From: Candidatus Bathyarchaeota archaeon
Lineage (GTDB): Archaea > Thermoproteota > Bathyarchaeia > Bathyarchaeales > Bathycorpusculaceae
Assembly (NCBI GenBank): GCA_963768425.1
Contig: CAVYHV010000030.1
Span: forward strand, 32,001 to 96,000
DNA: 64,000 nucleotides
Direction of reading: 5' to 3'
In this document: positions 1 through 64,000 of the stretch, piece after piece
Layout: each line of letters opens with the position of its first letter
Position numbering within the stretch: the first letter of the stretch is position 1
The notes under the pieces: generated by a model
Seen by the model: only the letters and a program-made list of their open reading frames with translations
The model's database searches: none
Told to the model about the DNA's origin: nothing
Program-made: the position numbers and the translations under genes

Positions 1-1467
1 ACAAGTTTTGCGATGCCTGTCCCGTCAAGGTGCTTGAGGTTTTCTTTTTCGCAAAGTGCGCATACCCAAGCGGCGTACTGCATCACTTTGCTCTTCTGTT
101 CTATCCATAACGGTGTCGAATTCTGCTTTGATTTTGAAGAGCTCCCTAAAGTCAGGGTCTAACTCGAACATCATTTGGTAGAGGTAGGGGCTTCCAATCA
201 GGATCACTTTGGCTGTTAATGGAATCGGTTGTGGTTTGAGGGTTTTGACGCTGAGGAATCCGTAGCGTTCTTCAGGTTCCGCTATGGTCATGTTTCCGTC
301 TCTTAGGTCTCTTTTGAGGCCGTCGTAGGAGAACGGGTTTTGTAGCAACTCTTCAACTGGGACGATTAGGTATCCGCCGTTGGCTTTGTGGATTGAACCC
401 GCACGAATCATGCTGAAGTCGGTGGTTAATGCTCCGAACTGAGCTTCTTTCTCGGTTTTGCCAAGAAGGTTGGGGTACGTTGGGTTTGTTTCCATAACCA
501 CAGGGGCGCCTTTGGTTTCGGAGTTGTCGATGACAACGTTTACCTCGTATTTCTTGTAGGGGTCTTCACTCATCCAAGGCATCTGGAACGGAAACTGCTC
601 CTGCTGCTCGCCTCCTTGGCTTCTTCTGATGAACTGCTGAAGGTTATCCAGCATGTCATTCTCCACAGCTTTAAGATACTCTGTCACCTCCGCGGAATCA
701 CCATATTTCTCCCTGAGTCTTTCCACAAGATTGCCGATGGCGTAAAGTGCAACTTCCTTGTTTAGCTTCTTTAAGGCATCATGAATCTGTCTTTCCATAT
801 CGATGAGTTGACGCATCGTGTTCCTGAATTCTGTCTCCAGCGTTTCCCTTTTCTCTTGAAGTTTATCCTTCGTTTTCTGGGGCAACGCCAACATTTCTTC
901 TTCGCTGAGAGGTTTGCCGTCTAAAACTGGAATAAGTAGCAGGCCGATGGGTGTAGTTTGGATGACGAAGCCTTCGCGTTGAGCTTTTACATTTAGTTCT
1001 TCAATCAGCTGTTTTCTCTTTTCTTCTAAGCCCCGGATGGTGGCTTCCCTTCTTGCAGCGTAATCTTCACTTTCGAAAGCTTTTGGGAGCGCATTTTTTA
1101 CGTTTTCAATAAGATTCTTCATGTCATCTCGAAATTCTTTGCCTTTTCCCGCCGAAAGCTGTATGGCTTTTGGTTCGTATTGATTCCCGAAATTGTTAAC
1201 GTAGCACCAGTCAGGGGGGACAGGCTGAGTTTTAGCTTGGGCTTCAACGAAGCTTTTAACTGTTGTTTTTCTTCCTGTCCCAGGGTAACCTGCCACGTAC
1301 ATGTTGAATCCGTGGTTTTTTATTCCTAAGCCGAATTTTAAGGCGCGAACGGCTCTTTCTTGCCCGATGATCTCATCAAGGGGTGATAGTTCTTTTGTTG
1401 ATTCACATTGCATAAGGTCAGGGGGACATGTGTTTCTGAGTTTTTCCATTGGCAACTTGTTTACCAT
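1..1467 (-). CDS. Lon-like ATP-dependent protease (LonB/LonC-type AAA domain); runs off the window edge, with a frameshift near position 90
   Basis: IIGQERAVRALKFGL, Walker A GYPGTGRKT, GSIHKANGGYL, FRELFKIKAEFD; the frame continues after a 1-nt shift as KVMQYAAWVCALCEKENLKHLD. Confidence 0.85.
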
Positions 1468-1675
1468 GTCAGAGTCACTTCGTTAAACAGACAAAACCAG
1501 TTACAATTTTAATGAGGGTTGCTTCGTAATTAAGTTTCTGTTAGCTTAAAATCTATGTACTTAGGATCATGCGAGCGCAAAAACAAATTAAGGGTTGCTT
1601 GCCTGCAAATGTATGTCTATTCGATGAATCGATATCCGGGGGCAAAAATGTTTAGAAAAATCAACTTATTAATTT

Positions 1676-2224
1676 TCATTTTGGTGTTCGAACGAATTTT
1701 CTTAGGATTTCTTGGTTTCTAACTTCAGGGTGGAACAAGGTTCCGTAGATGCTTTTGCTTTTGTGCTTTATTAATTGAATGCACAGTGGCGATTTTGCCC
1801 AAACCTCAAAATCCGCTTTGGGTTCCAAGCAGATGCTGTGAAGCGAATAAGCCTTAAAGTCGCCTGAAAAAAGCGGGTTTTCCTTTACTGTGCTCACAGG
1901 GGTCATCCCGATTTCCAAACATCGCCTCAAACCCATGCCGTAAACCACTCCGATTGTTTGCATGCCAGCGCAGATGCCCAGCGTCGGCTTCTCCGTTTCC
2001 TTGAGCCATTGAAATTTGTCTGGCTGACTTAACGTAGCCGTATCCTTCAGTGGGGTTCCTGAAAGGATGATGACCTCGCACGCGCTAAGATCCTCGCTGG
2101 TTAAGTCAAGATAATGCTTGACAACCCACTTGTCTAAGGGTTTGGCAATTTCAATTATGGGTAACACGAACTCGAAATAGCCCAATGAATCCTTCTTGCA
2201 ATTCATGTCAACAATTAGGATCAT
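1676..2224 (-). CDS. Class I glutamine amidotransferase (GMP synthase glutaminase-like)
   Basis: Nucleophile elbow LGICAGMQ and His-Glu motif LFHPEV. Confidence 0.85.
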   Translation of the reverse strand: MILIVDMNCKKDSLGYFEFVLPIIEIAKPLDKWVVKHYLDLTSEDLSACEVIILSGTPLKDTATLSQPDKFQWLKETEKPTLGICAGMQTIGVVYGMGLRRCLEIGMTPVSTVKENPLFSGDFKAYSLHSICLEPKADFEVWAKSPLCIQLIKHKSKSIYGTLFHPEVRNQEILRKFVRTPK

Positions 2225-2901
2225 TTTTCGACCAGCCGCGCTCTGTTAATCTTAAACACTCCCGAGTTTCCCCTTGCTGTGGAGGTGTAATCGAGGATTT
2301 CGATTTTCTTTTTGAACAGTGGTGCGTCCAAAACGGTGGTTTCAATTTCGCCACCTTCCCCAGAAGGACTAATCGAGTATTTTTGTTGAAGGTCCAAAAG
2401 CCTACTTATAAGATTGGGGTCGATTTGTTTTCCAAGCCATTTCTCGTCAAGAGGGTACGCGAAAACCCCTGAGATAACCACTTCAAAGCGCTTTTGGACA
2501 AGTTCTTCCAAAAGGGCCTTCTGGTCATGTTTCCAAAGTGGGTTAAAACACCAAAGACCCAGGTTATTGCAAATGCGTTGAACGCGCTCCGTCTGGTAGA
2601 CCGACTCGACCGCGCCAGTCACGACACCTTCAATCTGGAATTCTTTGGCTGTTTGAGCGATGGCTTCTTCGAGGTCTAAGAGTTCTTTTTCTTTTTCACC
2701 CCGAGTCCTCTTTGCGATACGCGGAAGATTCAGGGCTTCAGCTTGAAGAGCCGTAATGTCGATGTTAGGTGTGTGAAACATGTAACTCTCCTTGTTTTCA
2801 GATAACAAAGTGACGAGGCAAACAACTTTTTCCACCTCTTCCGCGTAGTGAAGAGCAAGCGTAGAATCTTTGCCACCCGAAAACAGAACTCCCAGTCGCA
2901 T
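2221..2901 (-). CDS. dph6: Diphthine--ammonia ligase-like PP-loop ATPase (Dph6 family)
   Basis: N-terminal SGGKDS PP-loop, SYMFH, GEGGEIET. Confidence 0.85.
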   Translation of the reverse strand: MRLGVLFSGGKDSTLALHYAEEVEKVVCLVTLLSENKESYMFHTPNIDITALQAEALNLPRIAKRTRGEKEKELLDLEEAIAQTAKEFQIEGVVTGAVESVYQTERVQRICNNLGLWCFNPLWKHDQKALLEELVQKRFEVVISGVFAYPLDEKWLGKQIDPNLISRLLDLQQKYSISPSGEGGEIETTVLDAPLFKKKIEILDYTSTARGNSGVFKINRARLVEK

Positions 2902-2953
2902 GGCTAACTTAAAAAGAAAACCGACTAATATCCCTGTTTGACGAAATTGCTCT

Positions 2954-4150
2954 TTAAGCTTTTACGTTGCAGATATTGGGAATTGCCTTTAGCTCCTTTA
3001 TGATTTCGGGACTGACTTTTTGGTGGAGCACATACACTGATATTGCGTAGCCGCTGCTTCCTATTTGCCTCGAGTAATTAGCTCTTATGTTTATGTCGTT
3101 GTCAGCCAAAACCTTGTCGATGTTAGCGAAGACCCCTGGAACGTCACGGTGATGAATGAATAGAGTGTAGACGGGTTTTTCCTCAAGTTCGATGCTCTCT
3201 CCAGCGTTAACAGCGTTCAAGAAGTCGCCGCCCAGCAGGAATCCTGAAACTACCCGGGCTATTTCGGTTGACGTTTCCTTTTGAGCTTCAACAGTTGAGG
3301 CTCCTAGATGGCTGCTCAAAACTACGTTATCAAGCTCTTTGAGGTTGGTTTTGAATTCGGCGCCTTCAGCTTTGGGTTCATCAACGAAGACATCGAGTGC
3401 GGCTCCCGCAATTTTTCCTTCCTTTAAGGCTTTGTACAATGCTTGTTCGTTGATATTGTTGCCTCTCGAAGTGTTAATCAAATAGGCTGTTGGCTTCATC
3501 ATACCGAGTTCCCTTTCGCCGATAACCGCTTCCTTTCCGCCTGGAGTGTGAACACTCAAATAATCGGCTTTTGCCAAAACCTCTTCTTTCGTAATGAATT
3601 TTATGCCTGACTCTAAGCATGGCTTGATGTCGAAGCCGATAACTTCCATTTCAAAGCCTCGATGCGCGATTGCAGCCAGTCTTTGCCCGATTCTTCCGCA
3701 ACCCAAAATCCCCAAGGTTTTATAGGACAGTTCGTTGCCTTTCAGCTTCGCCTTTTTCCATTCGCCACCTTTCAGCGACTGATGAGCTTGGGGAGTTTTC
3801 CTTGAGATCGAAAGCATTAATCCGATGGCTAACTCTGCCACTGCGTTGGTGCTTCCGTAAGGGGCAGATTTTATCACTATCCCGTTTTCGGACGCTGCCG
3901 AAACATCGATGTTGTCATAACCTACACCTGCTCTTCCGATGATTTTGAGTTTGCCTTTTGCGCCTGCTTCGATAACTTGCCTTGTGACTTTGGTAGCGCT
4001 TCGCACGATTAGCGCATCGAAGCCATCGATGTCAGCTAAAAGCTTTTCTTCGTCTCGTTTATGCATGTCTGTTTCTATGCCAGCCTCTTCTAGCAGTTGT
4101 AAGCCTTCTTTTTCCAAACCATCGTTTAATAGCACTTTCATTTTAGCCAA
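2954..4150 (-). CDS. serA: D-3-phosphoglycerate dehydrogenase with C-terminal ACT domain
   Basis: IVRSATKV, GRAGVGYDNID, GILGCGRIG, HLGAST, ACT motif HRDVPGV. Confidence 0.9.
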   Translation of the reverse strand: MAKMKVLLNDGLEKEGLQLLEEAGIETDMHKRDEEKLLADIDGFDALIVRSATKVTRQVIEAGAKGKLKIIGRAGVGYDNIDVSAASENGIVIKSAPYGSTNAVAELAIGLMLSISRKTPQAHQSLKGGEWKKAKLKGNELSYKTLGILGCGRIGQRLAAIAHRGFEMEVIGFDIKPCLESGIKFITKEEVLAKADYLSVHTPGGKEAVIGERELGMMKPTAYLINTSRGNNINEQALYKALKEGKIAGAALDVFVDEPKAEGAEFKTNLKELDNVVLSSHLGASTVEAQKETSTEIARVVSGFLLGGDFLNAVNAGESIELEEKPVYTLFIHHRDVPGVFANIDKVLADNDINIRANYSRQIGSSGYAISVYVLHQKVSPEIIKELKAIPNICNVKA

Positions 4151-4244
4151 CTCCTCCTATGCTTAGCAAGTTGGTGATTTAAGCTGATTGGCAGTCTACG
4201 ATAATAAATATTCTCAGAAGCAACGTTTTTGCTTTCATTCTGAG

Positions 4245-4529
4245 TTAGATTTTCTTTTTCAAGGCAGCAACTTGTTGCTTGCTCAAACGGGCAGTTGCTA
4301 CATTAAAGGTTGATACTTCATGACAGTAGGGACAGCGCAGCCGACGCATGTTTCCACGGTAAATGGAAATGAAGCTTGCTCCTGGAACCCAATGATAATT
4401 AAATTGCCTTTTGCATTTCGGGCAGGTTAACCTCGAAATTGTGTGGGGTCCGTACCTTGGTAGTAGCATAAAAACAACTATGAAAACAATAGCGGTAATT
4501 ATTACGTAGAATATTAGAAGATCTACCAT
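4245..4529 (-). CDS. Small membrane-anchored zinc-ribbon protein
   Basis: N-terminal hydrophobic helix, CPKC and CPYC pairs. Confidence 0.65.
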   Translation of the reverse strand: MVDLLIFYVIITAIVFIVVFMLLPRYGPHTISRLTCPKCKRQFNYHWVPGASFISIYRGNMRRLRCPYCHEVSTFNVATARLSKQQVAALKKKI

Positions 4530-4641
4530 TGGTTTTCAGTTTTCAAAATGAGTATGTTTTGCTTATTAATATTTAGCCTTACTTTTTCAAGTCCACAGTC
4601 AAATTTGCCTAGTTTCGTAATAGCGCAAAAAGAGTTGGAGA

Positions 4642-5979
4642 CTACGCCTTTCTTGCGTAGGATAGAGCCTCTTCGATGTTTTGGAACCCGTATTTGACTT
4701 CGCTGAACTCTTTTGTCAGCATTTGCACATCTTGTTTGATCTGTGCAGGCGTCCGTTTGCCTTTTATAACGTCGAGCATTAGGTCACAGAGGTGTTTAAT
4801 GTCTCCTTCTCCAAGGCCCCTTCGGGTTACATCTTGGAAGCCGATTCTTAGCCCTGAGGGATTTTCTTTGCTGCTTTGGTCATCATAGGGCAAGAGGTTC
4901 TTGTTGAGGATTATGTTTGCGTCTTCGAGGTCTTGAGCAATCTTGTTGCCGCCGCCGAAACTGCGGATGTCAACGGCGATTTGGTGGCTCTTTGTAAAGC
5001 CTTTCTTTTCAGCTAGGACTTTGATACCGTTTTCAAACAGGTATTGCCCAGCGGTCTGAGCGTTCTTCACTATTTGTTTTGCGAAGTCCGCACCGAAAAG
5101 TTTCATCTCTAAAGATGCGACACCGAGAGCTGGCAACCTGCCCAGATGCGTGTTTGACGCTGTAAGTGGGAAAATGGCGAATTGGATTTTTTTGACCGCT
5201 TTTTCCAATGCTGGATTGTTCTGGTTTCCCATTATGACTCCGCCCTGTGGACCTGGGAAAGTTTTATGGGTTGAGGAAGTGATGAAATCAGCGCCTTCAC
5301 GAAGTGGGTCTTGGAATTGGCCTCCAGCTATTAAGCCTAGAACGTGCGATGCGTCGTAGGCTACATATGCGCCAACTTCGTCGCAGACAGCTTTTAACTC
5401 TTTAACTGGGTGCGGAAAAAGGAAGAGGCTGCCGCCGAATGTGACGATGCCGGGTTTGGCTGCTCGTATGACGTAGGCTGATTTTTCTGCATCAATGTTG
5501 AATTCGTCTGTGTCGTAAACATGGTTGATGTTATCTAAGCCTAGTATGTTGCCTGCTAAACCCGTATAGTCGTGTGAAATGTGGGCTCCGCAGCTTAGAG
5601 GTGTGACAACCATCTTGTTGTTTTTTGAAGCTAAAGACAAGCCTTTAAAAGTAGCTAGGTTCGCGTGGGTGCCCGAAACTAAGCGTACGTCTGCCCAGTC
5701 AGCTTTGAAGAGGCTCTTCATCAGGTCTGTTGCTAAATCTTCAATTTGGCACATGTACTTCTGTCCCTGATAATAACGTTTTTTGACATGGCCCTCTCGG
5801 TCATTGTCTCCTTCCGCGTACCTTTGTGCCAAGTCATGAGAGAAACATAGCATCTGATTGACAGCAGGAGACTTTAGTCCCTCGCTCGCAATCATGTTGA
5901 TACACTCTTTTTCGCGGTATTGCTCGTGTTTGCGGCTCGCCGAAATCAAGTTTTCGAATAGGTCTGAGAAATTGTCCAT
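4642..5979 (-). CDS. glyA: Serine hydroxymethyltransferase
   Basis: INMIASE, KRYYQG, SGTHAN, PLP-lysine motif SSTHKTFPGPQGG, SGLRIG; start at MDNF inferred. Confidence 0.93.
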   Translation of the reverse strand: MDNFSDLFENLISASRKHEQYREKECINMIASEGLKSPAVNQMLCFSHDLAQRYAEGDNDREGHVKKRYYQGQKYMCQIEDLATDLMKSLFKADWADVRLVSGTHANLATFKGLSLASKNNKMVVTPLSCGAHISHDYTGLAGNILGLDNINHVYDTDEFNIDAEKSAYVIRAAKPGIVTFGGSLFLFPHPVKELKAVCDEVGAYVAYDASHVLGLIAGGQFQDPLREGADFITSSTHKTFPGPQGGVIMGNQNNPALEKAVKKIQFAIFPLTASNTHLGRLPALGVASLEMKLFGADFAKQIVKNAQTAGQYLFENGIKVLAEKKGFTKSHQIAVDIRSFGGGNKIAQDLEDANIILNKNLLPYDDQSSKENPSGLRIGFQDVTRRGLGEGDIKHLCDLMLDVIKGKRTPAQIKQDVQMLTKEFSEVKYGFQNIEEALSYARKA

Positions 5980-6074
5980 TTTAAGCTCTTCCCACGCTTG
6001 AATAATCAACCGAATTGCACTTTGGACTATTTAGCCGTTACTAGGTTCATGTAAGCTTCAAAGGTTCATTCTTG

Positions 6075-6503
6075 TCATAGCATGTACATTACTATGTAGA
6101 ATATTTCTCCTGAAAGGAACGCAAACCACCAGATATAGAAAAGAGGTGAAGTCAGTAAGCGGTGATAACGGTTTTGTTTTTTTGCGCAAAGTGCCCAAAA
6201 ACCCGTAATAAGTGCCAGAATTTCCAGGGTCATGACAATAATGGCTACTGGCACGTGAACAACCATGAAGTAAATGTTTAGAAGAGGAGTCATTTGCAAT
6301 GTTTCTCCGTTCACGGCTCCGCCAAATGTTCGGTAAACCATGTAGCCTATTGAGACCGAAAGATCCCAAACAATAGCTGCAAATCCGGAAACCGGGTGAA
6401 AACGCTTCTTGCTTCTTCCAGTTAAGAATGCGTGGACAAACAGAAAAGCCACGGGAATCAAAGCGATTGCGACAAATGTGCTTGCAAACGGAGCAGTTGT
6501 CAT
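6075..6503 (-). CDS. Four-TM membrane protein with conserved His (DUF420-like)
   Basis: Four hydrophobic segments with RFHP, VHVP and RYHR histidines. Confidence 0.6.
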   Translation of the reverse strand: MTTAPFASTFVAIALIPVAFLFVHAFLTGRSKKRFHPVSGFAAIVWDLSVSIGYMVYRTFGGAVNGETLQMTPLLNIYFMVVHVPVAIIVMTLEILALITGFWALCAKKQNRYHRLLTSPLFYIWWFAFLSGEIFYIVMYML

Positions 6504-6542
6504 TATGTATCACCAATGGTTCAATGGGGTATGGAGGGCTTG

Positions 6543-7364
6543 CTAATTAAGGGTACGGTTTTTTGTTTCCGTTTGTATTGGGGTCTGAGTTATTTTTGCA
6601 ACGACTACTCCGCCTGACAAGATGCTGTTGTTGAGGAAGGTTATTTCTTTTCCAGAATCTAATTGGATGGCAGTGTTGAGTGCGGTGATTTCTTTGACTG
6701 TGCCTTGTTCGTTCATGAATGAAGTTACTACTCGATCGCCTACCTTGTAGTGTAGTCTGCTTTCTTTCAGCGTTTCATTTTCACGGACTGCTGTTATGAT
6801 TACTCCACCAGATGCGATGGCGCCGTTTGGAATGGTGATTTGACCTACATCTGTTTGAATTCTCATGACAAGAGCCGTCATTTCAATGACCTTTCCAGGG
6901 ATGCTGTTGACCATCACGTTATCTCCAACCTTAAACTTGTAGTTGGCGAAAACTAGAAAACCTGACAGGATGCTGCCGACGAACGTGGATATGACTAAGC
7001 CCGCGGTGATGGAGATTATTCCTGCACCTGTTAGTAGGTCAGTTGAGCGAACACCGATGGTTTCTAGAATTCCAAAAGTCGCGAACAGAAGGGCGATCAG
7101 AATCATTACGTAGTAGATTATCGTTGACGCTTGGGTGCCCATTTGCTGTGTCATAAAAACTCTAAAACGCAGTATGATTCCTATTGCAGCCAGAGAAAAA
7201 CCAATAATGATGATTATTCTCACTGCCTCGCCTATGATCTGGGTGAAACTGATGGGTTGAGGTTCAATGAATTGGTTGAAAAGGTAGATGGCGGCAACCG
7301 TTAAAGCTAATGTTACGATTAAGTAAACGAAGAGTCGTTGTAATGATGGTATAACTTTAGCCAT
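6543..7364 (-). CDS. MscS-family mechanosensitive channel with a duplicated beta domain
   Basis: Three TMs, FKVGDNV...GKVIEM...ITIPN; second copy YKVGDRV...GTVKEI...ITFLN. Confidence 0.8.
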   Translation of the reverse strand: MAKVIPSLQRLFVYLIVTLALTVAAIYLFNQFIEPQPISFTQIIGEAVRIIIIIGFSLAAIGIILRFRVFMTQQMGTQASTIIYYVMILIALLFATFGILETIGVRSTDLLTGAGIISITAGLVISTFVGSILSGFLVFANYKFKVGDNVMVNSIPGKVIEMTALVMRIQTDVGQITIPNGAIASGGVIITAVRENETLKESRLHYKVGDRVVTSFMNEQGTVKEITALNTAIQLDSGKEITFLNNSILSGGVVVAKITQTPIQTETKNRTLN

Positions 7365-7628
7365 TTTAAACCTTCATAGCCAATAGTTTGCGAGCATGTT
7401 TCTATAGTTTTCCCAGCCACTTTGTTTTCTTGCTCTTTACATTAGGTTTTTATAACATTTATCGATGTTCGAAAATGATATATGCGTTCTAAAAGAATAG
7501 TTTAGTTATGTCTGCGCCCAACTGCCCGTGCCCGAAGAAAGATTGCCTCCGTCATGCTAATTGTCAAGAATGCGTGGACTATCATAAGGCGAAGAATGAG
7601 TCGCCGTTTTGCGCCAGGTAAATTGCAG

Positions 7629-7871
7629 ATGACTAAAGAATCAGACATGGACGCCCGAAGGAAACGGATGAAAATACAGGCAAAGTTCTGGAACCAAGTC
7701 GGCGCATCGGAACATGTTAACTTGCCCAAGCTGGAAGACGCTATTAGAAAAGAATTTGACTCTGCTGACGACAGGTTTGTAGAGGCGCAGGTTCGGCTAA
7801 TGCGGTCTGAAGGGCTAGTGAGCGTGCAGGAGAAAGCTAAGGTTTGGATCAAGCAGCCTAATGAGGGTTGA
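7629..7871 (+). CDS. Hypothetical small protein (possibly winged-helix-like)
   Basis: Open frame with charged helical composition; start uncertain (7554, 7629 or later). Confidence 0.45.
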   Translation: MTKESDMDARRKRMKIQAKFWNQVGASEHVNLPKLEDAIRKEFDSADDRFVEAQVRLMRSEGLVSVQEKAKVWIKQPNEG

Positions 7872-7904
7872 TGGATTTTTCCCAGCAACAATTCCGGTAA
7901 TGAA

Positions 7905-9122
7905 CTATTCTTTTTCCAGCCAGTTTCTCGAGTGCATCACTGTTTGCCCAGCAACTTTCAAAGACAACGCGTCCTCATACGGACATGCCTCAACGCATCT
8001 TGCGCACAGGATGCATCGGGATTCTGTTACGTCGCCTCCCTTCTTCTCATAAACATCCGTCGCTTGAGTGGGGCAAACCCGCTTGCAAACGCCGCATTTC
8101 GTACATTTCTGTTCATTTTTCTCCAATTTGGTAATCGCTATTTGCTTGAAAGGCGTAAAACTACTAAACGCTGCGGTTATGGCTCCCAACGGGCAGATCC
8201 TGCAGAAGAACCGCCTGTAAGCTAACGCCAAAGCTGTGATTACGATTAGACTGATAATGTTTATGGATGAAATGTAGCCGCCTCGAATAGCTAGTGGCCC
8301 ATAAATGATCTGGGAAACGTAAGAGTACTTCATAGAACCTACGGCACACTCAACCAACACGCAAAGTGGGCGCATTGGACAAACCAAGCAGAAAGGTTCA
8401 TTGAGGAACCCGACGTTGCCCGCCTCGGTTCCTTCAGGTCCACCCGGGTTTGTGCCCGGAATCAGTTGATGACCGAAAATCTCGTATGACGCGAAAATAA
8501 CACTTAGAATTAGGAAAATCGCAATTATTACCCACCTTGATTGACTAAGCGCCTTGTTAGTCTTCTGTGAAAAGCTCAAGTGCTTGAGCCGAGATGCCTT
8601 CCGCACGCGCGTCAACAAATCCTGATAGAGGCCAAACGGGCATAACCAACCACAGAAAAACCTCCCTAAAATTATAGCTGCCAAAGCAACCAAACCAATG
8701 ACGATGCCTATTTTCTCAAGACCTGAAGTTGAGTAAACGACGTCGTAGCCTCTTGCGTAATTCCAAAATGGGAAAATATATGCTTGAATCTGCCAGATTG
8801 GACAGGTCACCGTTCTTCCATTGGGATAATAGCAAGCTAGGACTGGTAGAGAAATGCCGTCCGGGAACTGATTGCCTAGCAGGTTGCCTCCAAGCAGAAG
8901 GCTGCGTGGAGATATCCCCAGAGGCGCGTACAGCGGAACATCGAATGGACCTAAAATCAACCCCATGAAAAACGCAAAGACAGCGGCAACTTGGACAAAA
9001 AGCCTGAGCGAACTTATGTTCTTAGTTTTGTCTTTGGTCAATTTGTAGATAAGGAGGATTCCGACTACAACTACGACGACATATATGGGCAACACTATGT
9101 AACTGGGGTTCTGCCACGTCAC
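7905..9122 (-). CDS. Membrane 4Fe-4S binding protein (NapH/MauN/YccM-like)
   Basis: GRFFCGWLCPFG, RFFCRICPLG, CTKCGVCKRVCP and CILCARCVEACP. Confidence 0.88.
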   Translation of the reverse strand: MTWQNPSYIVLPIYVVVVVVGILLIYKLTKDKTKNISSLRLFVQVAAVFAFFMGLILGPFDVPLYAPLGISPRSLLLGGNLLGNQFPDGISLPVLACYYPNGRTVTCPIWQIQAYIFPFWNYARGYDVVYSTSGLEKIGIVIGLVALAAIILGRFFCGWLCPFGLYQDLLTRVRKASRLKHLSFSQKTNKALSQSRWVIIAIFLILSVIFASYEIFGHQLIPGTNPGGPEGTEAGNVGFLNEPFCLVCPMRPLCVLVECAVGSMKYSYVSQIIYGPLAIRGGYISSINIISLIVITALALAYRRFFCRICPLGAITAAFSSFTPFKQIAITKLEKNEQKCTKCGVCKRVCPTQATDVYEKKGGDVTESRCILCARCVEACPYEDALSLKVAGQTVMHSRNWLEKE

Positions 9123-9170
9123 AGGAAAATCCTCCGCGACCTTCCAGACTCCGAAACCGCCAAGTCCCGC

Positions 9171-9800
9171 CTAAGCAATTTGGCTCAACTCCTTCCCTTG
9201 CCGCCTCTTAACCTCAACCTTCAAAACCACAGCCACAACAATTGTTACTGTGACAGCCACGGTTACAACAATTGCAACTGAATGTGCCTCATAGAAAGGC
9301 AAGTTGGAAACTCCCAGCTGACTCAAAAAGCCAAAATAAATTACGGTTATGTTACCAGTTAAGCCAGTCACAGTTACAGTTCCGTCGTGCGAGACACTCC
9401 AGTCGTTGCTTACGAAGGTACCGTTAGTCAAGATGACCCAGTCGACACTGCTTCCCCCATTTACTCCTACATCCATGTTTATTATCTGCTCACCTTTGCC
9501 TTGAGCTATATAGTTTAGGCGTTCGTTTGGAAAATAAACAGTTGTAACGAAATGCCCGTAAACGGTAACGTTTGAGTTCTTGGCTGAAATCGTGAAGTTT
9601 TCTAAAGGATCAGAGCCAATAAGGTGTAGATTTGTAAAAACCCAGTTGTTATCTTCAAACGTCGCTGACGAGTAGTTTCCACTTACCCCAAAGTTAATGA
9701 CGCCGTTGTAGGCGGGAATGCCGAATTTTGTATCAGGCCCAAATGCCTTGCTGCTTTGAGCCAGAGAGTTGGGACAAAAAAATGGCAAAAAGAGCGCCAA
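9171..9800 (-). CDS. Secreted beta-rich protein with C-terminal membrane anchor
   Basis: Signal-like N-terminus, Asn/Ser/Thr-rich body, C-terminal TM followed by KRR. Confidence 0.6.
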   Translation of the reverse strand: MALFLPFFCPNSLAQSSKAFGPDTKFGIPAYNGVINFGVSGNYSSATFEDNNWVFTNLHLIGSDPLENFTISAKNSNVTVYGHFVTTVYFPNERLNYIAQGKGEQIINMDVGVNGGSSVDWVILTNGTFVSNDWSVSHDGTVTVTGLTGNITVIYFGFLSQLGVSNLPFYEAHSVAIVVTVAVTVTIVVAVVLKVEVKRRQGKELSQIA

Positions 9801-10115
9801 AATGATTATGGCGATTCCAAATGCAGCGCCGTTTCTAGTAATGCCACTTGCCCTCCCGCATTTTCCATATAATAATTTCTTTTAGCTATAAGGCTTTTCA
9901 GACTCCGTAATCTTCCATTAAAGTTCTCAGCCTTGTAAAATATTATGATAATGGCAAACACGGCAAGACTTTCCCAGACATGCCTTGGGAACCAAAGGAA
10001 TCTTTCAGGGCTGTGGCAGATTATTACGCTAAGCATTGATCGACTCTACTCTCCGGGGAAGTTTGCCTAGTTTATTTATAATCGTGAACCACACCTCTAA
10101 GAATAGGCATATTGA

Positions 10116-10382
10116 ATGGCTGCGCGGGCAAAAGCCAACATTCGGCTAAAACTTCAGTCTGAGGAACAATTGACCACCCTTCTCCAGGCTCTCGATCCTG
10201 AAGCCAAAGCGACTATGACGAGACGCGCCATTGTGAAACTTGAAGAAGACGGCTTGTCTCTCGTGCTAAAAGTTGAAGCGGAGGATACTGTTGCATTGCG
10301 GGCAACTCTAAACGCTTATTTGAGATGGATGGGTACGGTGATTAATGTTATTGATGTAGTAAGCGAAGCTAAGCTTGGGTAG
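10116..10382 (+). CDS. pcc1: KEOPS complex subunit Pcc1
   Basis: ALDPE...L.VEAEDTVALRATLNAYLRW signature. Confidence 0.88.
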   Translation: MAARAKANIRLKLQSEEQLTTLLQALDPEAKATMTRRAIVKLEEDGLSLVLKVEAEDTVALRATLNAYLRWMGTVINVIDVVSEAKLG

Positions 10383-10385
10383 TTG

Positions 10386-10643
10386 TTATTTGTATTTGGC
10401 TTTGAAAACTAAGATTGCCAGTGCTTGAATGAATGCTAATGAATTCGCGAGTATGATGGGCAAGTCTTTGATGAAGATACCATAGACGAACCACAAGAAA
10501 ACGCCGCCGCAGAAAAGTGCAAACATCCCTGTTGAGATATCTTTGGTTGACTTGGTTTTCCAAACTTTCATCAACTGTGGAAGAAGCGAAACCGTGGTAA
10601 AGGCTGCAGCGATTAAGCCAACGATTGTTATAGTGTCTATCAT
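10386..10643 (-). CDS. SemiSWEET (PQ-loop) sugar transporter
   Basis: TTVSLLPQ..KVWKTKSTKDIS, LWFVYG, PIILAN. Confidence 0.9.
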   Translation of the reverse strand: MIDTITIVGLIAAAFTTVSLLPQLMKVWKTKSTKDISTGMFALFCGGVFLWFVYGIFIKDLPIILANSLAFIQALAILVFKAKYK

Positions 10644-10823
10644 GCTCTTACGCCTATAGCTTGCCAATGAACAGTATTTAGGTTTCGCTTACAAGTCAAA
10701 CAGCCTTCTTCATGCGAGGGTTGTTGATGTAGCTGCACAATCACAAATGTTCTTAAAACAAGTTAGCTCTCTCAACCTTGAGAGTACAACCTGGTTCAGA
10801 ATCTTTGTTCTCTTACTGAAACG

Positions 10824-13133
10824 GTGAATTGGCGATTGAATCATCGGAGTTTTCGATCTAAGAAGTTACCCGGCGAGGCAGAGGATTCAAACTCTAATGG
10901 AATTTCTCCCCAACTCGGCAAAGGAAGACGGACTGTCAGCAGCCAGGGGCTGGAGAGAAGAGAATTCTTGAAACTGACAGCCTTAGCAGCAGGCGGTGGC
11001 TTAGCCGCAGTTTTTTTATCTGGCGCCCTGAAGCCGTTGGGTTTTGTTTCGAAAGCAACAAATCAGCTTCTTGAAGCCCCAGGACAAGTAACTCCGAGAA
11101 TAGGGCTGATGGTGCCCGTTGCAGATTCCGCTTTGACCGTTTTAGATCCTACAACAATTCCGAAGTTCGAAAATGAGCTGGTTGGCCCCCCTCCTGTTTT
11201 CCAGCCTAATGTCGTAACAAACCAAGGCAAAGTGATTCGACACGACTACACAGTGACAATGGCAAGCTTCACTCAACAAATTCTTCCTCCCTCCATGAAA
11301 TTAATGACCCCTGTTTGGGGTTACTCAGGTTTAGCCACGGACGCACTAACTGGTGCATCTTTAGGATCCGTTCAAAGCACTCCCGGACCGTCTTTTGAAG
11401 CCATAAGAGGCGTACCCATACAAGTTCAATGGCAAAACAACATTTCATCCCCCTATATGTTACCAGTTGACCCAACAATTCACTGGGCAAACCCAAACAA
11501 AAGTCCAATGTCCGCTCAGCCTTTCCCAGTATTTCCGCCAGGATATCCAAACGCGCAATCTCCTGTTCCCCTTGTCACTCATCTTCACGGCGGCGAAAAC
11601 CAATCTTACTCTGACGGAGGTCCAAACCAATGGTTTACTTCCGATGGAAGACATGGTCAAGCATACTATACGGCTGAAAAAGCTAGTTCGAACGTCGCAG
11701 TCTATTATTATCCTAATGCTCAGCAACCGACTACCTTGTGGTACCACGATCATGCCTTAGGCGTCACTCGACTAAACGTGTTGTCAGGTCTAGCAGGTTT
11801 CTATTTGATCCGCGAATCCATTGGAAATGACAAAGTCGCGGCTGTACTGCCGAATGGAAAATACGAGATGCCGCTTGTGATTCAGGATAGAACATTCAAC
11901 AGCGACGGTTCCTTAAGTTATCCATCCGTCAGCTTTGTTCCTGACATCCATCCTTTCTGGGTTAACAGTTTCCTAGGCAATGCAATAATGGTAAATGGCA
12001 AGGTCTGGCCTAACATGAATGTTGACAGAGGACAATATAGGCTCAGAATCCTAAACGGATCAAACACGCGATTTTACGCTCTCAACTTTTCAAACGCGAT
12101 GACCTTCATCCAGATAGGAAGCGACGGCGGATACCTGAAAGCCCCAGTCGCCCTCACTTCCTTGACCTTAGCTCCTGCTGAACGTGCAGATATAATAGTT
12201 GACTTTTCAAATCTTGCACCCGGAGAAAGAGTCACACTGCAAAACTCTGCGTTGCTCTCGACCTTTGGTATCGAAGCACAAACCGTTGGACAAATAATGC
12301 AGTTCACAGCCAACAACACGCAAGGAATTGTTCCATTTAATATTGCTTCAGCGCCAAAACCATTTAATCCAACTCTTGCAGAATCGAACTTTCCAACCCT
12401 GCCAAAACCCACAAAGCAGCGAGTTCTGACACTTTACGAGATTGCTGATTCAAACGGCTTAATGGTTGAAGCTTTGCTTAACGGGCAAACCTGGGATGCG
12501 CCCACTTCGGAAACGCCTGAGCTAGGTGCAACTGAGGATTGGGTGATTGTTAACCCAACTATGGACGTTCACCCGATTCACCTCCACTTGGTGCAGTTTC
12601 AACTTGTCCAGCGTCAATTGTTAAACGCTCCCGGTTCATACGTAGACGAATGGTTAAGTATCAATGGGCAGCCGCCGTTCAGTCACGCAACAAAAAACGT
12701 TCAATCGCTTTCATCCTTCATGTTTACTAATGTAACTCAACCACAACCGCAAGAGCAATGTTGGAAAGACACGATTACTGTAAACTCCGGAGAAGTTGTA
12801 ACAATCCGAGTAAGATTCGCGCAGCAAGACGGCTCAGGTTTTCCGTTTGACGCAACGGCTGGGCCAGGATATGTTTGGCATTGCCATCTCCTTGAGCATG
12901 AAGATAACGAAATGATGCGTCCTTACAAAGTGACATCGCCAGCTTCAATCGCAGTTCCAATAGCGGTTTCCTCAGCAGTCGTGGGTGCAGCCGTTCTGTC
13001 TGCAGCGTACTACTATCAAAGAAGGCGAAAGAAGAAAGTTGCGAGCGTGGAAACCAACCCTCAATCGTCTCGGTTGTTGGGTAGCCAAGAAATGTCTCAA
13101 CAAGAAGAAGTATCACATGAAAAAGATGATTAA
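10824..13133 (+). CDS. Tat-exported multicopper oxidase (CotA/bilirubin oxidase-like) with C-terminal membrane anchor
   Basis: Twin-arginine ERREFLK; copper motifs THLHG, WYHDH, HPIHLHL, HCHLLEHEDNEMM; C-terminal TM plus RRRKKK; start uncertain. Confidence 0.9.
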   Translation: MNWRLNHRSFRSKKLPGEAEDSNSNGISPQLGKGRRTVSSQGLERREFLKLTALAAGGGLAAVFLSGALKPLGFVSKATNQLLEAPGQVTPRIGLMVPVADSALTVLDPTTIPKFENELVGPPPVFQPNVVTNQGKVIRHDYTVTMASFTQQILPPSMKLMTPVWGYSGLATDALTGASLGSVQSTPGPSFEAIRGVPIQVQWQNNISSPYMLPVDPTIHWANPNKSPMSAQPFPVFPPGYPNAQSPVPLVTHLHGGENQSYSDGGPNQWFTSDGRHGQAYYTAEKASSNVAVYYYPNAQQPTTLWYHDHALGVTRLNVLSGLAGFYLIRESIGNDKVAAVLPNGKYEMPLVIQDRTFNSDGSLSYPSVSFVPDIHPFWVNSFLGNAIMVNGKVWPNMNVDRGQYRLRILNGSNTRFYALNFSNAMTFIQIGSDGGYLKAPVALTSLTLAPAERADIIVDFSNLAPGERVTLQNSALLSTFGIEAQTVGQIMQFTANNTQGIVPFNIASAPKPFNPTLAESNFPTLPKPTKQRVLTLYEIADSNGLMVEALLNGQTWDAPTSETPELGATEDWVIVNPTMDVHPIHLHLVQFQLVQRQLLNAPGSYVDEWLSINGQPPFSHATKNVQSLSSFMFTNVTQPQPQEQCWKDTITVNSGEVVTIRVRFAQQDGSGFPFDATAGPGYVWHCHLLEHEDNEMMRPYKVTSPASIAVPIAVSSAVVGAAVLSAAYYYQRRRKKKVASVETNPQSSRLLGSQEMSQQEEVSHEKDD

Positions 13134-13252
13134 CAGTCTCTGCAGGAATCTCTCAGCTCAATCGCAGTTAAGTTTTCCCAGTCAAAAAGGTTTAAATAAA
13201 CACTGTCTCATTTCGTATATGCTTTCAATGTAAAAACGGATGAAAATTTAGC

Positions 13253-13744
13253 ATGTCACAGGAATATCGTCATATACTTCGTATTATGGGTACAGACGTT
13301 CCAGGTACCCTTAAGACTTCTTACGCTATCGCACAAATAAAGGGCGTTAGCTCAAGCCTTTCAAACGCGATTTTGAAGAAGGCAGAAGTGAATCCTGACC
13401 TGCGAGTAGGCTTCCTAACAGAGTCAGACATATCAAAGATTGAAAACGTTATTCGGGAGCCTGCAAAGTACAGTCTTCCAACTTGGCTTTTTAACAGACG
13501 AAAAGACTCTGACACAGGAAAAGACATGCATCTTCTCAGCGCCGACTTAGTTCTGAGGACGAAGCAGGATATTGACGATGCCAAAAACATCAGATCTTGG
13601 CGTGGATACCGCCATGCATACAGCCTCAAAGTCCGTGGTCAACACACTAAAACCACAGGACGAGCAGGCAAAGCTTTAGGCGTCAAGAAGAAAACTCTCT
13701 TGCAGAAACCTGGGGGAGCAGCACCTGCCGAAGGAGGCAAATAA
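13253..13744 (+). CDS. rps13: 30S ribosomal protein S13
   Basis: WLFNRRKD, SWRGYRH, LKVRGQHTKTTGR. Confidence 0.97.
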   Translation: MSQEYRHILRIMGTDVPGTLKTSYAIAQIKGVSSSLSNAILKKAEVNPDLRVGFLTESDISKIENVIREPAKYSLPTWLFNRRKDSDTGKDMHLLSADLVLRTKQDIDDAKNIRSWRGYRHAYSLKVRGQHTKTTGRAGKALGVKKKTLLQKPGGAAPAEGGK

Positions 13745-13746
13745 TC

Positions 13747-14337
13747 ATGGGTGATCCAAAGAAGCAACGTAAAAAGTTCGATACGCCACGGTTCCGCTGG
13801 CGCAAGGACATCCTTCAAGAAGAACTCAAACTTCTGGGTCAATATGGCTTGCGCAACAAGCATGAACTTTGGCGACACAAGACGACCCTGTCTAAGACTC
13901 GAGGCATCGCCCGTTCACTTATCAGCAAAACTCCTGAAGAACGAGCAAAGATGGAGAATGAGTTGCTGACAAAACTCAAGAAAGTCGGCATTCTGCAGGA
14001 AACTGCGGTTTTGGACAACGTCTTAGACTTAGGCATAGAAGATATTTTGGAGCGTAGGCTTCAAACAATTGTTTTTCGCAAGGGTTTAGCGAGGACCGTT
14101 TTCCAGTCACGTCAACTTATCACTCACGGACACGTAACCATTGACAACCGACGAATCACAGTTCCAGGGTACATGGTCGCGAAGTTGGACGAACCCAAAG
14201 TTATCTATTCACCTGAAAGCGCTGTTGCAAACCAAGCCCACCCATTGCGTGCTGGTCTGTCAGTTGTGGCTAAGCAGCCTGAAATTAGGCAGCCTGCCAG
14301 AGGCAGACGAGGCGGAAGAGGAGGCGGCAGGTTCTGA
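13747..14337 (+). CDS. rps4: 30S ribosomal protein S4 (with RGG-rich tail)
   Basis: [36 protein letters not shown]. Confidence 0.97.
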
Positions 14338-14738
14338 GCGCCAACAGCAAAAGAAACGAGAAATGGGCAATCGTCCACATTTTCAGCTCATATAACAACA
14401 CGTTGATACACATTACTGACATTTCAGGTGCGGAGACAATCGCTCGAACCAGCGGTGGTATGTTCGTTAAAGCAGACCGCATGGAGTCGTCTCCGTACGC
14501 TGCGATGCGTGCAGCAACTGGCGCAGCTGAAGTAGCTAGAGACAAGGGGATAACAGCCATTCACATTAAAGTTAGAGCTCCAGGCGGCAGTGGCCCAAGA
14601 ACTCCTGGTCCAGGTGCCCAAGCAGCTATCCGTGCATTGGCTAGGTTTGGGTTCAGAATTGAACGGATCGAGGAAGTTACACCTATTCCCCATGATGGGA
14701 CAAGAAGGCCTGGCGGCAGAAGAGGAAGAAGAGTCTAA
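14334..14738 (+). CDS. rps11: 30S ribosomal protein S11 (probable CTG start overlapping the rps4 stop)
   Basis: In-frame [21 protein letters not shown] upstream of the listed ORF; [28 protein letters not shown]. Confidence 0.95.
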
Positions 14739-14827
14739 ACTCAGTTTCCCCTCTTTATAAACAGAAAAATTGAAATAATGCACCATATCTCTATTGAACG
14801 CAAAAATGTTAAAGTAATCTTACTGGA

Positions 14828-15655
14828 GTGTCTCAGCAAGTGAAAATGGAAATCCTTGAAAAAAACGATAGCAACCTCCGCGTGGTTATCAGGGACGCGG
14901 ATGTTCCGTTAATGAACGCTCTGCGTCGCATAGCGCTTGCTGAGGTGCCGACCATGGCAATTGAAGAAGTTGTCATGATTGAAAACAGCTCTATCCTGCA
15001 GGATGAAATTATAGCTCACAGACTTGGTCTTACCCCACTGAAAACTGATTTGGATGCCTATAACCTGCCTGAAGAATGCGAGTGTCAAAGCGAATTTGGG
15101 TGTTCCCAATGTCGCGTAACATTAACACTTGACGCTGAAGCAAAGGAAGGTACGAGGACGGTTTATTCGGGTGAAATCGTGTCTGAAAACCCAGAGATTA
15201 TCCCTGTGTCGGATAAGATCCCGATTATCAAGCTTGCTAAGAACCAGAAACTTAAGCTTGAAGCCTATGCCCGTTTGGGAAGAGGCAAAGTTCACGCTAA
15301 GTGGCAGCCAGTTTCAATGTGCGCTTACAAGTATTACCCAAAAGTAACTGTTCCAATAGAGAAATGCGAGGAATGCGCAAAATGCGTCGAGATATGTCCC
15401 AAAAAGGTCCTCGAAATTAAAGATGACAAAGTCGATGTGCGAGACCTTTTGGCATGCAATCTCTGCATGGATTGCGTTGAAGCTTGCCCGAAAAAGCCTT
15501 CGCCGCTCAAGGTAGAGTGGGAGAAGGAAGCTTTCGTAATGAACATCGAGTCTACAGGCGCGCTTCCTCCAGGACGCATACTCCAAGAAGCTTCCAAAAC
15601 GTTAGGTAAACAACTTAATGAAATTGAAGAATTGTTAAAGGCTGAATCGCAATGA
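14828..15655 (+). CDS. rpoD: DNA-directed RNA polymerase subunit D (Rpo3) with ferredoxin-like Fe-S domain
   Basis: NALRR..LAEVPTMAI, DEIIAHRLGL, HAKWQP, two CxxCxxCxxxCP motifs. Confidence 0.96.
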   Translation: MSQQVKMEILEKNDSNLRVVIRDADVPLMNALRRIALAEVPTMAIEEVVMIENSSILQDEIIAHRLGLTPLKTDLDAYNLPEECECQSEFGCSQCRVTLTLDAEAKEGTRTVYSGEIVSENPEIIPVSDKIPIIKLAKNQKLKLEAYARLGRGKVHAKWQPVSMCAYKYYPKVTVPIEKCEECAKCVEICPKKVLEIKDDKVDVRDLLACNLCMDCVEACPKKPSPLKVEWEKEAFVMNIESTGALPPGRILQEASKTLGKQLNEIEELLKAESQ

Positions 15656-16014
15656 AAGAGTCAAAATCAACAAATCCCGAATTAATCCATCTTATTGGTT
15701 TACTCAAGAAAGAAAGCAAAGAAAAACAAGCAGGCATCTGGCTTGACCTAGCAGAATACCTTTCTAAAACACGGAGTCAACGGATTAGTGTTAATTTGAG
15801 TACTTTAAACAGGAACACAAAACGCGCTGAGACAGTGGTTGTTCCTGGCAAAATCTTGGGTTCAGGCTGCTTAAACCACGCTTTAACCGTGGCTTCGTTT
15901 GGTGCTTCTGAGAAAGCCAAGTCCAAGGTTGTTGCTGCAAAAGGGAAATACATTTCGATTCCTGAGCTTATGGAGAAGAATCCTAAGGGCTCAAACGTCA
16001 GAATTATCCGGTGA
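15652..16014 (+). CDS. rpl18e: 50S ribosomal protein L18e
   Basis: STNPEL, VNLS, VVVPGKILGSG, NPKGSNVRII. Confidence 0.95.
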   Translation: MKESKSTNPELIHLIGLLKKESKEKQAGIWLDLAEYLSKTRSQRISVNLSTLNRNTKRAETVVVPGKILGSGCLNHALTVASFGASEKAKSKVVAAKGKYISIPELMEKNPKGSNVRIIR

Positions 16015-16463
16015 AAAACATGCAAACCACGAAAACTCCAGTTGTCCTTGTTAACGCTGAAGGATTGATAGTTGGCAGATTAGGTAGCAAAGTCGCTAAG
16101 TTACTCCTCAATGGGGAAGAAGTAATAATCCTTAACGCTGAAAAAGCCGTGTTCTCTGGAAAAAAGAAAAGCAAAGTTGCCGAAGCCAAACAGTTTCTTG
16201 AGGTAGGTGCACCTGAACGCGGTCCTTTTCATTATCGTAGGCCCGATAAGTACCTGCGCAAGACCCTGCGAGGAATGCTTCCCTACAAGCAGCCTAAAGG
16301 CAAAACCGCGTATAAACGCCTCAAAGTCTTCATGGGTGTACCTATGGAGCTTAAAGGAAAAGAAATGATCACGTTCACAGAAGCCTCATCTGCCACTTTA
16401 AAAGGGCCACATTTCACCCTTATGGAGTTGGCGAAAGAGATAGGCTGGAGCAAAGGTGAATAG
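16011..16463 (+). CDS. rpl13: 50S ribosomal protein L13
   Basis: GRLGSKVAK, NAEKAVFSG, GPFHYRRP, RGMLPYK. Confidence 0.95.
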   Translation: MKNMQTTKTPVVLVNAEGLIVGRLGSKVAKLLLNGEEVIILNAEKAVFSGKKKSKVAEAKQFLEVGAPERGPFHYRRPDKYLRKTLRGMLPYKQPKGKTAYKRLKVFMGVPMELKGKEMITFTEASSATLKGPHFTLMELAKEIGWSKGE

Positions 16464-16465
16464 TT

Positions 16466-16876
16466 ATGCCCGCAAAGAAAGTTTTAGTTGTCAGTGGAAA
16501 AAGAAAAACCGCAGTCGCCCGAGCCGTAGTCAAGCAAGGAATTGGGAAAGTTCGGATAAACAGAACACCAGTTGAAATTTACGAACCCGACGTTGCAAAA
16601 GCAAAAATTATGGAGCCCCTTCTGCAGGCAGGCCCCGAAATCTGGGAACAACTAGACATGGATATCCAAACCAGCGGTGGAGGCTACATGGGACAGGCAG
16701 AAGCCGCCCGAGTTGCAGTTGCAAACGCGCTGTTAAAGTGGACAAAGAGCACTCATCTGCGTACCGTGTTCAGCGAATACGACCGAACCATGATTGTTGG
16801 TGACAGCCGAGCTAAAGAAACCAAAAAGTTCGGTGGAGCGGGCGCACGTTCTAAGGAACAGAAGAGTTACAGGTAA
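16466..16876 (+). CDS. rps9: 30S ribosomal protein S9
   Basis: SGKRKTAVARA, GGGYMGQAEA, KKFGGAGARSKEQKSYR. Confidence 0.97.
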   Translation: MPAKKVLVVSGKRKTAVARAVVKQGIGKVRINRTPVEIYEPDVAKAKIMEPLLQAGPEIWEQLDMDIQTSGGGYMGQAEAARVAVANALLKWTKSTHLRTVFSEYDRTMIVGDSRAKETKKFGGAGARSKEQKSYR

Positions 16877-16885
16877 GGGAAAAAA

Positions 16886-17116
16886 ATGATAATTCCAGTT
16901 CGATGTTTCACCTGCGGCAAACTTGTCGGCGACCAATGGGACGAATTTACACGTCGAATCAAAACAGGCGAAAACGCGAGCGACATCCTTGACAGTCTTG
17001 GTATAAAACGCTACTGCTGCAGACGCATGCTGCTCTCAAACGTGGAAATAATTGACGAAGTCTTGCGGTTCTACGAAGAAGCAGAAAAGAGAAAAGAAGC
17101 GCGCAACTTCTACTGA
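16886..17116 (+). CDS. rpoN: DNA-directed RNA polymerase subunit N (Rpo10)
   Basis: [21 protein letters not shown]. Confidence 0.97.
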
Positions 17117-17426
17117 ACACTTTCTTGGGTCAATTTTTCAGTCGCCCAGCCTACGCTTTTTGTTTTACAATCTCCTATTAATTGCCCCATTTTGAATAGG
17201 AGCGATATGGTCAACGTTGATTTTGCTCCGTATTCATGGTTGGTATTAATAGCAAAAACAGGCACTCCTGTTGGGTCGCACTCTGGATCTCTTGCAGACC
17301 ACTCTTTAGGTCTACTATACTATCAAAACAGCCTCTGAATTGAACTGACACACTTTAGCTGCCTATGTCAATTTAATGCTGAAAAACCAGAGGAAACTGC
17401 TGCTTTTGCAATTACCGTTTCTATTT

Positions 17427-18155
17427 TTATAGTTGGATTAACGCGTTCACCAGCGCTACTATCCCAAGCAGAATCAGCACAGCCGCGCCCCCGATTGAGA
17501 TCCATTTACGCAACAACGGCGCTTTGTTAAGAAGCCAACCTGTAACGCCGCCCAACAGAAGCATCGGGGACAAAGCGGTTCCTAACCCGAACAAGAAAGC
17601 TAAAGCAACGCTTCCAAGCGGAGTTGAAAAAGGCAGGGAGTAAAGCAGAAGCGCCATCAAAGGCGGACAGATGATTAGTCCTCTGCCCAAGCCCAAAGTG
17701 AATGCTTTGAAGTCAAAGCCGAATCTGCCATTTTTCGCTGGCGTAGCCACGTTTTTGTCACTGGGCGCGTTGAACTCGCATGGGCTTCTTGACTTGATGA
17801 CGATGGTTATGCCGATTGCCATAGTCAAGATACCGAAGGCTATTGCGGAGTAAGTTTGGAAAGGGGAAATGGCTGAGTTGGAGACAAACAGCCTGAGCAA
17901 TCCACTGAACAAACCGACTACGCTCCCGATAAGGGTATAAGCCAATACTCGTCCACTGTTAAAAATCATTGTTATTGTTATGCTTTTGCGGAAACCAGTG
18001 CCGACGCCTGCGATGTAACTTGCTATGTAAGGGAGGCATGAGGCAGTGCAAACAGCTAACCCGTAAAGTAATCCGCCTGCAAACGCCGCCAGAAACGGGT
18101 TGGAAACTTCGGGTATCAACGACATGGGAATGCTCAGCAAGTTTTGATGAAGCAA
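17427..18155 (-). CDS. DsbD/CcdA-like (TauE/SafE-related) membrane protein
   Basis: About six TMs with CTASCLPY and GLIICPPL, FGLGT; start may be 18125. Confidence 0.7.
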   Translation of the reverse strand: MLHQNLLSIPMSLIPEVSNPFLAAFAGGLLYGLAVCTASCLPYIASYIAGVGTGFRKSITITMIFNSGRVLAYTLIGSVVGLFSGLLRLFVSNSAISPFQTYSAIAFGILTMAIGITIVIKSRSPCEFNAPSDKNVATPAKNGRFGFDFKAFTLGLGRGLIICPPLMALLLYSLPFSTPLGSVALAFLFGLGTALSPMLLLGGVTGWLLNKAPLLRKWISIGGAAVLILLGIVALVNALIQL

Positions 18156-18487
18156 ATAATGGGGGGAGCGTTTTTAAAGCTTACATAAAATTGCTGCCGC
18201 CATGAAACGTTCACCAATTTGCAATATCGGGGTGCCGGGGGTTTGGAAACATGACGGTGCAGGTACCGTTGTTTTTTGTGGTTTTGCAAAGAAATTGCGT
18301 TCTTCATGTCAAATTGCGTAGTTCATGTGAAAAGACAATTAGTTCACCGTTAAGAATGGTTAAAGCGCCTTTCGAAGGCTCAGGAGATTTAGATAAAAAA
18401 GTACGTTTTTACACGCTCACGCAAAGAGCTTATTGCCATAAGAAAGTTAAAAACATGTTTTATAGACCTTAGGCTTATTACAACCTT

Positions 18488-18714
18488 GCAGGTTGAGAAG
18501 CACGCTTTAAATGCAAACGCATTGAAGCAAAGAGTGCGTCAATAAAAACAGCGGAAAATTGACGGGCACCAAAGACTTTGCTTTAATGGGCTGGACGTAG
18601 CTATGTAGCAGGGAAGCTATGAGCGGCGTGGTCAAAACGGTGAAAGACCATGAAGCGACAAAGACATGGCTTCAATGGGCCGCGTAACATCTTTAAGGCT
18701 TAGACTCAACCTGC
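18488..18714 (+). ncRNA. Candidate structured non-coding RNA (~227 nt, multibranch), family not recognised
   Basis: Closing stem GCAGGTTGAG/CTCAACCTGC, several internal stems with G-U pairs only on the plus strand, TATA-like TTTTATA about 25 nt upstream, T-rich tract downstream, no credible ORF. Confidence 0.7.
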
Positions 18715-18789
18715 TTAACTTTTATTCAAACAAAAATTTAATTTTCCATTACCCACTCTTTGGTTTCGCTTCCGGAACACCTGAAGCAG

Positions 18790-18999
18790 TCAGATTCTGT
18801 TGAAGTACTCTAAAGGCGCATACCAGAAAACTGTAATTGTCTTTTGACACTCGGGGTTTTTGCATTTAACCTTGATTTTCACGACATTTCCGTGGAAACT
18901 GCTTCGTATAGGTTTTACTTCTGAAAACGCTGTGTGAAATTTATCTGGCGGTTCAATTTCAAAGGGTTTGTAACAAAAGGGGCATTCAAGAACAGCCAT
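18790..18999 (-). CDS. Small zinc-finger protein
   Basis: CPFC and CKNPEC; upstream GGTGA Shine-Dalgarno. Confidence 0.65.
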   Translation of the reverse strand: MAVLECPFCYKPFEIEPPDKFHTAFSEVKPIRSSFHGNVVKIKVKCKNPECQKTITVFWYAPLEYFNRI

Positions 19000-19079
19000 A
19001 ATTCACCCTCAACCTAATAATACGCAGAAGAATGCTAAAAACTTGGCGCTATCGCAAAGAGTTGCTTTTTATTTATCGT

Positions 19080-19742
19080 TTATTTTTGGTTTATTGCTTT
19101 ATACACTTCTGATGCGATCAATGCTGCTCCCTGGCTGTTCGGGTGCACGCCATCCACAAAGTAATCTGAGTGATTACCAAATGCATTGTACACATCGATT
19201 ATTGGTAGATTCGTTTGGTTTGCCAGCTCCTGTATTTTTGGAACAATAACCCCGTTGAAATAGGGTATGCTGAGGTCTGAGCTATTGCTGAAAATCGGAG
19301 GAGGCTCTACAACCCAGATTCTCGGGTTACTTTCAATCTGCTGGAATGCGCTAATGAGCTTAATGTAGTCTTCTTCGAAACTTGCATTGGATGGGCGAAG
19401 CATCTCCAGGTCATCGTTTGTTCCAAGCATGATGATAACAATGTTCGGTTTGAAATTAATTGCATTTTGAAATTCGGGTTGATCCATGTAGGGTTTCCAA
19501 GAATCTAGCAACACGGTGGATCCGTTGACGCCGAAGTTTTTTACTGAGTAGTTAGGGCCAAGAAGCGATTGTAGATCTGATGGGTATCCAGTTATCGCTG
19601 TGATGCTGTCACCAACACATGCAACTCGAGTAGGGAGTGCTTCAACTTCATTTTGCGGACTCAGTGGTTGAAATCTAACAATTAAAGTTGCCAATACGAT
19701 TGTTCCAAGCAAGATTGCTGCCCATTTCATTTCCTTTTTCAT
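19080..19742 (-). CDS. Membrane-anchored SGNH/GDSL hydrolase
   Basis: GDSIT block I, NFGVNG, LGTND block III, DGVHP block V. Confidence 0.9.
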   Translation of the reverse strand: MKKEMKWAAILLGTIVLATLIVRFQPLSPQNEVEALPTRVACVGDSITAITGYPSDLQSLLGPNYSVKNFGVNGSTVLLDSWKPYMDQPEFQNAINFKPNIVIIMLGTNDDLEMLRPSNASFEEDYIKLISAFQQIESNPRIWVVEPPPIFSNSSDLSIPYFNGVIVPKIQELANQTNLPIIDVYNAFGNHSDYFVDGVHPNSQGAALIASEVYKAINQK

Positions 19743-19943
19743 TATTGGTTTTCAACCGGATTCCACTCTAATTTGTTGACAAGTCTTTTGCTTTCTGTTG
19801 TCAACTGTTAAATGGAGTTAATCAAAAGTCGCTGACGGGTCCTTTAAAGATATTGCAACTTTGGTCATACCCGAATTTGCGGATGATTTAGCGATACTGC
19901 GGCAATTTTAAAAGTATGTCTTACAAATTTAAAGGAGGTTAAT

Positions 19944-21890
19944 TTGATTACTCGTTCACGTTCAGCACTCACCAAAATTCATGCCGTAATCATCATAGTC
20001 ATAGTTTTAATTGCAGCGGTAGATACTGTCGCATACCTTTATGAAAACAATTACTTTGGTTCCCAACCAGCCGTCTCCTTCTCCTACTCCTGTTCCTTCT
20101 TCACCCCCGAAGGCTACTGCTGCTCCTCCGCCTACTGCTATGCCTGTCTCGCTTAAGGTTTCAAATTTGCTCATAAACCCGATTGAGGCTTGGCCAAACC
20201 AAACAATCACTGCAACAGTTGAAGTTGAAAACGGCGAAAGCGGAAACATCAGTTACCTGTTTCCCTTCTCGGTGAATGGACAAATCGTGCAAGAAGTTCC
20301 AGTTGAGCTTGCTGGAGGAGCTTCTACGAACGTGACTGCTGCATTAAATGAGAGTAGCGTTGGAAGTTACAACTTGAATGCGGGAGGACAGGCTAACACA
20401 TTTACTGTTGTCCCTACAGGCGAGCATACTTTGAACGTCATCATGAACCAGGATGGGATTACTTTCACTTTGGACGGCGTTACCCACACTACTAGATTTT
20501 CAGGGCTGGTGCCAGTTGGATCCCACACCATTACCGTTCCAGCTTCAGAGCAGGTTGAAAATAGCGAATGGGGACTAGTCACCTACTCGTTTTCAGGCTG
20601 GAATGACGGGTCGACCAGTCCTAAGTGAAACCTTCAATGTTGAAGGTTTAACTTATGAGGTGGGAAATTATGTAAGAACAGCGCCAACTTCGTGCCCTGA
20701 ACTGTACGTGTGGAACGGAACAGGTTACAGTTACGCTGCAGACGTCAATGACGGCACTGGATGGTTGGGTTTCCTTGAGTACTTTAACCCTGACGGCTCA
20801 ATGGTTTTCTCCTACAACTACCCATACGATTACATAAAACTGGATTCGACTCAGCTGCAGCCTCTCAACGGGTTTTACAACATAAAAATTGCTGAAGACA
20901 CAAACGAAATCTTCTATCTGGACTCGGTTAAACTGTTGGCCGTGGATCATCCCGCGGGCACGGATGTTTTCTCGACCAAAAGCACTTTTGTCTACGACCT
21001 CTCTGGTCAAGGAACAATCTATTCTTTACAAGATGACTTTGCCACTCCAGTTTCAGCGGTCAACGGGCAGGGACAAAATGTTCTTCCATTGATCTCCAAG
21101 CTTGACGGCGACTTCACTACCGCCAACAGGTGGACATGGAATAACTTGACGCTTAATCTGGGCAACTTGGCGGGCGCAAAGAACATCGACTTGGTAGTTG
21201 CAGCCCGCACCGAATGGCCAAGCACCAGCGCGGAGGAGAGAACTTCATGAGTTACGCTAGCAAACCTGGAGTGATGCCTTCGCCGCCGCCGTACATGCAG
21301 GTGATGGCTGCAAACGGAAGCTGGGTAAACGTTCCACAGGACCGAGAGTTTCCTATTCCCGCGACTACAGACCAGACTTTCGTGGTTAACTTGACGGCTT
21401 GTTCCCAACTGACAATTTCATGCTGAGAATAAACTATTACCAAGAGATTCCAGTTCGATTACATAGGTGTAAGCACTTCGCCTCAGCAAGACATGAATGT
21501 TTACACTTTGACGCCTTCATCAGCCGACTTGACACAGGCTTATGTTCCTAACTCAACATCCAGCGGAGCATTCACAAGATACGGGGACGTCACGGCGCTT
21601 GTACAGTCTGCTGACGACGAATTCGTGATTGGGCGACAAGGAGACGTGGTTCAATCCAGTTTCCAGCGGATTTGCCTCCTGTTCCCAAAGGCTGGGTGAG
21701 AGACTACTTTGTTGTTGCAAACTGCTGGTTCAAAGGCAACGGGTTGCCCTATGTGCCTTTCACTGTTGACCCGCTTCCATTCCAAACGATGACAAGCTTC
21801 CCATACCCATCAAACGAAACCTACCCCTCCGACGCACAGCATCAAGCGTACCTGAAAACATACAACACAAGAATAGTTGACACACCTTAA
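19944..21890 (+). CDS. Large secreted protein (TM, Pro/Thr linker, CARDB-like domain, C-terminal domain like that of ASPIC/UnbV-type proteins), split by several frameshifts
   Basis: Consecutive overlapping fragments 19944, 20041, 20603, 21214, 21493, 21672; motifs SCPELYVWNG, LLAVDHP, FTRYGDV, GWVRD, PLPF..M..FPYP, YNTR. Confidence 0.65.
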
Positions 21891-22066
21891 ATCCAATTTT
21901 TTATGTGACTCTGCTCATGCGAGGGTTCATCCTCCATTTGTTCAAGAGAAAATAATTAAGACCTTGAAAATACTGTTGTGCTTTTCTTATCGTTTGAGCC
22001 GCGACAGATTTATGGATAAAAAATTAATCGAGTAAGCAGCTTTGTGGAGAACTTTGATCAAGGAGT

Positions 22067-22531
22067 TTAGAGCATGAGCCTCATTTCGGTCGTCAACTTG
22101 AACCCGAACTGTCCCGTAAAGCGGAATTCCCGCCTCTGAAGCATGAAGGCTCATGGTTCTGTATCCGTGCTCTTTGGACCAGTCGATTGCGTGTTGAACA
22201 ATCATTTTCGCAACGCCTGTTCGTCTAAACCCTTCTTCCGTATACATTGACATAATGTAAGGTGCTTCCAAGCATGGGTTGAATGGTCGCGGGGCGTCTT
22301 CTCGGAGCCAAATGCATCCGCTTCCAGCTACCTCTCCTGTTTGGGTTTCTGCAATGAACCCGATGAGTTTGCCTTCAGACAGCTTGGTTTTGATCCAAGC
22401 GCGCGTCAACTCTTTTAGTTCCTCTGCTTTTTCAGCAAATTCTGGACGTATTTCTTTCCACATGCCACTCTATGCTCAACCAAGAGTTCGTTGTCTCCAG
22501 CCTTTGCAAGGACGATTCTAAATTCGGTCAT
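22067..22531 (-). CDS. GNAT acetyltransferase (two apparent frameshifts)
   Basis: MYTEEGFRRTGVAK, LHASEAGIPLY; N-terminus MTEFRIVLAK and C-terminus FGFKLTTEMRLML lie in shifted frames. Confidence 0.8.
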
Positions 22532-23750
22532 TTATTCACTCTTTATTTGACTAACTCTTTCTTCTGGCATTTTCGTGTTCCTGAAGAAGTACCAGAATAG
22601 CCCTATTGAGACCAGGTAGAATAGCGCCGCCAAAAAGAACGGGGCTGCTAGAAGTGACATGCCTATAAGCCAGGCGCCAACGAATGAACTTAAAGCGTTC
22701 GGCAATCTCCAGAGGGCGGCGCTTATGCCTGAAGCTGCTCCACGTTCATCTTCGGGGACCAACCCCATTATCATCGACTGCGCCAAGGGGCTTGACATGT
22801 TCATTAGAAATGCTCTCGAGGTGTAAACGAAGCTGGCGATGATGTAGTTTGGGGACAGGGGTGTCGCGAACATGAATACTGTTGAAATGGCTTCTGTAAC
22901 AACTATGGCGTTGACAACTCCAAACCTTTTTGCGAGTGTAGGAGCAGCGAGCGTGGATACTCCTACTACGATGCTTGAGACGCCCAGAATTGGACCGCTT
23001 AATGAGTCAGGTATGCCGTACTGTGCTTTCATCCAAGCCGTCATCAGGGGAATAATCATGCCTGCGCCCACAGCGATGATGGCGCCTGTTATGACGTATT
23101 TTGCCAAAACGTTTTTTGATTTTCTAGGGAGCAGTTGACTTAAGGTTGCTTTTGCTTTGCTGAGTTCTTGGTTCCGTGACTTTCAACATAATTAATGTTG
23201 AAGATAGGCTCAACGCTGCAAGAACAACGTAGAGAAGAATATGGCTTTCTTTGTTAGAGAACCCGGCCATTGTTGAAGTCGCCAAGATTGCAGCGGCGCC
23301 AACGCCGAAAGCAGTGCTGTTGGCGAAGCCGAACATTGAGAACACGCTGTTTCTCTTTGTGTCGTCGGCTTTTGCTGCAAGTAACGCGCTAACAGAAGCT
23401 GATGAGGCTGCTTCTGAAATGCCTTCAAAAACCGCGGCTATAATCAGCAAAGCCGTGTTGGTTGTTAAGGCGAAAACCGCAATGATGAGGCTCGCTATTA
23501 CGTTGCTTAATATGAGAATTCGTCTTCTGCCGTATTTGTCTGCTGCGATTCCCATGGGGATGCTGGTGGCGAAAGTGGATATACCCATAATTGTTACGAT
23601 GAGCCCCATGAGGTAGAAGCTTAATCCCTGAACTGTGGTGAGGAAGTAGGCTATGTCGGTGTAAAACATGCCGTAAGCCACTGAGGGCAGCACCGAGAAA
23701 TAGATTAGGTATTTTGCCTGTGTCGACATTCCTCTGTAAACGCTAAACAC
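22532..23750 (-). CDS. MFS transporter (split near 23120)
   Basis: GIAADKYGRRR motif A in the N-half; LAKRFG and VPEDERGAASG in the C-half. Confidence 0.85.
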
Positions 23751-23876
23751 TTAGATGACCCGTTGGCTGGTTAGAAGTGGTTTCGATATCTGTGGTTTTA
23801 AGGTTTTCTAACTTTTTCAACTTTGATTGATAAAGTTTTTAGCAAAATTCTCTTTTTTTCGATTCGTTCAATGCGG

Positions 23877-24941
23877 CTACTTTTTCTTCTTGGAGCGGGT
23901 TTGCTTGGCGAGGTTGTCGACTGCGTTGATTGCTTTTTCGATATGGTCTTTCTCTATTCCTCGATGCGTCACCATCCTCACGTTGTGCTTGGCTATGGTT
24001 GAGGCTAAAACGTTGCGTTCCTTGAGCTTTTGAACGAACTCTTCGTCTGGGATGCCTAAGCCGCTTATATCAAAGCGTACCATGTTCGTCTGCACAGCCT
24101 CCAAGTCAACTTTGACCCCGTTAATCTTTGCCAGCCCTTCAGCCAGGCGCTTAGCGTTTTTGTGGTCGTCTTCCAACCTATCAATCATTGTTTCAAGGGC
24201 AACGATGCCTGCCGCGGCTATTATTCCAGCTTGCCGCATGCCTCCCCCCAAAATTTTGCGGGTTTTTCTAGCTTTCTCGATGAATTGTTGGTCGCCCACG
24301 ACCAGTGAGCCGATGGGGCAGCTTAGGCTCTTGGACAGGCAGAACATCAGGTTGTCAACGTGCTTCGTGAACTCTTTCACGTCGGTCTGTGAGGCTACAG
24401 CGGCGTTGAATATTCTTGCTCCGTCCATGTAGAATTTTAAGCCGTGCCGCTTTGACACTTCGCTTATTGCTTGCATTTGGCTAGGCGATACAATTGTTCC
24501 GCCGTACCTGTTATGAGTATTCTCGATGCATACCAGGGCGGGTTCCGGAAAATGAATGTTTTTGGGTCTGATGGCGGCTTCAATGTCTTCTGACGCGATT
24601 GCCCCTAGGTGACCTCTTATCAGCCAAGGCAGCAGCCCAGCTACACCTGAAATTCCGCCTCCTTCATACCAGTAGATATGAGACTCCGCCTCTAAGATTA
24701 CGAGGTCTCCACGTTTTGTATTATTTATCAGAGACACCAGGTTCGCTTGCGTGCCGCTTGTGACTAAAAGAGCTGCTTCTTTGCCCATTTTCCGGGCTGC
24801 CATTTCTTCAAGTTTTCTGACTGTTGGGTCTTCTCTGTAAACATCGTCTCCTAATTCTGCATGTCGAATTGCCTCCCGCATTTCCTCAGTTGGCAATGTC
24901 ACTGTATCACTTCGCAGATCAATCATTTCTTTTATTGCCAT
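23877..24941 (-). CDS. ltaE: Low-specificity L-threonine aldolase
   Basis: IDLRSDTVT, GDDVY.EDP, SGTQAN, MDGARIFNA, CLSKSL, GGGMRQAG; start inferred from AGGAG Shine-Dalgarno. Confidence 0.92.
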   Translation of the reverse strand: MAIKEMIDLRSDTVTLPTEEMREAIRHAELGDDVYREDPTVRKLEEMAARKMGKEAALLVTSGTQANLVSLINNTKRGDLVILEAESHIYWYEGGGISGVAGLLPWLIRGHLGAIASEDIEAAIRPKNIHFPEPALVCIENTHNRYGGTIVSPSQMQAISEVSKRHGLKFYMDGARIFNAAVASQTDVKEFTKHVDNLMFCLSKSLSCPIGSLVVGDQQFIEKARKTRKILGGGMRQAGIIAAAGIVALETMIDRLEDDHKNAKRLAEGLAKINGVKVDLEAVQTNMVRFDISGLGIPDEEFVQKLKERNVLASTIAKHNVRMVTHRGIEKDHIEKAINAVDNLAKQTRSKKKK

Positions 24942-25398
24942 TTCCATTCTTCTCCTAAAATGATTAGTTGACCTCTTGAAAAAGCAAGGGGGTCTTTGCT
25001 TTAAAAGTCTTCTTTTCAAATTTCTTGAGGCAAAAAACGCGACAAGTTTTGCACTTACTCTAGAGCTAAATCTGGGGGCAGTCAATCTTGGGCTGAATGT
25101 TTGTTATCCTCTATTGCTGAGAATGCCAATAAAATCGTAAGTTCATTCGATCAGTGTTAGCTGTTCTGTTGTCGCCGAAAAAGATGGTTTTGAACAAAAC
25201 CTCAGAGTTGATCTGCAAAAAAGAGCTTGTCGTCGAAACAACAGTAGCATCTTCTAACTTCAACGCTCATGATTGCACGGCAAAAGAAAGTTGCTTGCAT
25301 TGAGATTGATCTGCAAATAACAGTTGTATTGGTGCTTTGTGTTCATTGAGACAAGGTTCTTGTTTAGTTTGCTCGCTCTTCGATGTGTGGAGCGTTCT

Positions 25399-26670
25399 TT
25401 ATAGTGGCGCGTAGTGTAAACAGGCGACTAACCTGTTATCTTGTGGGTACATTTCGGGTACTATGCAGGGCGAGAGCTTCAGCTTTACGCCTTCATTGGT
25501 TTCGCTTACATCATCTATGGCAGCAAGGCTCTTAGTCCATTTTTTCTCCAGGCTAATCAATTCCTTTACTGAGATTAAATCGGTGTTCGTGATGATCACG
25601 TCACCGTTCATGTTTATGGACACATTGGTTCCTTCTTTGAACCTGTCTGGATACTTGTCTTCTATTAGGTACTTCAGGTCAGAGACAACTTCAGAGGCAC
25701 TCCATCCGCATCGATTGAAGGAGACAGGGCACCTCGGGTGGAAAGAGCATCCTCCAGGCGGGTCCACCAGATTCGGAGTGTCTCCTTTCAATATTATTTT
25801 AGTTCCTTTGACTGCTTTTCCCGGAACAGCTGAAATAAGCGCGATGTTATAGGGATGGATAGGCTTCAATATCACGTCTTTCTTTTGTCCAATCTCCACT
25901 ATCTTACCTGCATACATGACGTTCACTTGGTCCGCCATGTAAGAAATTACAGCAATATTGTGCGTTATGAGCACCATTCCAATGTTATATTTTTCCCTTA
26001 TCTTGCGAAGAAGCGCTAAAACCTGAGCTTGAACCGAAACGTCCAACGCGCTGGTTGGCTCGTCAAGTACCAAAAACTTGGGAAGAGTCGCTATTCCCCT
26101 AGCAAGAGCAACCCTCTGCCTTTGGCCACCAGAAAGTTCATGTGGGTATCTGTAGGCGAAGTCTCTTGGAAGGCCAACTTCATCCAGGAGTTCCATGCAT
26201 CTTTGGACGGCTTCCTTGGATCGAAGGTAACCCGTGGCAACGATGGGTTCCATTATAATATCCAAGATGTTAAGGCGGGGATCCAATGAGGAATATGGGT
26301 CCTGAAAGACAATGTTTGTTTTCTTTCTAATTTCTCTCTGTCTGCCTCTGTTTTTGCTAAATATCGAATATTGTTTCTCGATTTCAGCAGCCTTGTCCAA
26401 GTCCTTATTCGCTATACAAGTATCGTATTGTTGTAAGACTTCATCTGGAATATCAAAGAAGATTTGACCCGCAGTCGGCTTGAGTAATCCCAAAAGCATT
26501 CTTCCCAAAGTGGTCTTTCCAGAGCCACTCTCTCCTACTATGCCTACAACCTCGCCTTCTCTTACCTGTAAATTTACGCCTTCAACAGCCTTTAATGTAA
26601 GCGACTTTCCAAATGCGCTTTCGCCTTTGATCGGAAAATGTTTAACCAGTTGTCTCGTTGCAATCAACAT
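25399..26670 (-). CDS. dppF: Oligopeptide ABC transporter ATPase (DppF/OppF)
   Basis: GESGSGKTT, FQDPYSSL, ELSGGQRQR, LDEPTSALD, GCSFHPRCP. Confidence 0.9.
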   Translation of the reverse strand: MLIATRQLVKHFPIKGESAFGKSLTLKAVEGVNLQVREGEVVGIVGESGSGKTTLGRMLLGLLKPTAGQIFFDIPDEVLQQYDTCIANKDLDKAAEIEKQYSIFSKNRGRQREIRKKTNIVFQDPYSSLDPRLNILDIIMEPIVATGYLRSKEAVQRCMELLDEVGLPRDFAYRYPHELSGGQRQRVALARGIATLPKFLVLDEPTSALDVSVQAQVLALLRKIREKYNIGMVLITHNIAVISYMADQVNVMYAGKIVEIGQKKDVILKPIHPYNIALISAVPGKAVKGTKIILKGDTPNLVDPPGGCSFHPRCPVSFNRCGWSASEVVSDLKYLIEDKYPDRFKEGTNVSINMNGDVIITNTDLISVKELISLEKKWTKSLAAIDDVSETNEGVKLKLSPCIVPEMYPQDNRLVACLHYAPL

Positions 26671-26671
26671 T

Positions 26672-28025
26672 TTAATCACCTTTTGGGAAGCAGGCGACGA
26701 AATCGCCCTCTTCAACTTCCATCATACTTGGTTTTGCAGCTCTGCATTTTTCTGTTGCATCTGGACACCTTGGGTTAAAGGAACATCCAATTGGAACATT
26801 TCTCATATCTGGAACAGTGCCGCCTATGCCTTGGATTTCATTTCCATCAATTGTTGGGATAGCTTTTGTAAGCATTCTCGTATAAGGATGAAGAGGCCTG
26901 CTAAAGACCGCGTCTATGGGAGCAATTTCGACTATTCTTCCTGCGTACATTATGCCGATTCTGTCGCAGACTTCTGATAACACAGAAAGATCATGGGATA
27001 TGAATATGAATGACGTGTTGAACCTGTGCTTAAGATGACGTGTAAGCTCGAGTATCTGAGCCTGCACAGTTACGTCTAAAGCACTAGTAGGCTCGTCTAA
27101 TATCACTAGCTCAGGATTGTTAGCAAGTGCAATTGCTATTACTATTCTCTGTCTCATGCCGCCTGAAAGTTCATGAGGATACATTCGCACTACTTTATCG
27201 GGGTTAGGAACCTCAAGCATGGAAAGAAGTTCAGTCGCCTTGATGTATCCCTCCTTAAGCAACACGTTTTTGGCTGCTCTGTTGACACCTGGGATTCTCA
27301 TCCAACCGCCAATATTCTTCCCGCTTCCAACCCTTTCAAGAACCAATTTCTCAAATGAGCCCAACTTTTCCGAATGGAGCGACAAGATAATTTTCTCTTT
27401 CTTAGCCTCTCCCAGATCGTTTCTTCTCCAGACACTGAGAACTTGATCCTCAATGCCATGTAGATTCTTCGATTCAGCGTACTTGTTGATAGCTTGTTCG
27501 TCTGCACCTTCCTTAAGTAGTTTAATTATCTGTCCAAGGTCATCGTGGGTAACCTTTGTCCTAGGCAATTTTTCTTTCCGCTAGCATCGGCTGATGAGCG
27601 ATGATGGTTTCTGCTATCTGGAAACCGATCTGAAGAACCGGGTTTAAGCTCGTCATAGGGTCCTGGAAAACCATTGAGATCTTGGTTCCCCTAATGTCGC
27701 ATGACTCTCTGTTCAATTTCTTAATGGCTTCCTCGCTTTGTTTAATGTTGAACTTTTCCCCTTCGCTTGGGGCAGCATTCCTCAGACAGGCTGTCAAGTC
27801 TCTGTTTCCGGCAAGCAAAACTTCTCCTTGGGTTACCGCCGCGTTTTTGGGGAGAAGTCCCATTATAGTTAGCCCTAGTGTCGTTTTACCGCATCCGCTT
27901 TCTCCCGCTACACCGAATATTTCACCCTGTTTAAGGCTGAGATCCACGCCGTTGAGGGCTTTGTAGATGCCTCTCCTAGTGTAAAACTGCACGTTTAAGT
28001 CAGAGACTTGTAGAGTGTAACTCAA
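26672..28025 (-). CDS. dppD: Oligopeptide ABC transporter ATPase (DppD/OppD) with long insertion, frameshift near 27570
   Basis: GESGCGKTT and FQDPMTSLNP in the 5' fragment; YPHELSGGMRQR and LDEPTSALD in the 3' fragment. Confidence 0.88.
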
Positions 28026-28026
28026 A

Positions 28027-28917
28027 TCAGCTTCTCCTCCTTGGGTCCATAACGTCTCTTAGTCCATCGCCAACAAGGTTGACAGCTAGCGCAAACAAGG
28101 TGATGGCTACTCCTGGGAAGATGACTGTCCAAGGAGCAGTTTGGATGTAGTTTAGGCCTAAGCTTGAAAGGTAACCGAGTTCTGGAATGCTTGCATTCTC
28201 TATGAAGCCTATGAAGGCAAGGGTTGAAAAGATAACCATTATTGATCCTAAGTCCAAAGATATCTGAATGAAAACAGGCGGCAGAGCGTTCGGGAGTATA
28301 TGTTTGTACATTATCTTGAGCCTGCTGACTCCTGAGGCTTTAGCCGCCTCAACGAATGTGAACTCCTTAGTGCTTAGCGTCTGACTCCTTGTGTACCTCG
28401 CGTATAGAGGCCACCAAACGATTGCGAGGGCGATCGACATGTTCAACAGGCTTCGACCGAGGATGAAGCCGACTGCCAAAGCAAGAATAAGATAGGGTAT
28501 GCTGAAAAAGACATCAGTTATTCTCATTACGATCTCATCCATGAGCCCTCCGACATTAGCTGAGATGACGCCCACTATGGACCCAACTGCTGCGCCTATC
28601 GCCACTACAAGAACTGAATAGAACAGGTCGATTCTTACCGCCTTAACCATGCTGGTAAATAGATCTACTCCTGGATATGTTGTGCCAAAGGGATGTGCCA
28701 ACGACGGCGGTGAGGGCACCGTGTTGTAAAAGTTCTCAACGAGTGTACCTGGGCTGTGGATGCCTATTGCTTGTGGGGCGAACTGGACAAGCAGAGCATC
28801 CACAACGTATGCCATGACTATTATGAGGCCGATGACTGCAGCTTTATTTGCAAAAAAGACGGAGAGTGAAAGCCTGGTGTTTTCCCATTTTCTAGTTTTA
28901 AGTTCAGCTTCCGACAT
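28027..28917 (-). CDS. dppC: Oligopeptide ABC transporter permease (DppC)
   Basis: HPFGT, DEIVMRITD, FVEAAKASG, KHILPN, GDGLRDVMDPR. Confidence 0.92.
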   Translation of the reverse strand: MSEAELKTRKWENTRLSLSVFFANKAAVIGLIIVMAYVVDALLVQFAPQAIGIHSPGTLVENFYNTVPSPPSLAHPFGTTYPGVDLFTSMVKAVRIDLFYSVLVVAIGAAVGSIVGVISANVGGLMDEIVMRITDVFFSIPYLILALAVGFILGRSLLNMSIALAIVWWPLYARYTRSQTLSTKEFTFVEAAKASGVSRLKIMYKHILPNALPPVFIQISLDLGSIMVIFSTLAFIGFIENASIPELGYLSSLGLNYIQTAPWTVIFPGVAITLFALAVNLVGDGLRDVMDPRRRS

Positions 28918-28927
28918 TTTTTTCCTC

Positions 28928-29983
28928 CTAATATCTTATCCGCGGATCAACCAGAGCGTACACTATGTCCACTATCAAGTTTGCAAACATAAGAATGAGC
29001 CCGAAAAGCAGGGCGGCAGACATGATGCCTCCTATATCGCTAACGAGAAGTGCTTGCGTTGTCCAGTAGCCTATTCCTGGATAATTAAATATGGTCTCCA
29101 CCACGACTGCTCCTCCTAAAAGGCCAGCTACGGTATAGCCGAAAAGAGTAATTACCGGCAATAGAGCGTTCTTCCGTGCGTGAAGGTTAATCACTGACCG
29201 TTCAGAGATACCTTTGGATCTTGCCAGCCTAATGTAATCCTGATCTAATACTTCAAGCATTGAAGATCTGAGTATTCTTATCATGCTGGCAACTATGGCC
29301 AGCGCAAGCGTGACAGATGGCAGGATAAGATGAAGAAACGCATCACCCGCTATGCCCCATGCGCCGTGAATGATTGCGTCTATGAGAATTATATGTGTGG
29401 GGTATGAGATGCCGTTGACGTACCACGATGCAGATGAAACCGAAACTGGGTTAACGACACCTGAGAAAGGAAGTATCTTTAGGTAGACGCCTACAAGAAG
29501 GATCAACACTATGCCGATGAGATATATGGGCATTGCATACAGCGTGAAGGATCCGATTCGTAATGTATGGTCAGCTGGTGAGTCCCTGTTTACAGCTGAA
29601 TAGACTCCCAGTGGGACGCCGATTACCCAGATCAAAATTGATGCTACGACGGAAATCATAAGTGTGTTCGGGAGAAAAAGTGCTATGGCGGTGTTTACTT
29701 GCCAGCTGAATATGGGCGTGTTAGTGACGCCCCAGTTGCCTTGCAGTATTTGCCATAGCCAGTAAAAATATTGAATGTAAATTGGCTGATTAAGGTGAAA
29801 TTGGTTTGTGAGCTGTTGAACAAGTATTTGCCTTGCAGCCCCTGTTAGTTTAGGGCTTATGTATTCTGATAAAATAACGTTTGTTCCGCTTACGTGGGAT
29901 AGAATGAAGACTATGAAAGTAAGTCCGATTAAAGTCGGAATGAGAAGCAATAACCGCCTAATGATGTATACCCAAAGGCGCAT
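28928..29983 (-). CDS. dppB: Oligopeptide ABC transporter permease (DppB)
   Basis: YIIRRLLLLIPTL, HLILP, DYIRLARSKG, VETIF.YPGIG, YALVDPRIRY. Confidence 0.92.
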   Translation of the reverse strand: MRLWVYIIRRLLLLIPTLIGLTFIVFILSHVSGTNVILSEYISPKLTGAARQILVQQLTNQFHLNQPIYIQYFYWLWQILQGNWGVTNTPIFSWQVNTAIALFLPNTLMISVVASILIWVIGVPLGVYSAVNRDSPADHTLRIGSFTLYAMPIYLIGIVLILLVGVYLKILPFSGVVNPVSVSSASWYVNGISYPTHIILIDAIIHGAWGIAGDAFLHLILPSVTLALAIVASMIRILRSSMLEVLDQDYIRLARSKGISERSVINLHARKNALLPVITLFGYTVAGLLGGAVVVETIFNYPGIGYWTTQALLVSDIGGIMSAALLFGLILMFANLIVDIVYALVDPRIRY

Positions 29984-30026
29984 GATGGAATCGCTCCAAA
30001 GAAAAAAAAGGGAACTTAGGAAGAGC

Positions 30027-32632
30027 TTATCCTTTGACCCACCAATAGAAGATTGAGTCTGCAGCTCCGCCTATCATTGGGTTCTCTTCTGATTGTATCC
30101 CGTTGTATCCTTTCATGTATGGCTTAATTACCCAGAAGGAACTGGGTTGCTGAGCATAAACGTACATGTACAGGTTTATTGCGCTCTGTTCTACCAGCTT
30201 GTAGTCTGCAGCTGATTGAGTTGAAGTCGTTGCGGCGTCTGCCTGTTGAATTTCCGTGTTCAGTTGTTGATATTGACTCGCTTCTGAAGCAAATCCTGCC
30301 GCGGTCAAGCCACTGACTGAGAAGCCAGATGCAGATGGGTAAGTTCCTCCCTGCTCATAGAGTGCGTTGACGAAGTCACTTGGATACGGATAGTCAGCTA
30401 TCCAGCCTAGATAGTAGACCGGCATAGGATTCGTGTTTGCTACTTGCTCGGCCTATAATTGTTGCGAACGGTTCATACTCAACGGTTGCCGTTATGGACG
30501 GGTCCATTTGGTGCAATGCAGCGGCCCACATTTGGGCGCCAGCGTAGTTGATTGTATCGCCAGCTGTGACTATGATCGGAATGGTGACAGCCACATTGGC
30601 TTCTCCTGACTGCTGCATAAGGCTGGTGGCGGTGGCTAAGTCGTAGGTTGGAACGTTCTGAAGTTCGCTGGGCGGCACATAGTATGGTAAGCCTGGAATT
30701 ATTGCGCCCGCGTATCCACTTGCGAAGTCTTCACCGTAAACGTTGTTGCCCACTATTTGGTCTAAGTAGTTGGTATAGTTGAACGAGTCGCAAAATGCTT
30801 CTCGTACGTCTGTGTTAGCGAAGTAGTTTGTTGGCACGTTAAAGTTGCTGCCGAATGTTGATTTCATTAGCGACGTGTCTAGGTTTGTGTTGAATACGTA
30901 GAAGAAGCATGATAGTGATGGCACTTGATAGAGGCTGCTTTGGCCTGATGTAACCATTGACTTGATTGATGGCATATCGCTGTTTGGTAATGCTGTGACG
31001 ATGTCGGCTGATCCGCTTGTGTACAGTAGGTATGCTGTTTCAGGATCTTTGACCCATTGTATTGACACTGTGTTTGTTACTGTGGGTATTCCAGATACGC
31101 CACTCCATCCTGAGTTAGGAGTTAAGACTACCGACTGACCCGGCACATAGCTTTGTATTTGGTAGGGACCGGATGCAACAGGGTTGTTCTGGATCTTAGT
31201 GTTGTAGTTGCCTTCGTTGCCTTGGCTCTGGTAATTGTAGAATCCAGCTGGTGAGAAGGTTATTCCAGCACCGACACTCTGAAGCCAAGATGAATCTAGT
31301 ATTCCTGTTCCAAGCGGGAAGGCTATTGCGGTGAAGAACTGTGCTGAACTTGTGGGTGAGACAAGAGTGAATGTGACTGTATTTTTGCTGCTGTCGTATG
31401 TGACTGCGTTCGTTATCGCGTTGTAATCCTTTGTGTCGCTGGCGCTTGACATTATGGGTATTCCTGCGGTTGCTCCTGGAATCAAGTATTGTGCTAAGAA
31501 TCCAGTCAGGCGTTCCAGGTGCTCCACCGACAAATAACAGGTTCCTGATCATTGTATAGTAGATATCGTAGGCCGTAATTGGATCTCCGTTCGAGAATTT
31601 CTCTCCGCTTCTTATCGTGAAGGTGTATGAGGTGCTGTTTGCGTTTATTCCGCCGTTAGATGTGGATGGAACCGATGCGGCTAACATTGGCAGGAAGTTA
31701 GTTGTTGACGATCCGTCGTAGACGAGAAGTGTTCCCATGGTGTTTAGAATTACTTCATATCCGACAGTTTCGTAATCGATTTGCGGGTCAAATGAGTATG
31801 GACCTCCAGGCACGTTTTCGGCGACGTTTATAACTCCGGCGTTAGGCACTTTGGTGGACTGTGTGTACAGAGCATATGGTTGAGAAGAAGAACTGACTAC
31901 TACAGTGCGTTCAATGGTCGTGCAGTACGTCTGATTTGTAACTGAATTTTCCGTTACAATGGTTAAGCTTACAGGGTAAAGACCCGTCTGGGTATAGGTT
32001 GCTTTGACGGGGTTTGTTTCTGGATTGTTAGTGTTGCTGTTTGCGGAGACCGTCTGGTTAGCGCCGTTTCCGAAGTCCCACACGTACTCACATATGATTA
32101 CGTTGTTTGCTGAGGGTGCTTCGAGGTAACCGCCGGTGAAGTATGCTGCAGTGTTCACCGTTACTATTGGTTCGTTTGGATTCAACGTGGTGTTCATTGA
32201 AATTACAGGGACTGATATTACCGGGGCGTTTGAGGAACTGATCGAAGGCGATATCTGAATCGTGCTCACGGCGTTATTTGTAGAAGCGACAACGTTGCCT
32301 CCTGCTGTCTCCTGAGCTGTCACGAAAAATGTTCCACCGTATTGATAGGTGTGACTTGCCGTTGGCGAACTTGCGGTCAATCCAGTTGCGGATTGTCCGT
32401 CTCCGAAGTAGATTGTGGCTTGTCCGTTTGATGCAAAGTTAGATAGAGTAAAGGTTATGGCTGTGCCTTGAGTTGTAGACGATGCGCTGGCTTTCAGCGT
32501 AAACCCACTACTGCTGCTGCTGCTTGTCGACTTCGTGGATTCATAGTAATATACTCCTGCTCCTATTGCTACGATCAAAATTACAACCAGAATAATTGCC
32601 CAAATCGCTTTTCCCAATGCTCTTTTAGACAT
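30027..32632 (-). CDS. dppA: Peptide ABC substrate-binding protein (family 5) with N-terminal anchor and two PKD-like domains; two frameshifts
   Basis: TM anchor, IYFGDG and WDFGNG PKD-like motifs, SFDPQIDYE, YTFTIRSGEKFSNGDPITAYD, SGPY, GWIADYPYP. Confidence 0.85.
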
Positions 32633-33044
32633 GTGTTTTCCCCTTTCGCTGATTTTTCTTATTAAAGTTATTTTGGTGAAAGGTATTTTACCTTTCAATA
32701 TTTAACATTTGCGCTAACTCGCATATGCCAAAAAATTACTGAAAAAATATTTTACATTGACATTTTTATGTTTAATGAATTTGTATTCGATTGAACTTTA
32801 TTCAGGAATTTTGCAAAATTTGACATCGCAATGTGGCCTGCTAAATTTCAATCAACTAAACCAGCCTTGCTTCTCAATAAGGAACTTAGCGTTCAAAAAG
32901 TGAGAGCCAAATGGAATTTTATGCCTTGCCATTTACTTGAGCCTAAAAATGAAACCCGCATTCAATAAGGTCGACTGCTTAGTCAACAGCAAAATAGTTT
33001 GATGCACGACATCGGCGGTTTCGCAGGAGGCAAGACAAAAATAT

Positions 33045-33284
33045 TTAATCGATTATTTCGCCAACTCCGGCTTTTTCACCGACTTGGGTCACCTTTATTT
33101 TCACGCGGTCTCTCGGCTTGGCTTTCGGCACCGTAATAATGTAGCCTTGAATTATTGACATTCCGTCTCCACTTGGACAAACATCGGTAATGTTCACTTC
33201 CAATTCGTCACCCAAGGCAACTGGGGGTTTCTTCTCAACGTGTTTAATCTTGAATTTTCCCCCTCGAACCCTTCTATGGACCAT
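33045..33284 (-). CDS. Single TRAM-domain RNA-binding protein
   Basis: PPVALGDELEVNITD...GDG...QGYIITVP.AKP.D.VKIKV. Confidence 0.85.
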   Translation of the reverse strand: MVHRRVRGGKFKIKHVEKKPPVALGDELEVNITDVCPSGDGMSIIQGYIITVPKAKPRDRVKIKVTQVGEKAGVGEIID

Positions 33285-33444
33285 GCAGAAACCTTGCCTT
33301 GTTCTGTGTAAACAAAGTTAACCGCTTAAGTCTTACGCAACTCATTCTTTATTTGTCACAGTGTTCGTGGGCTGCATGTTAGTTATTTTAAATTGTGTTA
33401 AATTTTTTGGGTTAATGAGGATTGGGTATCCAGTTTTAAAAAGT

Positions 33445-33523
33445 AAGCAAAAGAGGGATGTGTTCCCTCTTGGCTGGGAGGAAACTTCCTCCGTTTTTTA
33501 GTTAGGAGCTCTCCTTTCTCCTT
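33445..33523 (-). ncRNA. Candidate small RNA of three tandem hairpins
   Basis: Hairpins at 33451-33471, 33477-33492 and 33504-33515; TATA-like TTTTAAG on the minus strand at about 33547-33553; T-tract after the last hairpin. Confidence 0.4.
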
Positions 33524-33731
33524 AAAAAAAATATGTTCATTCATCGCTTAAAAGGCATATTTCATTATCAGGAATATATCCAGAGATTACCTTGTAAAGG
33601 CTAGCCAAATTAAAGGATTGAGCTGCTATATTCTGCCCAAAACTTGGGAGCAAGAAGGAAACTAAGGATAAAAAAGTCTTAAATCTGAATAGCGTAGAAA
33701 TAGATCTAACGCATATTTGATGGTGAATTAA

Positions 33732-34208
33732 TTGCTTGTGAGAATGGCGGCTCCTGAAGATTCAGAGCGTATGGCTCGAATTTAACAACGAACTTAGCCC
33801 TTTGCCACGTTTCTTATCACTCTGATATACGAAGTTAAAGAAAACGTGTCCGAGCTGTGCTTGTCTATATAAAGGATAAAATCGAAAAGTCAATATCAGG
33901 AGACGGGCTTGTGCTCGTTGCCCAAGACAAAGGCATAGTTGGTTATTTGAGTTGTTCAGCATCACAGAGCAACTAATCCGAATAGGGAAATTCACAAGAC
34001 TGGTCATATAGGAGGCAGTGTATGTAATTCAGAATATCGTCGTCGGGGAATCGCTGCGGCACTCATGAAGGAAGCTTTGAAATGGATGAAAAACCGTGAA
34101 GTTGAATACGTTGACCTGAACGTTGATGTCCAAAACACCGCAGCTGTTGCAGCATGGACTGCTTTGGGGTTCAAGCCGCACCAGTACAACCTCATCCGAA
34201 AATTATAA
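33732..34208 (+). pseudogene. Degraded GNAT acetyltransferase
   Basis: C-terminal frame EYRRRGIAAALMKEALKWMKNREVEYVDLNVDVQNTAAVAAWTALGF; upstream part broken by stops and shifts. Confidence 0.7.
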
Positions 34209-34336
34209 GCATCTGACTCATGAGCTTTTGAGTTGTTTAGGAAAACTTTTAGGAGAAACTAGCATTAACCCTTCATAATGAGAATCGAAGTCGAAAATCA
34301 CTTCTGAACCTCAAAAATAAGAAATCATGAAAAACA

Positions 34337-34876
34337 TTGGGGTGTCGGATGGTTTATAAGATTTTCAAATTCAAGGACGGAAGAACAGCGACGCTTGATT
34401 GGTTAGAAGAAGACGACTTACCAGAACTTGTGGACGCACTTAACGGTGTAATCCGCGAAGACAAATTTCTCTTGGTGAACACCGTGATAACCGGCATGGA
34501 AGAAGAACGAGAGTGGTTCGAGCGAAGTACGAAAGCAGGCATGCATTACTTAGTAGCCAGGGTCGATGGCAAAGTCGTCGGGGGTGCAAGTATTCACCCT
34601 TTCACTGGCAAACGCTCGCACGTTGCCGAATTCGGTATTTTCATACGCGATGGCTATCGCAACATGGGCTTAGGAACAGAACTAACGAAGACTTTTATCG
34701 AAATTGCCCGCAAAAGCCGGTTCGAAATCATTCAGCTTTCCGTCTACACAACAAATGAACGAGCGTTTCATGTTTACAAGAAATGCGGTTTCAAAGAATG
34801 TGGCAAACTTACGCATGATGTTAAATTTGCAGATGGAACTTACGCTGACAGAATATTGATGGAGTTACCCTTGTAA
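34337..34876 (+). CDS. GNAT acetyltransferase
   Basis: HVAEFGIFI..GYRNMGLGT, NERAFHVYKKCGF. Confidence 0.9.
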   Translation: MGCRMVYKIFKFKDGRTATLDWLEEDDLPELVDALNGVIREDKFLLVNTVITGMEEEREWFERSTKAGMHYLVARVDGKVVGGASIHPFTGKRSHVAEFGIFIRDGYRNMGLGTELTKTFIEIARKSRFEIIQLSVYTTNERAFHVYKKCGFKECGKLTHDVKFADGTYADRILMELPL

Positions 34877-34942
34877 ATACTGAATTTGACGCTGATTTCA
34901 ACTGCTGTGTAGATTGGTCTGCTGACAGAGCAATAGAAATTT

Positions 34943-35437
34943 TTAACCTTTCGCTGTTTGCTTCAACACAGTTTTCCTAGTAAAAAAACCATAACGATTA
35001 TAGAAACCAAAAGCCTGTTCGTTTCCAGCAGCAACCTCTACTATTTTGGCTACTGTACCATTCTCATCCATCCAAGCCAAAACCCTTCTCATAAGATTAT
35101 CCCCAACACCCAAACCTCTATAATTGGAAGCAACAAATAACGATTCAATTTCACCTGTCTTGTCCTCATCAATGCTGCTTACACAGTACCCGACGTTCTT
35201 GCCTGTCATAACATCTGAACCAATATCCACTCTTAATTCGGCGCTCGCGGCTTTTTTTAGCCAATAAGCCTTCCTTTTTTCAAAAGTCATTTCAGCATAA
35301 TCCTGTTTGAAACATGGGGATAACTCAAGATGATGTTGATTCAAACTTTGCCAAAGCGACCTAATACCATCTAGCAAAGCTTCATTGCCACAACCGTACC
35401 GTATTTTGGGCTTATTCTGCATGTCTTCACTTACCAA
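34943..35437 (-). CDS. GNAT acetyltransferase
   Basis: GEIESLFV...YRGLGVG, GNEQAFGFYNRYGF. Confidence 0.9.
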   Translation of the reverse strand: MVSEDMQNKPKIRYGCGNEALLDGIRSLWQSLNQHHLELSPCFKQDYAEMTFEKRKAYWLKKAASAELRVDIGSDVMTGKNVGYCVSSIDEDKTGEIESLFVASNYRGLGVGDNLMRRVLAWMDENGTVAKIVEVAAGNEQAFGFYNRYGFFTRKTVLKQTAKG

Positions 35438-35457
35438 CGAGTAGTGATTGTAGGAAA

Positions 35458-36018
35458 CTATTGTCCTTTAGCGGTTTTTGTCAGTATTTTTGGTTCTTTC
35501 CATTCTTCTCTGAGAATGCTGTACAAAATAGAGTCTCTGAGTTGTCCTCTGAGGAAAAAGGGTTTGCGAATTGTTCCCTCCATCTTGAAACCTGCTTTTT
35601 CCAAAACCTTCTGTGAACCAACGTTTTTCACATCAGTTTGGGCTTGTATGCGCCCTATACTGTTTGAAAGAAACAAGTAGTCCACCATAATGTTGACGGC
35701 TTCTGTGCAGTAGCCTTTGCCTCTTTCAGTGGGAACCATGAAATAACCTATTTCCAATTGGTTTCCCGCAGGATGAATTACGTTGAAATGCCACATGCCA
35801 CCAATTCTGCGTCCATCTTTATCTTCAATGAAGAATTCGGTTTCTTGAAACTTCTTTTCTCCATAATTCTTCTCCATCTCTGTTCTGGACATCTGCATAA
35901 GAGGATTGTATTTACCGAAAACCTCAGGGTTGTTATACCATTCTGCGAGAAACGCCAAATCCTCTTTCTCGACAACTCTCAGATTCACATTTTTGCCTTC
36001 AAGCAACCTGAACACCAA
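35458..36018 (-). CDS. RimJ/RimL-type GNAT acetyltransferase
   Basis: LEGKNVNLR, EIGY....RGKGYCTEA, NVGSQKVLEKAGF..EG. Confidence 0.9.
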   Translation of the reverse strand: MVFRLLEGKNVNLRVVEKEDLAFLAEWYNNPEVFGKYNPLMQMSRTEMEKNYGEKKFQETEFFIEDKDGRRIGGMWHFNVIHPAGNQLEIGYFMVPTERGKGYCTEAVNIMVDYLFLSNSIGRIQAQTDVKNVGSQKVLEKAGFKMEGTIRKPFFLRGQLRDSILYSILREEWKEPKILTKTAKGQ

Positions 36019-36271
36019 TTCAAAATAGTTAAGTCGGTTCAGCTATAACTTTTTCGCAATGAGAGTTGACTGCTATCTGACGCTATTTCTCTTTGCTAAT
36101 GAAGCCGACTGAAACGTCTCCTTGCACTAAAATGGATTTTGTAACTATGAAAACTGGGTACCTGAGTTTATCGCAGACTTCCAAAATATTCAGGAAACAC
36201 AAGCTTTAACGACTTAAAAAACCAAAAAACATCTCTGCCGGGTGGCACTCCCCATGGTTTTACTTATAGCA

Positions 36272-36295
36272 GTGCAAGAGATGAGATTTGCACCC
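36272..36295 (-). repeat. Highly degenerate tRNA-Leu 3'-end copy (att-like scar 4)
   Basis: GTGCAAGAGATGAGATTTGCACCC matches 19/24 nt of GTGCAGGGGGTGGGATTTGAACCC at 44813. Confidence 0.5.
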
Positions 36296-36368
36296 TCACT
36301 GCAGTGGAAATACGGTCGCTTCTCATCATATTCAAAAGCAATGGTTAGGAACGATCTCTTTATTGGAG

Positions 36369-36908
36369 TTAAGGCAAAAGAAGCTCCATCAAAATCCTGT
36401 CGGCGTAAGTTCCATCTATAAACTTAACATCATGCGTTAGTTTGCCACATTCTTTGAAACCGCATTTTTGGTAGACATGAACAGCCCGCTTGTTAGTTGA
36501 AAATGCAGATATTTGAATAATCTTAACACCGCTTTTTCTTGCAACATCTATGAGTTCATTTATCAGTATTGTCCCAAGCCCGCAGTTACGGAAGCCTTTT
36601 GCAATATAAATTGCGAATTCGGCGACATGCGCTTGCTTACCTTTGAAGACCGACATGCTTGCTGCTCCAATTATTTTGCCGTCTACTTTGGCAACGAGAT
36701 CGCGCATTCCAGCTGCTCTGCTTTTCTCAAACCACTCTGGTTCGGAGTCAAGATCGGTTATTTCTTGATCCATTAATAGATAGGTTTTTTCTCTAACTAC
36801 GCTGTTTAGAACCTCAACAAGCTCAAGCAGGTCTGTCGCTTCCAGCCAACTCAAAGAAGCCGCTTGCCCGTTGTTCAAGGTCACAGTCTTAAACTGCAAA
36901 CGAATCAC
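36369..36908 (-). CDS. GNAT acetyltransferase, paralog of 34337-34876
   Basis: Same architecture; shared C-terminus KCGFKECGKLTHDVKF.DGTYADRILMEL. Confidence 0.9.
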   Translation of the reverse strand: MIRLQFKTVTLNNGQAASLSWLEATDLLELVEVLNSVVREKTYLLMDQEITDLDSEPEWFEKSRAAGMRDLVAKVDGKIIGAASMSVFKGKQAHVAEFAIYIAKGFRNCGLGTILINELIDVARKSGVKIIQISAFSTNKRAVHVYQKCGFKECGKLTHDVKFIDGTYADRILMELLLP

Positions 36909-37034
36909 TCCTTTACCTCTTGGAGTAATTTACTGATAAAACCTCCTATAACTACTCAATGTTCGGTAAACATTCTGGTTAATCCAAAAAACTGTTAGCG
37001 CCTAACGTATAGAGAATTGTTAGAAGAGCTCTGA

Positions 37035-37292
37035 TTAAAAGTTGTTTTTTAAATTATTTTTTTGTTTTTCTTTCTTTGAATCTTCGGCTATCTTCATTTT
37101 GGCAAGTTCAGGCTTTTGAATGTGCAAAATTATTGCGTTCGCGTGACCGCGTCCTAGCCCGAAGTCCCCCTTGAGCCAGGCAAGTAGCTCACCATATTTT
37201 CCTAGATCCTTCTCCTTTGCCAACGTTTGGAAATACTCTGGGTCCTTGCCAGTCTTAGCCTTGACATTATCTATGTAGGCTTTGTACGTCAC
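37035..37292 (-). CDS. DUF4287-like small protein
   Basis: YKAYIDNVKAKTGK...WLK.DFGLGRGHANAI; GTG start at 37292 inferred. Confidence 0.75.
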   Translation of the reverse strand: MTYKAYIDNVKAKTGKDPEYFQTLAKEKDLGKYGELLAWLKGDFGLGRGHANAIILHIQKPELAKMKIAEDSKKEKQKNNLKNNF

Positions 37293-37449
37293 AGTTTTCA
37301 CGCAGGAAATATGGTTGAAAGGGCTGCTTAAAAAATTTGTCAATTTAGCATTTCCGATTTCTGCAATAAACAAGGGTTTGCGAAACCAACCCATGAAAGC
37401 GTGTCATCCGTTTTTCGTATTTCAGATCGAAGAAAGTGAAGTCCGATTT

Positions 37450-37475
37450 TGGAGGAAGGGTGTGGATTTGAACCC
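37450..37475 (-). repeat. Degenerate tRNA 3'-end copy (att-like scar 3)
   Basis: TGGAGGAAGGGTGTGGATTTGAACCC retains the T-arm complement GGATTTGAACCC. Confidence 0.55.
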
Positions 37476-37523
37476 TAGGAAGCGGAAAGATTTTGGTCCA
37501 GTTTGATTTGAATGATGAGCATA

Positions 37524-38631
37524 CTATAGTTTTTTGAAGTCTTCCAATGCGTCCTTGAGATCCATTGCTGCGTTGAAAGATAGATCATCAGTGTCATATT
37601 CAATTCTTCTTAGACCCTTAAGATTTAGAGGCAGATCTATTTTTCTCTCAACTAACAAAACAACTTGCTTACTATATTTCAGATAAGCTGCATCGATTTC
37701 AGAGGTGACATTTGAATTTATGATGTAAAGTCCACTGTACCTTCTCTCCTGTTCAGCGGCAGCGATATTTATTATTGCACAATCACAGTCCTCCATAACT
37801 CCAAATTTATTGTTAGGAATTGGCACAGTTGTTTCTTCTTTATCACCCATTACATAGTCGTAATGAAGAAAATCTAACATTTTCATTATTTGGTCAGAGA
37901 CTTGGGTTTTGCTGTTAGATATGAAGACCCGAGGTTTCAGTTCTTCTTTTTGGGGCTCATTTGGCGTTCTTTCAGTAAAAGTCGCTGTTTTTGTGACTTG
38001 GTCGTCTGGCATATATGCAGGTGCAATGTCAAACGTAACCTGTAAACGGGCAAGGTCTCTGAATTCGATCAGCATAGCGCTTATTCACTAGTTCATTTAC
38101 GCGTAGTAACTCAAGTTCAATTTCATTATCCATAGCCATTATTTTTCCCTCAGGGGCATCGTTATCATAATCGAATGCTACAATTGTGCCCTTTTGTGCT
38201 CTTCCCTTTATTAACACTTTAACAAAAGCTTCAACCTCGGCCAAGCTGACAGGATCAGATTGTTTAATCAAAAGAGGTTGACCTCCCTCGGTAAACCCAT
38301 TTACTCCCGAAGATGGGTCGCTTGGCTTACCGTTGAATTTTTTGATTACCCACGCTTCGAAGTCACGGGGTGAAATTCTGCTGAGGCTCTTTTCATTCAC
38401 CCGCTTCTTTAAAACAAATACAGACGTGACTCCAACAGCAACTGCTACAACCGCTACGATTCCAACGATAAGGAATAAGGCATTGGAACCTCCAAATATT
38501 GATGCTTTGGTTGGGGTTGGCGGTGTTGTAGAGATTGGTGTTGATGTTTGACAATAAGATATTTGTGAAAAGACAATAACTGAAAAAAGAAAACACGTTA
38601 CAAAAATGGCTAAGAGCAATTTTTTATTCAT
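37524..38631 (-). CDS. Membrane-anchored protein with Mrr-like nuclease-fold domain and C-terminal TIR-like domain; 1-nt frameshift near 38062
   Basis: Signal peptide, Thr/Pro linker and TM; PRDFEAWV...GVNG...LIKQS...KGTIVAF; then PRVFIS...CDCAII...NSNVTSEI..AY...VVLL...LPLNLKGL. Confidence 0.65.
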
Positions 38632-38862
38632 ATTTTTGCATCCCCTAATATGGATAGTGGTTAACTCCTGACCATAGGTAAATGCCTACAGTGATTGGAA
38701 AGTTATTGGCATATCGCCTTAAAAAACTATTGAAAAGAAACTTGTGTCTCAAACTCACTTGTTAATGTTCGTCATCAATTTCTTGTTTACAAAAATAATG
38801 AGAGCATGGATAAGGATGCGTCTGTTTCTGCGGAAATATGCCTTTTACATTTTTGCTTATGT

Positions 38863-38901
38863 TGGTGCAGCGAGTGGGATTTGAGCCCATGAACCCTGCG
38901 G
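38863..38901 (-). repeat. Degenerate tRNA-Leu 3'-end copy (att-like scar 2)
   Basis: TGGTGCAGCGAGTGGGATTTGAGCCCATGAACCCTGCG versus intact GTGCAGGGGGTGGGATTTGAACCCACGAACGCCTGCG. Confidence 0.75.
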
Positions 38902-39046
38902 ATGGCCGCCAGTACAAAAATACTGGATGAAACGGCTCACAAAGTGGGGGTTCTTTTCATAAAAGATTTACATTTGTTCACCGATAAATACAAACAGGCG
39001 CTTGAATGGCTGAAACGTTTTCGGTTTCAAAGCTAAAGCTTAGCTG

Positions 39047-40343
39047 TTGGACAAATCAAAAGGAGATGACTTAGCTTTGACAGAACCAAAATCGAAAGGG
39101 ACCAAGGGTCCTCTTCGAGTGCTCCGAAACCGCAACTTTACTCTTCTTTTCTATGCGGGCGCCGCTTCCACCGGGGGCTTTTCCCTTGGACAGGTGGCCC
39201 TTACATGGCTGGTATACGTCACGACTGGTTCGGCGCTTGATGTCGCCTACGTTGCTCTGTCAAGTACGGTAGCATCTGTTCTACTCAGCGTGATCGGCGG
39301 TACCTTGGTTGATAGACAGAACCGTAAATGGCTGATGATACTCTCTGATTTGCTAAGAGCCCTTGGGCTTGTAGTACTCGCGGTGTATCTATATTTTGCA
39401 GGATTCAGCTTGCCCCTTGTACTGGTAGTCTCCTTTGTTCTGGGCACTTTCTCAACAATTTTTAACCCCGCGCAGAGAGCAGTGATTCCATCGATTCTTA
39501 AATCTGATGAAGTTGCTGACGCTAATGGTCTAGTGCAGGTTGCAAATTCGGTCTTCCAATCTGTAGCAAGCGCGGCTGGCGGTGCTATAGTGGCGACAAT
39601 AGGCGCTGTGGCCGCTTTAGGGATTAACGCGACAACATTCGCCATCTCTGCTGTGCTTACTATGTCTATGACTCTTGGTGCTCTTGTGAAACCCAGTCTG
39701 ACAGCGCTTTAATGGAGAAGTTCGCAAAGGTTTTGTTTCTGACGCCGCCGACGGAGTCAAATACATAACTTCTAACAAGGGACTGCTTTATCTGACTGTT
39801 TCAGCCGGATTTATCAACCTATTCTTCGCCATGATAATACCATTTGTTGTAGTCTACGCCACCAATGTGCTGAACGGCGGCGTGGCTGTTTATGGCTCCT
39901 TGCTTGCTGCTTTTGCAGTAGGGATGGCGCCTGGCGCGCTTCTTGTGGGAAGAACCAAGGCGGTTGCTTATGCAGGCATTGTCTGGGGAGCCACTGGACT
40001 CTTGGCGGGAGCGGCAATGCTTTTGTCAGCGTTCACTCGAAGTTTCATCGTTGCGTTTGTGCTATTTCTCGTCGTCGGGGTCATTTCTGGATATGCAAAC
40101 GTAACTTGGCTCTCTGCAGTTCAGCTCATTGTGCCCTCCGAGATGCAGGGCAGGTACTTCGGTGTTGACCAACTGGGGAGTTTTGCGGTTATGCCAGTCG
40201 GGCAAGTTTTGGGTGCCTTTATAATCCAAAGCATGAGTGTTAAGACCGACTTTATAGTCGCTGCTGTAGGGATATCTGTAATTTCCCTTGTGTTCCTCTT
40301 ATCGAAGGATATGCGGGCGGTTGGCTACTCAGCAGAGAAATAA
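39047..40343 (+). CDS. MFS efflux transporter (MefA/EntS-like), split near 39710
   Basis: LRNRNF, WLVY.TTGSA, GGTLVDRQNRK..MILSDLLR, FNPA..A.IP; QLIVPSEMQGR. Confidence 0.85.
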
Positions 40344-40382
40344 AGAAAACTAATGTGGGTAGGTAAATTGAGGTTGAATTAG

Positions 40383-41237
40383 ATGAATGCGAAGGGAAAA
40401 GTGGAGGCGTTTTCTGACTTGCTCAAACCAGAGCTCCCATTAGCAGCGGGCATTTGCGTGATAGCTGGCGAAATCATTTCGTCTGGTAACCTGCCAACAT
40501 TTGCTCAGCTACTTCTAGGTTTTCTAACAGGCTTCTTTATTTCAGGAACAGCCATGATTACTAATGATTACTTCGACTTATCTGTAGACAAAATCAACCA
40601 CCCTGACAGGCCGCTGCCATCGGGGCGAATCACTGTTTTTGAGCTAACCCTAGTTGAAGGCTTGTTTTCTTTTGCTGGGTTTCTAGCGGCTGCACTCTTG
40701 AATTTAACCCTGCTCATTGTAGCTTTAGTCATATGGACAATCGGTCTCCTTTACAATTGGCGGATTAAGGAAACAGGGCTGCTTGGAAATATGATAGTTG
40801 CTTTTTCAGTGGCCAGCACTTTTGTTTTCGGAGGGCTGGTGGTAGGCGGTTTGTTTAGTGGTATTGTTTGGACTTTTGGTAGTTTAGCGTTCTTGTTCGA
40901 TTTAGGCGAGGAGATTGCCGGCGGTGCCATGGACATTGAAGGCGACAAGCTACGGCATGCTCGAAGTCTAGCCATTCTTAAAGGAAGGAATTTCGCTTTG
41001 CGGGTTTCGGGTTTGCTGTTCGCTGCCTTTGTAAGTTTGAGTTTTCTTCCTTTTTTAGCAGGTTGGCTGGGCAATCTTTATCTTGCTTTAGTGGCAGCCT
41101 CGGATCTAGGTGTTGTTTACTTCACTTTTAGGTTGTTAACAAGCCAGACCCCGCGAGAAGGAAGAAAAAGAATCCGCGAACTCTACCTCACGCTAACAAT
41201 CGCTGTCATAGCTATTGTCATTAGTCGGTTGATTTAA
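40383..41237 (+). CDS. UbiA-family prenyltransferase (DGGGP synthase-like)
   Basis: NDYFDLSVDKINHPDRPLPSGRI, GLLGN, EI...MDIEGD. Confidence 0.85.
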   Translation: MNAKGKVEAFSDLLKPELPLAAGICVIAGEIISSGNLPTFAQLLLGFLTGFFISGTAMITNDYFDLSVDKINHPDRPLPSGRITVFELTLVEGLFSFAGFLAAALLNLTLLIVALVIWTIGLLYNWRIKETGLLGNMIVAFSVASTFVFGGLVVGGLFSGIVWTFGSLAFLFDLGEEIAGGAMDIEGDKLRHARSLAILKGRNFALRVSGLLFAAFVSLSFLPFLAGWLGNLYLALVAASDLGVVYFTFRLLTSQTPREGRKRIRELYLTLTIAVIAIVISRLI

Positions 41238-41407
41238 GGAGAGGACCTTGGGCGATATCGAACCGTATTGTTTATCTGGAGGTTTAAGCCCAACCAAAGT
41301 GAATTACCCTACATTTTATTTGCTAAGAAGCAGGAAATAGCAAGAAACAAGCAGAAAACACGCAAAAAGTGCTGGGAGTGGAGCTTCATGTTGTTTCTAT
41401 GCTCTCT

Positions 41408-41870
41408 TTATCGGGCATTTCTTTTCCAAGACATTTTAGGAACTATTGAATTAACGGCATTTTTATAATCTAAATAAACTTTTCCAAACTCTTGTTCTAA
41501 GTACCGCTCTTCCTCAATTATTAGCCTCTTAATCAATACATACATTATGAAGGGCATTATCATCAAGAATAAAACTCCAGTAGCCAAGAACAAACCTGGC
41601 ACAATGAATAAGATCCAAGCAGCATAAACTGGATTTTTGAGTGTAAGCGTATATTCCACCTGTGATGAGCCTTCCATGGTTGAAAGCTTGATGTACTTGA
41701 AAGGTTGCTAAAAACATCAAGTAGAGACCAAACGCAACAACGCCGATTCCGAACCAAAACCTAAATTCATTAAAAGTAAAAACTAATTTTGGGAAAAAAT
41801 AATAATTAGCAAAAATCAGTAAAAGACCCAGTACTAAAGATATGATTGCGAATTTTGGCCGACACCCCAA
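41408..41870 (-). CDS. Isoprenylcysteine carboxyl methyltransferase-family membrane protein, frameshifted
   Basis: LITGGIYA...NPVY and IEEERYLEQEFGKVYLDYK in adjacent frames. Confidence 0.75.
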
Positions 41871-41923
41871 CTCGTCATCCTATTTGGTTCATGCGTTGAC
41901 ATTACTTTGACTAATCTCTGTTT

Positions 41924-42334
41924 TTACGTGACTTCGTGCGCTACCCATTTCTCGTCTATCCAAAGACCGAGGGTTTCCGCCCTAAGACCCCATGACCGAA
42001 CTGTCCATATCGACTCTAGAATTTGTTTCATCTGCGTTGCTTTTTCTACAGGATTTCCGGCGCAGTCATGATGGCCAACAATTACGATATGAACCGAACC
42101 ATGTTTCCCTGTAGAGATTTCAACTCTTCGTTTGATAGATTCAACCGTCGGCTTATCGGTATTTTCAGCTAAAACCCTGATTGGGCCAGGCTCCGTGATC
42201 ATATCAACGTAGTCTACATTGTACTTTTTACGAATGTAGTCGATAACTGGAATCTGCGTTCGCCCATCCATGCAGTTAATAGCGGTAGCAAAACTTCCAT
42301 GGCTCATATACTTACTTCGCCTCACACATTCCAT
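41924..42334 (-). CDS. Putative beta-like carbonic anhydrase
   Basis: CMDGR, DMITEPG and GHHDCAGN zinc-ligand pattern; start probably 42307. Confidence 0.75.
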   Translation of the reverse strand: MECVRRSKYMSHGSFATAINCMDGRTQIPVIDYIRKKYNVDYVDMITEPGPIRVLAENTDKPTVESIKRRVEISTGKHGSVHIVIVGHHDCAGNPVEKATQMKQILESIWTVRSWGLRAETLGLWIDEKWVAHEVT

Positions 42335-42396
42335 GGTTATTACTCAAGTTAAATTTAACGATCCAAAACCTCTTTTCTCCATGGAGTTTGTTATAA

Positions 42397-43098
42397 CTAT
42401 GGGATGGCAAAGTTGAAGGAAACAAAGCCGCCTTGTCCATAGGTAGAAAGCCAAAAAGTATAGTTTCCAGAAGGCAAAGTAGTGTTAAAGTCAAAAATCA
42501 GAGTCTGTTCATCTCCAGGCGGTAACCTGTAAAGAAAATTCATTGTCATATAATGATGCCCCATACCATCTAGCTCTGTAGACTCAACCCAGTCGCTATT
42601 AATTTGTGCCACAATGGTTTGATTGTAAGCTTTAACGAATGCTCTATCAAAATCAATCTCATAATAGTAAAAGGATTTCGCGTCAACTAAAAATGTGAGC
42701 GGATTAGTGCTGTCTACTCTAAAGTTGGTTATTGCGAGTTTCTCCGTTTGTTGGGAGGAGAGAACTAAAGATGATGAAAAAAGCGTGCCAAGAATTAACA
42801 ATGGAATTAGAACAACAGTTAGTATAGCAAAAACAGTCCTGTGCTTCTTGTGAGATTGCATGATAGTACCTATAGTCCCAACTACGAGAAGGGCTGTTCC
42901 AGCTATTATGGTGAAAAAGAAGAAAGAATCAAGTCTAGCCCAATCAAGATACGAGTCACCTAATAATATCTGTACTGACAGAAGCTTAGCCGACCATGTT
43001 TGTTCCCAATAGAAAACTATAAAGAAGATACCTATTAGGACAGCACCTAAAACTGCAAGAATACCGAACAAGAGCTTTGAATTTTTTAACATCAGCAA
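42397..43098 (-). CDS. Hypothetical membrane protein with C-terminal beta domain
   Basis: Three TMs followed by an Ig-like region. Confidence 0.55.
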   Translation of the reverse strand: MLMLKNSKLLFGILAVLGAVLIGIFFIVFYWEQTWSAKLLSVQILLGDSYLDWARLDSFFFFTIIAGTALLVVGTIGTIMQSHKKHRTVFAILTVVLIPLLILGTLFSSSLVLSSQQTEKLAITNFRVDSTNPLTFLVDAKSFYYYEIDFDRAFVKAYNQTIVAQINSDWVESTELDGMGHHYMTMNFLYRLPPGDEQTLIFDFNTTLPSGNYTFWLSTYGQGGFVSFNFAIP

Positions 43099-43161
43099 AT
43101 TTTATCATAGAAGTCGATATAAATTTTCTGAAGTCTCGATTCAGTGACGATAAATGTGCTA

Positions 43162-43196
43162 GTGCAGGGGCGGGATTCGAACCCGCGAACCTCTGC
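43162..43196 (-). repeat. tRNA-Leu 3'-end copy (att-like scar 1)
   Basis: GTGCAGGGGCGGGATTCGAACCCGCGAACCTCTGC: intact T-arm with a compensatory change relative to the 44.8-kb tRNA. Confidence 0.85.
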
Positions 43197-43228
43197 AAAA
43201 TAACTCTACGATTTTAATAATAGGGGCG

Positions 43229-43792
43229 TTAGGGGTTTTTGTTTATTTCGTGGCGTATCCACCAGATGAGGCCTATAGCTGAGGGAACCGCGGCGATGGC
43301 GGCTATCCATATCAGGATTGTAATCATTGACCCGACCACGTAGTTCAGCGTGAAAGTTGATATGGCAGTGTTCCAGTTTCCGTCAACATACACCTTAATG
43401 GCGAATGCGACGAAGAGTAGTGGCGAGATTAAACCGCCCGCGTTTCTGGACCGCGACCCCTTGCCAAAGTTGTATGCGCTTTTTTCCTGTTCTGGCAGTC
43501 TCCGCCACCATTGCCAGGCTATCGCTGCGCCGACGAGAGCTGGAATGCCGACCAGCAGCAGTTCCCAAAAGACAGCGTTCAGGATGAACATCACCACATT
43601 ACCCATAGACCATAAGCCCAAGTTTGAAGGAACCAGATTGGAAGTCTGCGCTTGCCCGGTGAACCATGCAAAGACATAAACTCCTCCGATGCTTGCTGTG
43701 ATACCTACTGCTATGAATATGGCGAGGGCTCTCCAGTGTTTTGAGAGGAACATTTTCCCGCCTGTCTGCGCTGTGGATTGTTGAGTCATCAA
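43229..43792 (-). CDS. Hypothetical Trp-rich membrane protein
   Basis: About four TMs; probably co-transcribed with the upstream DUF996-like gene. Confidence 0.6.
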   Translation of the reverse strand: MMTQQSTAQTGGKMFLSKHWRALAIFIAVGITASIGGVYVFAWFTGQAQTSNLVPSNLGLWSMGNVVMFILNAVFWELLLVGIPALVGAAIAWQWWRRLPEQEKSAYNFGKGSRSRNAGGLISPLLFVAFAIKVYVDGNWNTAISTFTLNYVVGSMITILIWIAAIAAVPSAIGLIWWIRHEINKNP

Positions 43793-43814
43793 ATCCCTCT
43801 CCTACGCCGGTTGT

Positions 43815-44445
43815 TTAGACTGGTGGTTGAGATGGGGAAGCGAGAGTGTTTGCGTATCCTGTCTGCTGCTGGGTGAATTGTTGGTATTGGCGAGATTTCA
43901 TGCTGAAGAAACCCATGGTGACAAATATCCAGGCGACGAATATCAGTACCAACCCGACGAGCACGATGGTAAGTATTGATCCAATCCAAAGTAGAGTGCC
44001 TGCCGTCGCAAACGATGATTCACCGGATTTTTGGGCGAGCGAGTCAAGTGCTCTTTTCAGATGCGATGCCGCGAGGACGTAGAATACGAAGGCGACAACT
44101 AGGCCAGCCAGTAAAGCCGCGACGCCGACGCCGAACCCGACTGTGGGAACGAAGTTTTTGAATGTGAAGTCTGTTGCCGATGCGACGCCAATCATGACTG
44201 CCACTATGGCTGCTGCCGCTGCAACAACCGCTACCACGTAGAATTTCACGCCTGTGAGCGTGTTCTGGTAGACGTTTTGGTCTTGATAGTATTTTGAGAG
44301 TTCCTTCATTCCGATGACAAGAAGGACCACTCCTACTATTGCTAATACCCAGCCGGGCGTAGGGAACAAAGCCCAATAAAAGAAGGATTGCTCCGACGCC
44401 AGCCAACGTTTTACTGTGTTCGAAACTTTCATTCATCATATTCAT
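43815..44445 (-). CDS. DUF996-like membrane protein, frameshift near 44360
   Basis: KTLAGVGAIL; LAIVGVVLLVIGMKELS.YY; FATAGTLLWIGSILTIVLVG. Confidence 0.75.
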
Positions 44446-44495
44446 TTTTTATGCCTCCATTTTTTCTGTGAAGGCATAGGTATGGTCATGCGCGG

Positions 44496-44559
44496 TATAG
44501 CCCTAACTTTTGGAATTATAGCTCTAACAATTAGACCTGTAAACTCTAACAGTTAGAGT
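44496..44559. promoter_or_regulatory. Tandem palindromic operator array upstream of the DUF996 operon
   Basis: CTCTAACAATTAGAC (44522), perfect ACTCTAAC-A-GTTAGAGT (44543) and half-site CCCTAAC (44501), spaced 21-22 bp. Confidence 0.55.
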
Positions 44560-44813
44560 CGCAAAAGCCAACATTGTGAAGCCTGAAGGCCGCGTCTTTC
44601 GACCAAACTTGCAAAATCAAAATGCGGTTGTGCATGGGGTTAGATCTAAACCCAAGTCTAAATTTAACGAGCAAAACCCTAATCGCTCTAACTATGAAAG
44701 TGTTCGTCCGATATTTTTCAAGGTAAATCCGGCGAGATTTAAACCAAAGACGAATTCAGGGTCGTCCAATCCATGGCAACGCTTTTAGAAACAGGCAGAA
44801 AATAAGCAAAAAG

Positions 44814-44898
44814 TGCAGGGGGTGGGATTTGAACCCACGAACGCCTGCGCGATAGGGTCCTAAGCCCTACTCCTTTGACCAGACTTGGAGACCCCTGC
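44814..44898 (-). tRNA. trnL: tRNA-Leu(TAG), no intron, CCA not encoded
   Basis: Cloverleaf GCAGGGG/CCCCTGC-A, anticodon arm TAGGG-CTTAGGA-CCCTA, long variable arm, T-arm GTGGG-TTCAAAT-CCCAC. Confidence 0.96.
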
Positions 44899-45151
44899 AC
44901 CTGTTTTTGTTGATTCGAGTATTCTTTGTCTTGCTAATTTATTAACATGAAGTGTTGTCAGCGGGCAAAAGCGAAACGATGTTGCATTTTTCTTTAATGG
45001 CAAGCGAAAACCGCATTTTTTGTTTCATTGGCTTTTTTCATTTTCAGTCTACTCTCCACTGCTATGAAGTGTCGTTTCCGATGATACCTTAAAAGGCTGA
45101 ACGGTTTACTTTGGTTTCCTCGTTGGGTTTCGAAACGTTGGGTTTGGCAAG

Positions 45152-45466
45152 GTGTGTGTTATGTCGGAGGATCAAGGGAATTTAGATGAGCTCATAGTGA
45201 TGGAGCGTGAAGTGATGGCTGAATTGAAAAAGATGTTCGGTGATCCGGCGCTTTCAACTTTGGAGAGGGTTCGGGTTGCTAATGCTCTTGCTTATCACGC
45301 TGTGGTTTTGAATAGGCTTCAATCGAAAAAAGGTGAGGACTCCTTGTTTGATGAGGATAATTTGGGCGATTTTGTTGCTGGAGCCCACTATGCAGATGGG
45401 CCGATGCGTAGACGGATTAGAAGGGACTTTAGAGATTGGACGAGACGAATTTCGTTGAAAAAGTAA
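45152..45466 (+). CDS. Small helical protein overlapping the terminase gene; candidate terminase small subunit
   Basis: About 100 aa, amphipathic helices, overlaps the TerL start by 31 nt; function inferred from position only. Confidence 0.55.
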   Translation: MCVMSEDQGNLDELIVMEREVMAELKKMFGDPALSTLERVRVANALAYHAVVLNRLQSKKGEDSLFDEDNLGDFVAGAHYADGPMRRRIRRDFRDWTRRISLKK

Positions 45467-46899
45467 CAAACGACATGGAGTTTACAGCTTCGGTATGTGA
45501 GGGTTTACTGCAGAAACCTAAAGCGCTAAAACAGCTGGTGGCCTACAAAGAAGTTACTGACAAACTGATCAAAGACCCAGTGTTTTTCGCAGTGTTAATG
45601 TGCGGCGACAAATGGCTTACTCAAGCGCCTGAGCACCAGAAACTTCTTCGAGACGTCAACTCAAAACAGGTTGCGGTCTGCGGCAGAGGATGGGGCAAGA
45701 GCCGCGTCTTTAGCCGAAAAAATCTCTGGTTACTCTACACTAAACCCAAAATAGAAAGTTTGATAGTAAGCAGCACTCAGCGCCAATCGATGATTATGTT
45801 TGACTACTGCTACTCAACCATCATGTCCAATCCACTGCTAAGAGAGATGGTTCAAAGACCCGGAACAACCCACACAATAATAAAACTGAAACCGCCCTTA
45901 GGCGGCCGAATAGTTGCTTTGCCCTGCTCAAAAGACAAACTCAGAGGATACCACCCAGACTACATCTTCATTGACGAAGCATCGATTGTTCCAAGCGAAA
46001 TGATAACAAGCGAAATAATGATGATGCTAACAAAGCCAAAAGCAAGCTTAATCATGGGTGGAACGCCCATGGGGTCAGACCATGTTTTTCGCAAAGCCTT
46101 TCTAGATTCAAAACGTTACAGCGTACATCATTACGCAAGCTACCAAAGCCCCCTTGTCAGCGAAACGCAACTAGACGAGTGGAAAGAAGTAATGACCCGT
46201 GAAGAATGGCAACGTGAGGTTGAAGCAATGTGGGTAGAATCCACGCACACGTTCTTTTCTATGGATCTGATTGTGGGCTGCGTCGATCCTGACTTAGGTG
46301 CATCCAACGCTTACATTGAGGACATGGAAAAAGCTAAGCCGGAGCAGCTTAGAGGACAATTTTACGCTGGCTTAGACTTGGGCAAACAAATCGACTACAG
46401 TGTACTGGCAATTGTACAGAGGTTTGACAGCGGCGAAGTAAAGCTTGTGCATAAACGTCAACTGCCGCTTGGCACCAATTACCCCCAAGTCATCGGCTAC
46501 GTAGCTAGGGCAAGCCAAATCTTCCATTTTGAAAGGATAAACGTGGACAAAGGCGGAATAGGCGACGCCATAGTAGACGAATTACGCAAAGCCAACATAT
46601 ACGGTGTCGAAGGCATTTTCTTCACCGACACAGAAAAAGAAAACATGCTAAACACCCTTAAACTTTTCATGGAAAAAAGAATGCTAAAGATCACTGCAGA
46701 TGACAAAGCGCTAATCGCGCAAATCAACGAGCAGCAATATGAGTATCTGCAGCCTAAAACAGCCCAGGAATGCATACACCTCAAATTTTGGCATCCGCAG
46801 GGAAAACACGACGATCAACTGATGGCTCTAGCATTAGCTTGCCGTGCAGCTTCAAGAGCAGCGCCACCCGGTCGAGGCGCCGTTATGGGCGGAGATTGA
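45436..46899 (+). CDS. terL: Phage terminase large subunit-like protein (ATPase plus RNase H-like nuclease)
   Basis: Walker A CGRGWGKS, LRGYHPD, Walker B IFIDEA, coupling motif GTPMG, nuclease AGLDLG, VDKGGIG, HDDQLMALALA. Confidence 0.9.
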   Translation: MDETNFVEKVTNDMEFTASVCEGLLQKPKALKQLVAYKEVTDKLIKDPVFFAVLMCGDKWLTQAPEHQKLLRDVNSKQVAVCGRGWGKSRVFSRKNLWLLYTKPKIESLIVSSTQRQSMIMFDYCYSTIMSNPLLREMVQRPGTTHTIIKLKPPLGGRIVALPCSKDKLRGYHPDYIFIDEASIVPSEMITSEIMMMLTKPKASLIMGGTPMGSDHVFRKAFLDSKRYSVHHYASYQSPLVSETQLDEWKEVMTREEWQREVEAMWVESTHTFFSMDLIVGCVDPDLGASNAYIEDMEKAKPEQLRGQFYAGLDLGKQIDYSVLAIVQRFDSGEVKLVHKRQLPLGTNYPQVIGYVARASQIFHFERINVDKGGIGDAIVDELRKANIYGVEGIFFTDTEKENMLNTLKLFMEKRMLKITADDKALIAQINEQQYEYLQPKTAQECIHLKFWHPQGKHDDQLMALALACRAASRAAPPGRGAVMGGD

Positions 46900-46950
46900 A
46901 CCGCAAAAACCAAAACAAAAACTATGGGAAATATTTGAAGGAGAAAAAAA

Positions 46951-47191
46951 CATGGGGAAGGTACTTTCATTCGGAATATTAGAGTTTGATGGCGAAAAAA
47001 TATCGTATTCTTACTGCAGAGGTGAAAAAATACCAAACAGCGACGAATACAACAATTACATAGAAACATATTATGGCGGTCGAATTTGCGTTGATGACCA
47101 TGGATTCGGTTTAGACCATGCAATCAATTTGCTGAAAAATGAAATTTCAACTCGTAAGTCAAATCAGAAAGGTCTCCGACCGGAGAGGTAG
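46951..47191 (+). CDS. Hypothetical small protein
   Basis: GGAG Shine-Dalgarno then MGKVLSFGILEF...; part of ORF 46844-47191. Confidence 0.45.
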
Positions 47192-47276
47192 GTTCTCTCT
47201 TGTGTGTACAAGCCGACCGGTCGGTCAATGTATATACACTTTGTTGATACAGTTTGTTGATACAGGTGACTTGGGT

Positions 47277-47616
47277 TTGGCTAAGATGCTTAAAGCGTTT
47301 AGATTTAGTCCTCAACTTTACGGAAGTTTTAGAGAATTAGCGTCAAGAAATGGCTATACAGTAACTTCAGCTTTTGAAAAATTCATGTCCAAATCGCTCG
47401 AATACGGTCTGGTCTTTCCATCAGCCCCTAAAATCGAAAATGTGGAACCAGAGGCTCGAGTTATGCTTGCTTGGCTTAAAGACGGCAAGTACTGGGTTAG
47501 TCTTGGAGGCAAAACTGAGACCAGCACACGGGGGCGTCTTTTGCAACTATTACCTAACGTTGAAGATGCGGACTTAAGGCTCGATATTGAAGAGACACTG
47601 AAAAAAGAAGCCGTAG
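47277..47616 (+). CDS. Putative ribbon-helix-helix-type DNA-binding protein
   Basis: GGTGA Shine-Dalgarno; N-terminal KAFRFSPQLY..FRELA..NGYTVTSAFEKFM strand-helix-helix pattern; true stop probably TAG 47614-47616 after a poly-A indel. Confidence 0.5.
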
Positions 47617-47703
47617 TACGGGAAAACATTTTGGTTTTTGCCAGCTTTTCGACCGTAAGCATTTTATTGGCTAGGAGCGTTGTTTCACCGAATACAGATA
47701 CGC

Positions 47704-47780
47704 GCCTTCGTAGCCTAGCCCGGTGGGGCGTTACCTTGGTAAGGTAATGGTCGCGGGTCCAAATCCCGCCGAAGGCTCCA
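47704..47780 (+). tRNA. trnT: tRNA-Thr(GGT), CCA encoded
   Basis: GCCTTCG/CGAAGGC-T-CCA, anticodon arm TTACC-TTGGTAA-GGTAA, T-arm GCGGG-TCCAAAT-CCCGC. Confidence 0.95.
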
Positions 47781-47801
47781 ATTCTCAAAAAATGCATATA
47801 T

Positions 47802-48056
47802 ATGCATATGCACATAGAAAGTGCCATGACTAAAGTCATATCTCTCTCCAACGAAGCATATCAGACTCTTAAGGAATCCAAAAAACCCGGTGAGTCTTTT
47901 TCAGACGTAGTTCTTAGAATCGCAAAGAAGAAGAAAAAGAAGTCACTTTTGGAGTTTTCAGGCAAATGGGTGGGCGACGATGCCGATGAAGTGCTTTCAC
48001 AGATAATGAAGGACAGAGAGAGGTCAGCTTACGAAAAGGTCGACTTATTTCCGTGA
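47802..48056 (+). CDS. vapB: VapB-type antitoxin (DUF217-like)
   Basis: TKVISLSNEAYQTLK..KKPGESFSDVVLR; start probably 47826. Confidence 0.88.
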   Translation: MHMHIESAMTKVISLSNEAYQTLKESKKPGESFSDVVLRIAKKKKKKSLLEFSGKWVGDDADEVLSQIMKDRERSAYEKVDLFP

Positions 48057-48440
48057 TTCTTGACACTGACGCGCTAATTGCACTCTTGAACGGTGAATCT
48101 GCAGCAGACGAAGCAGTTCGTCATCTGGAAGAAAAAGATGATAAAGTTGCGACCACAATTATTTCGGCATATGAACTTCTAAGGGGAGCCCATATTTCAT
48201 CTGAACCGGAGAAACCTAGCCGAAGCTCGCGAGTTGTTATCAAACATAGAGATTTTGGACTTGACACTGCAAGCCTGCGAAGAAGCTTCGAAAATTTACT
48301 GCGATCTTCGGAAGAAAGGTTGCTTGATCGGCGAAAACGACATGCTTGTGGCAGGAATTGCAAAAGCGCATGCCGACGCAGTTATGACGCGAGATACACA
48401 TTTTAAGCTTATTTCAGCGATAACTGCAGTTGAATGGTAG
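48053..48440 (+). CDS. vapC: VapC PIN-domain toxin, frameshift near 48210
   Basis: ILDTDALI, ISAYEL..G; shifted frame continues LRKKG.LIGENDMLVAGIA...MTRD.HF. Confidence 0.85.
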
Positions 48441-48538
48441 CATAGCTGCTTGAGGAGCATTTACTAATCACAACATATTTGCAGCCGAACGGTTACCCAA
48501 AGGTTTTCACTTCGGGACCTTGCACGAACGATGAGCAT

Positions 48539-49305
48539 TCAAGCTTGGCAGGAAATGTCAACTTCGCCCAAAGTTGCAGAGGCCAACTCGTTGGGAAAGT
48601 CAAAGATGCTGATCAGCTGATTGAGCTCGGTTACCATTTCATGCGGTTTAATGATAGAGTTAATAGCGGTTCTTCGCATGATCTGCACTGATGTTAGTCC
48701 AGCGTTTCTTGCGCCCGCGATGTCGGTTTCAAGCGTGTCTCCCACGAATAGCGCTTTTGCAGGTTGGACGCCTAAGTGTTGAAGCGCCATGCTAAAAATC
48801 TGGGGATGAGGCTTGCGGAGGTTTATGTCTCCGCTGACAATTATGAGGTCCAAGTGTCTGTTGAGTTCAAAGCGTTCCACGAGTTCCCAAGCGAACTCGG
48901 AAAAAGTCAAGTTGGAAATTACTGCTGTTTTGCATCTTTTGTGGAGAAACTCTAAGACTTCGAGCGCTTGGGGATCTAGTGAAATGTGTTGTGCGAATTC
49001 CTTGGAGAACTCTTTGGCAGCTTGCATCGCCAGATGGGTTTGTGCTTTGAGCTTTGCCCCCAAGCTGGCTAGAAACTCGCTCGACATAAATTGAAAAATG
49101 CGGCTCTTCGAGCGTGCAGGCTGTTTCGGCGCTGATTTCTTTTTCAACTATCATGTAAGCCGATTTGAAATCGCCAAAAGAGCAATCAAGACCATTGCGT
49201 GAGAGGTAGGTATGCATCATAAGGAGGCTTTGGGCGAGTGAGATATTGTAGTCGTCTATTAGAACTAGAGTGTCGAATAGGTCAAACAAGACAGCTTCAA
49301 AACAT
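48539..49305 (-). CDS. HAD-superfamily hydrolase, frameshifted
   Basis: AVLFDLFDTLV motif I; ISN, RKPHPQIF, FVGDTLETDIAGARNAG. Confidence 0.85.
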
Positions 49306-49534
49306 GGTTTAAAACCGTATTGCGGCTCGCCCCTTTGGGCATTTGAGGGGTTTTTGTTGCATTGCTGATTCTTGCTTGACAGTAGACATGAAGTATGTAA
49401 GTCCTGGCGAAAATATAGGAGTTTATTCCGTATTATATAGAGATGACCCGAAACTATGATAATTTCATTGATGCAATCAAGGAACAAAGAGAAATTGTTT
49501 TCTTAACTAAAGTCTGCATACTTCTTCGAACTTA

Positions 49535-49756
49535 TCATGACCTGAGTGTGCTTATCTGGCGGATTTTATAGTTTGCTGCAAATTCTTCCCAAGATCTGTT
49601 TGTGTCATAATATGCTTCTCTTGAGGGTTCAAATGAAGAATTAAGATGACAATTATCGCAAAAAACAATTACTATATTTTCGTACGTTTTTCTATGTATT
49701 GAAAAACTTTGTTTACCGCATTCTGGACAAACAAAAAGCCTACTTGTAATTTCCAA
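49535..49756 (-). CDS. Elf1-like zinc-ribbon protein
   Basis: FVCPECGK...VFCDNCHL. Confidence 0.5.
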   Translation of the reverse strand: MEITSRLFVCPECGKQSFSIHRKTYENIVIVFCDNCHLNSSFEPSREAYYDTNRSWEEFAANYKIRQISTLRS

Positions 49757-49944
49757 AGAGCCACTTCTCCCGATTGCCCACTTTATCCTGAATCGTATTT
49801 AACTTTTTCCTAAACAAATCGTAAAAGCATCGGCACTTCTGTGTTTCCCATCAAAGCATTCAAACAGAACAGCTACTGTAACAGTATCACAACACCAGTA
49901 ACATTAATATTTTACTCTACACTCAAAAATACTCGGTCACCGAG

Positions 49945-50118
49945 ATGAGAAAATACATTCTGACTGACTGCGAAAGACACATAATCAAAAGATATCTGAA
50001 AAAAGGTGAAAAACTCGACGGCTACCGTACGCTCCTGGCTCGATGCCGAACCACAAAAACCATTCAAGAAGACCTTCATCTCATCAATCAACTTCTTGAA
50101 AAAGCAGAAAATCTTTAA
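49945..50118 (+). CDS. 57-aa hypothetical microprotein (not in the ORF track)
   Basis: MRKYILTDCERHIIKRYLKKGEKLDGYRTLLARCRTTKTIQEDLHLINQLLEKAENL; clean ORF with helical pattern. Confidence 0.55.
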   Translation: MRKYILTDCERHIIKRYLKKGEKLDGYRTLLARCRTTKTIQEDLHLINQLLEKAENL

Positions 50119-50254
50119 CCCGAATTCCATTTAGACAGAAATGTTATTCCGTACGAAGGATAGGATCGCTTGCACGGCTGTCCAAAAAAAACTAACGTCC
50201 CAAAGCAGATAACGTGTTTTGGCTGATCTTCTGTGGCGATGTTCTGTGCATTGC

Positions 50255-50539
50255 CTAAAATCTTGGAAATTTTAGTTTTCCGACGTATTGTAAGATCCAC
50301 TTAACCAGTTTGTCATAGGTTTCCAGCCCTAAATCGGTGAGTTTAATGTTGCCCTCCTCGTCTATTTTCAGCAAGCCTTCTTGGTTCATCCAATCAACAT
50401 ATTTTGTCAGTCTATCGTAGGCTACTCCTGTGCTTGTTGCAAGCTCGGTTCGTTTCATTCCTCCCTTGTTTTTCAGTACGTTGATTATTCGGGCAACGAC
50501 GTACAAGTCAGGTTTTGAATTCGGCTGATTTGAACTCAC
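50255..50539 (-). CDS. Winged-helix DNA-binding protein
   Basis: DLYVVARII..L...MKRTELA...VAYDRL.KY..W...GLL...LTDLG. Confidence 0.75.
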   Translation of the reverse strand: MSSNQPNSKPDLYVVARIINVLKNKGGMKRTELATSTGVAYDRLTKYVDWMNQEGLLKIDEEGNIKLTDLGLETYDKLVKWILQYVGKLKFPRF

Positions 50540-51212
50540 TGTTGAACCACCGAAGCTCCCAGAGCAAAGTATCTAGAGAAGTTATTTGCCGATACTTTTT
50601 CTGAAGGTCCTTCTTGCTGAAGATAAACACAAAAGGCAACGAAATAAACGCAAACAAGTAGAAATTAAAGTCTGTATGAATTAGGTTCAAAGCAATCGAA
50701 TACGGAAAACCCAGAATTACCATCACAATTACCCAATAACCGATTATTCTTATGGCGGCGTACAATCCATATGCTAAAGCGGAAGTACGGATGTCGACAA
50801 AGACGGTATCCCAATTCAGCTCTTGCAGAAGCTTTACTGCCCCAGCAAAGCCTTCATCGAGAGTGCTTTTCCATTGCTCAAGCTTAATCCTTTTGAGTTT
50901 GCGGTCAACCCAGAAAATGCCTGCAATTATTCCTGCGGTGATGAAAATCAAAGCCACAAAAGAGGTACTGGAGAATCCCCCTACCGACGGAGTTACGATA
51001 GAAAGGATGTTAGGATAAGAGAAGTAGCTTTGGAAATGGCCTGTCAAGTAATAGAAGTTGAAAAACAGCTCTAAAGAGAACAAAGCAACGAAGGAAAGCA
51101 AGACTATACCTAAGAAGTCAACCATTAGTCGAGCTAGCGCCTTGTATTTTTTCACTTGATCAAGCGCTCTCATTAACTCTTCTACTTTAACGACTACGGC
51201 AGTTTCGCTCAT
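50508..51212 (-). CDS. Hypothetical four-TM membrane protein
   Basis: Hydrophobic segments; overlaps both neighbours in a three-gene operon. Confidence 0.6.
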   Translation of the reverse strand: MSETAVVVKVEELMRALDQVKKYKALARLMVDFLGIVLLSFVALFSLELFFNFYYLTGHFQSYFSYPNILSIVTPSVGGFSSTSFVALIFITAGIIAGIFWVDRKLKRIKLEQWKSTLDEGFAGAVKLLQELNWDTVFVDIRTSALAYGLYAAIRIIGYWVIVMVILGFPYSIALNLIHTDFNFYLFAFISLPFVFIFSKKDLQKKYRQITSLDTLLWELRWFNSEFKSAEFKT

Positions 51213-51736
51213 AACGCTACCCCGTAACCGCTGATAGAGATTAATGCCCTGCCATAGACGATGTAGGTAGAAACTTGCATATCTTGGACAGAATGAGTTA
51301 AGAAATAACTTTGAGGGTCGTCAACATCGAATTTTAAGAAAATATCAAATGGCTTGTCTTGAGTCACTGAAATGGAATTGTTCCCTCCAGACATGCTCCC
51401 GCCTTCGTTACCAAAGTCGTCGCCTGTTCGAGGAAGACTGAAGGTCTTGGTGTAAACGCTTGGAGTAGCTCCATTGGTCGAAGTTAGATTTAGTGAAGAG
51501 CCGTTTGGGAAAATAATTTCGACATTACTTGTTCCATTGCTGACCATGGGAAAAACTGACAGGGTTATCCTTGCATTAACATAACTCAATTTTGCAACCG
51601 TAATAATGGCATTTGATTCTGAAAATCCTTGCTGTCCATTTACTTCGTGGAATGAGGACAAAACGATCAATTGACCTGCAATCACCAAGATTAAGGCAAG
51701 CACTAACCAGGTTCTGTTCATAGGTAGTAACAACAA
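51209..51736 (-). CDS. Hypothetical secreted or membrane-anchored protein
   Basis: N-terminal TM, Ser/Thr/Asn-rich beta body. Confidence 0.55.
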   Translation of the reverse strand: MLLLPMNRTWLVLALILVIAGQLIVLSSFHEVNGQQGFSESNAIITVAKLSYVNARITLSVFPMVSNGTSNVEIIFPNGSSLNLTSTNGATPSVYTKTFSLPRTGDDFGNEGGSMSGGNNSISVTQDKPFDIFLKFDVDDPQSYFLTHSVQDMQVSTYIVYGRALISISGYGVAL

Positions 51737-51800
51737 GGGTCAATGAATATAAGGCAAGCTCACTCGGTGTGAGGGGCATTAGGCCTTTCACGAATTGGGC

Positions 51801-51911
51801 GCCATAGAATAAGTCAACTGAAAATTAATTATGTTCATTTTATATTTTCTGATTATAAAGTAAATTCAGGCAAGCCTTTCCTTCTATACCCCGGATTTCG
51901 GAAGGCCAAGG
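51801..51911 (+). repeat. Copy A of a ~110-bp diverged intergenic direct repeat (TATA-like box plus hairpin)
   Basis: Aligns with 53504-53612. Confidence 0.75.
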
Positions 51912-51918
51912 CAACGGT

Positions 51919-52218
51919 TTAGCGAAGGTGAAGGTTCTTAAATGCTTGTTTGTGGGATTTGAGCACGACGGAGATTATGGTGCTTTGGACGCCTTTGATC
52001 TTCAGGATTTTCTTATGCAAGACGTTGCGGAACTCTTCTATGCTTGAAGCCGAAACTATGGAGACAATGTCACATTCGCCTTTTACATCATAAATTTCCT
52101 CGATGTTTTCGACTTTTTCGAGGGCATCAATAACTTGGGCCTTCTGAGTCGGATCGACAAAAATGTTGACTGAGGCCTCAAATCGATCGTGAATATTACA
52201 GGATTCCATATTGGTCAT
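51919..52218 (-). CDS. Lrp/AsnC ligand-binding-domain protein
   Basis: IEEIYDVKGECDIV..V...SIEEFR...KILKIKGV.ST. Confidence 0.82.
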   Translation of the reverse strand: MTNMESCNIHDRFEASVNIFVDPTQKAQVIDALEKVENIEEIYDVKGECDIVSIVSASSIEEFRNVLHKKILKIKGVQSTIISVVLKSHKQAFKNLHLR

Positions 52219-52447
52219 TAAAAACAGTCAAACGATCAAGGTATCTTTTAGGCATTTTTGAGAACTGAAGTGGGCTATTTTGCAAAGCGGAGCGGGCTAA
52301 AAAGCCGATCACGAAATGGGCTGAATGTAGAAAACCAAATTGAATTTTACCATTTGTTTTTTTAGTTGTGATGATTTAACTTAATCGTGAAAAGGTCTTC
52401 TTCCCTCTATGGGGTAAATTTCTGGAAGCCTTGGTTGGCTCTTCAAG

Positions 52448-52678
52448 CTAATTTACGGTTGGCAGATTTATTTCGCTGGCTACTCTTAAAAGCTGTTCTG
52501 TCAAGAACTGCCTTAACCAATTAAGCGCTAAATTACTTTCTAAGCAACCACTTGCCACCCTGTGTTCGGCTAAATGATTTTCTATGGCACGGTTCATGGC
52601 TTTCACATCGGGCAACACCAAGATTTCAAAACCGCATGCACATCTGATAGTTCGCATGCTTTTTTTATGAGAATCCAA
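52448..52678 (-). CDS. Small Cys/His protein
   Basis: IRCACGFEILVLPD.KAM.RAIENH..EH. Confidence 0.55.
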   Translation of the reverse strand: MDSHKKSMRTIRCACGFEILVLPDVKAMNRAIENHLAEHRVASGCLESNLALNWLRQFLTEQLLRVASEINLPTVN

Positions 52679-53201
52679 TTTGCTTTTGTAGTCTTGATCA
52701 AAAGTAAAGTTGATTTCTTGGATGCTCTTTTTTGGCCATGAACTCTCATTCCTAACTTTGCCAGATTATTAGAGTAGTATTTAGCCTGCAATGGATATAA
52801 GAAATTGTGATAGGCTTGGCACAACAACATGCTAACAATTCTGTTTATTTATGTAGTTTTAGATTCATTCTTGGTTACGCACTAGAGTTTTATGAACAAA
52901 GTGATTGGTTTATTGAATTAAACAACCGCTGAGTAGCCTGCTTTCGCTAATTGGGCGGCATATAGAGAAACTGCTGAATTGGCAAGCGCGATACAATCGC
53001 AAGCAGAATCCTTGAAACAGCGCACCTGGCCATTTCTTTCATATGCATATAGCTTGAAACTCATTTTTTTTGATTCAAAATACATAATTTGCCAATTGAC
53101 TGGAATCAGCAACGTCAAAATAGCAAAAGTTTATAAAAAAATACTCGGTTATTTGCAGTGGAAAGACCACCTGTGAAATTGGAGAATCGTGAAGCACGAA
53201 G

Positions 53202-53471
53202 ATAAGACGGTCAAAACTAGAAAGGTACGTGGACATCCTCGATGTATTGGCGAATAAAGGGCCATTGAAACTAACCCACATTATGTCCAAATCTAACTTC
53301 AACAGCAACATCCTCAAAGAGTATCTCGACTTTCTAATCAAACAAGGCTTAATAGAAGAACGAACAGTAAAAAAGAGACACACAGTTTTCGCAGTCACTC
53401 AGCGAGGCACAACCATTTTAAGGTGTTTCCGGGAACTCATGCAAGAAATATCTGCCATACAAGAAGCATAA
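53202..53471 (+). CDS. Winged-helix transcription regulator; expected start codon position reads ATA
   Basis: (I)RRSKLERYVDILDVL...GPLKLTHIM.K.N.N..ILKEYLDFLIKQGL...TQRG. Confidence 0.8.
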   Translation: MRRSKLERYVDILDVLANKGPLKLTHIMSKSNFNSNILKEYLDFLIKQGLIEERTVKKRHTVFAVTQRGTTILRCFRELMQEISAIQEA

Positions 53472-53503
53472 ACTCCGAACGAGGGCCCGTCATAAAACAG
53501 GAG

Positions 53504-53612
53504 GCCATAGGATAAGTCAACCCATATTTTATCGTATTTTATATGTTCTGATGATAAGGTAAATTCAGGCGAGCCTTTCTCTCTAAACTCCCCAGTTTTC
53601 GGAAGGCCTTGG
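53504..53612 (+). repeat. Copy B of the ~110-bp intergenic direct repeat
   Basis: Aligns with 51801-51911. Confidence 0.75.
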
Positions 53613-53667
53613 TGGGATGCCTGATGTATAGGCTGAAAAGTTGGATGACATAAAATAAGAGGCTTAC

Positions 53668-54132
53668 TTAGATGATTTTTTCAGGCAAATAAGCCGTTCT
53701 TCTAGCCCACTTTCGAGCGTCAGCTAACTCTTGTGCATTTGGGTGACCACGCCTTGCGAAACCAAAGGTCTTGCCCAAACATTTGTAACGGTCATCAAGT
53801 AACCTCTGGTTTTTAGCTCCTAAAAGCTGTTTAACTCGGTTAAAGGTTAAGACATCGCTCTTGCCGCCGCCTGCCCAGGTTATAAAGAGAGCAAACTGCC
53901 TGTTGCCATCTTCCAAATTCAGCCGCTTTAAGAAACGAAGCATATCCGGACTTGGTTCCCCACCCCGAACCCATGTCCCAATAAACACCAGGTCAAAATC
54001 CTTAAGTGATATTGTTGAAAATTCTGAGTCTTCCGATATTTTGATTGCTTTGCAGTTTAATTCTTGGGCGATTTCGAGCGCAACTTTTTCAGTGTTCCCA
54101 CTTTTTGTCGAATAGATTACAACTGGATTCAT
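53668..54132 (-). CDS. Flavodoxin-family protein
   Basis: IYSTKSGNTEKVA, FDLVFIGTW, GHPN..EL..A. Confidence 0.88.
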   Translation of the reverse strand: MNPVVIYSTKSGNTEKVALEIAQELNCKAIKISEDSEFSTISLKDFDLVFIGTWVRGGEPSPDMLRFLKRLNLEDGNRQFALFITWAGGGKSDVLTFNRVKQLLGAKNQRLLDDRYKCLGKTFGFARRGHPNAQELADARKWARRTAYLPEKII

Positions 54133-54272
54133 CGGATTAGCCTACCAAACGAAGTGCAGCAAAAACTTTAAAGCCTTTCTAACAAAGCTTGAGCAAATCC
54201 CGCCAACGACTCCACAACCACAGATGTATCGTTTCTGTCAAAACTGAATATGATGTCCCAAATGCATGTTGG

Positions 54273-54851
54273 CTACGTAATGTTTTTTACTTGTTTGTAG
54301 CGGAAGCACCAGACTAAATGGTCGTTCACTAATCCAACTGCCTGCATGAAAGAGTAGCATACACTAGGACCGACGAACTTGAAGCCTCTGCTCTTCATCT
54401 CCTTGCTCATGATTTTGGCCTGCTCGTTTTCAGGCGGCATTTCCGAAAAAGATGTAAATCCGTGGTTAATGGTTTTGCCGTTTACGAATTTCCATATGAA
54501 AGTGTTGAAGGAGCCAAATTCTGTTTGTATTTCAAGAATTTGTTGAGCGTTGTTTATCGCCGAAAGAATTTTGGCTTTGTGTTTTATTACCCCGGGAGTT
54601 TCCATGAGTCTGCTGACGTCGTCTTCGGAGAATTTTGCAACCTTGATTGGGTCAAAGCCTTCGAAAGCTTTTCTAAGAGCGTTTCGTCTCTGAAGAATTA
54701 GCGACCAAGATAAGCCAGCTTGGAAACCCTCGAGGACTAAAAACTCAAAGAGCTTCTTGTCGTCATGCTGTGGAACACCCCACTCTTCATCATGATAAGC
54801 CGTGTAGAGAGGGTTTTCTGTGCCCCAACATCTTTTCAAACTCGAGGACAT
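54273..54851 (-). CDS. tag: DNA-3-methyladenine glycosylase I
   Basis: RCW, YHDEEWG, LEGFQAGLSW, GFKFVGP, MQAVGLVNDHL..C. Confidence 0.95.
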   Translation of the reverse strand: MSSSLKRCWGTENPLYTAYHDEEWGVPQHDDKKLFEFLVLEGFQAGLSWSLILQRRNALRKAFEGFDPIKVAKFSEDDVSRLMETPGVIKHKAKILSAINNAQQILEIQTEFGSFNTFIWKFVNGKTINHGFTSFSEMPPENEQAKIMSKEMKSRGFKFVGPSVCYSFMQAVGLVNDHLVWCFRYKQVKNIT

Positions 54852-54935
54852 GTAAGAGATTTTGAACAGCCTTTTGATTTAAGTGTTCCGTTACAACGAA
54901 CAATCAGAAACACTTCAATTATTTTTTGCGATTTT

Positions 54936-54965
54936 GACCGGGGGTCCAAATCCTGCCGAAGGCTC
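54936..54965 (+). repeat. Degenerate tRNA-Thr 3'-end copy (att-like scar)
   Basis: GGGTCCAAATCCTGCCGAAGGCTC versus GGGTCCAAATCCCGCCGAAGGCTC in the intact tRNA. Confidence 0.85.
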
Positions 54966-54981
54966 GACATCCATCGCTTTC

Positions 54982-55332
54982 CTAAAATTCTTTATCCATT
55001 TTTTCCAGAAGCGCTTTGATTGAGCGCTTTACAGGCGGTAAGTCCTCTTTTACAGCTTTCCAGAGCACCTGCATGTTTACGCCGAAGTATTCGTGAATGA
55101 GCTTATCTCTGGTTCCAGCCATCATTTTCCAAGGAATTTAAGGATACTTCTCCTTTGTTTCTGTTGGAATGCGTTTTGTTGCTTCACTGATAATCTCAAA
55201 GTTTCTAACTGTCGCGTCAACTGTTTTGTTGTCTTAAGAGAACTCTTCGGAGGTTACTCCTTCAACGTAGCTTTCTATCTTTTCTATGGCATCAAGAATA
55301 TCGTCGAGGTACAAGCGCGAGTCTCTTTTCAA
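54982..55332 (-). pseudogene. hepT: HepT/DUF86 ribonuclease toxin with two in-frame TAA stops
   Basis: RLYLDDILDAIEKI...DATVRNFEIISEA...IPWK.MAGTRDKLIHEYFGV; TAA at 55234-55236 and 55138-55140. Confidence 0.85.
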
Positions 55333-55619
55333 ACGTAAATTGCCTCGTTCAATATGCTGTTTTTTATTCTTGGTTTAAGGGCGTCTCTCATAACCAAATC
55401 TACCTTTACACCAAGCTGCTGGCTTAGAAAATCTTCAAGCTCAATAAATTTGAAAAGGCTTATTGTCTCGTAAAAATCAACTAAAATATCAAGATCACTT
55501 GTTTTCTTCTGTTCCCCTCTCACATAGGAACCAAAAAAACCGACAGTTTTCACTTTGAACTTTTCTTTTAGTTCAGGTTTCAGCGATTCTATTTTGTCTT
55601 TAAAATAAGGAAAGCTCAA
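55329..55619 (-). CDS. mntA: Minimal nucleotidyltransferase antitoxin (MNT/MntA)
   Basis: FGSYVRGEQKKTSDLDILV (GSx10DxD), KVDLV; overlaps the hepT start. Confidence 0.9.
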   Translation of the reverse strand: MSFPYFKDKIESLKPELKEKFKVKTVGFFGSYVRGEQKKTSDLDILVDFYETISLFKFIELEDFLSQQLGVKVDLVMRDALKPRIKNSILNEAIYV

Positions 55620-55682
55620 AGTATCCTCGAGCAGAAAATATGCAGTTAGTTGTATTTAGTTTTTTTCAACTAATTATTTATT

Positions 55683-55730
55683 TTGGTAAATAATGGTTGC
55701 GGGTCCGAATTCCGGCGAAGGCTCCAATTC
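55683..55730 (+). repeat. tRNA-Thr 3'-half copy from the anticodon loop onward (attR-like)
   Basis: TTGGTAA-ATAATGGTTGCGGGTCCGAATTCCGGCGAAGGCTCCAATTC versus TTGGTAAGGTAATGGTCGCGGGTCCAAATCCCGCCGAAGGCTCCAATTC. Confidence 0.88.
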
Positions 55731-55833
55731 CCAGTCAGTATGATACTTCCCTTATGCTGTCATTTCCAAAACGAGGACAGGTTTTAAGATTAGATTGCAT
55801 TTAATTAGAATTAGATGATGGAACGTTGGTGAT

Positions 55834-56199
55834 GTGTTAATGGTGAGGAAGCATTTTCAAACGGTCGATGAATATATTGCTAGTTTTCCTGAGAATGTTC
55901 AAAACGTTTTGCAGCAGGTATGGCGAGCTATTCGGGAAGCTGCGCCAGGCGCTAAAGAGCTGATTAGTTACCAGATTCCCGGTTTCACATTGAGGGGAAG
56001 CTTGGTTTGGTTTGCCGCTTTCAAAGATCACATTGGGTTTTATCCAAAAGCATCAGGCATAGAGGAATTCAAAGAGAAACTGTCGGCTTACGAAATAAGC
56101 AAAGGAACCGTCAGGTTTCCCCTTGACAAGCCGATTCCGCTTGACTTGATCCAGGAAATAGTGCGGTTTAGGGTTAGGGAAAACTGCAAAAGCCATTAA
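55834..56199 (+). CDS. DUF1801 (YdhG-like) protein
   Basis: TVDEYI, APGAKELISYQIP, FAAFKDHIGFYP, SKGTVRFP. Confidence 0.88.
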   Translation: MLMVRKHFQTVDEYIASFPENVQNVLQQVWRAIREAAPGAKELISYQIPGFTLRGSLVWFAAFKDHIGFYPKASGIEEFKEKLSAYEISKGTVRFPLDKPIPLDLIQEIVRFRVRENCKSH

Positions 56200-56265
56200 A
56201 ACAAGATTCCACAAAGCCACTGCACATCTTAAATATCTAAATCGCCTATTTGTTACTGGGGAGGA

Positions 56266-56472
56266 ATGGTGTTGGAGTTACAACGTTTGTGCTTCAAAGA
56301 GTTCCCCGACCAGTGCATCGGATGCCCCGAATACACTGAGATTCGTCAAGATCAAAGCTCTGAGATTGCTTTCCTCGCAGGCATGAGCACTTTTGTCTTG
56401 CCGCAATTCACAGGCAAAATAGTAAAAGAATGCAAAAGGTACCACAAGCGCAAAGTCGAATACATAACATAA
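56266..56472 (+). CDS. Small Cys-containing hypothetical protein
   Basis: GGAGG Shine-Dalgarno, four Cys. Confidence 0.5.
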   Translation: MVLELQRLCFKEFPDQCIGCPEYTEIRQDQSSEIAFLAGMSTFVLPQFTGKIVKECKRYHKRKVEYIT

Positions 56473-56658
56473 AGCTCCATAGCGAACTGAGCCGTATCAA
56501 CGAATTCCGTGCAGACCACGGGCCAACTGATTGCCGGGAAGAAATTGATTATCTACTTTGCACGCCAAACACTTGATTTCACTTAAAACTTAATCCGTAG
56601 TTATGGCGCCGCTATTTAGAACCGATTTTGATATGGGTCAGAGAGCTCCGGTGGGATT

Positions 56659-58041
56659 TTGGTCCTTTCTACCGAACATTTGGGGAATCAAAACCGTTTG
56701 CTCCTGTATGGTTTACCTAAAAACTATTCATGTAATTTTGAAAAACCTTCTTATCCCAAGACAGAGAGTATTTTTCAGAACACGGAGGGGAAAACCATCA
56801 AATTCGCAGCGAAACAGGAAATTTCCATTTTAGCCGCGGTCCTCGCCGTCTCCTTTCTAATCAGGGTTGCCTTGTTCCCGCTTAAAGGCTACACTATAGA
56901 CACGAACGACTTCCTCGCCTGGTTCAACATCGCGGCAACACATGGAATAAGACCCTTTTACAGCTCGGCAGGCTTTGCTGACTACCCGCCGTTTAATGTT
57001 TACATTTTCTGGTTCTTCGGCTCCATCGCCAATGCGGCGTCAAGAGTCGGCATCAACCCTGCCTACATCGTAAAATTGGCGCCTAACATCTTCGATTTGG
57101 GCACGGCGGTTTTAATCTTCGTTTTTGTGCGCAAACAATCAACCTTCAAACTTGCGTTGGTGGCGACGGCGCTGTACACCTTCAACCCAGCCGTAATCTA
57201 CGACGCCGCTGTCTGGGGGCAATTCGACGCCATCTACACATTCTTTCTCGTGCTTTCCCTGATGCTTGCGCTGAGAAGCAGACCGAAGCTTTCCGCGGTA
57301 GCCTTCGCCCTTGGGATCCTGACTAAGCCCCAGGGGATAGCTCTGTTGCCGCTGGTGGCGTTTCTGATTTACAAGAAAAACGGGCTCAAAGAGCTGCTTC
57401 TTTCCGTTGTTACTTTTGCTGCAACGGTTTTCGTGGTTATTCTTCCTTTCAACTGGGGAGGTAGCCCAATCTCTTTCCTAACCAACATCTACTTCGTGGC
57501 TTACAGCGGGTACAAGTACACTTCAATTAATGCGTTCAATTTGTGGGGTTTGATTTCGGGCATGTGGGTGCCAGACGGAAACCTCTACATCGTGGGGTGG
57601 GTGCTTTTTGGGGTCTTCGCCGTTTTTACTCTTTACTTGTTGAACAAACGTTTCAAAACTTCAAATGATTGGATGGCTGTTTATGCCGCGTTCATGCTTC
57701 TCTTCGCGTTTTTCATGCTTCCGACAAGAATTCATGAACGGTACCTGTTCCCGGCTATAAGTGCGATGGCGTTGATGGTTCCTTTCATAAAAAGGGCAAG
57801 GGCAATCTACGCGGTTTTAACAGCGACTTTCCTCGTCAACGAAGCCTACGTTCTGTACTGGCTAAACAAAGCTTATCCTGGCGCTCCGAACTTGACTGGT
57901 GATCCAGTGGTTTTGTTGGTGAGCGCGATTAATTTATTAATGCTCATTTACGCTTCATTTGTGATGTGGGACGAGGGGACATGGCTTAAAGCTGAACAGC
58001 CGCCGCCCTTGCAATCTGCCGAGCGAGGTGAGCCAACGTGA
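56659..58041 (+). CDS. GT-C superfamily polytopic glycosyltransferase (mannosyltransferase-like)
   Basis: DYPP, FNPAVIYDAAVWGQFD, TKPQ, NAFNLWG, PTRIHERYLFP; true start probably near 56797. Confidence 0.82.
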   Translation: MVLSTEHLGNQNRLLLYGLPKNYSCNFEKPSYPKTESIFQNTEGKTIKFAAKQEISILAAVLAVSFLIRVALFPLKGYTIDTNDFLAWFNIAATHGIRPFYSSAGFADYPPFNVYIFWFFGSIANAASRVGINPAYIVKLAPNIFDLGTAVLIFVFVRKQSTFKLALVATALYTFNPAVIYDAAVWGQFDAIYTFFLVLSLMLALRSRPKLSAVAFALGILTKPQGIALLPLVAFLIYKKNGLKELLLSVVTFAATVFVVILPFNWGGSPISFLTNIYFVAYSGYKYTSINAFNLWGLISGMWVPDGNLYIVGWVLFGVFAVFTLYLLNKRFKTSNDWMAVYAAFMLLFAFFMLPTRIHERYLFPAISAMALMVPFIKRARAIYAVLTATFLVNEAYVLYWLNKAYPGAPNLTGDPVVLLVSAINLLMLIYASFVMWDEGTWLKAEQPPPLQSAERGEPT

Positions 58042-59881
58042 ACTTTGAATTGAACATCAACAAGAAAGACGTAATAACCATCATTTTAGTTTCGGTAGTT
58101 TTCTTCGGCATAGCTTCTTGGAACGTGGGTTCAATTCAGTATCCAGTTACAAATTGGCAATCCACTCAACCAGAAAGCTTCTATGTCAACCTCGGCGGAA
58201 TGCAAAACGTTCAAACCGTGTATTTCTTTGTTGAAAGCGGCAACGCATCCGTCACGATATATTCTGGGTCTCCAGAAAACTGGACTTCTGTCGGAAATTT
58301 AATTCTTCAACCCTTAGGTACAGATTACTCAGTTTTTGAACAATGCACAATTAATGCGGTTACTCAGTTTTTGAGCTTTGATGTTAAGCCAACAAATTAT
58401 GATTCTCGACCTGATTTCTATTGGAGTGTTCCCAACCCTTCGGATCGGCTGCCGTCACCTTTCATTCAAATCTCTGAAATTGGTCTGCAAGGCCAGAATA
58501 ACAAGCAAATTCGGATCCTGACAATTACAGGCGAAAACACTACAGACCCAACTTTATCTAAGCTGATTGATGAGCAGAGCAAACTGCAGATCCCGCCTGA
58601 TTACATGTCTAAGATGTATTTTGATGAGGTCTATTTTGCCAGGTCTGCTGAACAATACCTGCACGGTCAGATACCTGATGAGAGGACTCATCCTCCGCTT
58701 GGAAAATTGATTCAAGCCTCAGGCATAGCAATTTTCGGCGAAACTCCATTTGGTTGGCGAATAATGGGCGTAATATTCGGGACTTTACTTGTTCCCTTGA
58801 TGTACCTTATAGGAAAGAAGCTTTTTGGAACGTGGATTGCAGGTTTCTCAGCGGCATTTCTGTTTACATTCGATTTTATGCATTTTACAATGGCGAGAAT
58901 AGGAACCGTAGATACGTATGTAGTATTCTTCTCTTTGCTTTCACAGCTATTTTTCCTAGTTTACTTTATGAAAGTCATTAAAGACGGTTGGAAAACTTCT
59001 GTCCTGCCGTTATTCTTAGCAGTAATCTTCTTTGCGTTAGGAGTCTCGACAAAGTGGTTCACAATTTTCAGCGCCCTTGGCATGCTCGCACTGCTAGCGG
59101 CTTACAGGATTAAAGGCGTCAAAAAACTAAAAGCAAGCCTTGGCGAAAAATACGTTGCTTTCTTTAACTATCCCTTTTTCCTGCTGCTAGGGTTCATAGG
59201 TTTAGCGGTTGTAATTTACTTTGCAACCTATATTCCTGACATGCTCGCAGGAGACTCTTTTGGTTCGATTCTTAATCTGCAGAACGCAATGGCAGGTTTC
59301 AGTCAGGGACGGTAGACCAAAATTCCTCGACTCCATGGTGGTCGTGGCCTTTGATGATTGGCGGTCCAAATCTGCAGGTTCCGCATTGGTTTGATATAAC
59401 CTACCTGCCAAATAACGTTGACTCTACAATCACAACGATGGGTAATCCAGCTGTTTGGTGGATTGGCTTCGTTTGCGTGCTCACGCTTGCCGTAATTGTG
59501 GTGTATGAAACCGGGTTGGTTCAAAAGTTTGTGAAATATTTATCTGGACAAAAAATGGGGGCGCAAAATAAATTTAGATTGGAGTTACCTGCAGTGTACA
59601 TTGTTGTTGTGTTCTTTTTCTCATGGCTTCCTTACATCGTAATTTCCAGGTCAACTTACATTTACCATTTCTATTTGAGCGTGCCACTTCTCTGCTTAGC
59701 AACAACTTATTTCATTAACAAATACTGGAACACTCGTCTTGGGAAAGCCGCTGCCATAGCCCTATTTGTTTCAGTCGTGATTCTATTCATAGTTTTTTAC
59801 CCGGTAATTTCAGGAATGCCCGCCCCCGTAACATACATTCATAAACTCAAGTGGCTTCCAGGTTGGTTCTTTGCTCCATGA
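58038..59881 (+). CDS. Dolichyl-phosphate-mannose--protein O-mannosyltransferase-like (GT39), frameshift near 59305
   Basis: YFDEVYFAR, HPPLGK, FGWR, MHFTMARIGTVD, STKW; shifted frame continues SSTPWWSWPL, MGNPAVWW, TYIYHF. Confidence 0.85.
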
Positions 59882-60615
59882 TCCAAAACAGCCTCGGCAA
59901 CACGGTGGTGGTTTCTGTCGTTCTTCCAGCTTACAACGAGGCGGATGAGTTGGGCGCGGCTGTGGCAGAAGTAAGTCAAGCCCTAACAGCAGCAGGCTAC
60001 CCCTACGAAATCGTCATCGCTGAAGACGGCAGCACCGACGGAACAGCCGAGCTCTCCGAACAATTAACCCAAAAGTATCCATTTGTCAGGCATATACACC
60101 GAGAAAAAAGGCTGGGAAGAGGAACAGCGCTGAACAATGCGTTCCAGAATTGCAGCGGCGAAGTTTTGGTTTACATGGATTTGGACCTTGCCACTGACCT
60201 CAAATCGCTAAAACCTCTCATTGACGCCATCGCCGTTGAAGGGTACGAGGTTTCGACGGGTTCAAGGATGCTTCCTGAAAGCAAGGTTGAACGATCAACC
60301 CGCAGAAGCATAAGCTCCAAAAGCTACAATTTCCTTGTCAGACGCATGTTGGGCTCCAAAGTGCGGGACCACCAATGCGGTTTCAAAGCCTTCAAAAAAG
60401 AAGCCTTCTTGGCTCTGTTGGGCGAGGTGAAGGCTACTCACTGGTTTTGGGACACGGAGATACTTGTGAGGGCACAACGTCATGGCTTCAAGGTTAAAGA
60501 GATCCAGGTTGAATGGACAAGCGGCAAAGGTACAAAAGTTAATTTTGCTAAGGATTCTTGGAACATGTTTTGGCAAGTAACCGAGCTTTGGTGGACTCTT
60601 AAAAGAAAAGGCTAA
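59878..60615 (+). CDS. GT2 dolichyl-phosphate hexose synthase (DPM/DPG synthase-like)
   Basis: VVLPAYNE, EDGSTDGT, YMDLDL, GSR, DHQCGFKAF, WFWDTEIL. Confidence 0.88.
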   Translation: MIQNSLGNTVVVSVVLPAYNEADELGAAVAEVSQALTAAGYPYEIVIAEDGSTDGTAELSEQLTQKYPFVRHIHREKRLGRGTALNNAFQNCSGEVLVYMDLDLATDLKSLKPLIDAIAVEGYEVSTGSRMLPESKVERSTRRSISSKSYNFLVRRMLGSKVRDHQCGFKAFKKEAFLALLGEVKATHWFWDTEILVRAQRHGFKVKEIQVEWTSGKGTKVNFAKDSWNMFWQVTELWWTLKRKG

Positions 60616-61127
60616 GGCTGCCGACTTGCGATAAGAACAAATGACCTTGCAACTAACGATAAGCCGCCGATCAAAATTACTCCAGCCCAAAACACGAACC
60701 ACTCACTAATTATTGTGACATTCACCAGATAGGTGAGTACTATGTAGCTTGTTCCAAGCCAGAAAACGAGATTTTCAATTGTCTCCGCTTTTCTGGGAAG
60801 CGGTGAGCAAAGCCAGACTCTGAGAACTAAAACCCCGACTTCAATTATGCCTAAGCCCAGGCAAAACTGAAATGCTACCTTGTACAGCGAGATGAAGGCT
60901 GCTGGGTTTTCTGGAGCTGGTAATTGAAGGCCTGTTCCAGGGACTGTGGCTAAAACGAAATTGTTGAGGAAATGGTTAAAGCTGTTCCATAGGTTTGAGC
61001 GGTCGTTGATAAAGTAGAGAACTGCAAGCATAACAAAAATGAGGCCTATATACAGGGCTGAAATCAAGTTTTCTTTTTTCTTATCAGGCATCGCTTGCAA
61101 CATGTCGAACTTGCTTTTGAAGCCCAT
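60612..61127 (-). CDS. Hypothetical membrane protein
   Basis: Four TMs. Confidence 0.6.
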   Translation of the reverse strand: MGFKSKFDMLQAMPDKKKENLISALYIGLIFVMLAVLYFINDRSNLWNSFNHFLNNFVLATVPGTGLQLPAPENPAAFISLYKVAFQFCLGLGIIEVGVLVLRVWLCSPLPRKAETIENLVFWLGTSYIVLTYLVNVTIISEWFVFWAGVILIGGLSLVARSFVLIASRQP

Positions 61128-61240
61128 TTGTTATCCACTCGTCTATAGTCTCTTGTAACATATATCTTTCTCTGCAAGGAAAAAACGCATGTTTTTAAAT
61201 AGTCTCAGCGGATAGAATACGGTGACGTTGGAGGATCTGC

Positions 61241-61678
61241 ATGCCCTATTGCTTGAAGTGCGGAAGCAAAGTCGAGGACACCAATACTTTCTGCCCAGAA
61301 TGCGGAACCCAACTCAAAGACGCACCACAAAGTGCAGCGCCCACACCTGAGTCTACTCAGAACGAGCAGACTGCTCAGGAGAATCCGCAACAGCAGACGC
61401 CGACAGGCGCACCTGTGATTATGAAGCAGCAGAAACCTGAGGCAGGCTTTATCAGATATCTGGTCAGCGGGTTAATATTAATTACAGTAGGCGTTTCCGC
61501 GATAATTGAATTAACTAACCCCTCAATAGCGGTAGGTACCCTTTTGGCTGTCATGGTGCTTGCGATAGGTTTGATTGTCATACTCGGCTCCGTCTACTAC
61601 GCTTTTTCAGGAAGAAAACGGGCGCACATCCAATCAGTAGCGTCACCTGAGAAAAAGCCGTCTCAGCCCGAGGTCTAA
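61241..61678 (+). CDS. Zinc-ribbon membrane protein
   Basis: YCLKCG...FCPECG, low-complexity linker, two TMs. Confidence 0.75.
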   Translation: MPYCLKCGSKVEDTNTFCPECGTQLKDAPQSAAPTPESTQNEQTAQENPQQQTPTGAPVIMKQQKPEAGFIRYLVSGLILITVGVSAIIELTNPSIAVGTLLAVMVLAIGLIVILGSVYYAFSGRKRAHIQSVASPEKKPSQPEV

Positions 61679-61820
61679 AACAAAATCATTCTGTCATCCA
61701 AACACTTGATGATAGTCTCGGTTAGCAGAATAGTGCTTCGCAACATTTCCCAGTTACAAATCTGCTTATATGCTTCTCCTTTAAATAATAAAACAGCAGA
61801 AACCAACATCACTTGGGGAT

Positions 61821-62756
61821 TTGGAAATCATGAGTGAATTTGTCCAAGCGACGGCAGACAGAATAAGGAAACTAGAAGTTCAAGGGGCACGAAACGTTGC
61901 GATCGCGGCCCTTAAAGCGGTCCAAGCCCTCGCAGATAACACGAAGGCAAAAGACAAGAATGCTTTCCTATGCGAACTCAGAGAAGCTCAAAACACGCTT
62001 TTTGCGTCAAGAGAAACTGAACCTTTGATGAGAAACGCCATTCGATACGTTATCACGCAAGCCGAAGACAGCAGCACCGAAAACGTCGACGTGTTAGGCG
62101 AGTTAGTTGATTCAAACGTCAGTTTGTTTTTGCAGAACCTTGAGGCTTCACGGGAACGAACCGCGGAAATAGGGGCCAAACGGATCCGCGACGGTATGTT
62201 GGTTTTTACCCATTGTCACTCGTCAACGGTAACACGCATGATTGCCAAAGCCAAAGCCGATGGCAAAAACTTTAGCGTAATTTGCACCGAAACCCGACCT
62301 GCTTACCAGGGAAGGATAACCGCACGGGAAATAGTTGAACTAGGGGTCCAAACAATTTTTATTGTCGATTCAGCTGCTCGTTCCTACATGGGAGACGTTG
62401 ACATTGTTTTTGTCGGCGCCGACGCCATCACCTCCGAGGGCAACGTTGTAAACAAGATTGGCACCAGCAGCATAGCAGTGTTGGCGCATGAAGCCAGAAA
62501 ACCATTCTACGTTGTTTCGGAACTGCTGAAGTTCGATCCGGAAACTCTCAACGGGGGATACGAACGAATTGAGCAGCGAAACCCAGCGGAAGTGTGGAGT
62601 GAAGCGCCAAAGAACCTGTCGGTGCGGAACCCAGCTTTTGACGTTACTCCAAGCCGTTACATTCACGGACTAATTAGCGAAGAAGGCATCATCGCACCTC
62701 AATCAATAGTTGAAACCGTGAATCGAAGCTACCCATGGGTCCTCAAGCAGATTTAG
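61821..62756 (+). CDS. e2b2: Ribose-1,5-bisphosphate isomerase (eIF2B alpha-like family)
   Basis: VQGARNVA, SRETEP.MRN, THCHSSTV, ETRP, VGADAI, NKIGT, RNPAFDVTP; adjacent to RuBisCO. Confidence 0.88.
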   Translation: MEIMSEFVQATADRIRKLEVQGARNVAIAALKAVQALADNTKAKDKNAFLCELREAQNTLFASRETEPLMRNAIRYVITQAEDSSTENVDVLGELVDSNVSLFLQNLEASRERTAEIGAKRIRDGMLVFTHCHSSTVTRMIAKAKADGKNFSVICTETRPAYQGRITAREIVELGVQTIFIVDSAARSYMGDVDIVFVGADAITSEGNVVNKIGTSSIAVLAHEARKPFYVVSELLKFDPETLNGGYERIEQRNPAEVWSEAPKNLSVRNPAFDVTPSRYIHGLISEEGIIAPQSIVETVNRSYPWVLKQI

Positions 62757-63976
62757 GCTTTCCAGTGCTCCAACGCAGCTTTTAGTTCGCTGTGGGTTTT
62801 CGCGTACTCTTCCAACGTCATTCCTTTCAAAATAGCATCAACTGCTTGCCGCATTGCTTTTGAACCGGCTACTGTTCCGTTGGGGTGTCCGTGGATTCCG
62901 CCTCCTGCTTGGATGACCACGTCATTGCCGAAGGTTTCAAGCAGTGCTGGAACTAAGCGCGGGTGTATTCCTCCTGAAGCAACGGGTATAACAGGCTTCA
63001 ACGTGCCCATTGATGATTTGCATGCATCGATGTTTTCGAGGACTTCAGCTTTGGTTTCACTCATTTTACCAACAACCGTGCCAACGTGGAGTTGGTCAAC
63101 CCCGATTACCCGTGCAACAGTGGCAATGGGACGCATGGCGATGCCGTGTTGCTGGTTCTTGGTGAATGCGGCGTGCCCTGCCCTGTGTGCGTGGATGACA
63201 AGTTTGAAGTTTTGATCTCTCAATGTTTGCAATGATGACCAGCCCGTCGTCAAGATATCAACCATAACGTATTCGCCGCCCTGAGCCACAACTGCTTCCG
63301 CACGTTTCAGCATGAGGTTGGTTTCGGCGGTGATGTTGACCATGTAGACTTTGCGTTCCCCTGTTTCCTGCTGCGCCTTGTCACGGCTTTCCAGTGTCTG
63401 TGAGAGTCGTTCTTCGAAGGGGTTGAAGGTTTGGCTGCTTAGGTTTTCATCGTCTTTTACGACGTCGCATCCGCCGCTCCAAGCGTTATAAGCGACTTTA
63501 GCGTGGTCTATTGTTTTCAATCCGAGTTTAGGCTTGATTATTGTGCCGACCAGTGGGCGGCTTGGAATTTTTAGAAGGTTGCGGATTCCCGCTATGCCAA
63601 TGGCGGGTCCTTTGAAGCTGCCCAGTAAGGCTTTTGGGAAATGAATGTCGAGGAGGCGCAGGTTTTTGAGTGCTTTTAGCCCAAAGACGTTACCTGCTAC
63701 GCTGCTCAGTATATTGGGCATGTTTGCGGGTTCAAAAAGTTCTATTGGGTATGCGATTTTGATTACATTGCCTTCTATGCCGAAAACGTGGGCTGCCAGA
63801 CGTTTCACGTAGGGCTTCTCGGTTGTGAGTTCAGTCCACGTGCCGACTGAGCTTTCTGCGGCTACCCCGCCTGCGGCTTCTTGGAGGCTTATGCCTTCGG
63901 GTTCAACGTAGAAGGTGCAGGTTAGGTCGGTTTCTTTAGGTTTGTAAGTTGGGTCGATAAAGTCAAGGTATTTCAC
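62753..63976 (-). CDS. rbcL: Form III ribulose-1,5-bisphosphate carboxylase
   Basis: AAESSVGTWT, GTIIKPKLG, GGCDVVKDDE carbamylation motif, HAHRAGH, ASGG, QAGGGIHGHP. Confidence 0.95.
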   Translation of the reverse strand: MKYLDFIDPTYKPKETDLTCTFYVEPEGISLQEAAGGVAAESSVGTWTELTTEKPYVKRLAAHVFGIEGNVIKIAYPIELFEPANMPNILSSVAGNVFGLKALKNLRLLDIHFPKALLGSFKGPAIGIAGIRNLLKIPSRPLVGTIIKPKLGLKTIDHAKVAYNAWSGGCDVVKDDENLSSQTFNPFEERLSQTLESRDKAQQETGERKVYMVNITAETNLMLKRAEAVVAQGGEYVMVDILTTGWSSLQTLRDQNFKLVIHAHRAGHAAFTKNQQHGIAMRPIATVARVIGVDQLHVGTVVGKMSETKAEVLENIDACKSSMGTLKPVIPVASGGIHPRLVPALLETFGNDVVIQAGGGIHGHPNGTVAGSKAMRQAVDAILKGMTLEEYAKTHSELKAALEHWKA

Positions 63977-64000
63977 AGTTTTCCACTCTTAGGCTAGGTT

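Follow-up and report, generated by a model that had tools for sequence, protein, structure and literature searches.

A stand-alone Bathyarchaeia gene for a modular pseudoknotted RNA that is probably matured into a 200-nt circle at a bulge-helix-bulge motif

A stand-alone gene for a non-coding RNA was found on the plus strand of the window, the whole 64,000-nt stretch of DNA that was analysed (positions are counted from its first letter). The RNA family is absent from Rfam 15; it is modular, with one to three modules of ~80 nt per gene. The transcript of the window copy is probably excised at a motif of the bulge-helix-bulge (BHB) kind and ligated, giving a circle with two pseudoknotted modules. 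A 200-nt circle was taken as the most likely mature product because metatranscriptome contigs join its two ends, the joined sequence is absent from the DNA of the genome, and genes for EndA and RtcB are present.

Gene anatomy, fold strength and strand

The features of the gene are collected in Table 1. Homologues were sought with a covariance model of 16 sequences (R1) and with a module-level model (R2). A sequence-only reading of the locus had proposed an independently transcribed RNA with a TATA-like box, a T tract, and a perfect 10-bp closing stem extended by AAGC/GCTT and by an inner A/T-rich stretch. The box and the tract (TTTT at 18720-18723) were present as described, the extensions were recovered as AAGC/GCTT and GCTTTAA/TTAAGGC, and the closing stem (P1) was found to covary in 98 sequences. 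The TATA-like box lies 23 nt ahead of the stem, its centre ~27 nt before the first P1 base, and this spacing is kept in paralogues and relatives, in agreement with a non-coding RNA gene that has a promoter of its own. Arm 1 (CATTGAAGCAAA / TTTGCTTTAATG, with the inner stem GTGCGTCAAT / ATTGAC..GCAC) and the likeness of the two loops were confirmed by direct reading. The short AGCT/AGCT stem is present in the window copy and was not kept in relatives. No open reading frame of more than 28 codons was found on the plus strand of the 200-nt circle.

Table 1. Features of the RNA gene, in window coordinates
Feature	Position	Strand	Basis or remark
Stand-alone gene	18488-18714	+	P1 to P1 span; own TATA promoter
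Proposed mature circular RNA, 200 nt	18504-18703	+	18703 runs on into 18504 in RNA contigs
Two tandem 19-nt direct repeats, AAATTGCGTTCTTCATGTC and AAATTGCGTAGTTCATGTG	18292-18329	+	11 aligned upstream regions, all of non-syntenic loci
TATA-like box TTTTATAG	18458-18465	+	sequence reading; box kept at equal distance in both upstream subtypes
P1 5' strand GCAGGTTGAG (BHB outer helix)	18488-18497	+	pairs with 18705-18714
Central 4-bp helix, 5' strand AAGC	18498-18501	+	pairs with GCTT 18698-18701
5' bulge A-C-G	18502-18504	+	putative cut 18503/18504; RNA contig junction begins at 18504
P2 5' strand GCTTTAA	18504-18510	+	pairs with TTAAGGC 18693-18699; RNAalifold pairs 19-25/214-220
Module 1	18520-18593	+	module alignment A6, pair counts, model R2
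Module 1 Pa	18520-18531 / 18577-18588	+	module alignment A6
Module 1 GAG	18532-18534	+	module alignment A6
Module 1 Pb	18534-18544 / 18557-18567	+	module alignment A6
Module 1 pseudoknot	loop CAGC 18549-18552 with tail GCTG 18590-18593	+	module alignment A6
Module 1 conserved strand CAAAGAC	18570-18576	+	module alignment A6
Module 2	18609-18682	+	module alignment A6, pair counts, model R2
Module 2 Pa	18609-18617 / 18668-18677	+	module alignment A6
Module 2 GAG	18621-18623	+	module alignment A6
Module 2 Pb	18623-18633 / 18646-18656	+	module alignment A6
Module 2 pseudoknot	loop CGGT 18638-18641 with tail GCCG 18679-18682	+	module alignment A6
Module 2 CAAAGAC	18659-18665	+	module alignment A6
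Central helix, 3' strand GCTT	18698-18701	+	pairs with AAGC 18498-18501
3' bulge A-G-A	18702-18704	+	putative cut 18703/18704; RNA contig junction ends at 18703
P1 3' strand CTCAACCTGC	18705-18714	+	pairs with 18488-18497
T-rich tract TTTTATT, likely archaeal terminator	18720-18726	+	T-rich runs after the stem in most copies

The plus strand was folded with a minimum free energy of -79.1 kcal/mol (z -4.38), and none of 200 shuffles folded equally well, so that the structure exceeds chance; the minus strand reached z -3.91 in the shuffle comparison. In the consensus fold of 16 full-length homologues, the energies were -63.0 kcal/mol for the plus strand and -28.9 kcal/mol for the minus strand, and the plus-strand pairs of the same homologues held 136 G-U cells versus 15 A-C cells. 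Because of these energies and counts, the RNA was assigned to the plus strand, as had been called before, and a minus-strand leader of the DsbD-like gene upstream was ruled out.

Modular pseudoknot fold

A total of 178 unique modules were extracted, of which 117 representatives (<90% identity) were aligned. Single-module genes are ~136 nt long, the window gene has two modules, and a second copy in the same genome (on contig C6) has three, as do others. Each module consists, in order, of a lower stem (Pa), an asymmetric internal loop (5' side NNN-GA, 3' side G(A)-CAAAGAC), an upper stem (Pb), a loop with the consensus AAAC-R-G-Y-NN-AA-R, and a tail, G-G-G-C-Y-G, directly after Pa. The pseudoknot is made of four base pairs between this loop and this tail. 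The geometry is rigid, the tail motif starting ~41 nt past the loop motif in nearly all listed sequences.

Across the 117 modules, 91.6% of cells were paired, versus 32-41% when the partners were slid by one to three columns, and none of 500 shuffles attained any of the five measures. Compensatory change, with both sides altered, was seen in 23 of the 25 module pairs. The pseudoknot helix was 99.8% paired; one of its pairs is AU in 56 modules, GC in 49 and GU in 12, with zero unpaired, and another is CG in 89, UA in 18 and UG in 10. Around this helix stand unpaired bases that are invariant or nearly so, namely AAA and AA in the loop (116-117 of 117 modules) and the strand A-A-G-A-C (101-116 of 117).

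The internal loop was checked against a K-turn, the L7Ae-binding kink in which a 3-nt bulge precedes tandem sheared G.A / A.G pairs beside a helix. The 5' strand reads NNN-G-A, with G in 96 and A in 104 of the 117 modules; on the 3' strand G (109/117) is followed by A (84/117), and an additional 7-nt strand is inserted. Since the A that should be invariant is A in only 84 modules, the K-turn reading is weakened.

The 3' half of the window RNA had been drawn as a three-way junction, with GCGGC/GCCGC enclosing GTGGTC/GACCAT and GAAGC/GCTTC. Of this, GTGGTC/GACCAT was kept; GCGGC/GCCGC and the junction itself were replaced, because comparison of the 117 modules identified the 3' half as a second module of the arm-1 type, in which GGAAGC pairs with GCTTC and GCGGC with the GAAGCG side. 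Neither the pseudoknots nor the BHB at the base of the stem had been mentioned in the sequence-only reading.

Bulge-helix-bulge motif

P1, the AAGC/GCTT helix and the two 3-nt bulges together have the layout of a BHB. Its conservation was counted in the 98 parsable sequences among 110 unique ones. All ten P1 pairs show compensatory or wobble change; the central 4-bp helix has standard pairs in 392 of 392 cells, its first pair being GC in 38 sequences, GU in 33 and AU in 27. The 5' bulge is A-N-G in 98/98 and the 3' bulge AGA in 91/98. The covarying register of the inner helix P2, which is backed by U-A to C-G changes in other families, leaves a 5' bulge of 4 nt, not 3 nt, and has all five pairs in 64/98 sequences; the canonical register has all five in 2/98 and mostly pairs three to four of the five positions. 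As the stable P2 register differs in this way, the BHB would be canonical only if three alternative pairs form. In a copy from a Methanomicrobiales genome, an outer stem and a 4-bp helix were recognised by eye, but with a 10-nt 3' bulge.

Joined RNA in metatranscriptome contigs

Six metatranscriptome runs matched, and contigs of four of them (three studies) were used, at 90% likeness. In each of the four RNA runs, a contig joins position 18703 straight to 18504, going back 200; in these assembled contigs (not raw reads), zero letters stand between the two sides and the joint has no positional ambiguity. The shorter sides measure 26, 20, 33 and 48 nt, and joints with sides <30 nt (two of the four contigs) or <95% likeness may stem from other organisms or repeats. 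The 192-nt junction contig has 48 nt before the joint and 144 nt after it, with at most one mismatch. The same joint was seen in loose contig ends of variants that match paralogues or relatives. It lies outside the repeated modules and falls after the second base of each bulge, the canonical cut position of the tRNA-splicing endonuclease EndA. With 18703 joined to 18504 in the contigs, the 10-bp closing stem makes better sense as a signal for processing that is most likely removed from the mature RNA, and the linear RNA of ~227 nt with ends at about 18488 and 18720 that had been predicted was not supported.

The joined form is presumably a monomer circle, and the contigs fit a head-to-tail multimer equally well. 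Within the circle, P2 is predicted to fold as a hairpin capped by UUAG across the junction. Contigs matching the RNA gene had very high word depths in the four RNA libraries. In the same runs, contig cover was confined to 18504-18703; the blank over P1 and the flanks was not counted as evidence. An additional joint, from 18650 back to 18608, was seen in one contig of one run and probably comes from a relative whose modules are ordered differently.

As a DNA control, the 14-mer that spans the junction was not found in the DNA of the genome itself. In the genus, 27 of 120 genomes contain it, at 31 sites in all, versus 5 for the reversed control. Of these 31 sites, 20 were retrieved; none of the 20 has a module within 400 nt (model R2, E up to 1), and their flanks are unrelated and partly orthologous coding sequence.

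Candidate processing enzymes were found in the same genome. The EndA family (PF01974) matches twice (97.9 and 79.3 bits), the open frames being 199 and 198 aa long and lying in the regions C10:129004-129243 and C28:27171-27425. RtcB (PF01139) matches with 413 bits, in two overlapping frames. Two EndA-family genes would fit a heteromeric enzyme, and EndA and RtcB are the likely cutting and joining enzymes. BHB-dependent circularisation of rRNA has been published for Bathyarchaeia (in the portion of PMC12918454 consulted).

Comparison with known RNA families

When the whole window was compared with Rfam 15 at gathering thresholds, two tRNAs were matched elsewhere, no rRNA was found and no family matched at the locus. 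At E up to 10, the sole match at the locus scored 20.9 bits versus a threshold of 43 (E 0.36). A search with 20 diverse homologues gave nothing recurrent (pistol in 1/20, at 22.1 versus 34.5 bits), and ARAGORN found no tRNA in 18200-19000. The earlier finding of no RNase P, SRP or tRNA signature thus held, and a divergent SRP RNA or RNase P RNA was rejected because both RNAs were found above cut-off on other contigs of the genome. For C/D box sRNAs, which have a C box RUGAUGA and a D box CUGA, neither TGATGA nor CTGA was found in the circle of the window copy; where CUGA does occur in the loops of other copies, it belongs to the pseudoknot region. A tRNA intron or rRNA processing stem was dismissed, as no tRNA or rRNA gene flanks the locus, and so was an omega-RNA or transposon guide RNA, as no tnpB, iscB or recombinase gene lies beside it; none of these genes was recurrent in the flanks of 65 loci. 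A MITE or other DNA repeat, which had been named among the findings that would overturn the proposal, was rejected on the three copies of 76-81% identity with compensatory changes and covarying stems; likeness between loci is limited to the promoter and the RNA. No such RNA was described in the literature covered by full-text searches, with subscription journals and supplementary files outside their scope.

Copies and distribution

The genome has three copies: the window copy on contig C30, C9:203983-204212 (81%) and C6:317142-317457 (76-79%, with an extra arm). R2 detected exactly seven modules in it (2+2+3). With R1, the gene was found in 96 of the 120 genus genomes, each with one to four matches, and in 64 of the 73 that were ≥90% complete and ≤5% contaminated. 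A sample of 151 genomes of the order had it in 74, very unevenly by family: 33/34 (f11), 19/35 (f7) and 2/25 (f6). For the rest of the phylum, R2 found zero modules in the 136 genomes sampled, which included 5 from other Bathyarchaeia orders. In a sample of the class, 25/151 genomes had modules, and 12 of these, all single-module, came from other orders.

A pattern scan over one genome per species fetched at least 80 loci, and among those listed R1 supports 55/80. Of these 55 listed loci, 53 come from records whose titles read Bathyarchaeia, Bathyarchaeota or uncultured archaeon, one sits on a MAG contig labelled Limnocylindrales that is possibly mis-binned, and one sits on a Methanomicrobiales MAG chromosome, in which R2 found three tandem modules behind a TATA-like box. 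Bacterial pattern matches were rejected: 25 of the 80 listed loci were unsupported by R1, and rescanning these 25 with R2 returned one marginal match of 25 bits. In IMG/VR, one of six pattern matches was real: a contig of 4,273 nt that bears three modules at its edge.

Processing model and alternatives

In the proposed pathway, the ends of the primary transcript would fold into the BHB (10-bp helix, 3-nt bulge, 4-bp helix, 3-nt bulge, inner helix), EndA would cut after the second base of each bulge (18503/18504 and 18703/18704), and RtcB would ligate the excised piece end to end, so that a non-coding RNA of 200 nt, covalently closed, results. The leftover short hairpin, of ~27 nt (16 + 11 nt) if transcription begins at P1, would be discarded. 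Judged by gene length, circles with one module would be ~106 nt and those with three ~290 nt. Each module is a long hairpin with an asymmetric internal loop that has GA on both strands by the upper stem, in a possibly K-turn-like manner; the 4-bp pseudoknot between apical loop and tail locks this hairpin, and the invariant A-rich strands are displayed around it.

Were the mature molecule instead a linear, structured small RNA of ~227 nt that retains the closing stem, the junction contigs would have to be assembly artefacts. The great stability of the hairpin-closed full fold agrees with this, P1 covariation is also expected of a structural stem, and joining was seen at the level of contigs only. 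Against it, the junction avoids the modules and sits precisely two bases inside both conserved 3-nt bulges, it recurs in four runs of three studies and in sequence variants, and the joined 14-mer is absent from the DNA of the genome; the linear RNA was accordingly judged improbable. A similarly low probability was given to a selfish, intron-like or mobile cassette bounded by the BHB, with an RNA that has no cellular function. Such a cassette could be expected from the number of copies (one to four in a genome) and their shifting surroundings, from the patchy occurrence across families (2/25 in f6, 19/35 in f7), from the three-module copy in a Methanomicrobiales genome and from another on one IMG/VR contig. 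However, the copies bring their own promoter, no transposase, integrase or target-site duplication was noticed within ±1.5 kb, the gene is near-universal in the genus (64/73 high-quality genomes), and microsynteny is conserved in several orders. Moreover, the paralogues, at 76-81% likeness, keep all helices by compensation and retain the invariant loop bases, which argues for selection on the RNA itself.

Least probable was that the element acts in cis, as the leader or riboswitch of a gene next to it, or is a DNA repeat of the MITE type. The kinked hairpin with its loop-tail pseudoknot and the tandem copies recall the style of aptamers, but the downstream gene is convergent and the upstream gene divergent, and neighbours differ between copies. 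The G-U versus A-C counts fix the plus strand, and the three copies are diverged and have no terminal inverted repeats besides the covarying stem.

Granted the excised and ligated circle, its favoured role would be that of a trans-acting platform or decoy, multivalent and resistant to nucleases, to which a protein or small ligand binds by recognising the module. This tentative proposal was suggested by the unpaired invariant purines, the rigid geometry, the variable number of modules, the circularity and the contig depths. A bolder and rather unlikely proposal is that the module is a new natural fold with an activity of its own, as a metabolite or ion aptamer or as a ribozyme, carried in one to three copies on an exonuclease-proof circle that Bathyarchaeia would make with the tRNA-splicing machinery; there would then be a class of dedicated circular RNA genes, and in these uncultured archaea of peat and sediment few RNAs apart from the ribosomal ones would be as abundant as the product.

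Relation to known circular and structured RNAs

To our knowledge, known archaeal BHB circles are by-products, intermediates or, in the SRP RNA of Thermoproteus, the product of a repaired permuted gene. Excised tRNA introns and pre-16S/23S intermediates have, like the RNA described here, an hBHBh' motif at the base of a long stem, as set out in the consulted parts of PMC12558985 and PMC12918454. The excised introns include that of tRNA-Trp, which is a C/D box RNA. In these circles the cuts are made inside both bulges and the excised piece is ligated, and EndA and RtcB are expected to act, as here. They have a host RNA, whereas the window gene has no tRNA or rRNA host; unlike in tRNA and rRNA precursors, its 'exons' are a 10-bp hairpin only, so that the circle is the sole evident gene product, and its content is a new modular pseudoknot fold.

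Circularisation of the Thermoproteus SRP RNA reportedly proceeds via a BHB. The permuted RNA is reported to be functional only after circularisation (PMC4731332); it is a functional non-coding RNA of a Thermoproteota archaeon, as is proposed here. SRP RNA is, however, universal and its Thermoproteus gene permuted, whereas the window gene has an unpermuted order and the genome contains a normal gene for SRP RNA at another place. Archaeal circular C/D box sRNAs and omega-RNAs are small stable circles, as the window RNA would be; the latter differs in having no TGATGA/CTGA box and no adjoining tnpB. As far as we know, circular C/D box sRNAs also form without a BHB. The same is stated for circular omega-RNAs of archaea in the consulted part of PMC12558985.

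Riboswitch-type aptamers share with the window RNA the asymmetric loop, the loop-tail pseudoknot, the invariant unpaired purines and the tandem copies; the window RNA, unlike them, is not a 5' leader, is probably circular and has no match to an Rfam aptamer. In the aptamers meant here, the kink of a helix brings a hairpin loop into pairing with a strand farther downstream. Bathyarchaeia are among the most abundant uncultured archaea in peat and sediments, and a conserved, promoter-bearing gene seems to exist in them only for making a circle. The RNA offers a testable new class of EndA/RtcB substrates, a candidate for structure determination and a natural design for stable circular RNA scaffolds.

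Upstream regions and neighbouring genes

An A/T box lies ~27 nt ahead of P1 in paralogues and relatives of both upstream subtypes. Copies of the window's subtype have an upstream block of ~200 nt in common, which includes the two 19-nt repeats; those of the other subtype share ~80 nt, with a palindrome adjoining the box. In the genome itself, the 19-nt motif occurs almost exclusively at the RNA loci of C30 and C6, and the repeats may have a regulatory role. A regulon for the 19-nt repeat was rejected, loose matches numbering 43+45 versus 41+23 for the reversed control.

The window copy is flanked upstream by a divergent gene for a DsbD-like membrane protein and downstream by a convergent gene for a GDSL hydrolase, and gene neighbours vary between copies within the genus. 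In further families, among them three that belong to other orders, the RNA gene is bounded on one side by a gene for an ATP-dependent DNA ligase, with its 3' end, and on the other by a divergent gene for a protein of ~210 aa. Among the 151 genomes of the order sample, 70 have both the RNA and this protein, 4 the RNA only, 19 the protein only and 58 neither; these counts include related genomes and are not independent. In the class sample, the protein was found in 74/151 genomes versus 25/151 for the RNA, and in one family (f51) in 27/27 versus 1/27. No module was found upstream of the protein gene in 20 loci away from detected RNA genes, most of them in RNA-free genomes. Because the protein is far commoner than the RNA and modules are absent from those 20 loci, the synteny is reported and no interaction is claimed. 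The protein has no Pfam family; 3,501 homologues were found at E up to 0.001, nearly all in Bathyarchaeia, and the named ones are called hypothetical. Its structure model has a pLDDT of 91.3, and the best structural neighbours are of the PD-(D/E)xK type, at a modest level of likeness (Z 9.0-9.3, Foldseek E 2e-3 or worse).

Distribution of the modules

Copies of the pseudoknotted module were also located outside Bathyarchaeia. The Methanomicrobiales copy, situated on the chromosome of a metagenome-assembled genome, carries a TATA-like box upstream and three tandem modules enclosed by a closing stem; its processing motif, judged by eye, does not form a clean bulge-helix-bulge (BHB). This copy suggests either transfer between phyla or a wider RNA family. 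Three modules were located at the start of a candidate viral contig (see the table).

Inter-module linker and second joint

The linker joining modules 1 and 2 of the RNA gene (ACGTAGCTATGT in the window) and its counterparts in relatives are, with G-U pairs allowed, self-complementary in several copies, though not all. The linker could fold into a small hairpin or mediate an intermolecular contact. A second joint, leading from window position 18650 back to 18608, was contained in one assembled RNA contig of metatranscriptome run X17 at a depth of 5.8. The joint may derive from a relative with a different module arrangement, or may have been created in assembly by the joining of the gene's two similar modules.

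Upstream repeats and associated genes

The pair of 19-nt repeats is kept 5′ of non-syntenic copies of the RNA gene in several genomes and is otherwise nearly missing from the genome, and may be a site for binding of a regulator. The gene for a hypothetical protein of ~210 aa, distributed throughout Bathyarchaeia and without a Pfam family, adjoins the RNA gene in divergent orientation in families from several orders. The predicted fold of this protein is PD-(D/E)xK-like. The own-genome copy of its gene is read across two frames and with an in-frame stop, and may therefore be broken or mis-assembled. The match to RtcB, the putative joining enzyme, also falls in two reading frames; the gene may be split or frameshifted, or the assembly may be wrong at this point.

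Within the window, a series of short, conserved-looking ORFs resembles, by eye, the archaeal gene cluster for ribosomal proteins and subunits of RNA polymerase. A further ORF of 769 aa, with histidine-rich motifs and a signal or anchor region, looks like a multicopper oxidase on the basis of these motifs, by eye only.

Table. Coordinates of the features described.
Feature	Location	Strand	Remarks
Two tandem 19-nt direct repeats	window 18292-18329		~160-195 nt upstream of RNA gene
Linker, modules 1 and 2	window 18597-18608		
RtcB	G000 (window's own genome):C8:125066-126375	-	overlapping frames, model positions 1-303 and 299-426
~210-aa protein	locus L090:1645-2364	+	with homologues
~210-aa protein	locus L075:2117-2746	+	with homologues
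~210-aa protein, own-genome copy	G000:C17:116932-117550		
Three tandem modules, Methanomicrobiales	L212:1400-1900 (G258:C1 around 748432-748714)	-	
Three modules, IMG/VR contig	L232:1-271	-	contig of 4,273 nt
Short ORFs	window 13253-16876	+	by-eye calls S13, S4, S11, RpoD, L18e, L13, S9
769-aa ORF	window 10824-13133	+

Follow-up and report, generated by a model that had tools for sequence, protein, structure and literature searches.

Partial tRNA-Leu copies behind tRNA-Leu(TAG) in a Bathyarchaeia genome as probable scars of repeated integration followed by integrase loss

How did a series of partial tRNA ends, with whole genes between them, come to lie behind the tRNA-Leu(TAG) gene of this Bathyarchaeia contig, and do the units between them still move? 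An earlier note had reported four same-orientation copies of the tRNA 3' end and had attributed them to small cassettes accreted by a recombinase acting in trans. We analysed the window (the whole stretch of 64 kb considered here) and compared it with 31 related loci, designated L001 onwards. We regard repeated site-specific integration at tRNA-Leu, followed by integrase loss and leaving CIME-like decayed elements, as the probable explanation.

Partial tRNA-Leu copies and the units between them

The repeated core corresponds to the last ~36 nt of tRNA-Leu(TAG), from the variable loop to the 3' end. A Smith-Waterman scan of the 64 kb with the last 36 nt of the gene as query (scoring +2/-3/-4) recovered all four reported copies, as same-strand matches ending at 43162, 38865, 37458 and 36272, together with an additional one at 44630 (scores in Table 1). 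The remaining same-strand matches scored 22 or less, and the best matches on the opposite strand were tRNA-Thr itself (25) and one other at 23. In 30 dinucleotide shuffles of the window, which gave the chance level, the mean number of matches per 64-kb strand was 0.3 at scores of at least 23, 0.07 at 25 or more and 0 at 31 or more, with a maximum score of 25; five correct-strand matches within 8.6 kb are therefore far above chance. Of the four reported copies, two stand far above chance individually, and comparison with relatives confirms the other, weaker pair.

The ladder thus includes the four copies first described, but its rung count was too low, the rungs at 44630 and 41369-41381 having been missed. 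The latter (rung 1b) divides the 4.3-kb islet. Its 13 nt of tRNA end and the following 26-nt trailer are identical to 44787-44825 at 34 of 39 positions, and it aligns locally with the tRNA-downstream sequence of L004 (score 79) and L023 (62); it is an old tRNA-proximal junction, now truncated. The 26-nt trailer is also common to the sequence downstream of the tRNA in L023 (66 nt, 94%) and L004 (57 nt, 96%; blastn with the tRNA plus downstream sequence as query).

All copies are oriented like tRNA-Leu, most stop at the same tRNA position and none contains the tRNA 5' half; window copies differ from one another at five or more positions, and in the two distal ones (copies 3 and 4) part of the core is missing. 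Contrary to what had been supposed, the copies are not progressively more decayed further from the tRNA: the copy nearest to the tRNA (44630) is the most divergent, and copy 4, whose TGCAAAT loop is that of L024 and L025, is closer to the L025 scar (29/37) than to its own tRNA-Leu. The compensatory T-stem change noted in the nearest strong copy (43162) is present (GCGGG/CCCGC vs GTGGG/CCCAC in tRNA-Leu), and descent from a different tRNA allele is a reasonable reading of it; the variable-loop variant GCAGAGG of this copy is found in two copies, being common to copy 1 and the L005 scar, and in none of the 31 resident tRNAs.

Table 1. The tRNA-Leu(TAG) ladder, from the tRNA downwards (window positions; scores and identities are against the tRNA-Leu end)
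Feature	Position	Strand	Evidence
tRNA-Leu(TAG), putative attachment target	44813..44898	-	ARAGORN; Rfam tRNA, 53.7 bits
T-rich trailer, 26 nt, directly 3' of tRNA-Leu	44787..44812	-	repeated at 41343-41368
Rung 0, divergent 'class C' tRNA-end copy (44630-44667) plus ~120 nt of element-arm sequence	44630..44786	-	score 25; 23/38
Islet 1: DUF996 protein (43815-44432), 187-aa membrane protein (43229-43792)	43197..44629	-	Pfam DUF996, E 4.3e-28
Rung 1 (copy 1), 'class A'	43162..43196	-	score 41; 30/36
Islet 2a: 233-aa membrane protein (42397-43098), Pro_CA_2 carbonic-anhydrase-like protein (41924-42334), ICMT/PEMT-like protein in two ORFs (41408-41870)	41382..43161	-	Pfam
Rung 1b: last 13 nt of the tRNA (41369-41381) plus ~100 nt of trailer	41270..41381	-	repeat search, local alignments
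Islet 2b: UbiA-family prenyltransferase (40383-41237), MFS_3 transporter in two ORFs (39047-39712, 39831-40343)	38900..41269	+	Pfam
Rung 2 (copy 2), 'class A'	38865..38899	-	score 46; 31/36
Islet 3: single gene, membrane-anchored TIR-like protein in two ORFs (38029-38631, 37524-38075)	37487..38864	-	homology to L010
Rung 3 (copy 3), decayed; T-loop kept, acceptor end lost	37451..37486	-	score 31; 29/40 aligned columns (copy at 37452)
Islet 4: DUF4287 protein (37035-37394), GNAT acetyltransferase (36369-36908)	36307..37450	-	Pfam
Rung 4 (copy 4), decayed, 'class B'	36272..36306	-	score 23; 25/37
Integrase remnant: ~62-nt spacer plus C-terminal stub (36183-36209)	36081..36271	+	translation, alignment to relatives
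GNAT block: three GNAT genes (35458-36018, 34943-35437, 34337-34876) and two small ORFs	33400..36080	.	Pfam

The islet sizes given previously hold (about 1.65, 4.3, 1.4 and 1.2 kb), and so do the labels DUF996, Pro_CA_2, UbiA, MFS, DUF4287 and GNAT in Pfam, whereas ICMT (E 0.03) and TIR are sub-threshold. The PF10137 match of the TIR-like protein (E 3e-3 in the window, 2.4e-4 in L010) misses the family cut-off in both cases; the protein is also backed by an Atlas cluster (score 0.97, PF10137 on 27% of cluster members), and PADLOC gave no match for it. The prenyltransferase matches NCBIfam PRK12884 (E 5.8e-92) and, like the MFS_3 gene, lies on the strand opposite to tRNA-Leu. Almost no cargo separates rung 0 from the tRNA. 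Islet 1 has a GC content of 0.489 vs 0.45 in its flanks, and none of the other loci compared was found to have a homologue of it beside the tRNA. The GNAT of islet 4 is 59% identical to the one at 34337-34873 in the GNAT block, which is the probable oldest part of the island (GC 0.409) and ends at a conserved TRAM-domain gene (33045-33284); no further tRNA-end copy scoring 16 or more was found in this block, so that its boundary is only putative. Each of three island genes is broken into two ORFs (MFS 39047-40343, ICMT-like 41408-41870, TIR-like 37524-38631); core genes of the window are presumably split too, which makes sequencing error inseparable from decay, and we therefore do not count split genes as evidence of decay.

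Breakpoints in related loci

Neither of the two outcomes that the earlier note had named as speaking against it, a background frequency of matches or gene-content changes away from the scars, was found. Across the window and 29 related loci, same-strand tRNA-end matches number 20 in 219 kb downstream of the tRNA vs 3 in 234 kb upstream, and the comparison of L010 and L023 with the window shows that gene content between relatives breaks at the scars. L010 carries islet 3 directly after its tRNA, as an intact gene (78.7% over 1304 nt by blastn, 77-79% amino acid identity by tblastn). The homology begins exactly at the copy 2 core and stops ~10 nt past copy 3, whose ortholog bounds the same TIR-like gene at +1347 in L010. 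The flank below copy 1 is ~97% identical to the flank below the L023 scar while the sequence above is unrelated: in L023 the shared flank is preceded by another type of scar and by 5.1 kb of cargo unrelated to that of the window. Upstream of the tRNA, L029 is 88-93% identical to the window; it diverges immediately after the tRNA 3' end. Window positions 44630-44736, in rung 0, are 81% identical to a segment sited 2.36 kb below the L004 tRNA, the distance from the tRNA being 2.2 kb longer than in the window, and a rung-0-like copy bounds an integrase-carrying element in L005 (+2830). The TRAM gene lies 1.6 kb below the tRNA in L008, 3.4 kb in L010 and 11.4 kb in the window. Ladders of two to three scars also occur in L001, L004, L005 and L022, and the existence of at least three scar types means that several element lineages were involved. 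The reading first proposed, in which the copies are attachment-site scars of successive site-specific insertions at tRNA-Leu, is supported by these comparisons.

Integrase loss or continued movement

In relatives, the tRNA is directly followed by a tyrosine integrase gene (Pfam Phage_integrase). The gene is intact in L002 (427 aa), L005 (436 aa) and L017 (432 aa), is disrupted by frameshift in L011 and L016, and remains only as a C-terminal stub in L007 (99 aa), L022 (58 aa, with a second stub of 33 aa beside an internal scar), L029 (38 aa) and L018 (17 aa). The 427-436-aa protein has an N-terminal four-cysteine zinc ribbon and matches archaeal XerA only below threshold; its gene is convergent with the tRNA gene. 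L005 preserves an intact small element, in which the tRNA is followed by the integrase, two small genes and the scar at +2830.

The window was described as integrase-less, and indeed no full integrase was found in the 64 kb, either among 89 ORFs by Pfam or by a six-frame HMM search; the label is misleading and not strictly correct, the window having a stub at 36183-36209 and relatives a cis-encoded integrase. The stub ends in ...KIFRKHKL-stop ~62 nt below copy 4, its last 8 residues are those of the L029 stub, and its place and orientation match the integrase gene of relatives. By protein search alone it is weak (tblastn E 4.3, hmmsearch E 3.6), but copy 4 and the sequence below it align with the tRNA end, spacer and integrase end of L029 (73.9% over 115 nt, E 4.5e-14) and with L002 (70.7% over 116 nt, E 1.2e-8). 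Besides the GCAGAGG variant, the scars have further sequence specific to the elements: a GCGGGTGAYRTCTCCA-like motif, absent from the tRNA itself, lies above 11 copies, window copy 4 among them, and co-occurs with integrase stubs in L007, L018 and L022, so that islet 4 is likely to have been brought in with this integrase family. Given this series of cis-encoded integrases, running from intact genes to a 17-aa stub, and the stub and spacer of the window, a recombinase acting in trans is not supported as originally stated, although one may act on the remaining integrase-less units.

The most serious alternative, which we nevertheless consider unlikely, is that the islets are integrase-less cassettes still being moved, either in trans by an integrase encoded elsewhere or in cis by a neighbouring integrase-bearing element (accretion). 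Indeed, 11 of the 16 units closed by two scars in relatives have no integrase (Pfam, tblastn), and an integrase trace is found at only one of the seven window junctions (the tRNA and six rungs). At copy 1 the next gene begins 64 nt below the scar, so an integrase and spacer would have to have been cleanly removed there. One of the 11, the 5.1-kb unit of L023, looks recent, its scar being identical to the tRNA over 29 nt. In two genomes the single gene of islet 3 lies between scars, and its neighbours differ on either side. The integrase family is a common one, 3440 of 6079 candidate proteins matching it at E<=1e-10, and the scar-arm motif is shared by integrase-less and stub-carrying units, so the same enzyme could in principle recognise the former. 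Against continued movement, the window has no intact integrase, the two distal copies have lost part of the core, and islet 3 and its L010 counterpart have diverged to roughly the same extent as the neighbouring core TRAM gene (78.7% vs 80.9% nucleotide identity), which fits vertical inheritance and not recent transfer. The integrase decay series offers a simpler origin for integrase-less units.

It is very improbable that the ladder arose in assembly, through chimeric joining of population variants where the tRNA end is repeated. The lineage is uncultured, many genes of the window are split, and contigs L013 and L027 stop no more than 2 nt from the 5' edge of the repeated core, which indicates that assemblers do struggle there; however, independent assemblies have like ladders inside long contigs (L022, 557 kb; L004, 188 kb; L001, 107 kb), and the differences between window copies would not make collapse or mis-joining easy. 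Chance matches to a conserved T-loop motif, or leftovers of local tRNA duplication, are scarcely credible: although GGTTCAAATCC is common to many tRNAs, scores of 20-23 occur elsewhere in the window and the scores of the two distal copies are no higher than 31 and 23, this reading is opposed by the shuffle counts, the uniform orientation and common end point, the missing tRNA 5' half, the L010 ortholog of copy 3, the integrase spacer and stub into which copy 4 runs, and the synteny breakpoints coinciding with the copies.

Probable repeated integration with integrase loss and its known counterparts

Under repeated integration with subsequent integrase loss, the 3' end of tRNA-Leu(TAG) would serve in this Bathyarchaeia lineage as attachment site for small integrative elements, with the zinc-ribbon tyrosine recombinase (427-436 aa) found at this site in relatives as the main enzyme. 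Recombination between the tRNA-like site of an element and the tRNA gene would rebuild the tRNA and place the element directly behind it, each insertion shifting the earlier 3' end and everything behind it further away. Repetition would produce a tandem array with a partial tRNA copy at every junction, the sequence above a copy being that of the newer element and the sequence below it that of the older element or the chromosome. After integration the integrase genes would go by frameshift and deletion, cargo and scars staying; the window would be left with six or more integrase-less units of 0.2-2.5 kb and with one integrase stub. We infer that each window islet first came with its own integrase, and likewise the order of events and the present immobility of the units. 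A strict order with the newest unit next to the tRNA is excluded, since islet 3 has other distal neighbours in L010 than in the window, and insertions or deletions at internal scars are thus needed. This departure from a strict order, the single junction with an integrase trace, the clean removal required at copy 1, the 11 of 16 closed units without integrase, the recent-looking L023 unit among them, and the missing distal scar of the GNAT block count against this explanation.

Known systems resemble the ladder in part. As described for Dehalococcoides (BMC Genomics 2011, PMC3146451), tandem islands lie downstream of one small-RNA gene (ssrA), a direct repeat of the 3' end of that gene delimits each island, and there is a short conserved non-target motif just upstream of the repeat, matching the scar-arm motif here. 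The integration module, present in 16 islands and absent from 15, adjoins the gene-proximal end where it occurs, and the module-less islands may be cis-mobilizable elements according to the authors. These islands are, however, bacterial and larger, carry dehalogenase genes, target tmRNA and use a serine recombinase in a six-gene module (PMC3146451). Site-specific accretion of Streptococcus CIMEs likewise results in a tandem array, and their cis-mobilisation is experimentally demonstrated according to the review PMC5704250; CIMEs derive from conjugative elements, whereas no transfer genes were seen here, and the two distal scars have probably decayed too far to function as sites.

The comparison with tycheposon-built islands made previously is fair as an analogy, partial tRNAs lying between tandem elements with fragmented integrases, while the likeness to an integron does not hold: a platform integrase and attC-type sites are absent, and the genes point in both directions. 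In the Prochlorococcus islands described in bioRxiv 10.1101/2020.12.28.424599, new arrivals push older ones inward and fragmented integrases and stray partial tRNAs are scattered, but tycheposons are cyanobacterial and have replication modules, none of which was seen in the window, and a distinct recombinase family, in contrast to the zinc-ribbon integrase here with its sub-threshold XerA matches.

Among archaea, tyrosine recombinases re-using one site are described as generating arrays, and integrated elements without integrase are ascribed to post-integration loss (PMC8371274; Thaumarchaeota survey PMC6563490). The arrays in these two sources are mostly of larger proviruses, plasmids or cryptic elements in two or so copies, whereas the ladder here has at least six very small units of one or two genes. 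SSV-type 'suicidal' integrases also trap elements at tRNA genes, where an intact integrase is then missing (Mol Biol Evol 2020, PMC7253208). Unlike these, the tRNA-Leu integrase is not split by integration, being intact beside the tRNA in L002, L005 and L017, and no SSV-type ORF spanning the tRNA-Leu copies was found in the window. The capture of elements at tRNA genes, with the integrase no longer intact, was reportedly also the subject of She et al. 2001, 'Gene capture in archaeal chromosomes'. Separately, the neighbouring tRNA-Thr has a ladder of its own, linked in relatives to SSV-type integrases; in L004 and L016, a PF16795 ORF starts inside the distal tRNA-Thr copy, which is the SSV-type arrangement.

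Our literature searches found no description of such arrays for Bathyarchaeia. Genomic islands built by stacked insertions at a tRNA site are already known, and the present ladder would be such an island in Bathyarchaeia.

Tandem copies of the tRNA-Leu end and breakpoints in relatives

The window, with a GC content of 44.5%, carries archaeal genes of informational function (Pcc1, the N and D subunits of RNA polymerase with an Fe-S domain, ribosomal proteins S13, S4, L18e, L13 and S9, and a diphthamide synthase) as well as a RuBisCO large-subunit gene, as identified with Pfam among 89 ORFs. A pattern derived from the D and anticodon arms of its tRNA-Leu(TAG) retrieved 31 related loci (L001 to L031) from a species-representative genome collection, 30 of them labelled Bathyarchaeia or Bathyarchaeota and one Limnocylindrales. 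None is identical to the window, the nearest being L029 and L023 (88-93% nucleotide identity around the tRNA), and in most loci a few hundred bases separate tRNA-Leu from a divergently oriented tRNA-Thr.

In a local-alignment scan with the final 36 nt of tRNA-Leu, five same-strand matches scored at least 23 (see table), every other same-strand match in the 64 kb scoring at most 22, while 30 dinucleotide shuffles gave, per strand, 0.3 matches at 23 or more, 0.07 at 25 or more and none at 31 or more. A sixth rung was recovered by repeat search, so that six same-strand copies lie within 8.6 kb downstream of the gene. The four copies listed in the earlier note (copies 1 to 4, counted from the tRNA) are therefore all real and are joined by two further rungs, 0 and 1b. 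Each insert of the window is bounded by the tRNA or by a same-orientation direct repeat of its 3' end, downstream of the gene. Ladders of two or three copies also occur in L001, L004, L005 and L022 and, over the window and the 29 loci holding a whole tRNA, same-strand copies scoring at least 24 number 20 in 219 kb downstream against 3 in 234 kb upstream, well above the background frequency considered in the earlier note. Sequence comparison also bore out the compensatory T-stem change described in copy 1. A graded decay with distance, on the other hand, is contradicted: rung 0, the nearest to the tRNA, is the most divergent (23/38 identical), and copy 4 is closer to a scar of L025 (29/37) than to its own tRNA (25/37). 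Rfam recovered the two tRNAs of the window and nothing else, apart from a T-arm match below threshold at copy 1.

Gene-content changes between relatives break at these scars, as the sequence alignments demonstrate for L010 (copies 2 and 3), L023 (tRNA and copy 1), L029 (tRNA end) and L004 (rung 0). In L010, the TIR-like gene immediately follows the tRNA, and the alignment with the window starts at the 5' edge of the copy 2 core, crosses the gene and copy 3 and ends about 10 nt later. Below copy 1, L023 is about 97% identical to the window; above this shared flank it carries other genes over 5.1 kb and its scar differs in the upstream arm, suggesting that two insertions took place independently ahead of one flank. 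Divergence between L029 and the window starts immediately past the tRNA, and the rung 0 segment lies 2.36 kb from the tRNA in L004 against 183 nt in the window. Assemblies break at the tRNA-Leu repeat: the contigs of L013 and L027 end at tRNA-Leu position 52, at most 2 nt from the 5' edge of the core repeat, and that of L019 stops 20 nt past the tRNA.

Features of the window around the tRNA-Leu/tRNA-Thr pair (scores are those of the local-alignment scans; single positions are match ends)
Feature	Position	Strand	Remark
tRNA-Leu(TAG)	44813-44898	-	
Rung 0	44630	-	score 25
Copy 1	43162	-	score 41
Match to rung 0 arm	42350-42371	-	22 nt, 86% to 44659-44680; contains TTAAATTTA
Pro_CA_2 start codon	42334		
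ICMT-like gene	41408-41870		two ORFs
Rung 1b	41343-41381	-	34/39 identical to 44787-44825 (last 13 nt of tRNA and next 26 nt)
MFS gene	39047-40343		two ORFs
Copy 2	38865	-	score 46
TIR-like gene	37524-38631		two ORFs
Copy 3	37458	-	score 31
Copy 4	36272	-	score 23
GCGGGTGAYRTCTCCA-like motif	36295-36320		above copy 4
Frame with probable integrase stub	36081-36209	+	ends ...SKIFRKHKL-stop
GNAT run	36369-36908, 35458-36018, 34943-35437, 34337-34876		Pfam
Possible broken fifth GNAT	33762-34195		
TRAM-domain gene	33045-33284		
Split gene outside island	22532-23750		adjacent or overlapping ORFs
Split gene outside island	26672-28025		adjacent or overlapping ORFs
Split gene outside island	58038-59881		adjacent or overlapping ORFs
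Block between tRNAs	45144-47612	+	2.8 kb
Terminase-like gene	45436-46896		phrog_2, E 5e-37
tRNA-Thr(GGT)	47704-47780	+	own ladder 47704-55726
Insertion after tRNA-Thr	47781-54939		
VapB/PIN (VapC-like) pair	47802-48403	+	
tRNA-Thr copy, weak	54214	+	score 27
tRNA-Thr copy	54965	+	score 44
tRNA-Thr copy	55726	+	score 59

Scar types and the tRNA-Leu integrase

The scars differ from the resident tRNA end by more than simple mutation. Eleven of them, including copy 4, carry 6-12 nt above their T-arm part a GCGGGTGAYRTCTCCA-like, partly palindromic motif that the tRNA does not have (L007, L018, L023, L024, L025, L004, L022, L001 and the window); in L007, L018 and L022 this scar type accompanies integrase stubs, and the motif is probably a binding site on the element arm. 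Copies 1 and 2 begin in the variable loop, as do scars L005b and L001b, and copy 1 shares with L005b a GCAGAGG variant present in none of the 31 tRNAs, whereas rung 0 represents a third type, common to L004 and L005. Classes can be told apart in the sequence below the scars as well: an integrase-type spacer follows the tRNA in seven loci and three internal scars including copy 4, and a T-rich trailer follows the tRNA in L004 and L023 and, in the window, makes up the first 26 nt after the tRNA and about 100 nt at rung 1b. Taken together, these classes argue that several element lineages have used the tRNA-Leu site. The idea that the scar-arm motif and T-arm form a miniature tRNA that has an acceptor stem of its own was discarded, the pairing being inconsistent and devoid of covariation by eye.

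In L002 (427 aa), L005 (436 aa) and L017 (432 aa), a Pfam survey of the 234 ORFs downstream of the tRNA across loci found a phage-type integrase that immediately follows the tRNA and converges on it; the survey further matched, in L014, a Xer-like protein of 325 aa and, in L016, a fragment. Using tblastn, frameshifted members of the same family were recognised in L011 and L016, C-terminal pieces abutting the tRNA in L007 (99 aa), L022 (58 aa), L029 (38 aa) and L018 (17 aa), and a second piece of 33 aa beside an internal scar of L022. The stubs at the tRNA resemble a series of deletions, bounded on one side because the tRNA has to be preserved. At its N-terminus this integrase has a zinc-binding domain with four cysteines, of the IS1/IS1595 kind; its catalytic part is Xer-like and scores below the XerA cut-off. 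In a database search for this family, 3440 of 6079 candidate proteins reached E<=1e-10, many of them encoded on contigs as short as 1.3-6 kb. The compact element of L005 consists, from the tRNA, of the integrase, a 99-aa ORF and an AHSA1-domain gene up to a scar at +2830, so that it measures 2.8 kb for an integrase and two genes; beyond that scar come a PIN-domain pair and, at +3659, another scar.

The islets of the window had been described as integrase-less. This holds for complete genes, as no integrase ORF was found in the 64 kb by Pfam (89 ORFs) or by six-frame HMM search, but not for the junction at copy 4, where a C-terminal stub and its spacer persist. Below copy 4, about 62 nt precede the stub, which has the orientation of the integrase in relatives and ends in the same 8 residues as the L029 stub. 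At DNA level, copy 4 with the 90 nt below it matches L029 from the end of the tRNA through the spacer to the integrase end at 73.9% over 115 nt (E 4.5e-14), and the corresponding stretch of L002 with E 1.2e-8. Protein searches are unconvincing on their own (E 4.3 and 3.6), and we accept it as an integrase remnant because position, orientation and DNA alignment agree. No hidden integrase was detected at lenient thresholds in the integrase-less units of relatives.

Genes of the islets and the tRNA-Thr side

With the added rungs, the units of the window measure about 0.18, 1.4, 1.8, 2.4, 1.4 and 1.1 kb and hold 0-3 genes each, in mixed orientation, UbiA and MFS facing the other way. The gene labels proposed earlier are supported by Pfam for DUF996, a carbonic-anhydrase-like protein (Pro_CA_2), UbiA, MFS, DUF4287 and GNAT, and less so for two others. 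The ICMT label corresponds to a weak match (E 0.03) of the second of two overlapping ORFs, and the TIR-like protein stays below the threshold of PF10137 (E 3e-3 in the window, 2.4e-4 in the intact L010 ortholog), although it sits in an Atlas cluster of Bathyarchaeota proteins of which 27% carry this domain; a sequence search against solved structures gave no meaningful match for it. In the other loci, only two islet proteins had a homologue close to the tRNA: the TIR-like protein (L010) and, distantly, DUF996 (L016, Thr side). A defence-island reading was dropped, since PADLOC gave no match in the Leu island and its sole matches, an HTH protein and a nucleotidyltransferase, are on the Thr side. 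Three island genes are split into two ORFs (MFS, TIR-like and ICMT-like), which we do not read as decay because Opp ATPase, another MFS and PMT are also split elsewhere in the window; split genes, presumably core as well as island, reflect either many frameshift errors or a genome with widespread pseudogenes.

Four GNAT genes cluster around and beyond copy 4, the first and the last in the table being 59% identical; a possible broken fifth is read from the sequence, neither of its ORFs giving a Pfam GNAT match. No further rung scoring 16 or more was found between 33.0 and 36.25 kb, so the guide to the distal end of the island is synteny of the TRAM-domain gene, which lies 1.6 kb from the tRNA in L008 and 3.4 kb in L010 and suggests that the variable region probably spans about 33.4-44.8 kb. 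Separately, the short match to the rung 0 arm, about 16-37 nt upstream of the Pro_CA_2 start codon, may represent either a promoter resembling a TATA box or one more scar remnant.

The tRNA-Thr gene has a ladder of its own. In L029, window segment 54939-55991 lies directly after tRNA-Thr, so the sequence between (VapBC, HTH, AsnC, flavodoxin, methyladenine glycosylase and other genes) is an insertion. It begins with a VapB/PIN pair directly after the tRNA, and similar pairs occur on the Thr side of L008, L022, L030 and L031. Elements at tRNA-Thr in L004 and L016 end with an SSV-type integrase ORF (PF16795) starting inside the distal tRNA-Thr copy. The gene thus sits at the far end of the element; no integrase was found within 3 kb of tRNA-Thr among 40 ORFs of at least 150 aa in 24 loci with a located tRNA-Thr motif, and the catalytic part of the SSV-type enzyme is absent from the window. 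Finally, where most relatives have a few hundred bases between the divergent tRNAs, the window has a block encoding a terminase large subunit-like protein (PHROG) and three ORFs of no family, with no capsid or portal gene nearby; it is common to L029 (88% nucleotide identity; terminase 93% amino acid identity) and partly to L023.

Proposed mode of accretion and relation to known systems

The ladder reported in the earlier note is thus confirmed and extended, and its interpretation as accretion is supported as far as insertion scars with coincident breakpoints are concerned. The simplest account is repeated integration at a tRNA gene that each event would regenerate, followed by loss of the integrase, which would leave cargo between scars. 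Mobilisation of integrase-less units in cis or in trans appears unlikely to us; what probability it keeps comes from the scarcity of integrase traces (one window junction only, and 11 of the 16 closed units in relatives without integrase), from an integrase-less unit of L023 whose repeat is perfect over 29 nt, and from the distal neighbours of islet 3, the TIR-like unit, which differ between the window and L010 and require events at internal rungs. The same observations weigh against a simple version of repeated integration with integrase loss. The prevalence of integrase-less closed units, the apparently recent L023 unit and the islet 3 neighbours also leave room for a bolder and improbable reading: the divergent tRNA pair may be an archaeal cassette platform for recombinase-less units of one or two genes with tRNA-end sites, served by integrases of co-resident elements, which would let units enter, leave or change order at any rung.

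An integrase of SSV type split at tRNA-Leu was rejected, since copy-spanning ORFs, tblastn and six-frame HMM searches return only the copy 4 stub; the open frame across several copies arises because the T-arm sequence has no stop codon in that frame, and the integrases of L002, L005 and L017 are whole and lie beside the site, not across it. The SSV arrangement is nevertheless found at tRNA-Thr in L004 and L016, with the att site inside the integrase ORF. The proposed likeness to an integron fails: the array starts at a tRNA gene, Pfam and six-frame HMM searches of the 64 kb found no tyrosine recombinase that could form an intI platform, and the boundaries are tRNA 3'-end copies instead of attC, enclosing one or two genes per islet in both orientations. 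Nor did Pfam find the tycheposon combination of a tyrosine recombinase with a replication module (helicase/primase) in the window islets or in the integrase-bearing elements of L002 and L005.

Preferring repeated integration with integrase loss, we find a close parallel in tandem tRNA-targeted islands, which share bounding repeats and breakpoints at repeats with the window; they also have an end-placed recombinase gene, as do relatives, the window having only the stub and spacer at copy 4. Cis-mobilizable elements (CIMEs) are comparable in that no window islet has an integrase ORF; as to end sites, judged from sequence, 30-31 of 36 positions are conserved in copies 1 and 2, where the T-stem still pairs, and strong changes mark copies 3 and 4 and rung 0. 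The CIME accretion model (PMC5704250) describes the same steps as proposed here. Islands at ssrA in Dehalococcoides (PMC3146451) share the anatomy of the ladder, some being without integration module, and have a non-target motif above the repeat comparable to the GCGGGTGAYRTCTCCA-like one. In tycheposon islands (bioRxiv 10.1101/2020.12.28.424599), partial tRNAs are described where one element of the array meets the next, along with integrases in fragments, and two reviews (PMC8371274, PMC6563490) note tandem integration and integrase loss in archaeal elements. The underlying principle is already known. Searches of open-access literature yielded no description of this hot spot in Bathyarchaeia, whose mobile elements have so far been presented mainly as viruses and large proviruses.

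The scars provide ready markers to delimit flexible genome regions in MAGs of this lineage and explain contig breaks at tRNA-Leu. If the cassette platform were true, it would amount to integron-like or CIME-like gene shuffling built on tRNA ends. More generally, these data show how accessory genes build up in Bathyarchaeia, an abundant uncultured archaeal class, and name a concrete hot spot, the divergent tRNA-Leu/tRNA-Thr pair, where unusually small elements are served by two integrase families, a zinc-ribbon tyrosine recombinase for Leu and an SSV-type enzyme for Thr.

Follow-up and report, generated by a model that had tools for sequence, protein, structure and literature searches.

Immunity that works through TIR domains has been charted in detail for bacteria, plants and animals and hardly for archaea, and for the Bathyarchaeia we know of no cultured virus-host system. 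TIR enzymes of the PF10137 type and of other types are NADases that become active on oligomerisation. In the CBASS effector Cap12 (TIR-STING, e.g. SfSTING) and the Pycsar effector PycTIR the TIR NADase is switched on by ligand-driven oligomerisation; these effectors are soluble, carry a cyclic-nucleotide sensor (a STING or a cNMP-binding domain) and are encoded in an operon with a nucleotide cyclase. Restriction-endonuclease folds that are often inactive and are tied to an effector occur in bacterial proteins of ~290 aa with Mrr_cat and TIR_2 domains, and in NA-iREase1 (PF22722, the NACHT-associated inactive restriction endonuclease) an inactive fold is coupled to an effector. In Toll-like and IL-1 receptors an ectodomain and a single transmembrane (TM) helix precede a cytoplasmic TIR domain. 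Finally, the Mrr-TIR-APAZ proteins of a SPARTA subclade place an Mrr-type and a TIR domain on one polypeptide of a defence system, and they are bacterial, cytosolic and APAZ-fused, have a pAgo partner and bear a TIR domain of the IPR000157 type (PMC9097488).

Here we describe a protein family of Bathyarchaeia, found through one gene in a stretch of DNA of 64,000 nt (the window), in which a membrane anchor, a nuclease-like domain predicted to be catalytically dead and a TIR domain are joined in one chain (the fused family). Its TIR domain is placed, through relatives, in the same subfamily as those of Cap12 and PycTIR, with 7un8_A as the best fold match, and the fused family has a conserved glutamate. 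By contrast, the fused family has a predicted dead nuclease as the partner domain, a membrane anchor, and no cyclase or conserved neighbour. Relative to SPARTA, it has no APAZ or pAgo, its TIR domain is of the PF10137 type and it has a TM anchor. The bacterial Mrr_cat and TIR_2 proteins and NA-iREase1 have no signal peptide or TM helix, the TIR family being another one, and the resemblance to them is a likeness and not an established homology; in the Atlas, clusters of the bacterial Mrr_cat and TIR_2 proteins are the nearest non-self neighbours with scores of 0.77-0.78, which are to be read as leads only. By TIR type the closest systems are CBASS TIR-STING and Pycsar PycTIR, and by domain pairing the closest is SPARTA Mrr-TIR-APAZ. 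A membrane anchor, the pairing of a PF10137-type TIR domain and a dead nuclease, and an archaeal host are each absent from all of these compared systems. No description of the fused family was found in a search of the main texts of openly accessible papers.

A single gene read from two ORFs

The gene is annotated with the following features.

37527..38631, minus strand: full coding region of the fused gene, 368 aa if the extra base near 38057 is skipped
37524-37526, minus strand: stop codon of the fused gene
38055..38062, minus strand: extra base that breaks the frame, in the coding-strand context CAGAGACC

In the assembled sequence two ORFs on the minus strand, ORF1 (38029-38631, 200 aa) and ORF2 (37524-38075, 183 aa), overlap by 47 nt. 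A first-pass annotation of the window had held that the removal of one base near 38062 joins them into a protein of about 368 aa. This is borne out: when CAGA at 38058-38061 is taken as a single step, an uninterrupted frame of 368 aa results, with the extra base near 38057. The two ORFs are read here as one gene because fused homologs, namely P0001 (374 aa), P0003 (505 aa) and P0005 (609 aa), which are the best matches of ORF2, have an ORF1-like N-terminus and are colinear with the window protein past the junction. For the closest full-length homolog, P0001, the junction reads ...NKRYSDRIKDIACSQVTFE... against ...NKRYADRIQ/DLARLQVTFD... in the window (the slash marks the junction), and in an exhaustive profile search with ORF2 its residues 198-374 are 67% identical to ORF2.

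The fused form is also the common one. A search with P0001 gave 177 clusters at E<=1e-5, and among the 120 matches listed nearly all are 365-385 aa long with 100% coverage and 58-72% identity, the named records being MAGs of Bathyarchaeota, Bathyarchaeia or Nitrososphaerota. Moreover, 16 genomic loci of related genes were fetched, 15 complete and 1 truncated at a contig end, and in all 15 complete loci the gene is a single intact ORF (368-500 aa), so that the homologs are indeed fused. A reading as two genes was favoured at first, with ORF1 ending about where TIR-less paralogs end and ORF2 having an internal ATG at 38012, and it was dropped because the fused homologs are colinear through the junction.

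Domain layout and membrane part

The read-through protein is divided as follows, with the assignments predicted from the evidence in brackets.

38554..38631, minus strand: residues 1-26, MNKK and then a hydrophobic helix (hydropathy peak centred on residues 10-18; AF2 helix 3-26)
38485..38553, minus strand: residues 27-49, short Thr/Pro/Ser-rich stalk (composition; pLDDT <50)
38413..38484, minus strand: residues 50-73, TM helix (hydropathy up to 2.87; AF2 helix 50-73)
38059..38412, minus strand: residues 74-191, PD-(D/E)xK fold of Mrr_cat type with the triad lost (AF2, VIA-align, Pfam, triad counts)
38299-38301, 38269-38271 and 38263-38265, minus strand: the triad positions N111, L121 and K123, respectively
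37932..38057, minus strand: residues 192-233, flexible linker between the cytoplasmic domains (pLDDT 43-65; composition; poorly conserved)
37527..37931, minus strand: residues 234-368, TIR domain of CAP12/Pycsar type (PF10137, VIA-align, Foldseek)
37698-37700, minus strand: conserved Glu311 (in NVTSEI)

The AlphaFold2 model is that of L034, the nearest homolog with an unbroken frame, which shares 84% identity with the read-through protein. Its mean pLDDT is 86; both cytoplasmic domains have pLDDT >90 and the linker, residues 196-233, is disordered. The signal peptide, Thr/Pro linker and TM helix that had been proposed earlier find support in the hydropathy, composition and AlphaFold2 helices and in the charged residues at the membrane. 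The 19-residue hydropathy has peaks centred at residues 10-18 and 52-69, and residues 1-26 are predicted to act as a signal peptide of the Sec type or else to anchor the N-terminus. Residues 27-49, which hold 6 Thr, 4 Pro and 4 Ser, form a stalk that is presumed to be extracellular; a longer ectodomain replaces it in 10 of 121 homologs (402-609 aa, e.g. P0003 and P0005). Directly after the second helix comes KKR, and the remainder of the protein is therefore placed in the cytoplasm. As modelled, the fused protein is a type-I-like membrane protein.

Nuclease-like domain

The Mrr-like fold that the first-pass annotation saw in residues 74-191 is supported by structure comparison. The model of the domain alone has pLDDT 91 and pTM 0.84, and VIA-align against 48,161 chains places 1y88_A, which we take to belong to Mrr_cat, at the top (Z 10.2, rmsd 2.7, 96 aligned), followed by FokI (9.7), BspD6I (9.1) and LlaBIII (8.7), with all 9 chains of Z>=8 being PD-(D/E)xK nucleases. 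The fold call rests on VIA-align because Foldseek with the model of this domain alone gave no match at E<=1e-3. As for the Mrr_cat family profile, Pfam PF04471 scores 13.9 bits (E 0.062) on the window domain, under the 21-bit gathering cut-off. In methyltransferase-fused homologs the cut-off is passed, with 24.7 bits for L021 and 22.5 bits for L022; the profile matches 30/39 aligned domain homologs at E<=1, and NA-iREase1 is matched weakly by 10/39 (best E 7e-4). When the PDB was queried by sequence, neither the profiles A2 (domain) and A3 (family) nor the relative P0010 gave a significant hit, the best being LlaBIII (E 0.31) and SpbK (E 0.22), and a word-based protein search with the domain gave just 30 proteins, for the most part incomplete members of this family.

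The degenerate motif (GVNG and LIK) is present as noted before, but it is not a peculiarity of the window copy. Across 121 fused homologs the Asp of the triad is found in 15, the Glu/Gln in none and the Lys in 55; the Asp position is N in 67, S in 20, T in 19 and D in 15, and the Glu/Gln position is L in 115, S in 3, M in 2 and F in 1. As judged from the aligned sequences, the nuclease triad is lost family-wide and not in the window copy alone. In alignment A2 a gradient can be seen, in which the methylase-fused forms retain GxDG...QxKQS, the membrane forms with zinc-ribbon ectodomains retain the Asp with a variable Gln position, and the TIR-fused forms are without the nuclease motif. GGQP, QSD and a WV pair are nearly invariant in the nuclease-like domain, which would therefore still be selected for some non-catalytic role.

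Two kinds of relatives were seen in passing. The paralogs at L014-L020 and L041-L052 lack a TIR domain; they combine a signal peptide, a DnaJ-type CxxCxGxG zinc-ribbon ectodomain and a TM helix with an Mrr-type domain at the C-terminus. Such TIR-less zinc-ribbon paralogs occur in 13/100 sampled genomes of the taxonomic family, with the nuclease Asp mostly kept and the Gln variable. At L021-L024, L053 and L054, an N6/N4 DNA methylase is followed by a C-terminal Mrr_cat domain with GxDG...QxK intact. From its sequence, this methylase fusion is likely to represent the active ancestor type of the dead domain, and it is possibly a single-chain restriction-modification enzyme.

TIR domain

The TIR fold of residues 234-368 is well supported by structure comparison, whereas the profile does not reach its cut-off: PF10137 on the window ORF2 scores 17.9 bits over profile positions 1-118 of 119, under the 24.7-bit gathering cut-off. 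The fused homologs score 19-22 bits. The relatives P0009, P0010 and L011, whose matches to ORF2 stand at ~1e-31, reach 58-68 bits, and membership of the window domain in PF10137 is thus only transitive, through these relatives. In VIA-align the best match is the TIR domain of SfSTING (7un8_A, Z 14.1, rmsd 2.7, 122 aligned), followed by the TIR-STING structures 9lmq and 9lmr (Z 13.0), DNPH1 (12.6), plant TIR domains (~12), MilB (11.9), SPARTA (11.8) and SARM1 (~11), and Foldseek matches 9lmq_D at E 7.9e-6.

The glutamate of the NVxxE motif is kept, as claimed before: NVTSEI is present in the window, and at the position of Glu311 the 121 homologs have Glu in 110, Ala in 10 and Thr in 1. Glu311 lies on a predicted helix (306-319) and is a candidate equivalent of the catalytic Glu of solved TIR domains; the PDB searches gave no hit at the sequence level.

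Distribution and neighbours

The distribution was followed across 400 sampled genomes of the class Bathyarchaeia. The fused form is present in 15 of 40 genomes of the window's genus, with 14 full-length, stop-free matches and 1 without the N-terminus, and in 0 of 361 genomes of the class outside the genus, where the matches are to the nuclease domain or to the TIR domain only. Judged by these matches, no genus of Bathyarchaeia other than that of the window has the fused family among the genomes searched.

The earlier statement that the gene stands on its own, with no partner, is upheld, as no neighbour is conserved as an operon partner and no operon-like gene cluster recurs across the 16 loci. 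The neighbours that the loci do have in common are housekeeping genes (eIF2-alpha, aconitase and OMP decarboxylase). Among the 104 neighbouring ORFs of these loci, 9 have PADLOC matches (E<=1e-5), which are generic (radical SAM, MTase and HD), and no CD-NTase, pyrimidine cyclase or ThsA-type partner was found. Nor was APAZ or an adjacent short pAgo found: the protein ends at the TIR domain, and its neighbours gave no such match with Pfam and PADLOC. For the fused protein itself, no PADLOC or NCBIfam model matched.

It is noted that other relatives of ORF2 have a different make-up. On two viral contigs of IMG/VR (L055:974-1549 and L056:690-1727) a 345-aa protein has a different N-terminal domain and a PF10137-type TIR domain; this wH-TIR protein is 43% identical to the TIR part of the window protein and lies ~2.4 kb from terminase and portal genes. 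Its architecture predominates among the 278 relatives of ORF2, and the wH-TIR relative P0010 matches the PADLOC candidate system PDC-S35 at 1e-8.

tRNA-Leu island

The tRNA-related features around the gene are the following.

38866-38900, minus strand: scar B, incomplete copy of tRNA-Leu(TAG) with its 3' part, 235 bp before the start codon (alignments A4, A6)
37450-37490, minus strand: scar A, degenerate fragment resembling the 3' part of tRNA-Leu, ~50 bp past the stop codon (alignment A6)
44813-44898, minus strand: intact tRNA-Leu(TAG), 5.9 kb upstream with inserted cargo between (ARAGORN, alignments)
43155-43195: another partial tRNA-Leu copy
~54930-54965: tRNA-Thr fragment

The gene had been said to fill the interval between two tRNA scars, and both scars do align to the 3' end of tRNA-Leu(TAG), scar B well and scar A, which contains an exact T-loop word at 37464-37474, more degenerately. 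ARAGORN and Rfam (E<=1) called no tRNA at the scars, and a blastn comparison of scar A with the genome turned up no tRNA either. When <=1 mismatch is allowed, the window has 7 copies of the T-loop word GGTTCAAATCC where 1.39 are expected, a number that 0 of 100 shuffles attained. One further T-loop-like word with 1 mismatch lies at window 60177-60187 and has no broader tRNA likeness in the alignment.

Related loci have comparable features. In L028, L033 and L036 the gene is preceded, at a distance of 140-230 bp, by an intact tRNA-Leu(TAG), a 3' tRNA-Leu fragment occupies the same upstream place in L029, L032, L034 and the window, and a degenerate fragment follows the stop by 50-70 bp in the window, L025 and L030, the distance being 55-70 bp in the latter two. 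The repeated 3' fragments probably derive from the tRNA-Leu(TAG) at 44813-44898. From these copies upstream and downstream, in the window and in relatives, the gene is placed at the far end of a variable island that would have grown by repeated insertions at tRNA-Leu(TAG), and it is bracketed by att-like repeats. The stretch from 32.4 to 39.0 kb is poorer in G+C, at ~0.40 versus 0.47-0.50, and no integrase was found in the inserts examined.

Several smaller observations were made in this region. The intervals 43155-43195, 44813-44898, 45436-46899, 47704-47780 and 54930-54965 of the window look like a tandem integration hot spot at a pair of tRNA-Leu(TAG) and tRNA-Thr(GGT), with partial 3' copies of both tRNAs kilobases off. 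In L028 and L033 the two tRNAs are only ~250-400 bp apart, whereas in the window they enclose a terminase-like ORF (Terminase_6N, E 6.7e-4). The insert cargo comprises UbiA, a carbonic-anhydrase-like protein, DUF996, HAD, flavodoxin and a methyladenine glycosylase. In the low-G+C stretch that adjoins the gene, four GNAT acetyltransferase ORFs are clustered at 34337-36908, two of them inverted paralogs of 179 aa each (34337-34876 plus, 36369-36908 minus), and a DUF4287 ORF lies at 37035-37394.

Proposed function

By analogy with the systems described above, we propose, tentatively, that the fused protein may be a self-contained defence or abortive-infection module with a TIR NADase. In this scheme, the TIR domain would be a nucleotide N-glycosidase, most likely an NADase, held inactive as a tethered monomer on the flexible tether, and the dead nuclease domain would be a nucleic-acid-binding or clustering module at the membrane. 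The binding of nucleic acid or the clustering by the dead nuclease domain would then gather the TIR domains and thereby switch them on. Activation by clustering is proposed because the NADases with TIR domains of the PF10137 and other types act as oligomers.

The evidence for a defence role is mixed. In its favour are the patchy presence within one genus and the tRNA-linked variable island, and an accessory character is suggested also by the wH-TIR relatives, of which one matches PDC-S35 and those on the 2 IMG/VR contigs lie beside terminase and portal genes. Against it stand the absence of a defence-gene neighbourhood and of any PADLOC match for the fused protein. Against the proposal as a whole, PF10137 and Mrr_cat are both below their Pfam cut-offs on the window sequence, and Ala takes the place of the glutamate in 10/121 homologs. 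Note also that DNPH1 and MilB, which are nucleotide N-glycosidases, score within ~1.5-2 Z of the best TIR match, and the substrate therefore need not be NAD+. A two-copy complex prediction of the cytoplasmic part with alignment A3 gave 0.18 against a mark of 0.42, which speaks neither for nor against binding.

The proximity of DNPH1 (Z 12.6) and MilB (Z 11.9) to the TIR matches also agrees with a non-immune membrane-associated protein for nucleotide processing or signalling, in which the TIR/deoxyribosyltransferase-like domain would act on a nucleotide other than NAD+ and the dead nuclease would serve for dimerisation or as a scaffold. Such a protein would explain equally the absence of defence neighbours and the strong conservation within the genus (58-72% identity among the matches listed), and the existence of paralogs with the TM helix and dead nuclease and without TIR, in 13/100 family genomes, implies a separate role for the membrane module. 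Nevertheless we consider it rather unlikely, as the best fold match and the sole Pfam family reached are those of the CBASS/Pycsar TIR domains, the gene is patchily present even inside one genus, and it lies in a variable tRNA island.

Returning to the defence module, if the TIR domain is an active NADase, the fused protein would amount to a TIR effector that is anchored in the membrane, encoded by one gene and equipped with a new kind of sensor, a restriction-nuclease domain that is dead in catalysis. Moreover, the path from restriction enzyme to sensor would then be shown, with the nuclease intact on the methylase, partly degenerate on the membrane proteins and dead beside the TIR domain, and a testable prokaryotic instance of the ectodomain-TM-TIR topology would be at hand.

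Origin of the frame break

The frame break that was noted earlier is present in the assembly, but from the sequence comparisons it is most likely an indel error of the assembly and no feature of the gene. Proteins of the related loci were matched to the whole assembly of the window (G000), with an ortholog-like match taken as >=60% identity and >=85% coverage. Frame changes are present in 12 of 64 matched genes and number 16 over 55.5 kb, a rate of 0.29 per kb, and the error is regarded as likely because 11 of 63 matched genes are frame-shifted when the gene under study is left out, housekeeping genes such as that for OMP decarboxylase included.

The base at 38057 is absent in contigs of X1, X2, X3 and X21, from three DNA peat metagenomes and one metatranscriptome, which are ~97% alike to the window and come from related strains, not from the source sample. 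The contigs of the same four runs are also one letter short at 37477, 37497 and 38633.

It could be argued that the frameshift is real in this strain, the gene being a recently inactivated pseudogene or its two halves being translated separately. The extra base lies outside any homopolymer, further split copies of the fused family are present in public protein sets, and some small probability is kept for a strain-private frameshift because the contigs compared belong to related strains. A real frameshift is nonetheless improbable: besides the other frame-shifted genes of the assembly, three additional one-base excesses occur inside the same 1.35 kb, and among the 97 columns with >=95% conservation the read-through protein departs from the family in just 1, by a conservative I for L. 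As to separate translation, the ORF2 frame has a stop three codons 5' of its ATG, and the 15 complete loci contain no separate-gene form.

The assembly abounds in single-base frame changes elsewhere too (window 30027-32698 and 39047-40343; genome C17:137681-141718 and C8:95652-99237), where an ABC substrate-binding gene is broken into three overlapping ORFs and an MFS transporter is in two pieces (Pfam MFS_3 positions 3-182 and 245-393). With ~0.3 frame changes per kb in the matched genes of this assembly, its split genes should not be called pseudogenes without read support.

Receptor-like layout

The order of ectodomain, single TM helix and cytoplasmic TIR domain recalls the Toll-like and IL-1 receptors, and animal and plant TIR domains are matched at Z ~11-12. 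The likeness is one of layout only, with no sequence relationship beyond the fold; unlike these receptors, the fused family mostly has no LRR or Ig ectodomain, and it has the extra dead nuclease between the TM helix and the TIR domain. A far-reaching version of the proposal, which we regard as quite improbable, would make the protein an archaeal receptor of Toll-like layout, in which a variable extracellular part and the single TM helix would govern the cytoplasmic TIR enzyme by way of the dead nuclease, a membrane-proximal DNA sensor or clustering switch. Viral DNA entering at the membrane, or a surface event, would lead to nucleotide depletion, and the gene would be mobile as a cassette of its own, 1.4 kb long, with att-like tRNA-Leu repeats on either side.

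That the extracellular part itself senses virus adsorption, envelope damage or a ligand and signals through the TM helix to the TIR domain, a Toll-like-receptor-like logic independently arrived at, would accord with the topology, with ectodomains ~100-240 residues longer in 10/121 homologs and with the zinc-ribbon ectodomains of the paralogs, but it is very doubtful, as most members, the window's included, have an extracellular part of only ~23 residues, which is too short to form a ligand-binding domain, and no ectodomain family was recognised.

Finally, we note that the contig from the RNA library, i.e. the metatranscriptome, spans the junction of the two ORFs, which is a weak hint of possible transcription across it.

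Follow-up and report, generated by a model that had tools for sequence, protein, structure and literature searches.

Gene transfer agents (GTAs) keep a whole set of head-tail genes. Described phage satellites include the SaPI/PICI islands, which have their own TerS, the cf-PICIs, which have TerS and TerL, P4 and PLE (available text of PMC10690885); according to the available text of 10.1101/2025.02.15.638363, no satellite of head-tail viruses has been described in archaea. The archaeal element closest to the present case is NitKor-E1 of Ca. Nitrosopumilus koreensis AR1, in which TerS and TerL are the only Caudovirales-like genes, a VapBC pair lies nearby and the function is called enigmatic by the authors (Krupovic et al. 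2019, PMC6563490, available text). NitKor-E1 also has a tyrosine integrase and a restriction endonuclease; it is a single case and is read there as a relic. For orphan or domesticated terminases in Bathyarchaeia or other archaea, the literature yielded NitKor-E1 alone, the supplementary tables of Bathyarchaeia-virus studies, which could list such TerLs, lying outside the scope of the search. Here we compare these systems with a terminase cassette in a 64,000-nucleotide stretch of DNA from a Candidatus Bathyarchaeota archaeon (GCA_963768425.1, CAVYHV010000030.1:32001-96000), the whole of which is called the window.

A TerL and a small partner gene lie between two divergent tRNA genes

An earlier sequence-only reading had placed an intact 487-aa TerL with ATPase and nuclease motifs, an overlapping helical partner of ~100 aa and two small genes between the 5' ends of two tRNA genes. 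ORF calls, profile searches and alignment confirmed the TerL and its position, and ARAGORN and Rfam identified the flanking genes as divergent tRNA-Leu(TAG) and tRNA-Thr(GGT) with their 5' ends opposed; over 38-57 kb, Rfam matched these two tRNAs only. The partner proved to be a 104-aa ORF that does overlap TerL, and both small genes are present, although their ORF sizes were corrected from 115 to ~79 aa and from 202 to ~112 aa. The features of the locus are as follows:

44813..44898, minus strand: tRNA-Leu (anticodon TAG), left boundary, 5' end towards the cassette (ARAGORN, Rfam)
45071..45096, plus strand: promoter-like motif GTCGTTTC-N9-CTTAAAAGG (TATA-like box), 5' of the small gene (sequence reading)
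45121..45150, plus strand: tandem 15-bp direct repeat, directly before the small-gene start (repeat search)
45152..45466, plus strand: orf104, 104 aa, small all-helical partner with a basic C-terminal tail, in the TerS position
45436..46899, plus strand: TerL-A, 487 aa, N-terminal ATPase and C-terminal RNase H-like nuclease, intact
46952..47191, plus strand: small accessory gene, ~79 aa, within a 115-aa ORF (46844-47191)
47196..47270, plus strand: ~70-nt element, palindrome GCCGACCGGTCGG and three tandem ~13-bp repeats, directly 5' of P3
47277..47747, plus strand: P3, ~112-aa protein inside a 202-aa ORF (47139-47747)
47704..47780, plus strand: tRNA-Thr (anticodon GGT), right boundary (ARAGORN, Rfam)

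The GTCGTTTC-N9-CTTAAAAGG motif at 45071..45096, which is also common to the upstream regions of loci L051-L054 and L060, is a putative promoter; other clades of the cassette have a ATATTTGGATCATAT motif.

Families of portal, capsid, tail, integrase or replication proteins were matched neither by the window ORFs (73 searched with Pfam, 37 with PHROGs) nor by the four module ORFs (Pfam, PHROGs and NCBIfam), which bears out the claimed absence of such genes from the 64 kb. Scars of tRNA 3' ends lie downstream of both tRNA-Leu (41343-41381 and 38865-38894) and tRNA-Thr (54942-54965 and 55691-55730), and the module is therefore outside the scar-bounded islets, as had been proposed. The claim of no decay was slightly too strong: TerL is intact, but P3 in the window has lost the stop codon that its relatives keep, and its frame continues into tRNA-Thr.

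TerL-A carries invariant catalytic motifs and overlaps its partner

The 487-aa protein is identified as a TerL by its profile and alignment matches. The best PHROG for TerL-A was phrog_2 (E 5e-37), with 7 further terminase-large-subunit PHROGs among its 10 matches, and it is the ATPase half that matches these TerL families. Other profiles scored below their cut-offs (Pfam Terminase_6N, 19.8 bits against 22; NCBIfam termin_lrg_T7, 29 against 150). Residues 309-469 align to the solved TerL nuclease chains 5m1f/5m1q (E 2e-8), and GLDLG, VDKGGIGD and HDD pair with GADFG, ADTWGVGD and HDD of the solved nuclease chain. Across 38 orthologues 147 of the 487 columns were invariant, including Walker A (GRGWGKS), Walker B (IDEAS) and the acidic residues D314, D371, D377, D459 and D460, which we take to be the catalytic residues of the nuclease.

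The stop of orf104, whose likely start is the ATG at 45161, overlaps the TerL start by 31 nt in the window, and an overlap of 28-31 nt is conserved across loci. The orf104 model consists of four helices (pLDDT 71.5). Pfam, PHROG, NCBIfam and PADLOC gave no family for it, its best PDB profile match was weak (a LuxR-type HTH, E 0.09), and Foldseek of the model against PDB returned nothing at E <= 0.001 (best E 1.1) and no structural relative among solved TerS proteins. An N-terminal DNA-binding HTH or a TerS-like fold or profile was not found with Pfam, PHROG, PDB profiles or Foldseek, and hhalign gave no match with the partners of TerL-B, which are of the HTH type. With neither an HTH nor a relative among solved structures, orf104 is called a putative TerS by position only. 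By hhalign (prob 88%), orf104 is homologous to the ORF that precedes TerL in virus contig L044, and a profile search of 1.84 billion proteins returned 42 representatives, nearly all shorter than 165 aa, the exceptions measuring 229 and 429 aa.

An accessory gene and a predicted ribbon-helix-helix-like protein follow TerL

Relatives carry stop codons upstream of MGKVLSF in the 115-aa ORF, so the accessory gene really encodes ~79 aa. It is confined to the sub-clade of the window, plus a copy of 53% identity in L162, and had no family match in Pfam, PHROGs, NCBIfam or PADLOC.

P3 starts at 47277 or 47286 and is predicted to have an N-terminal ribbon-helix-helix (RHH)-like motif and a helical/hairpin C-terminal domain; helices 13-25 and 30-43 of its model come after a conserved FRF segment. 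It had no Pfam, PHROG, NCBIfam or PADLOC family at significance (Pfam RHH_5 matched 2 of 24 members, E 0.12; a match to Omega_Repress was also weak). Foldseek of the P3 model against PDB gave no match at E <= 0.001, the local matches, such as Arc (1baz, prob 0.51) and NikA (2ba3, prob 0.60), all having E > 1. Triple tandem repeats stand 5' of P3 in the window and in 23 of 23 relatives' loci checked. The ~70-nt element, which by its sequence may be an operator or a TATA-like element, has 23 further copies in the genome and an unremarkable RNA fold (z -2.1). P3 is like Arc, CopG, omega and the NikA N-terminus in its predicted strand-helix-helix N-terminus and in the repeats before its own gene, and differs from RHH repressors in its extra C-terminal domain and in having no significant profile or fold match. 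We predict that P3 is an autoregulated RHH-like protein, often found beside the orf104/TerL pair.

In one study, contigs assembled from RNA libraries gave low-depth cover of 45716-46148 and 47236-47421, and this signal could come from contaminating DNA; a spike in depth at 47174-47290 is due to the multicopy repeat element. The partial coverage of TerL and P3 is a weak hint of expression and was not used as evidence of expression level.

The pair recurs at many loci and usually has no structural neighbors

Loci with the orf104/TerL pair numbered 47 in Bathyarchaeia genomes and 80 in metagenomes, at 60-98% identity. Within a sample of the class the cassette occurred in 5 of 201 genomes, and within the genus in 3 of 12 including the window's own genome; any TerL match was present in 86 of the 201 sampled genomes. 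Flanks of 5 kb or more on each side were available at 54 loci, 31 from genomes and 23 from metagenomes; in a search with the portal, MCP and tail proteins of a Bathyarchaeia virus set, none of these loci showed a homolog. The survey for TerLs lacking portal and capsid neighbors, which the earlier reading had proposed, thus showed the orphan state to be the rule (54/54). Counting the window and all loci, no portal, capsid or tail gene lies beside the cassette in the window and in ~119 of 127 loci. At L182 an MCP-like gene stands divergently beside orf104, and MCP-like matches were obtained for L066 and L067; the single 208-aa neighbor tested is not MCP-like.

Clustering of 1210 flank ORFs from the 47 genome-set loci recovered orf104/TerL in 47 loci and P3 in 24, and besides these no flank family occurred in more than 8 of the 47. 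No conserved head-tail cluster kept with the cassette was found among these families or at the 54 flanked loci.

TerL is under purifying selection and diverges with its chromosomal neighbors

Among the genome copies, 38 of 47 TerLs are full length (483-494 aa) and 7 are frameshifted or truncated, so loss of the cassette occurs. The dN/dS of TerL-A (NG86) was 0.072 between the window and L050, with a median of 0.11 over 75 pairs; the range of 0.07-0.11 indicates purifying selection. Median values for orf104 and P3 (NG86) were each 0.22. In synteny group L051-L054, TerL shows 78% aa identity (ω 0.07) and the flanking cellular genes 76-95% (ω 0.04-0.17), and two further synteny groups gave the same in-step divergence. 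The pair has therefore co-diverged with flanking cellular genes in three groups, as vertical inheritance would have it, and selection on the orphan TerL is as strong as on the adjoining housekeeping genes. The pair has been retained long-term under purifying selection, intact without capsid genes. Of the "domesticated TerS-TerL pair" of the sequence-only reading, the long retention under selection holds, but the name TerS is given by position.

These data bear directly on the alternative of a relic without function, in which proviruses would have decayed down to their last two or three genes and these would not yet have eroded. NitKor-E1, the single published element with TerS and TerL only, is so read in the available text of PMC6563490, and the 7 broken copies, the existence of viral relatives, the MCP-like gene at L182 and the missing stop codon of P3 in the window would all fit. 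Under random decay, however, the same two genes would not have stayed intact in 38 of 47 loci and at many chromosomal sites. The dN/dS of 0.07-0.11 also speaks against relics, as does a divergence that has matched that of the flanking housekeeping genes through species splits. Orthologs do not sit mostly in complete proviruses, nor is selection relaxed. A functionless relic is already disfavored by the selection data, and we give it a low probability.

The cassette derives from head-tailed viruses of Bathyarchaeia

About 8 loci in a virus context occupy basal or middle-grade positions in the tree, and the crown clades are orphan; the cassette therefore comes from a Bathyarchaeia head-tail virus lineage. 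At L042, L148 and L149, TerL-A and orf104 come after tail/neck genes and before an ABC ATPase, which is the gene order of 24-kb virus contigs with MCP-like and scaffold-like genes. We conclude that the cassette was very probably captured from a Bathyarchaeia head-tailed virus lineage and persists as an orphan chromosomal module, in which a small helical partner is translationally coupled to a TerL ATPase-nuclease, often with P3, and which is inherited vertically in sub-lineages and occasionally relocated, here into a divergent-tRNA spacer.

Contemporary viruses have a TerL-A ~70-74% identical to the chromosomal copies. A virus with so closely related a TerL could be the target of a purely antiviral gene, by which the chromosomal terminase would poison or misdirect viral packaging (mixed motors, wrong cuts, occupied portals) as a defence without transfer. 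The patchy, accessory-like distribution is consistent with this, as are the surroundings: recurrent cassette neighbors are cellular genes or PIN/MazE toxin-antitoxin genes, and the variable islands with the cassette also hold type IIG restriction-modification genes and a PDC-S01-like ATPase. Published defences, in the available descriptions, do aim at virion assembly or terminase. Defence-gene neighbors are nevertheless common in any variable island, and no PADLOC-DB v2 family matched orf104, TerL, orf115 or P3 at E <= 0.01. The catalytic motifs are all invariant, beyond the needs of a dominant-negative decoy; a mere decoy role would not require them. We consider interference without transfer unlikely.

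The cassette occupies different sites in different clades

The tRNA-Leu/tRNA-Thr spacer measures 107-132 bp in 7 genera, the ancestral state, vs 2806 bp here, and the cassette is a secondary insertion into this spacer. Linkage to tRNA genes did not hold as a general feature: Leu/Thr flanks are confined to the window and its relatives of 93-98% identity (L050 and L101 among 54 genome-contig loci; L119-L122 and L132 among 80 metagenome loci) and are lineage-specific. In other clades the cassette lies at other sites, which are empty in this genome; the clade B site spans 214 bp here vs an island of 2.2-9.2 kb. In one DNA run a joint 44899->47652 was seen, with just 30 nt on one side, probably from empty-spacer relatives; it was not taken as evidence of excision.

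Terminal inverted repeats were sought as ends of the cassette and rejected, there being none in the window or at the L083/own-genome junctions; that one occupied/empty pair also showed no target duplications. At L083 a 185-bp stretch 5' of orf104 is repeated, inverted, 5 kb off, and encloses a host ParA cluster, which this genome also has but with no cassette beside it. ParA was likewise discarded as a part of the cassette: ParA-type genes abut it in two clades, but ParA clusters C10 and C22 here have no cassette and are therefore host loci beside insertion sites; P3 as a ParA partner was rejected on the same ground.

Such changes of site, into positions that are empty here and, in the window, into a tRNA spacer of 107-132 bp with no integrase present, could reflect a capsid-independent role, cellular or self-mobilizing, with TerL processing island or chromosome DNA or serving as a transposase-like nuclease. 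We know of no terminase that acts without a capsid. The inverted repeat at L083 might be taken as a trace of mobility, but it brackets the ParA cluster found here without the cassette, and the cassette itself is without flanking terminal inverted repeats or target-site duplications. According to the available text of PMC6563490, moreover, terminases had not been observed in non-viral elements. We regard a capsid-independent role as improbable.

Resident head-tail clusters and a possible packaging function

Head-tail clusters are present elsewhere in this genome, at C14, C16 and C28. Together with vertical inheritance and purifying selection, as in GTA genes, they recall the suggestion that the cassette serves a dispersed GTA as its packaging arm, the head and tail genes lying elsewhere in the genome. 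Each of the three clusters, however, carries its own TerL-like gene (TerL-C at C14 and C16, a 502-aa ORF at C28), the head-tail genes at C28 look frameshifted, the cassette is not accompanied by any conserved structural cluster, and just 5 of the 201 class-sample genomes have it. The GTA-arm idea found no support in this genome, and we judge it very unlikely.

The reading that we tentatively favor, at somewhat less than an even chance, is a capsid-borrowing packaging enzyme that hijacks or interferes with the capsids of co-resident viruses. On this view the pair would be active in packaging but would have to do without its own capsids. During replication of a related head-tailed virus in the cell, the cassette TerL would dock on the viral procapsids and, guided by the small partner, would cut and pump non-viral DNA, starting at or near the cassette; the cassette and neighboring island DNA would thus spread by transduction, and virus yield would be lowered. 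The clusters at C14, C16 and C28 are possible helpers. We infer the enzymatic activity, the dependence on helper capsids and the packaged substrate. In its fullest form, which we think possible but doubtful, this would be a minimal integrase-less packaging parasite, whose two genes and a regulator would seize helper procapsids, start headful packaging from their own chromosomal site, transduce adjacent islands (here the tRNA-linked islets) and cut virus yield.

Several observations weigh on these proposals. The TerLs of the resident clusters are ~25% identical to TerL-A, which counts against capsid hijack, and the genome yielded no L042-type virus; nor was a pac site identified. Transduction plus homologous recombination does not account for the moves to new sites, which also counts against hijack. 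No integrase or replication family was found in the module or the inter-tRNA segment, which counts against a satellite-type mechanism.

Comparison with known systems

The cassette is like Caudoviricetes terminases (Bathyarchaeia virus contigs in IMG/VR: L042, L044, L047, L049) in TerL architecture and motifs and in the small gene overlapping the TerL start, and in L042 and L149 TerL-A stands with orf104 in viral gene order. In the sister TerL-B group the TerS-position proteins have an HTH, whereas the cassette's small partner has none. TerL-B, too, forms orphan pairs, on contig C12 of this genome and in G187. With RcGTA-like GTAs the cassette has in common packaging genes of viral origin that selection has maintained and that pass down vertically, but GTAs have the whole head-tail set, and here the terminase cassette alone is conserved, with a patchy distribution.

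Phage satellites, in the available descriptions, are similarly chromosomal islands with packaging genes, which exploit helper particles, often lie near tRNAs and often lower helper yield. Described satellites have integrase and replication genes, and cf-PICIs also capsid and portal genes, whereas the cassette has none of these. NitKor-E1, as described in the available text, is alike in being an archaeal chromosomal element whose sole Caudovirales-like genes are TerS and TerL; it differs in having an integrase and in being a single case, whereas the cassette lacks an integrase, recurs at dozens of orthologous loci and is under measured purifying selection.

What was a single "enigmatic relic" in NitKor-E1 thus becomes a recurring, testable phenomenon, in which TerL and a small partner form a stand-alone chromosomal module over long evolutionary spans in an abundant uncultured archaeal class. 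Terminase is treated as a tailed-virus hallmark in provirus calling, and in Bathyarchaeia TerL alone is a risky criterion. The cassette is a compact candidate system by which virus capsids might be hijacked, DNA transduced or packaging disturbed in Archaea, and its proteins are small enough for direct biochemistry. If it is a packaging parasite, it would be the first tailed-virus satellite-like or lateral-transduction device in Archaea, and the first based on TerL rather than TerS.

Organization of the inter-tRNA segment

The window is archaeal chromosomal DNA; the 73 ORFs analyzed with Pfam include a ribosomal-protein/RpoD operon (13.2-16.9 kb), transporters, a form III-like RuBisCO and further cellular genes. 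The segment studied here is bounded by two tRNA genes.

tRNA genes bounding the segment (window coordinates)
44813-44898, minus strand, tRNA-Leu(TAG)
47704-47780, plus strand, tRNA-Thr(GGT)

The 2806 bp between their 5' ends hold four ORFs, all on the plus strand. The first, orf104 (104 aa), overlaps the start of a 487-aa ORF by 31 nt; the third has a true size of ~79 aa, and the fourth, P3 (~112 aa), has lost its stop in the window copy. No other viral hallmark was found within the 64-kb window by Pfam (73 ORFs) or PHROG searches, confirming the sequence-only reading, which had recognized no portal, capsid or tail gene. Directly after tRNA-Thr, at 47802-48440, the first cargo of the Thr islet is a VapB-like antitoxin with a PIN toxin that seems to be divided between two frames. 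Genes split into adjacent or overlapping ORFs were seen at 22532-23750, 26672-28025, 30394-32698, 39047-40343, 48053-48440 and 58038-59881 (MFS, ABC ATPase, solute-binding protein, MFS_3, PIN and PMT families), and the provirus genes of own-genome contig C28 are likewise fragmented; these could be assembly frameshift errors or true pseudogenes.

The 487-aa ORF matched PHROG phrog_2 (E 5e-37), seven more of its 10 PHROG matches were also terminase large subunits, and its nuclease half aligned with solved TerL nuclease chains. Pfam and NCBIfam matches were below curated cut-offs. The ORF is a large terminase, intact as first proposed. Across the alignment 147 of 487 columns are invariant, the ATPase and nuclease motifs among them. 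For orf104, homology was found to the short ORF that precedes TerL in virus contig G227 (hhalign probability 88%, E 2.8e-6), and none to the Myb-like HTH partners of other genes of TerL-B, the sister TerL group.

Distribution and genomic context of the family

The protein database held 622 TerL relatives, the best 120 of which were all 68-100% identical, about 485-491 aa long and on contigs of up to 2.3 Mb. A scan of one genome per species gave 54 loci which, with the window and one IMG/VR contig added, yielded 47 loci of the window type (TerL-A) at 58-93% identity; a metagenome scan gave 435 relatives, the best 80 of which were used. Searching by tblastn with the window protein placed orf104 directly upstream of TerL in 40 of the 47 genome loci, with weak matches in four further loci (L063, L079, L081, L082) using other queries, and it was present in 61 of the best 80 metagenome loci, many of them incomplete. 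TerL was full length in 38/47 copies, frameshifted or truncated in seven and cut by contig ends in two. When 1210 flank ORFs from the 47 loci were clustered, orf104/TerL (all loci) and P3 (24 loci) recurred, and other families reached at most eight loci each.

In four contexts of 9-20 kb and in 46 recurrent neighbor families, full annotation with Pfam revealed PIN/MazE pairs, ParA-type ATPases and a type IIG restriction-modification gene besides cellular genes, and no integrase, portal or capsid. Structural proteins of four Bathyarchaeia virus contigs and a provirus of the same genome were then used as queries; no portal, MCP or tail homolog was detected in any locus with 5 kb or more of sequence on each side (31 genome and 23 metagenome loci). 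Nine of these 54 loci matched proteins of 444, 172 and 175 aa that flank the structural genes in the C14 provirus, where the 172-aa protein occupies the TerS position. Binned genomes under-sample viruses, which makes the unbinned metagenomes the fairer test of virus context, and here virus-type neighbors occurred in 8/80 loci: L148 (the L042 contig), L149, L160, L182, L130, and L172, L174 and L184, these three labeled so from a single upstream 126-aa homolog only. With structural homologs in 0/54 well-flanked loci, these counts speak against orthologs sitting mostly in complete proviruses, and the orf104-TerL pair is a conserved family and no local remnant.

Another orphan pair, in which a Myb-like HTH protein of 196 aa accompanies a TerL-B gene, is syntenic in two species of the genus (C12:64.5-66.5 kb of the own genome, L041; G187:C5:464.7-466.8 kb, L038) and frameshifted in the own genome. 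In Bathyarchaeia, terminases of this orphan kind may be common. At locus L066 the last ~28 TerL codons are duplicated ~1 kb downstream (4135-4219 and 5240-5323), the copies bracketing an inserted UPF0175/PIN-like pair, a toxin-antitoxin insertion whose target was duplicated.

Selection and age

For TerL, the NG86 estimate of pairwise dN/dS was 0.072 between the window and L050 (dS 0.49), with a median of 0.11 over 75 pairs with dS < 1.5; orf104 and P3 each gave 0.22. In three species-level genome groups with common cellular flanks round the cassette, TerL has diverged in step with those flanks (for L051-L054, TerL 78% identical, ω 0.07; neighbors 76-95% identical, ω 0.04-0.17). Given this co-divergence and the low ω, the orphan state is older than the species splits and has been under purifying selection throughout, contrary to a strain-specific remnant under relaxed selection.

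tRNA linkage and mobility

Fragments of both tRNA 3' ends are repeated downstream of each gene.

tRNA 3'-end fragments (window coordinates)
38865-38894 and 41343-41381, tRNA-Leu fragments, bounding islets of 3.4 and 5.9 kb
54942-54965 and 55691-55730, tRNA-Thr fragments, bounding islets of 7.2 and 7.9 kb

Because of this recurrence the scar ladders described from sequence are real, with the module outside them, and they record repeated integration events at the two tRNAs. Members of the family retain the divergent Leu(TAG)/Thr(GGT) pair; its spacer is 107-132 bp in seven genera and 350-1800 bp with unrelated small genes in others. Spacers of relatives (L104-L115) vary, with inserts that include MGS-like, radical-SAM, Lrp-like regulator and small zinc-ribbon or RHH genes, which makes the spacer on the 5' side a further hot spot. 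A Leu/Thr-flanked cassette was found only in a 93-98% identical sub-clade (L050, L101, L119-L122, L132), so tRNA linkage, which had been proposed for survey, finds no support across the family at large. In another clade the cassette occupies one edge of a variable island of 2.2-9.2 kb, flanked by a MobA-like gene and a ParA cluster, a site whose own-genome counterpart is empty (214 bp). No terminal repeats or target duplications of the cassette were seen. Linkage to the tRNAs is a secondary state, and the cassette has changed sites.

At locus L083, a 185-bp stretch upstream of orf104 (9541-9726) has an inverted copy 5 kb away (14832-15015, 92% identity), the two bracketing TerL and a ParA cluster; L085 and L055 have partial copies of the stretch, and their ParA cluster is inverted.

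Viral origin

TerL-B is 38-41% identical to TerL-A and includes the terminase of IMG/VR contig L047 (gene order TerS-like, TerL, portal, scaffold, MCP). The 24-kb virus contigs G227 and G229 carry tail genes, then a small gene, TerL and ABC ATPases, as well as MCP-like and scaffold-like genes; L042/L149 have the same order with TerL-A and orf104. In both a quick IQ-TREE and a FastTree of 108 rows, TerL-A formed a tight clade on a long stem, with virus-context rows at its base (L184, L172, L174) or forming a middle grade (L160, L042/L149) and the crown clades, including that of the window, orphan.

P3 and associated DNA elements

P3 is a narrow family (177 clusters) without Pfam assignment, mostly convergent with TerL and 300 kb distant from it in G187. 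P3 and TerL-A each occur in 5/201 sampled genomes and together in four, which is no independent statistic because all four are close kin. The P3 model has two helices after a conserved FRF segment, with weak local matches to Arc and NikA, and three tandem ~13-bp repeats precede P3 in all cases checked, 23 loci of relatives and the window. We infer that P3 may be an autoregulated RHH-type DNA-binding protein.

A ~70-nt element at 47196-47265 has the palindrome GCCGACCGGTCGG in its conserved 5' part, which is followed by three tandem ~13-bp repeats. The own genome has 23 more copies (for example C6:16410-16571, C14:143050-143190 and C13:89337-89406), three upstream of P3-like genes and the remainder not; a variable heptamer of the repeats is constant within a copy and differs among copies (TTGATAC, CATATAC, CGGTAC...). 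The copies could be a set of dispersed operators, or the element could be MITE-like. In clades without P3 and in the virus-context contig (L042, L055, L058, L059, L061, L062, L064, L078, L083, L085, L099), the conserved motif ATATTTGGATCATAT, often in two tandem copies, lies ~25-40 nt upstream of the orf104 start codon and is a candidate operator or pac-like site.

Possible function and comparison with known systems

These analyses show a catalytically complete terminase pair that stems from viruses, has been maintained by selection, has no capsid genes with it and occupies variable chromosomal sites. The own genome has three head-tail virus-like clusters (C14:0.1-9 kb, C16:0.3-10.5 kb, C28:90.8-101.7 kb), with portals 42-50% and MCPs 36-43% identical to those of L047; the C14 and C16 clusters lie at contig starts and nearly duplicate each other, and that of C28 is apparently frameshifted with a different TerL. 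As each has its own, very different TerL, they argue against a TerL-less GTA body awaiting the cassette enzyme, and so against the packaging arm of a dispersed GTA that had been suggested. The cassette terminase may act on capsids from co-resident head-tail viruses. Conservation of the catalytic residues speaks more for an enzyme that would really package or cut DNA, in hijack or transduction and with interference as a side effect, than for a passive decoy. No cassette protein matched a known defense model in PADLOC. The patchy, island-bound distribution agrees with an accessory or selfish role; expression of the cassette is weakly indicated.

In papers on the viruses and genomes of Bathyarchaeia, terminases are mentioned only inside viruses or proviruses, and we found no report of a conserved orphan terminase in the literature, supplements aside. 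Bacterial satellites, in the available text of PMC10690885, encode either TerS or an entire capsid-plus-terminase module, in every case together with integrase and replication genes, and only two archaeal satellites, both of spindle viruses, are known according to the accessible part of 10.1101/2025.02.15.638363. The cassette is a virus-derived module retained in the chromosome, and its nearest published case, as far as the available portion of PMC6563490 describes it, is NitKor-E1, a thaumarchaeal element with TerS and TerL as its only Caudovirales-like genes, there read as a relic.
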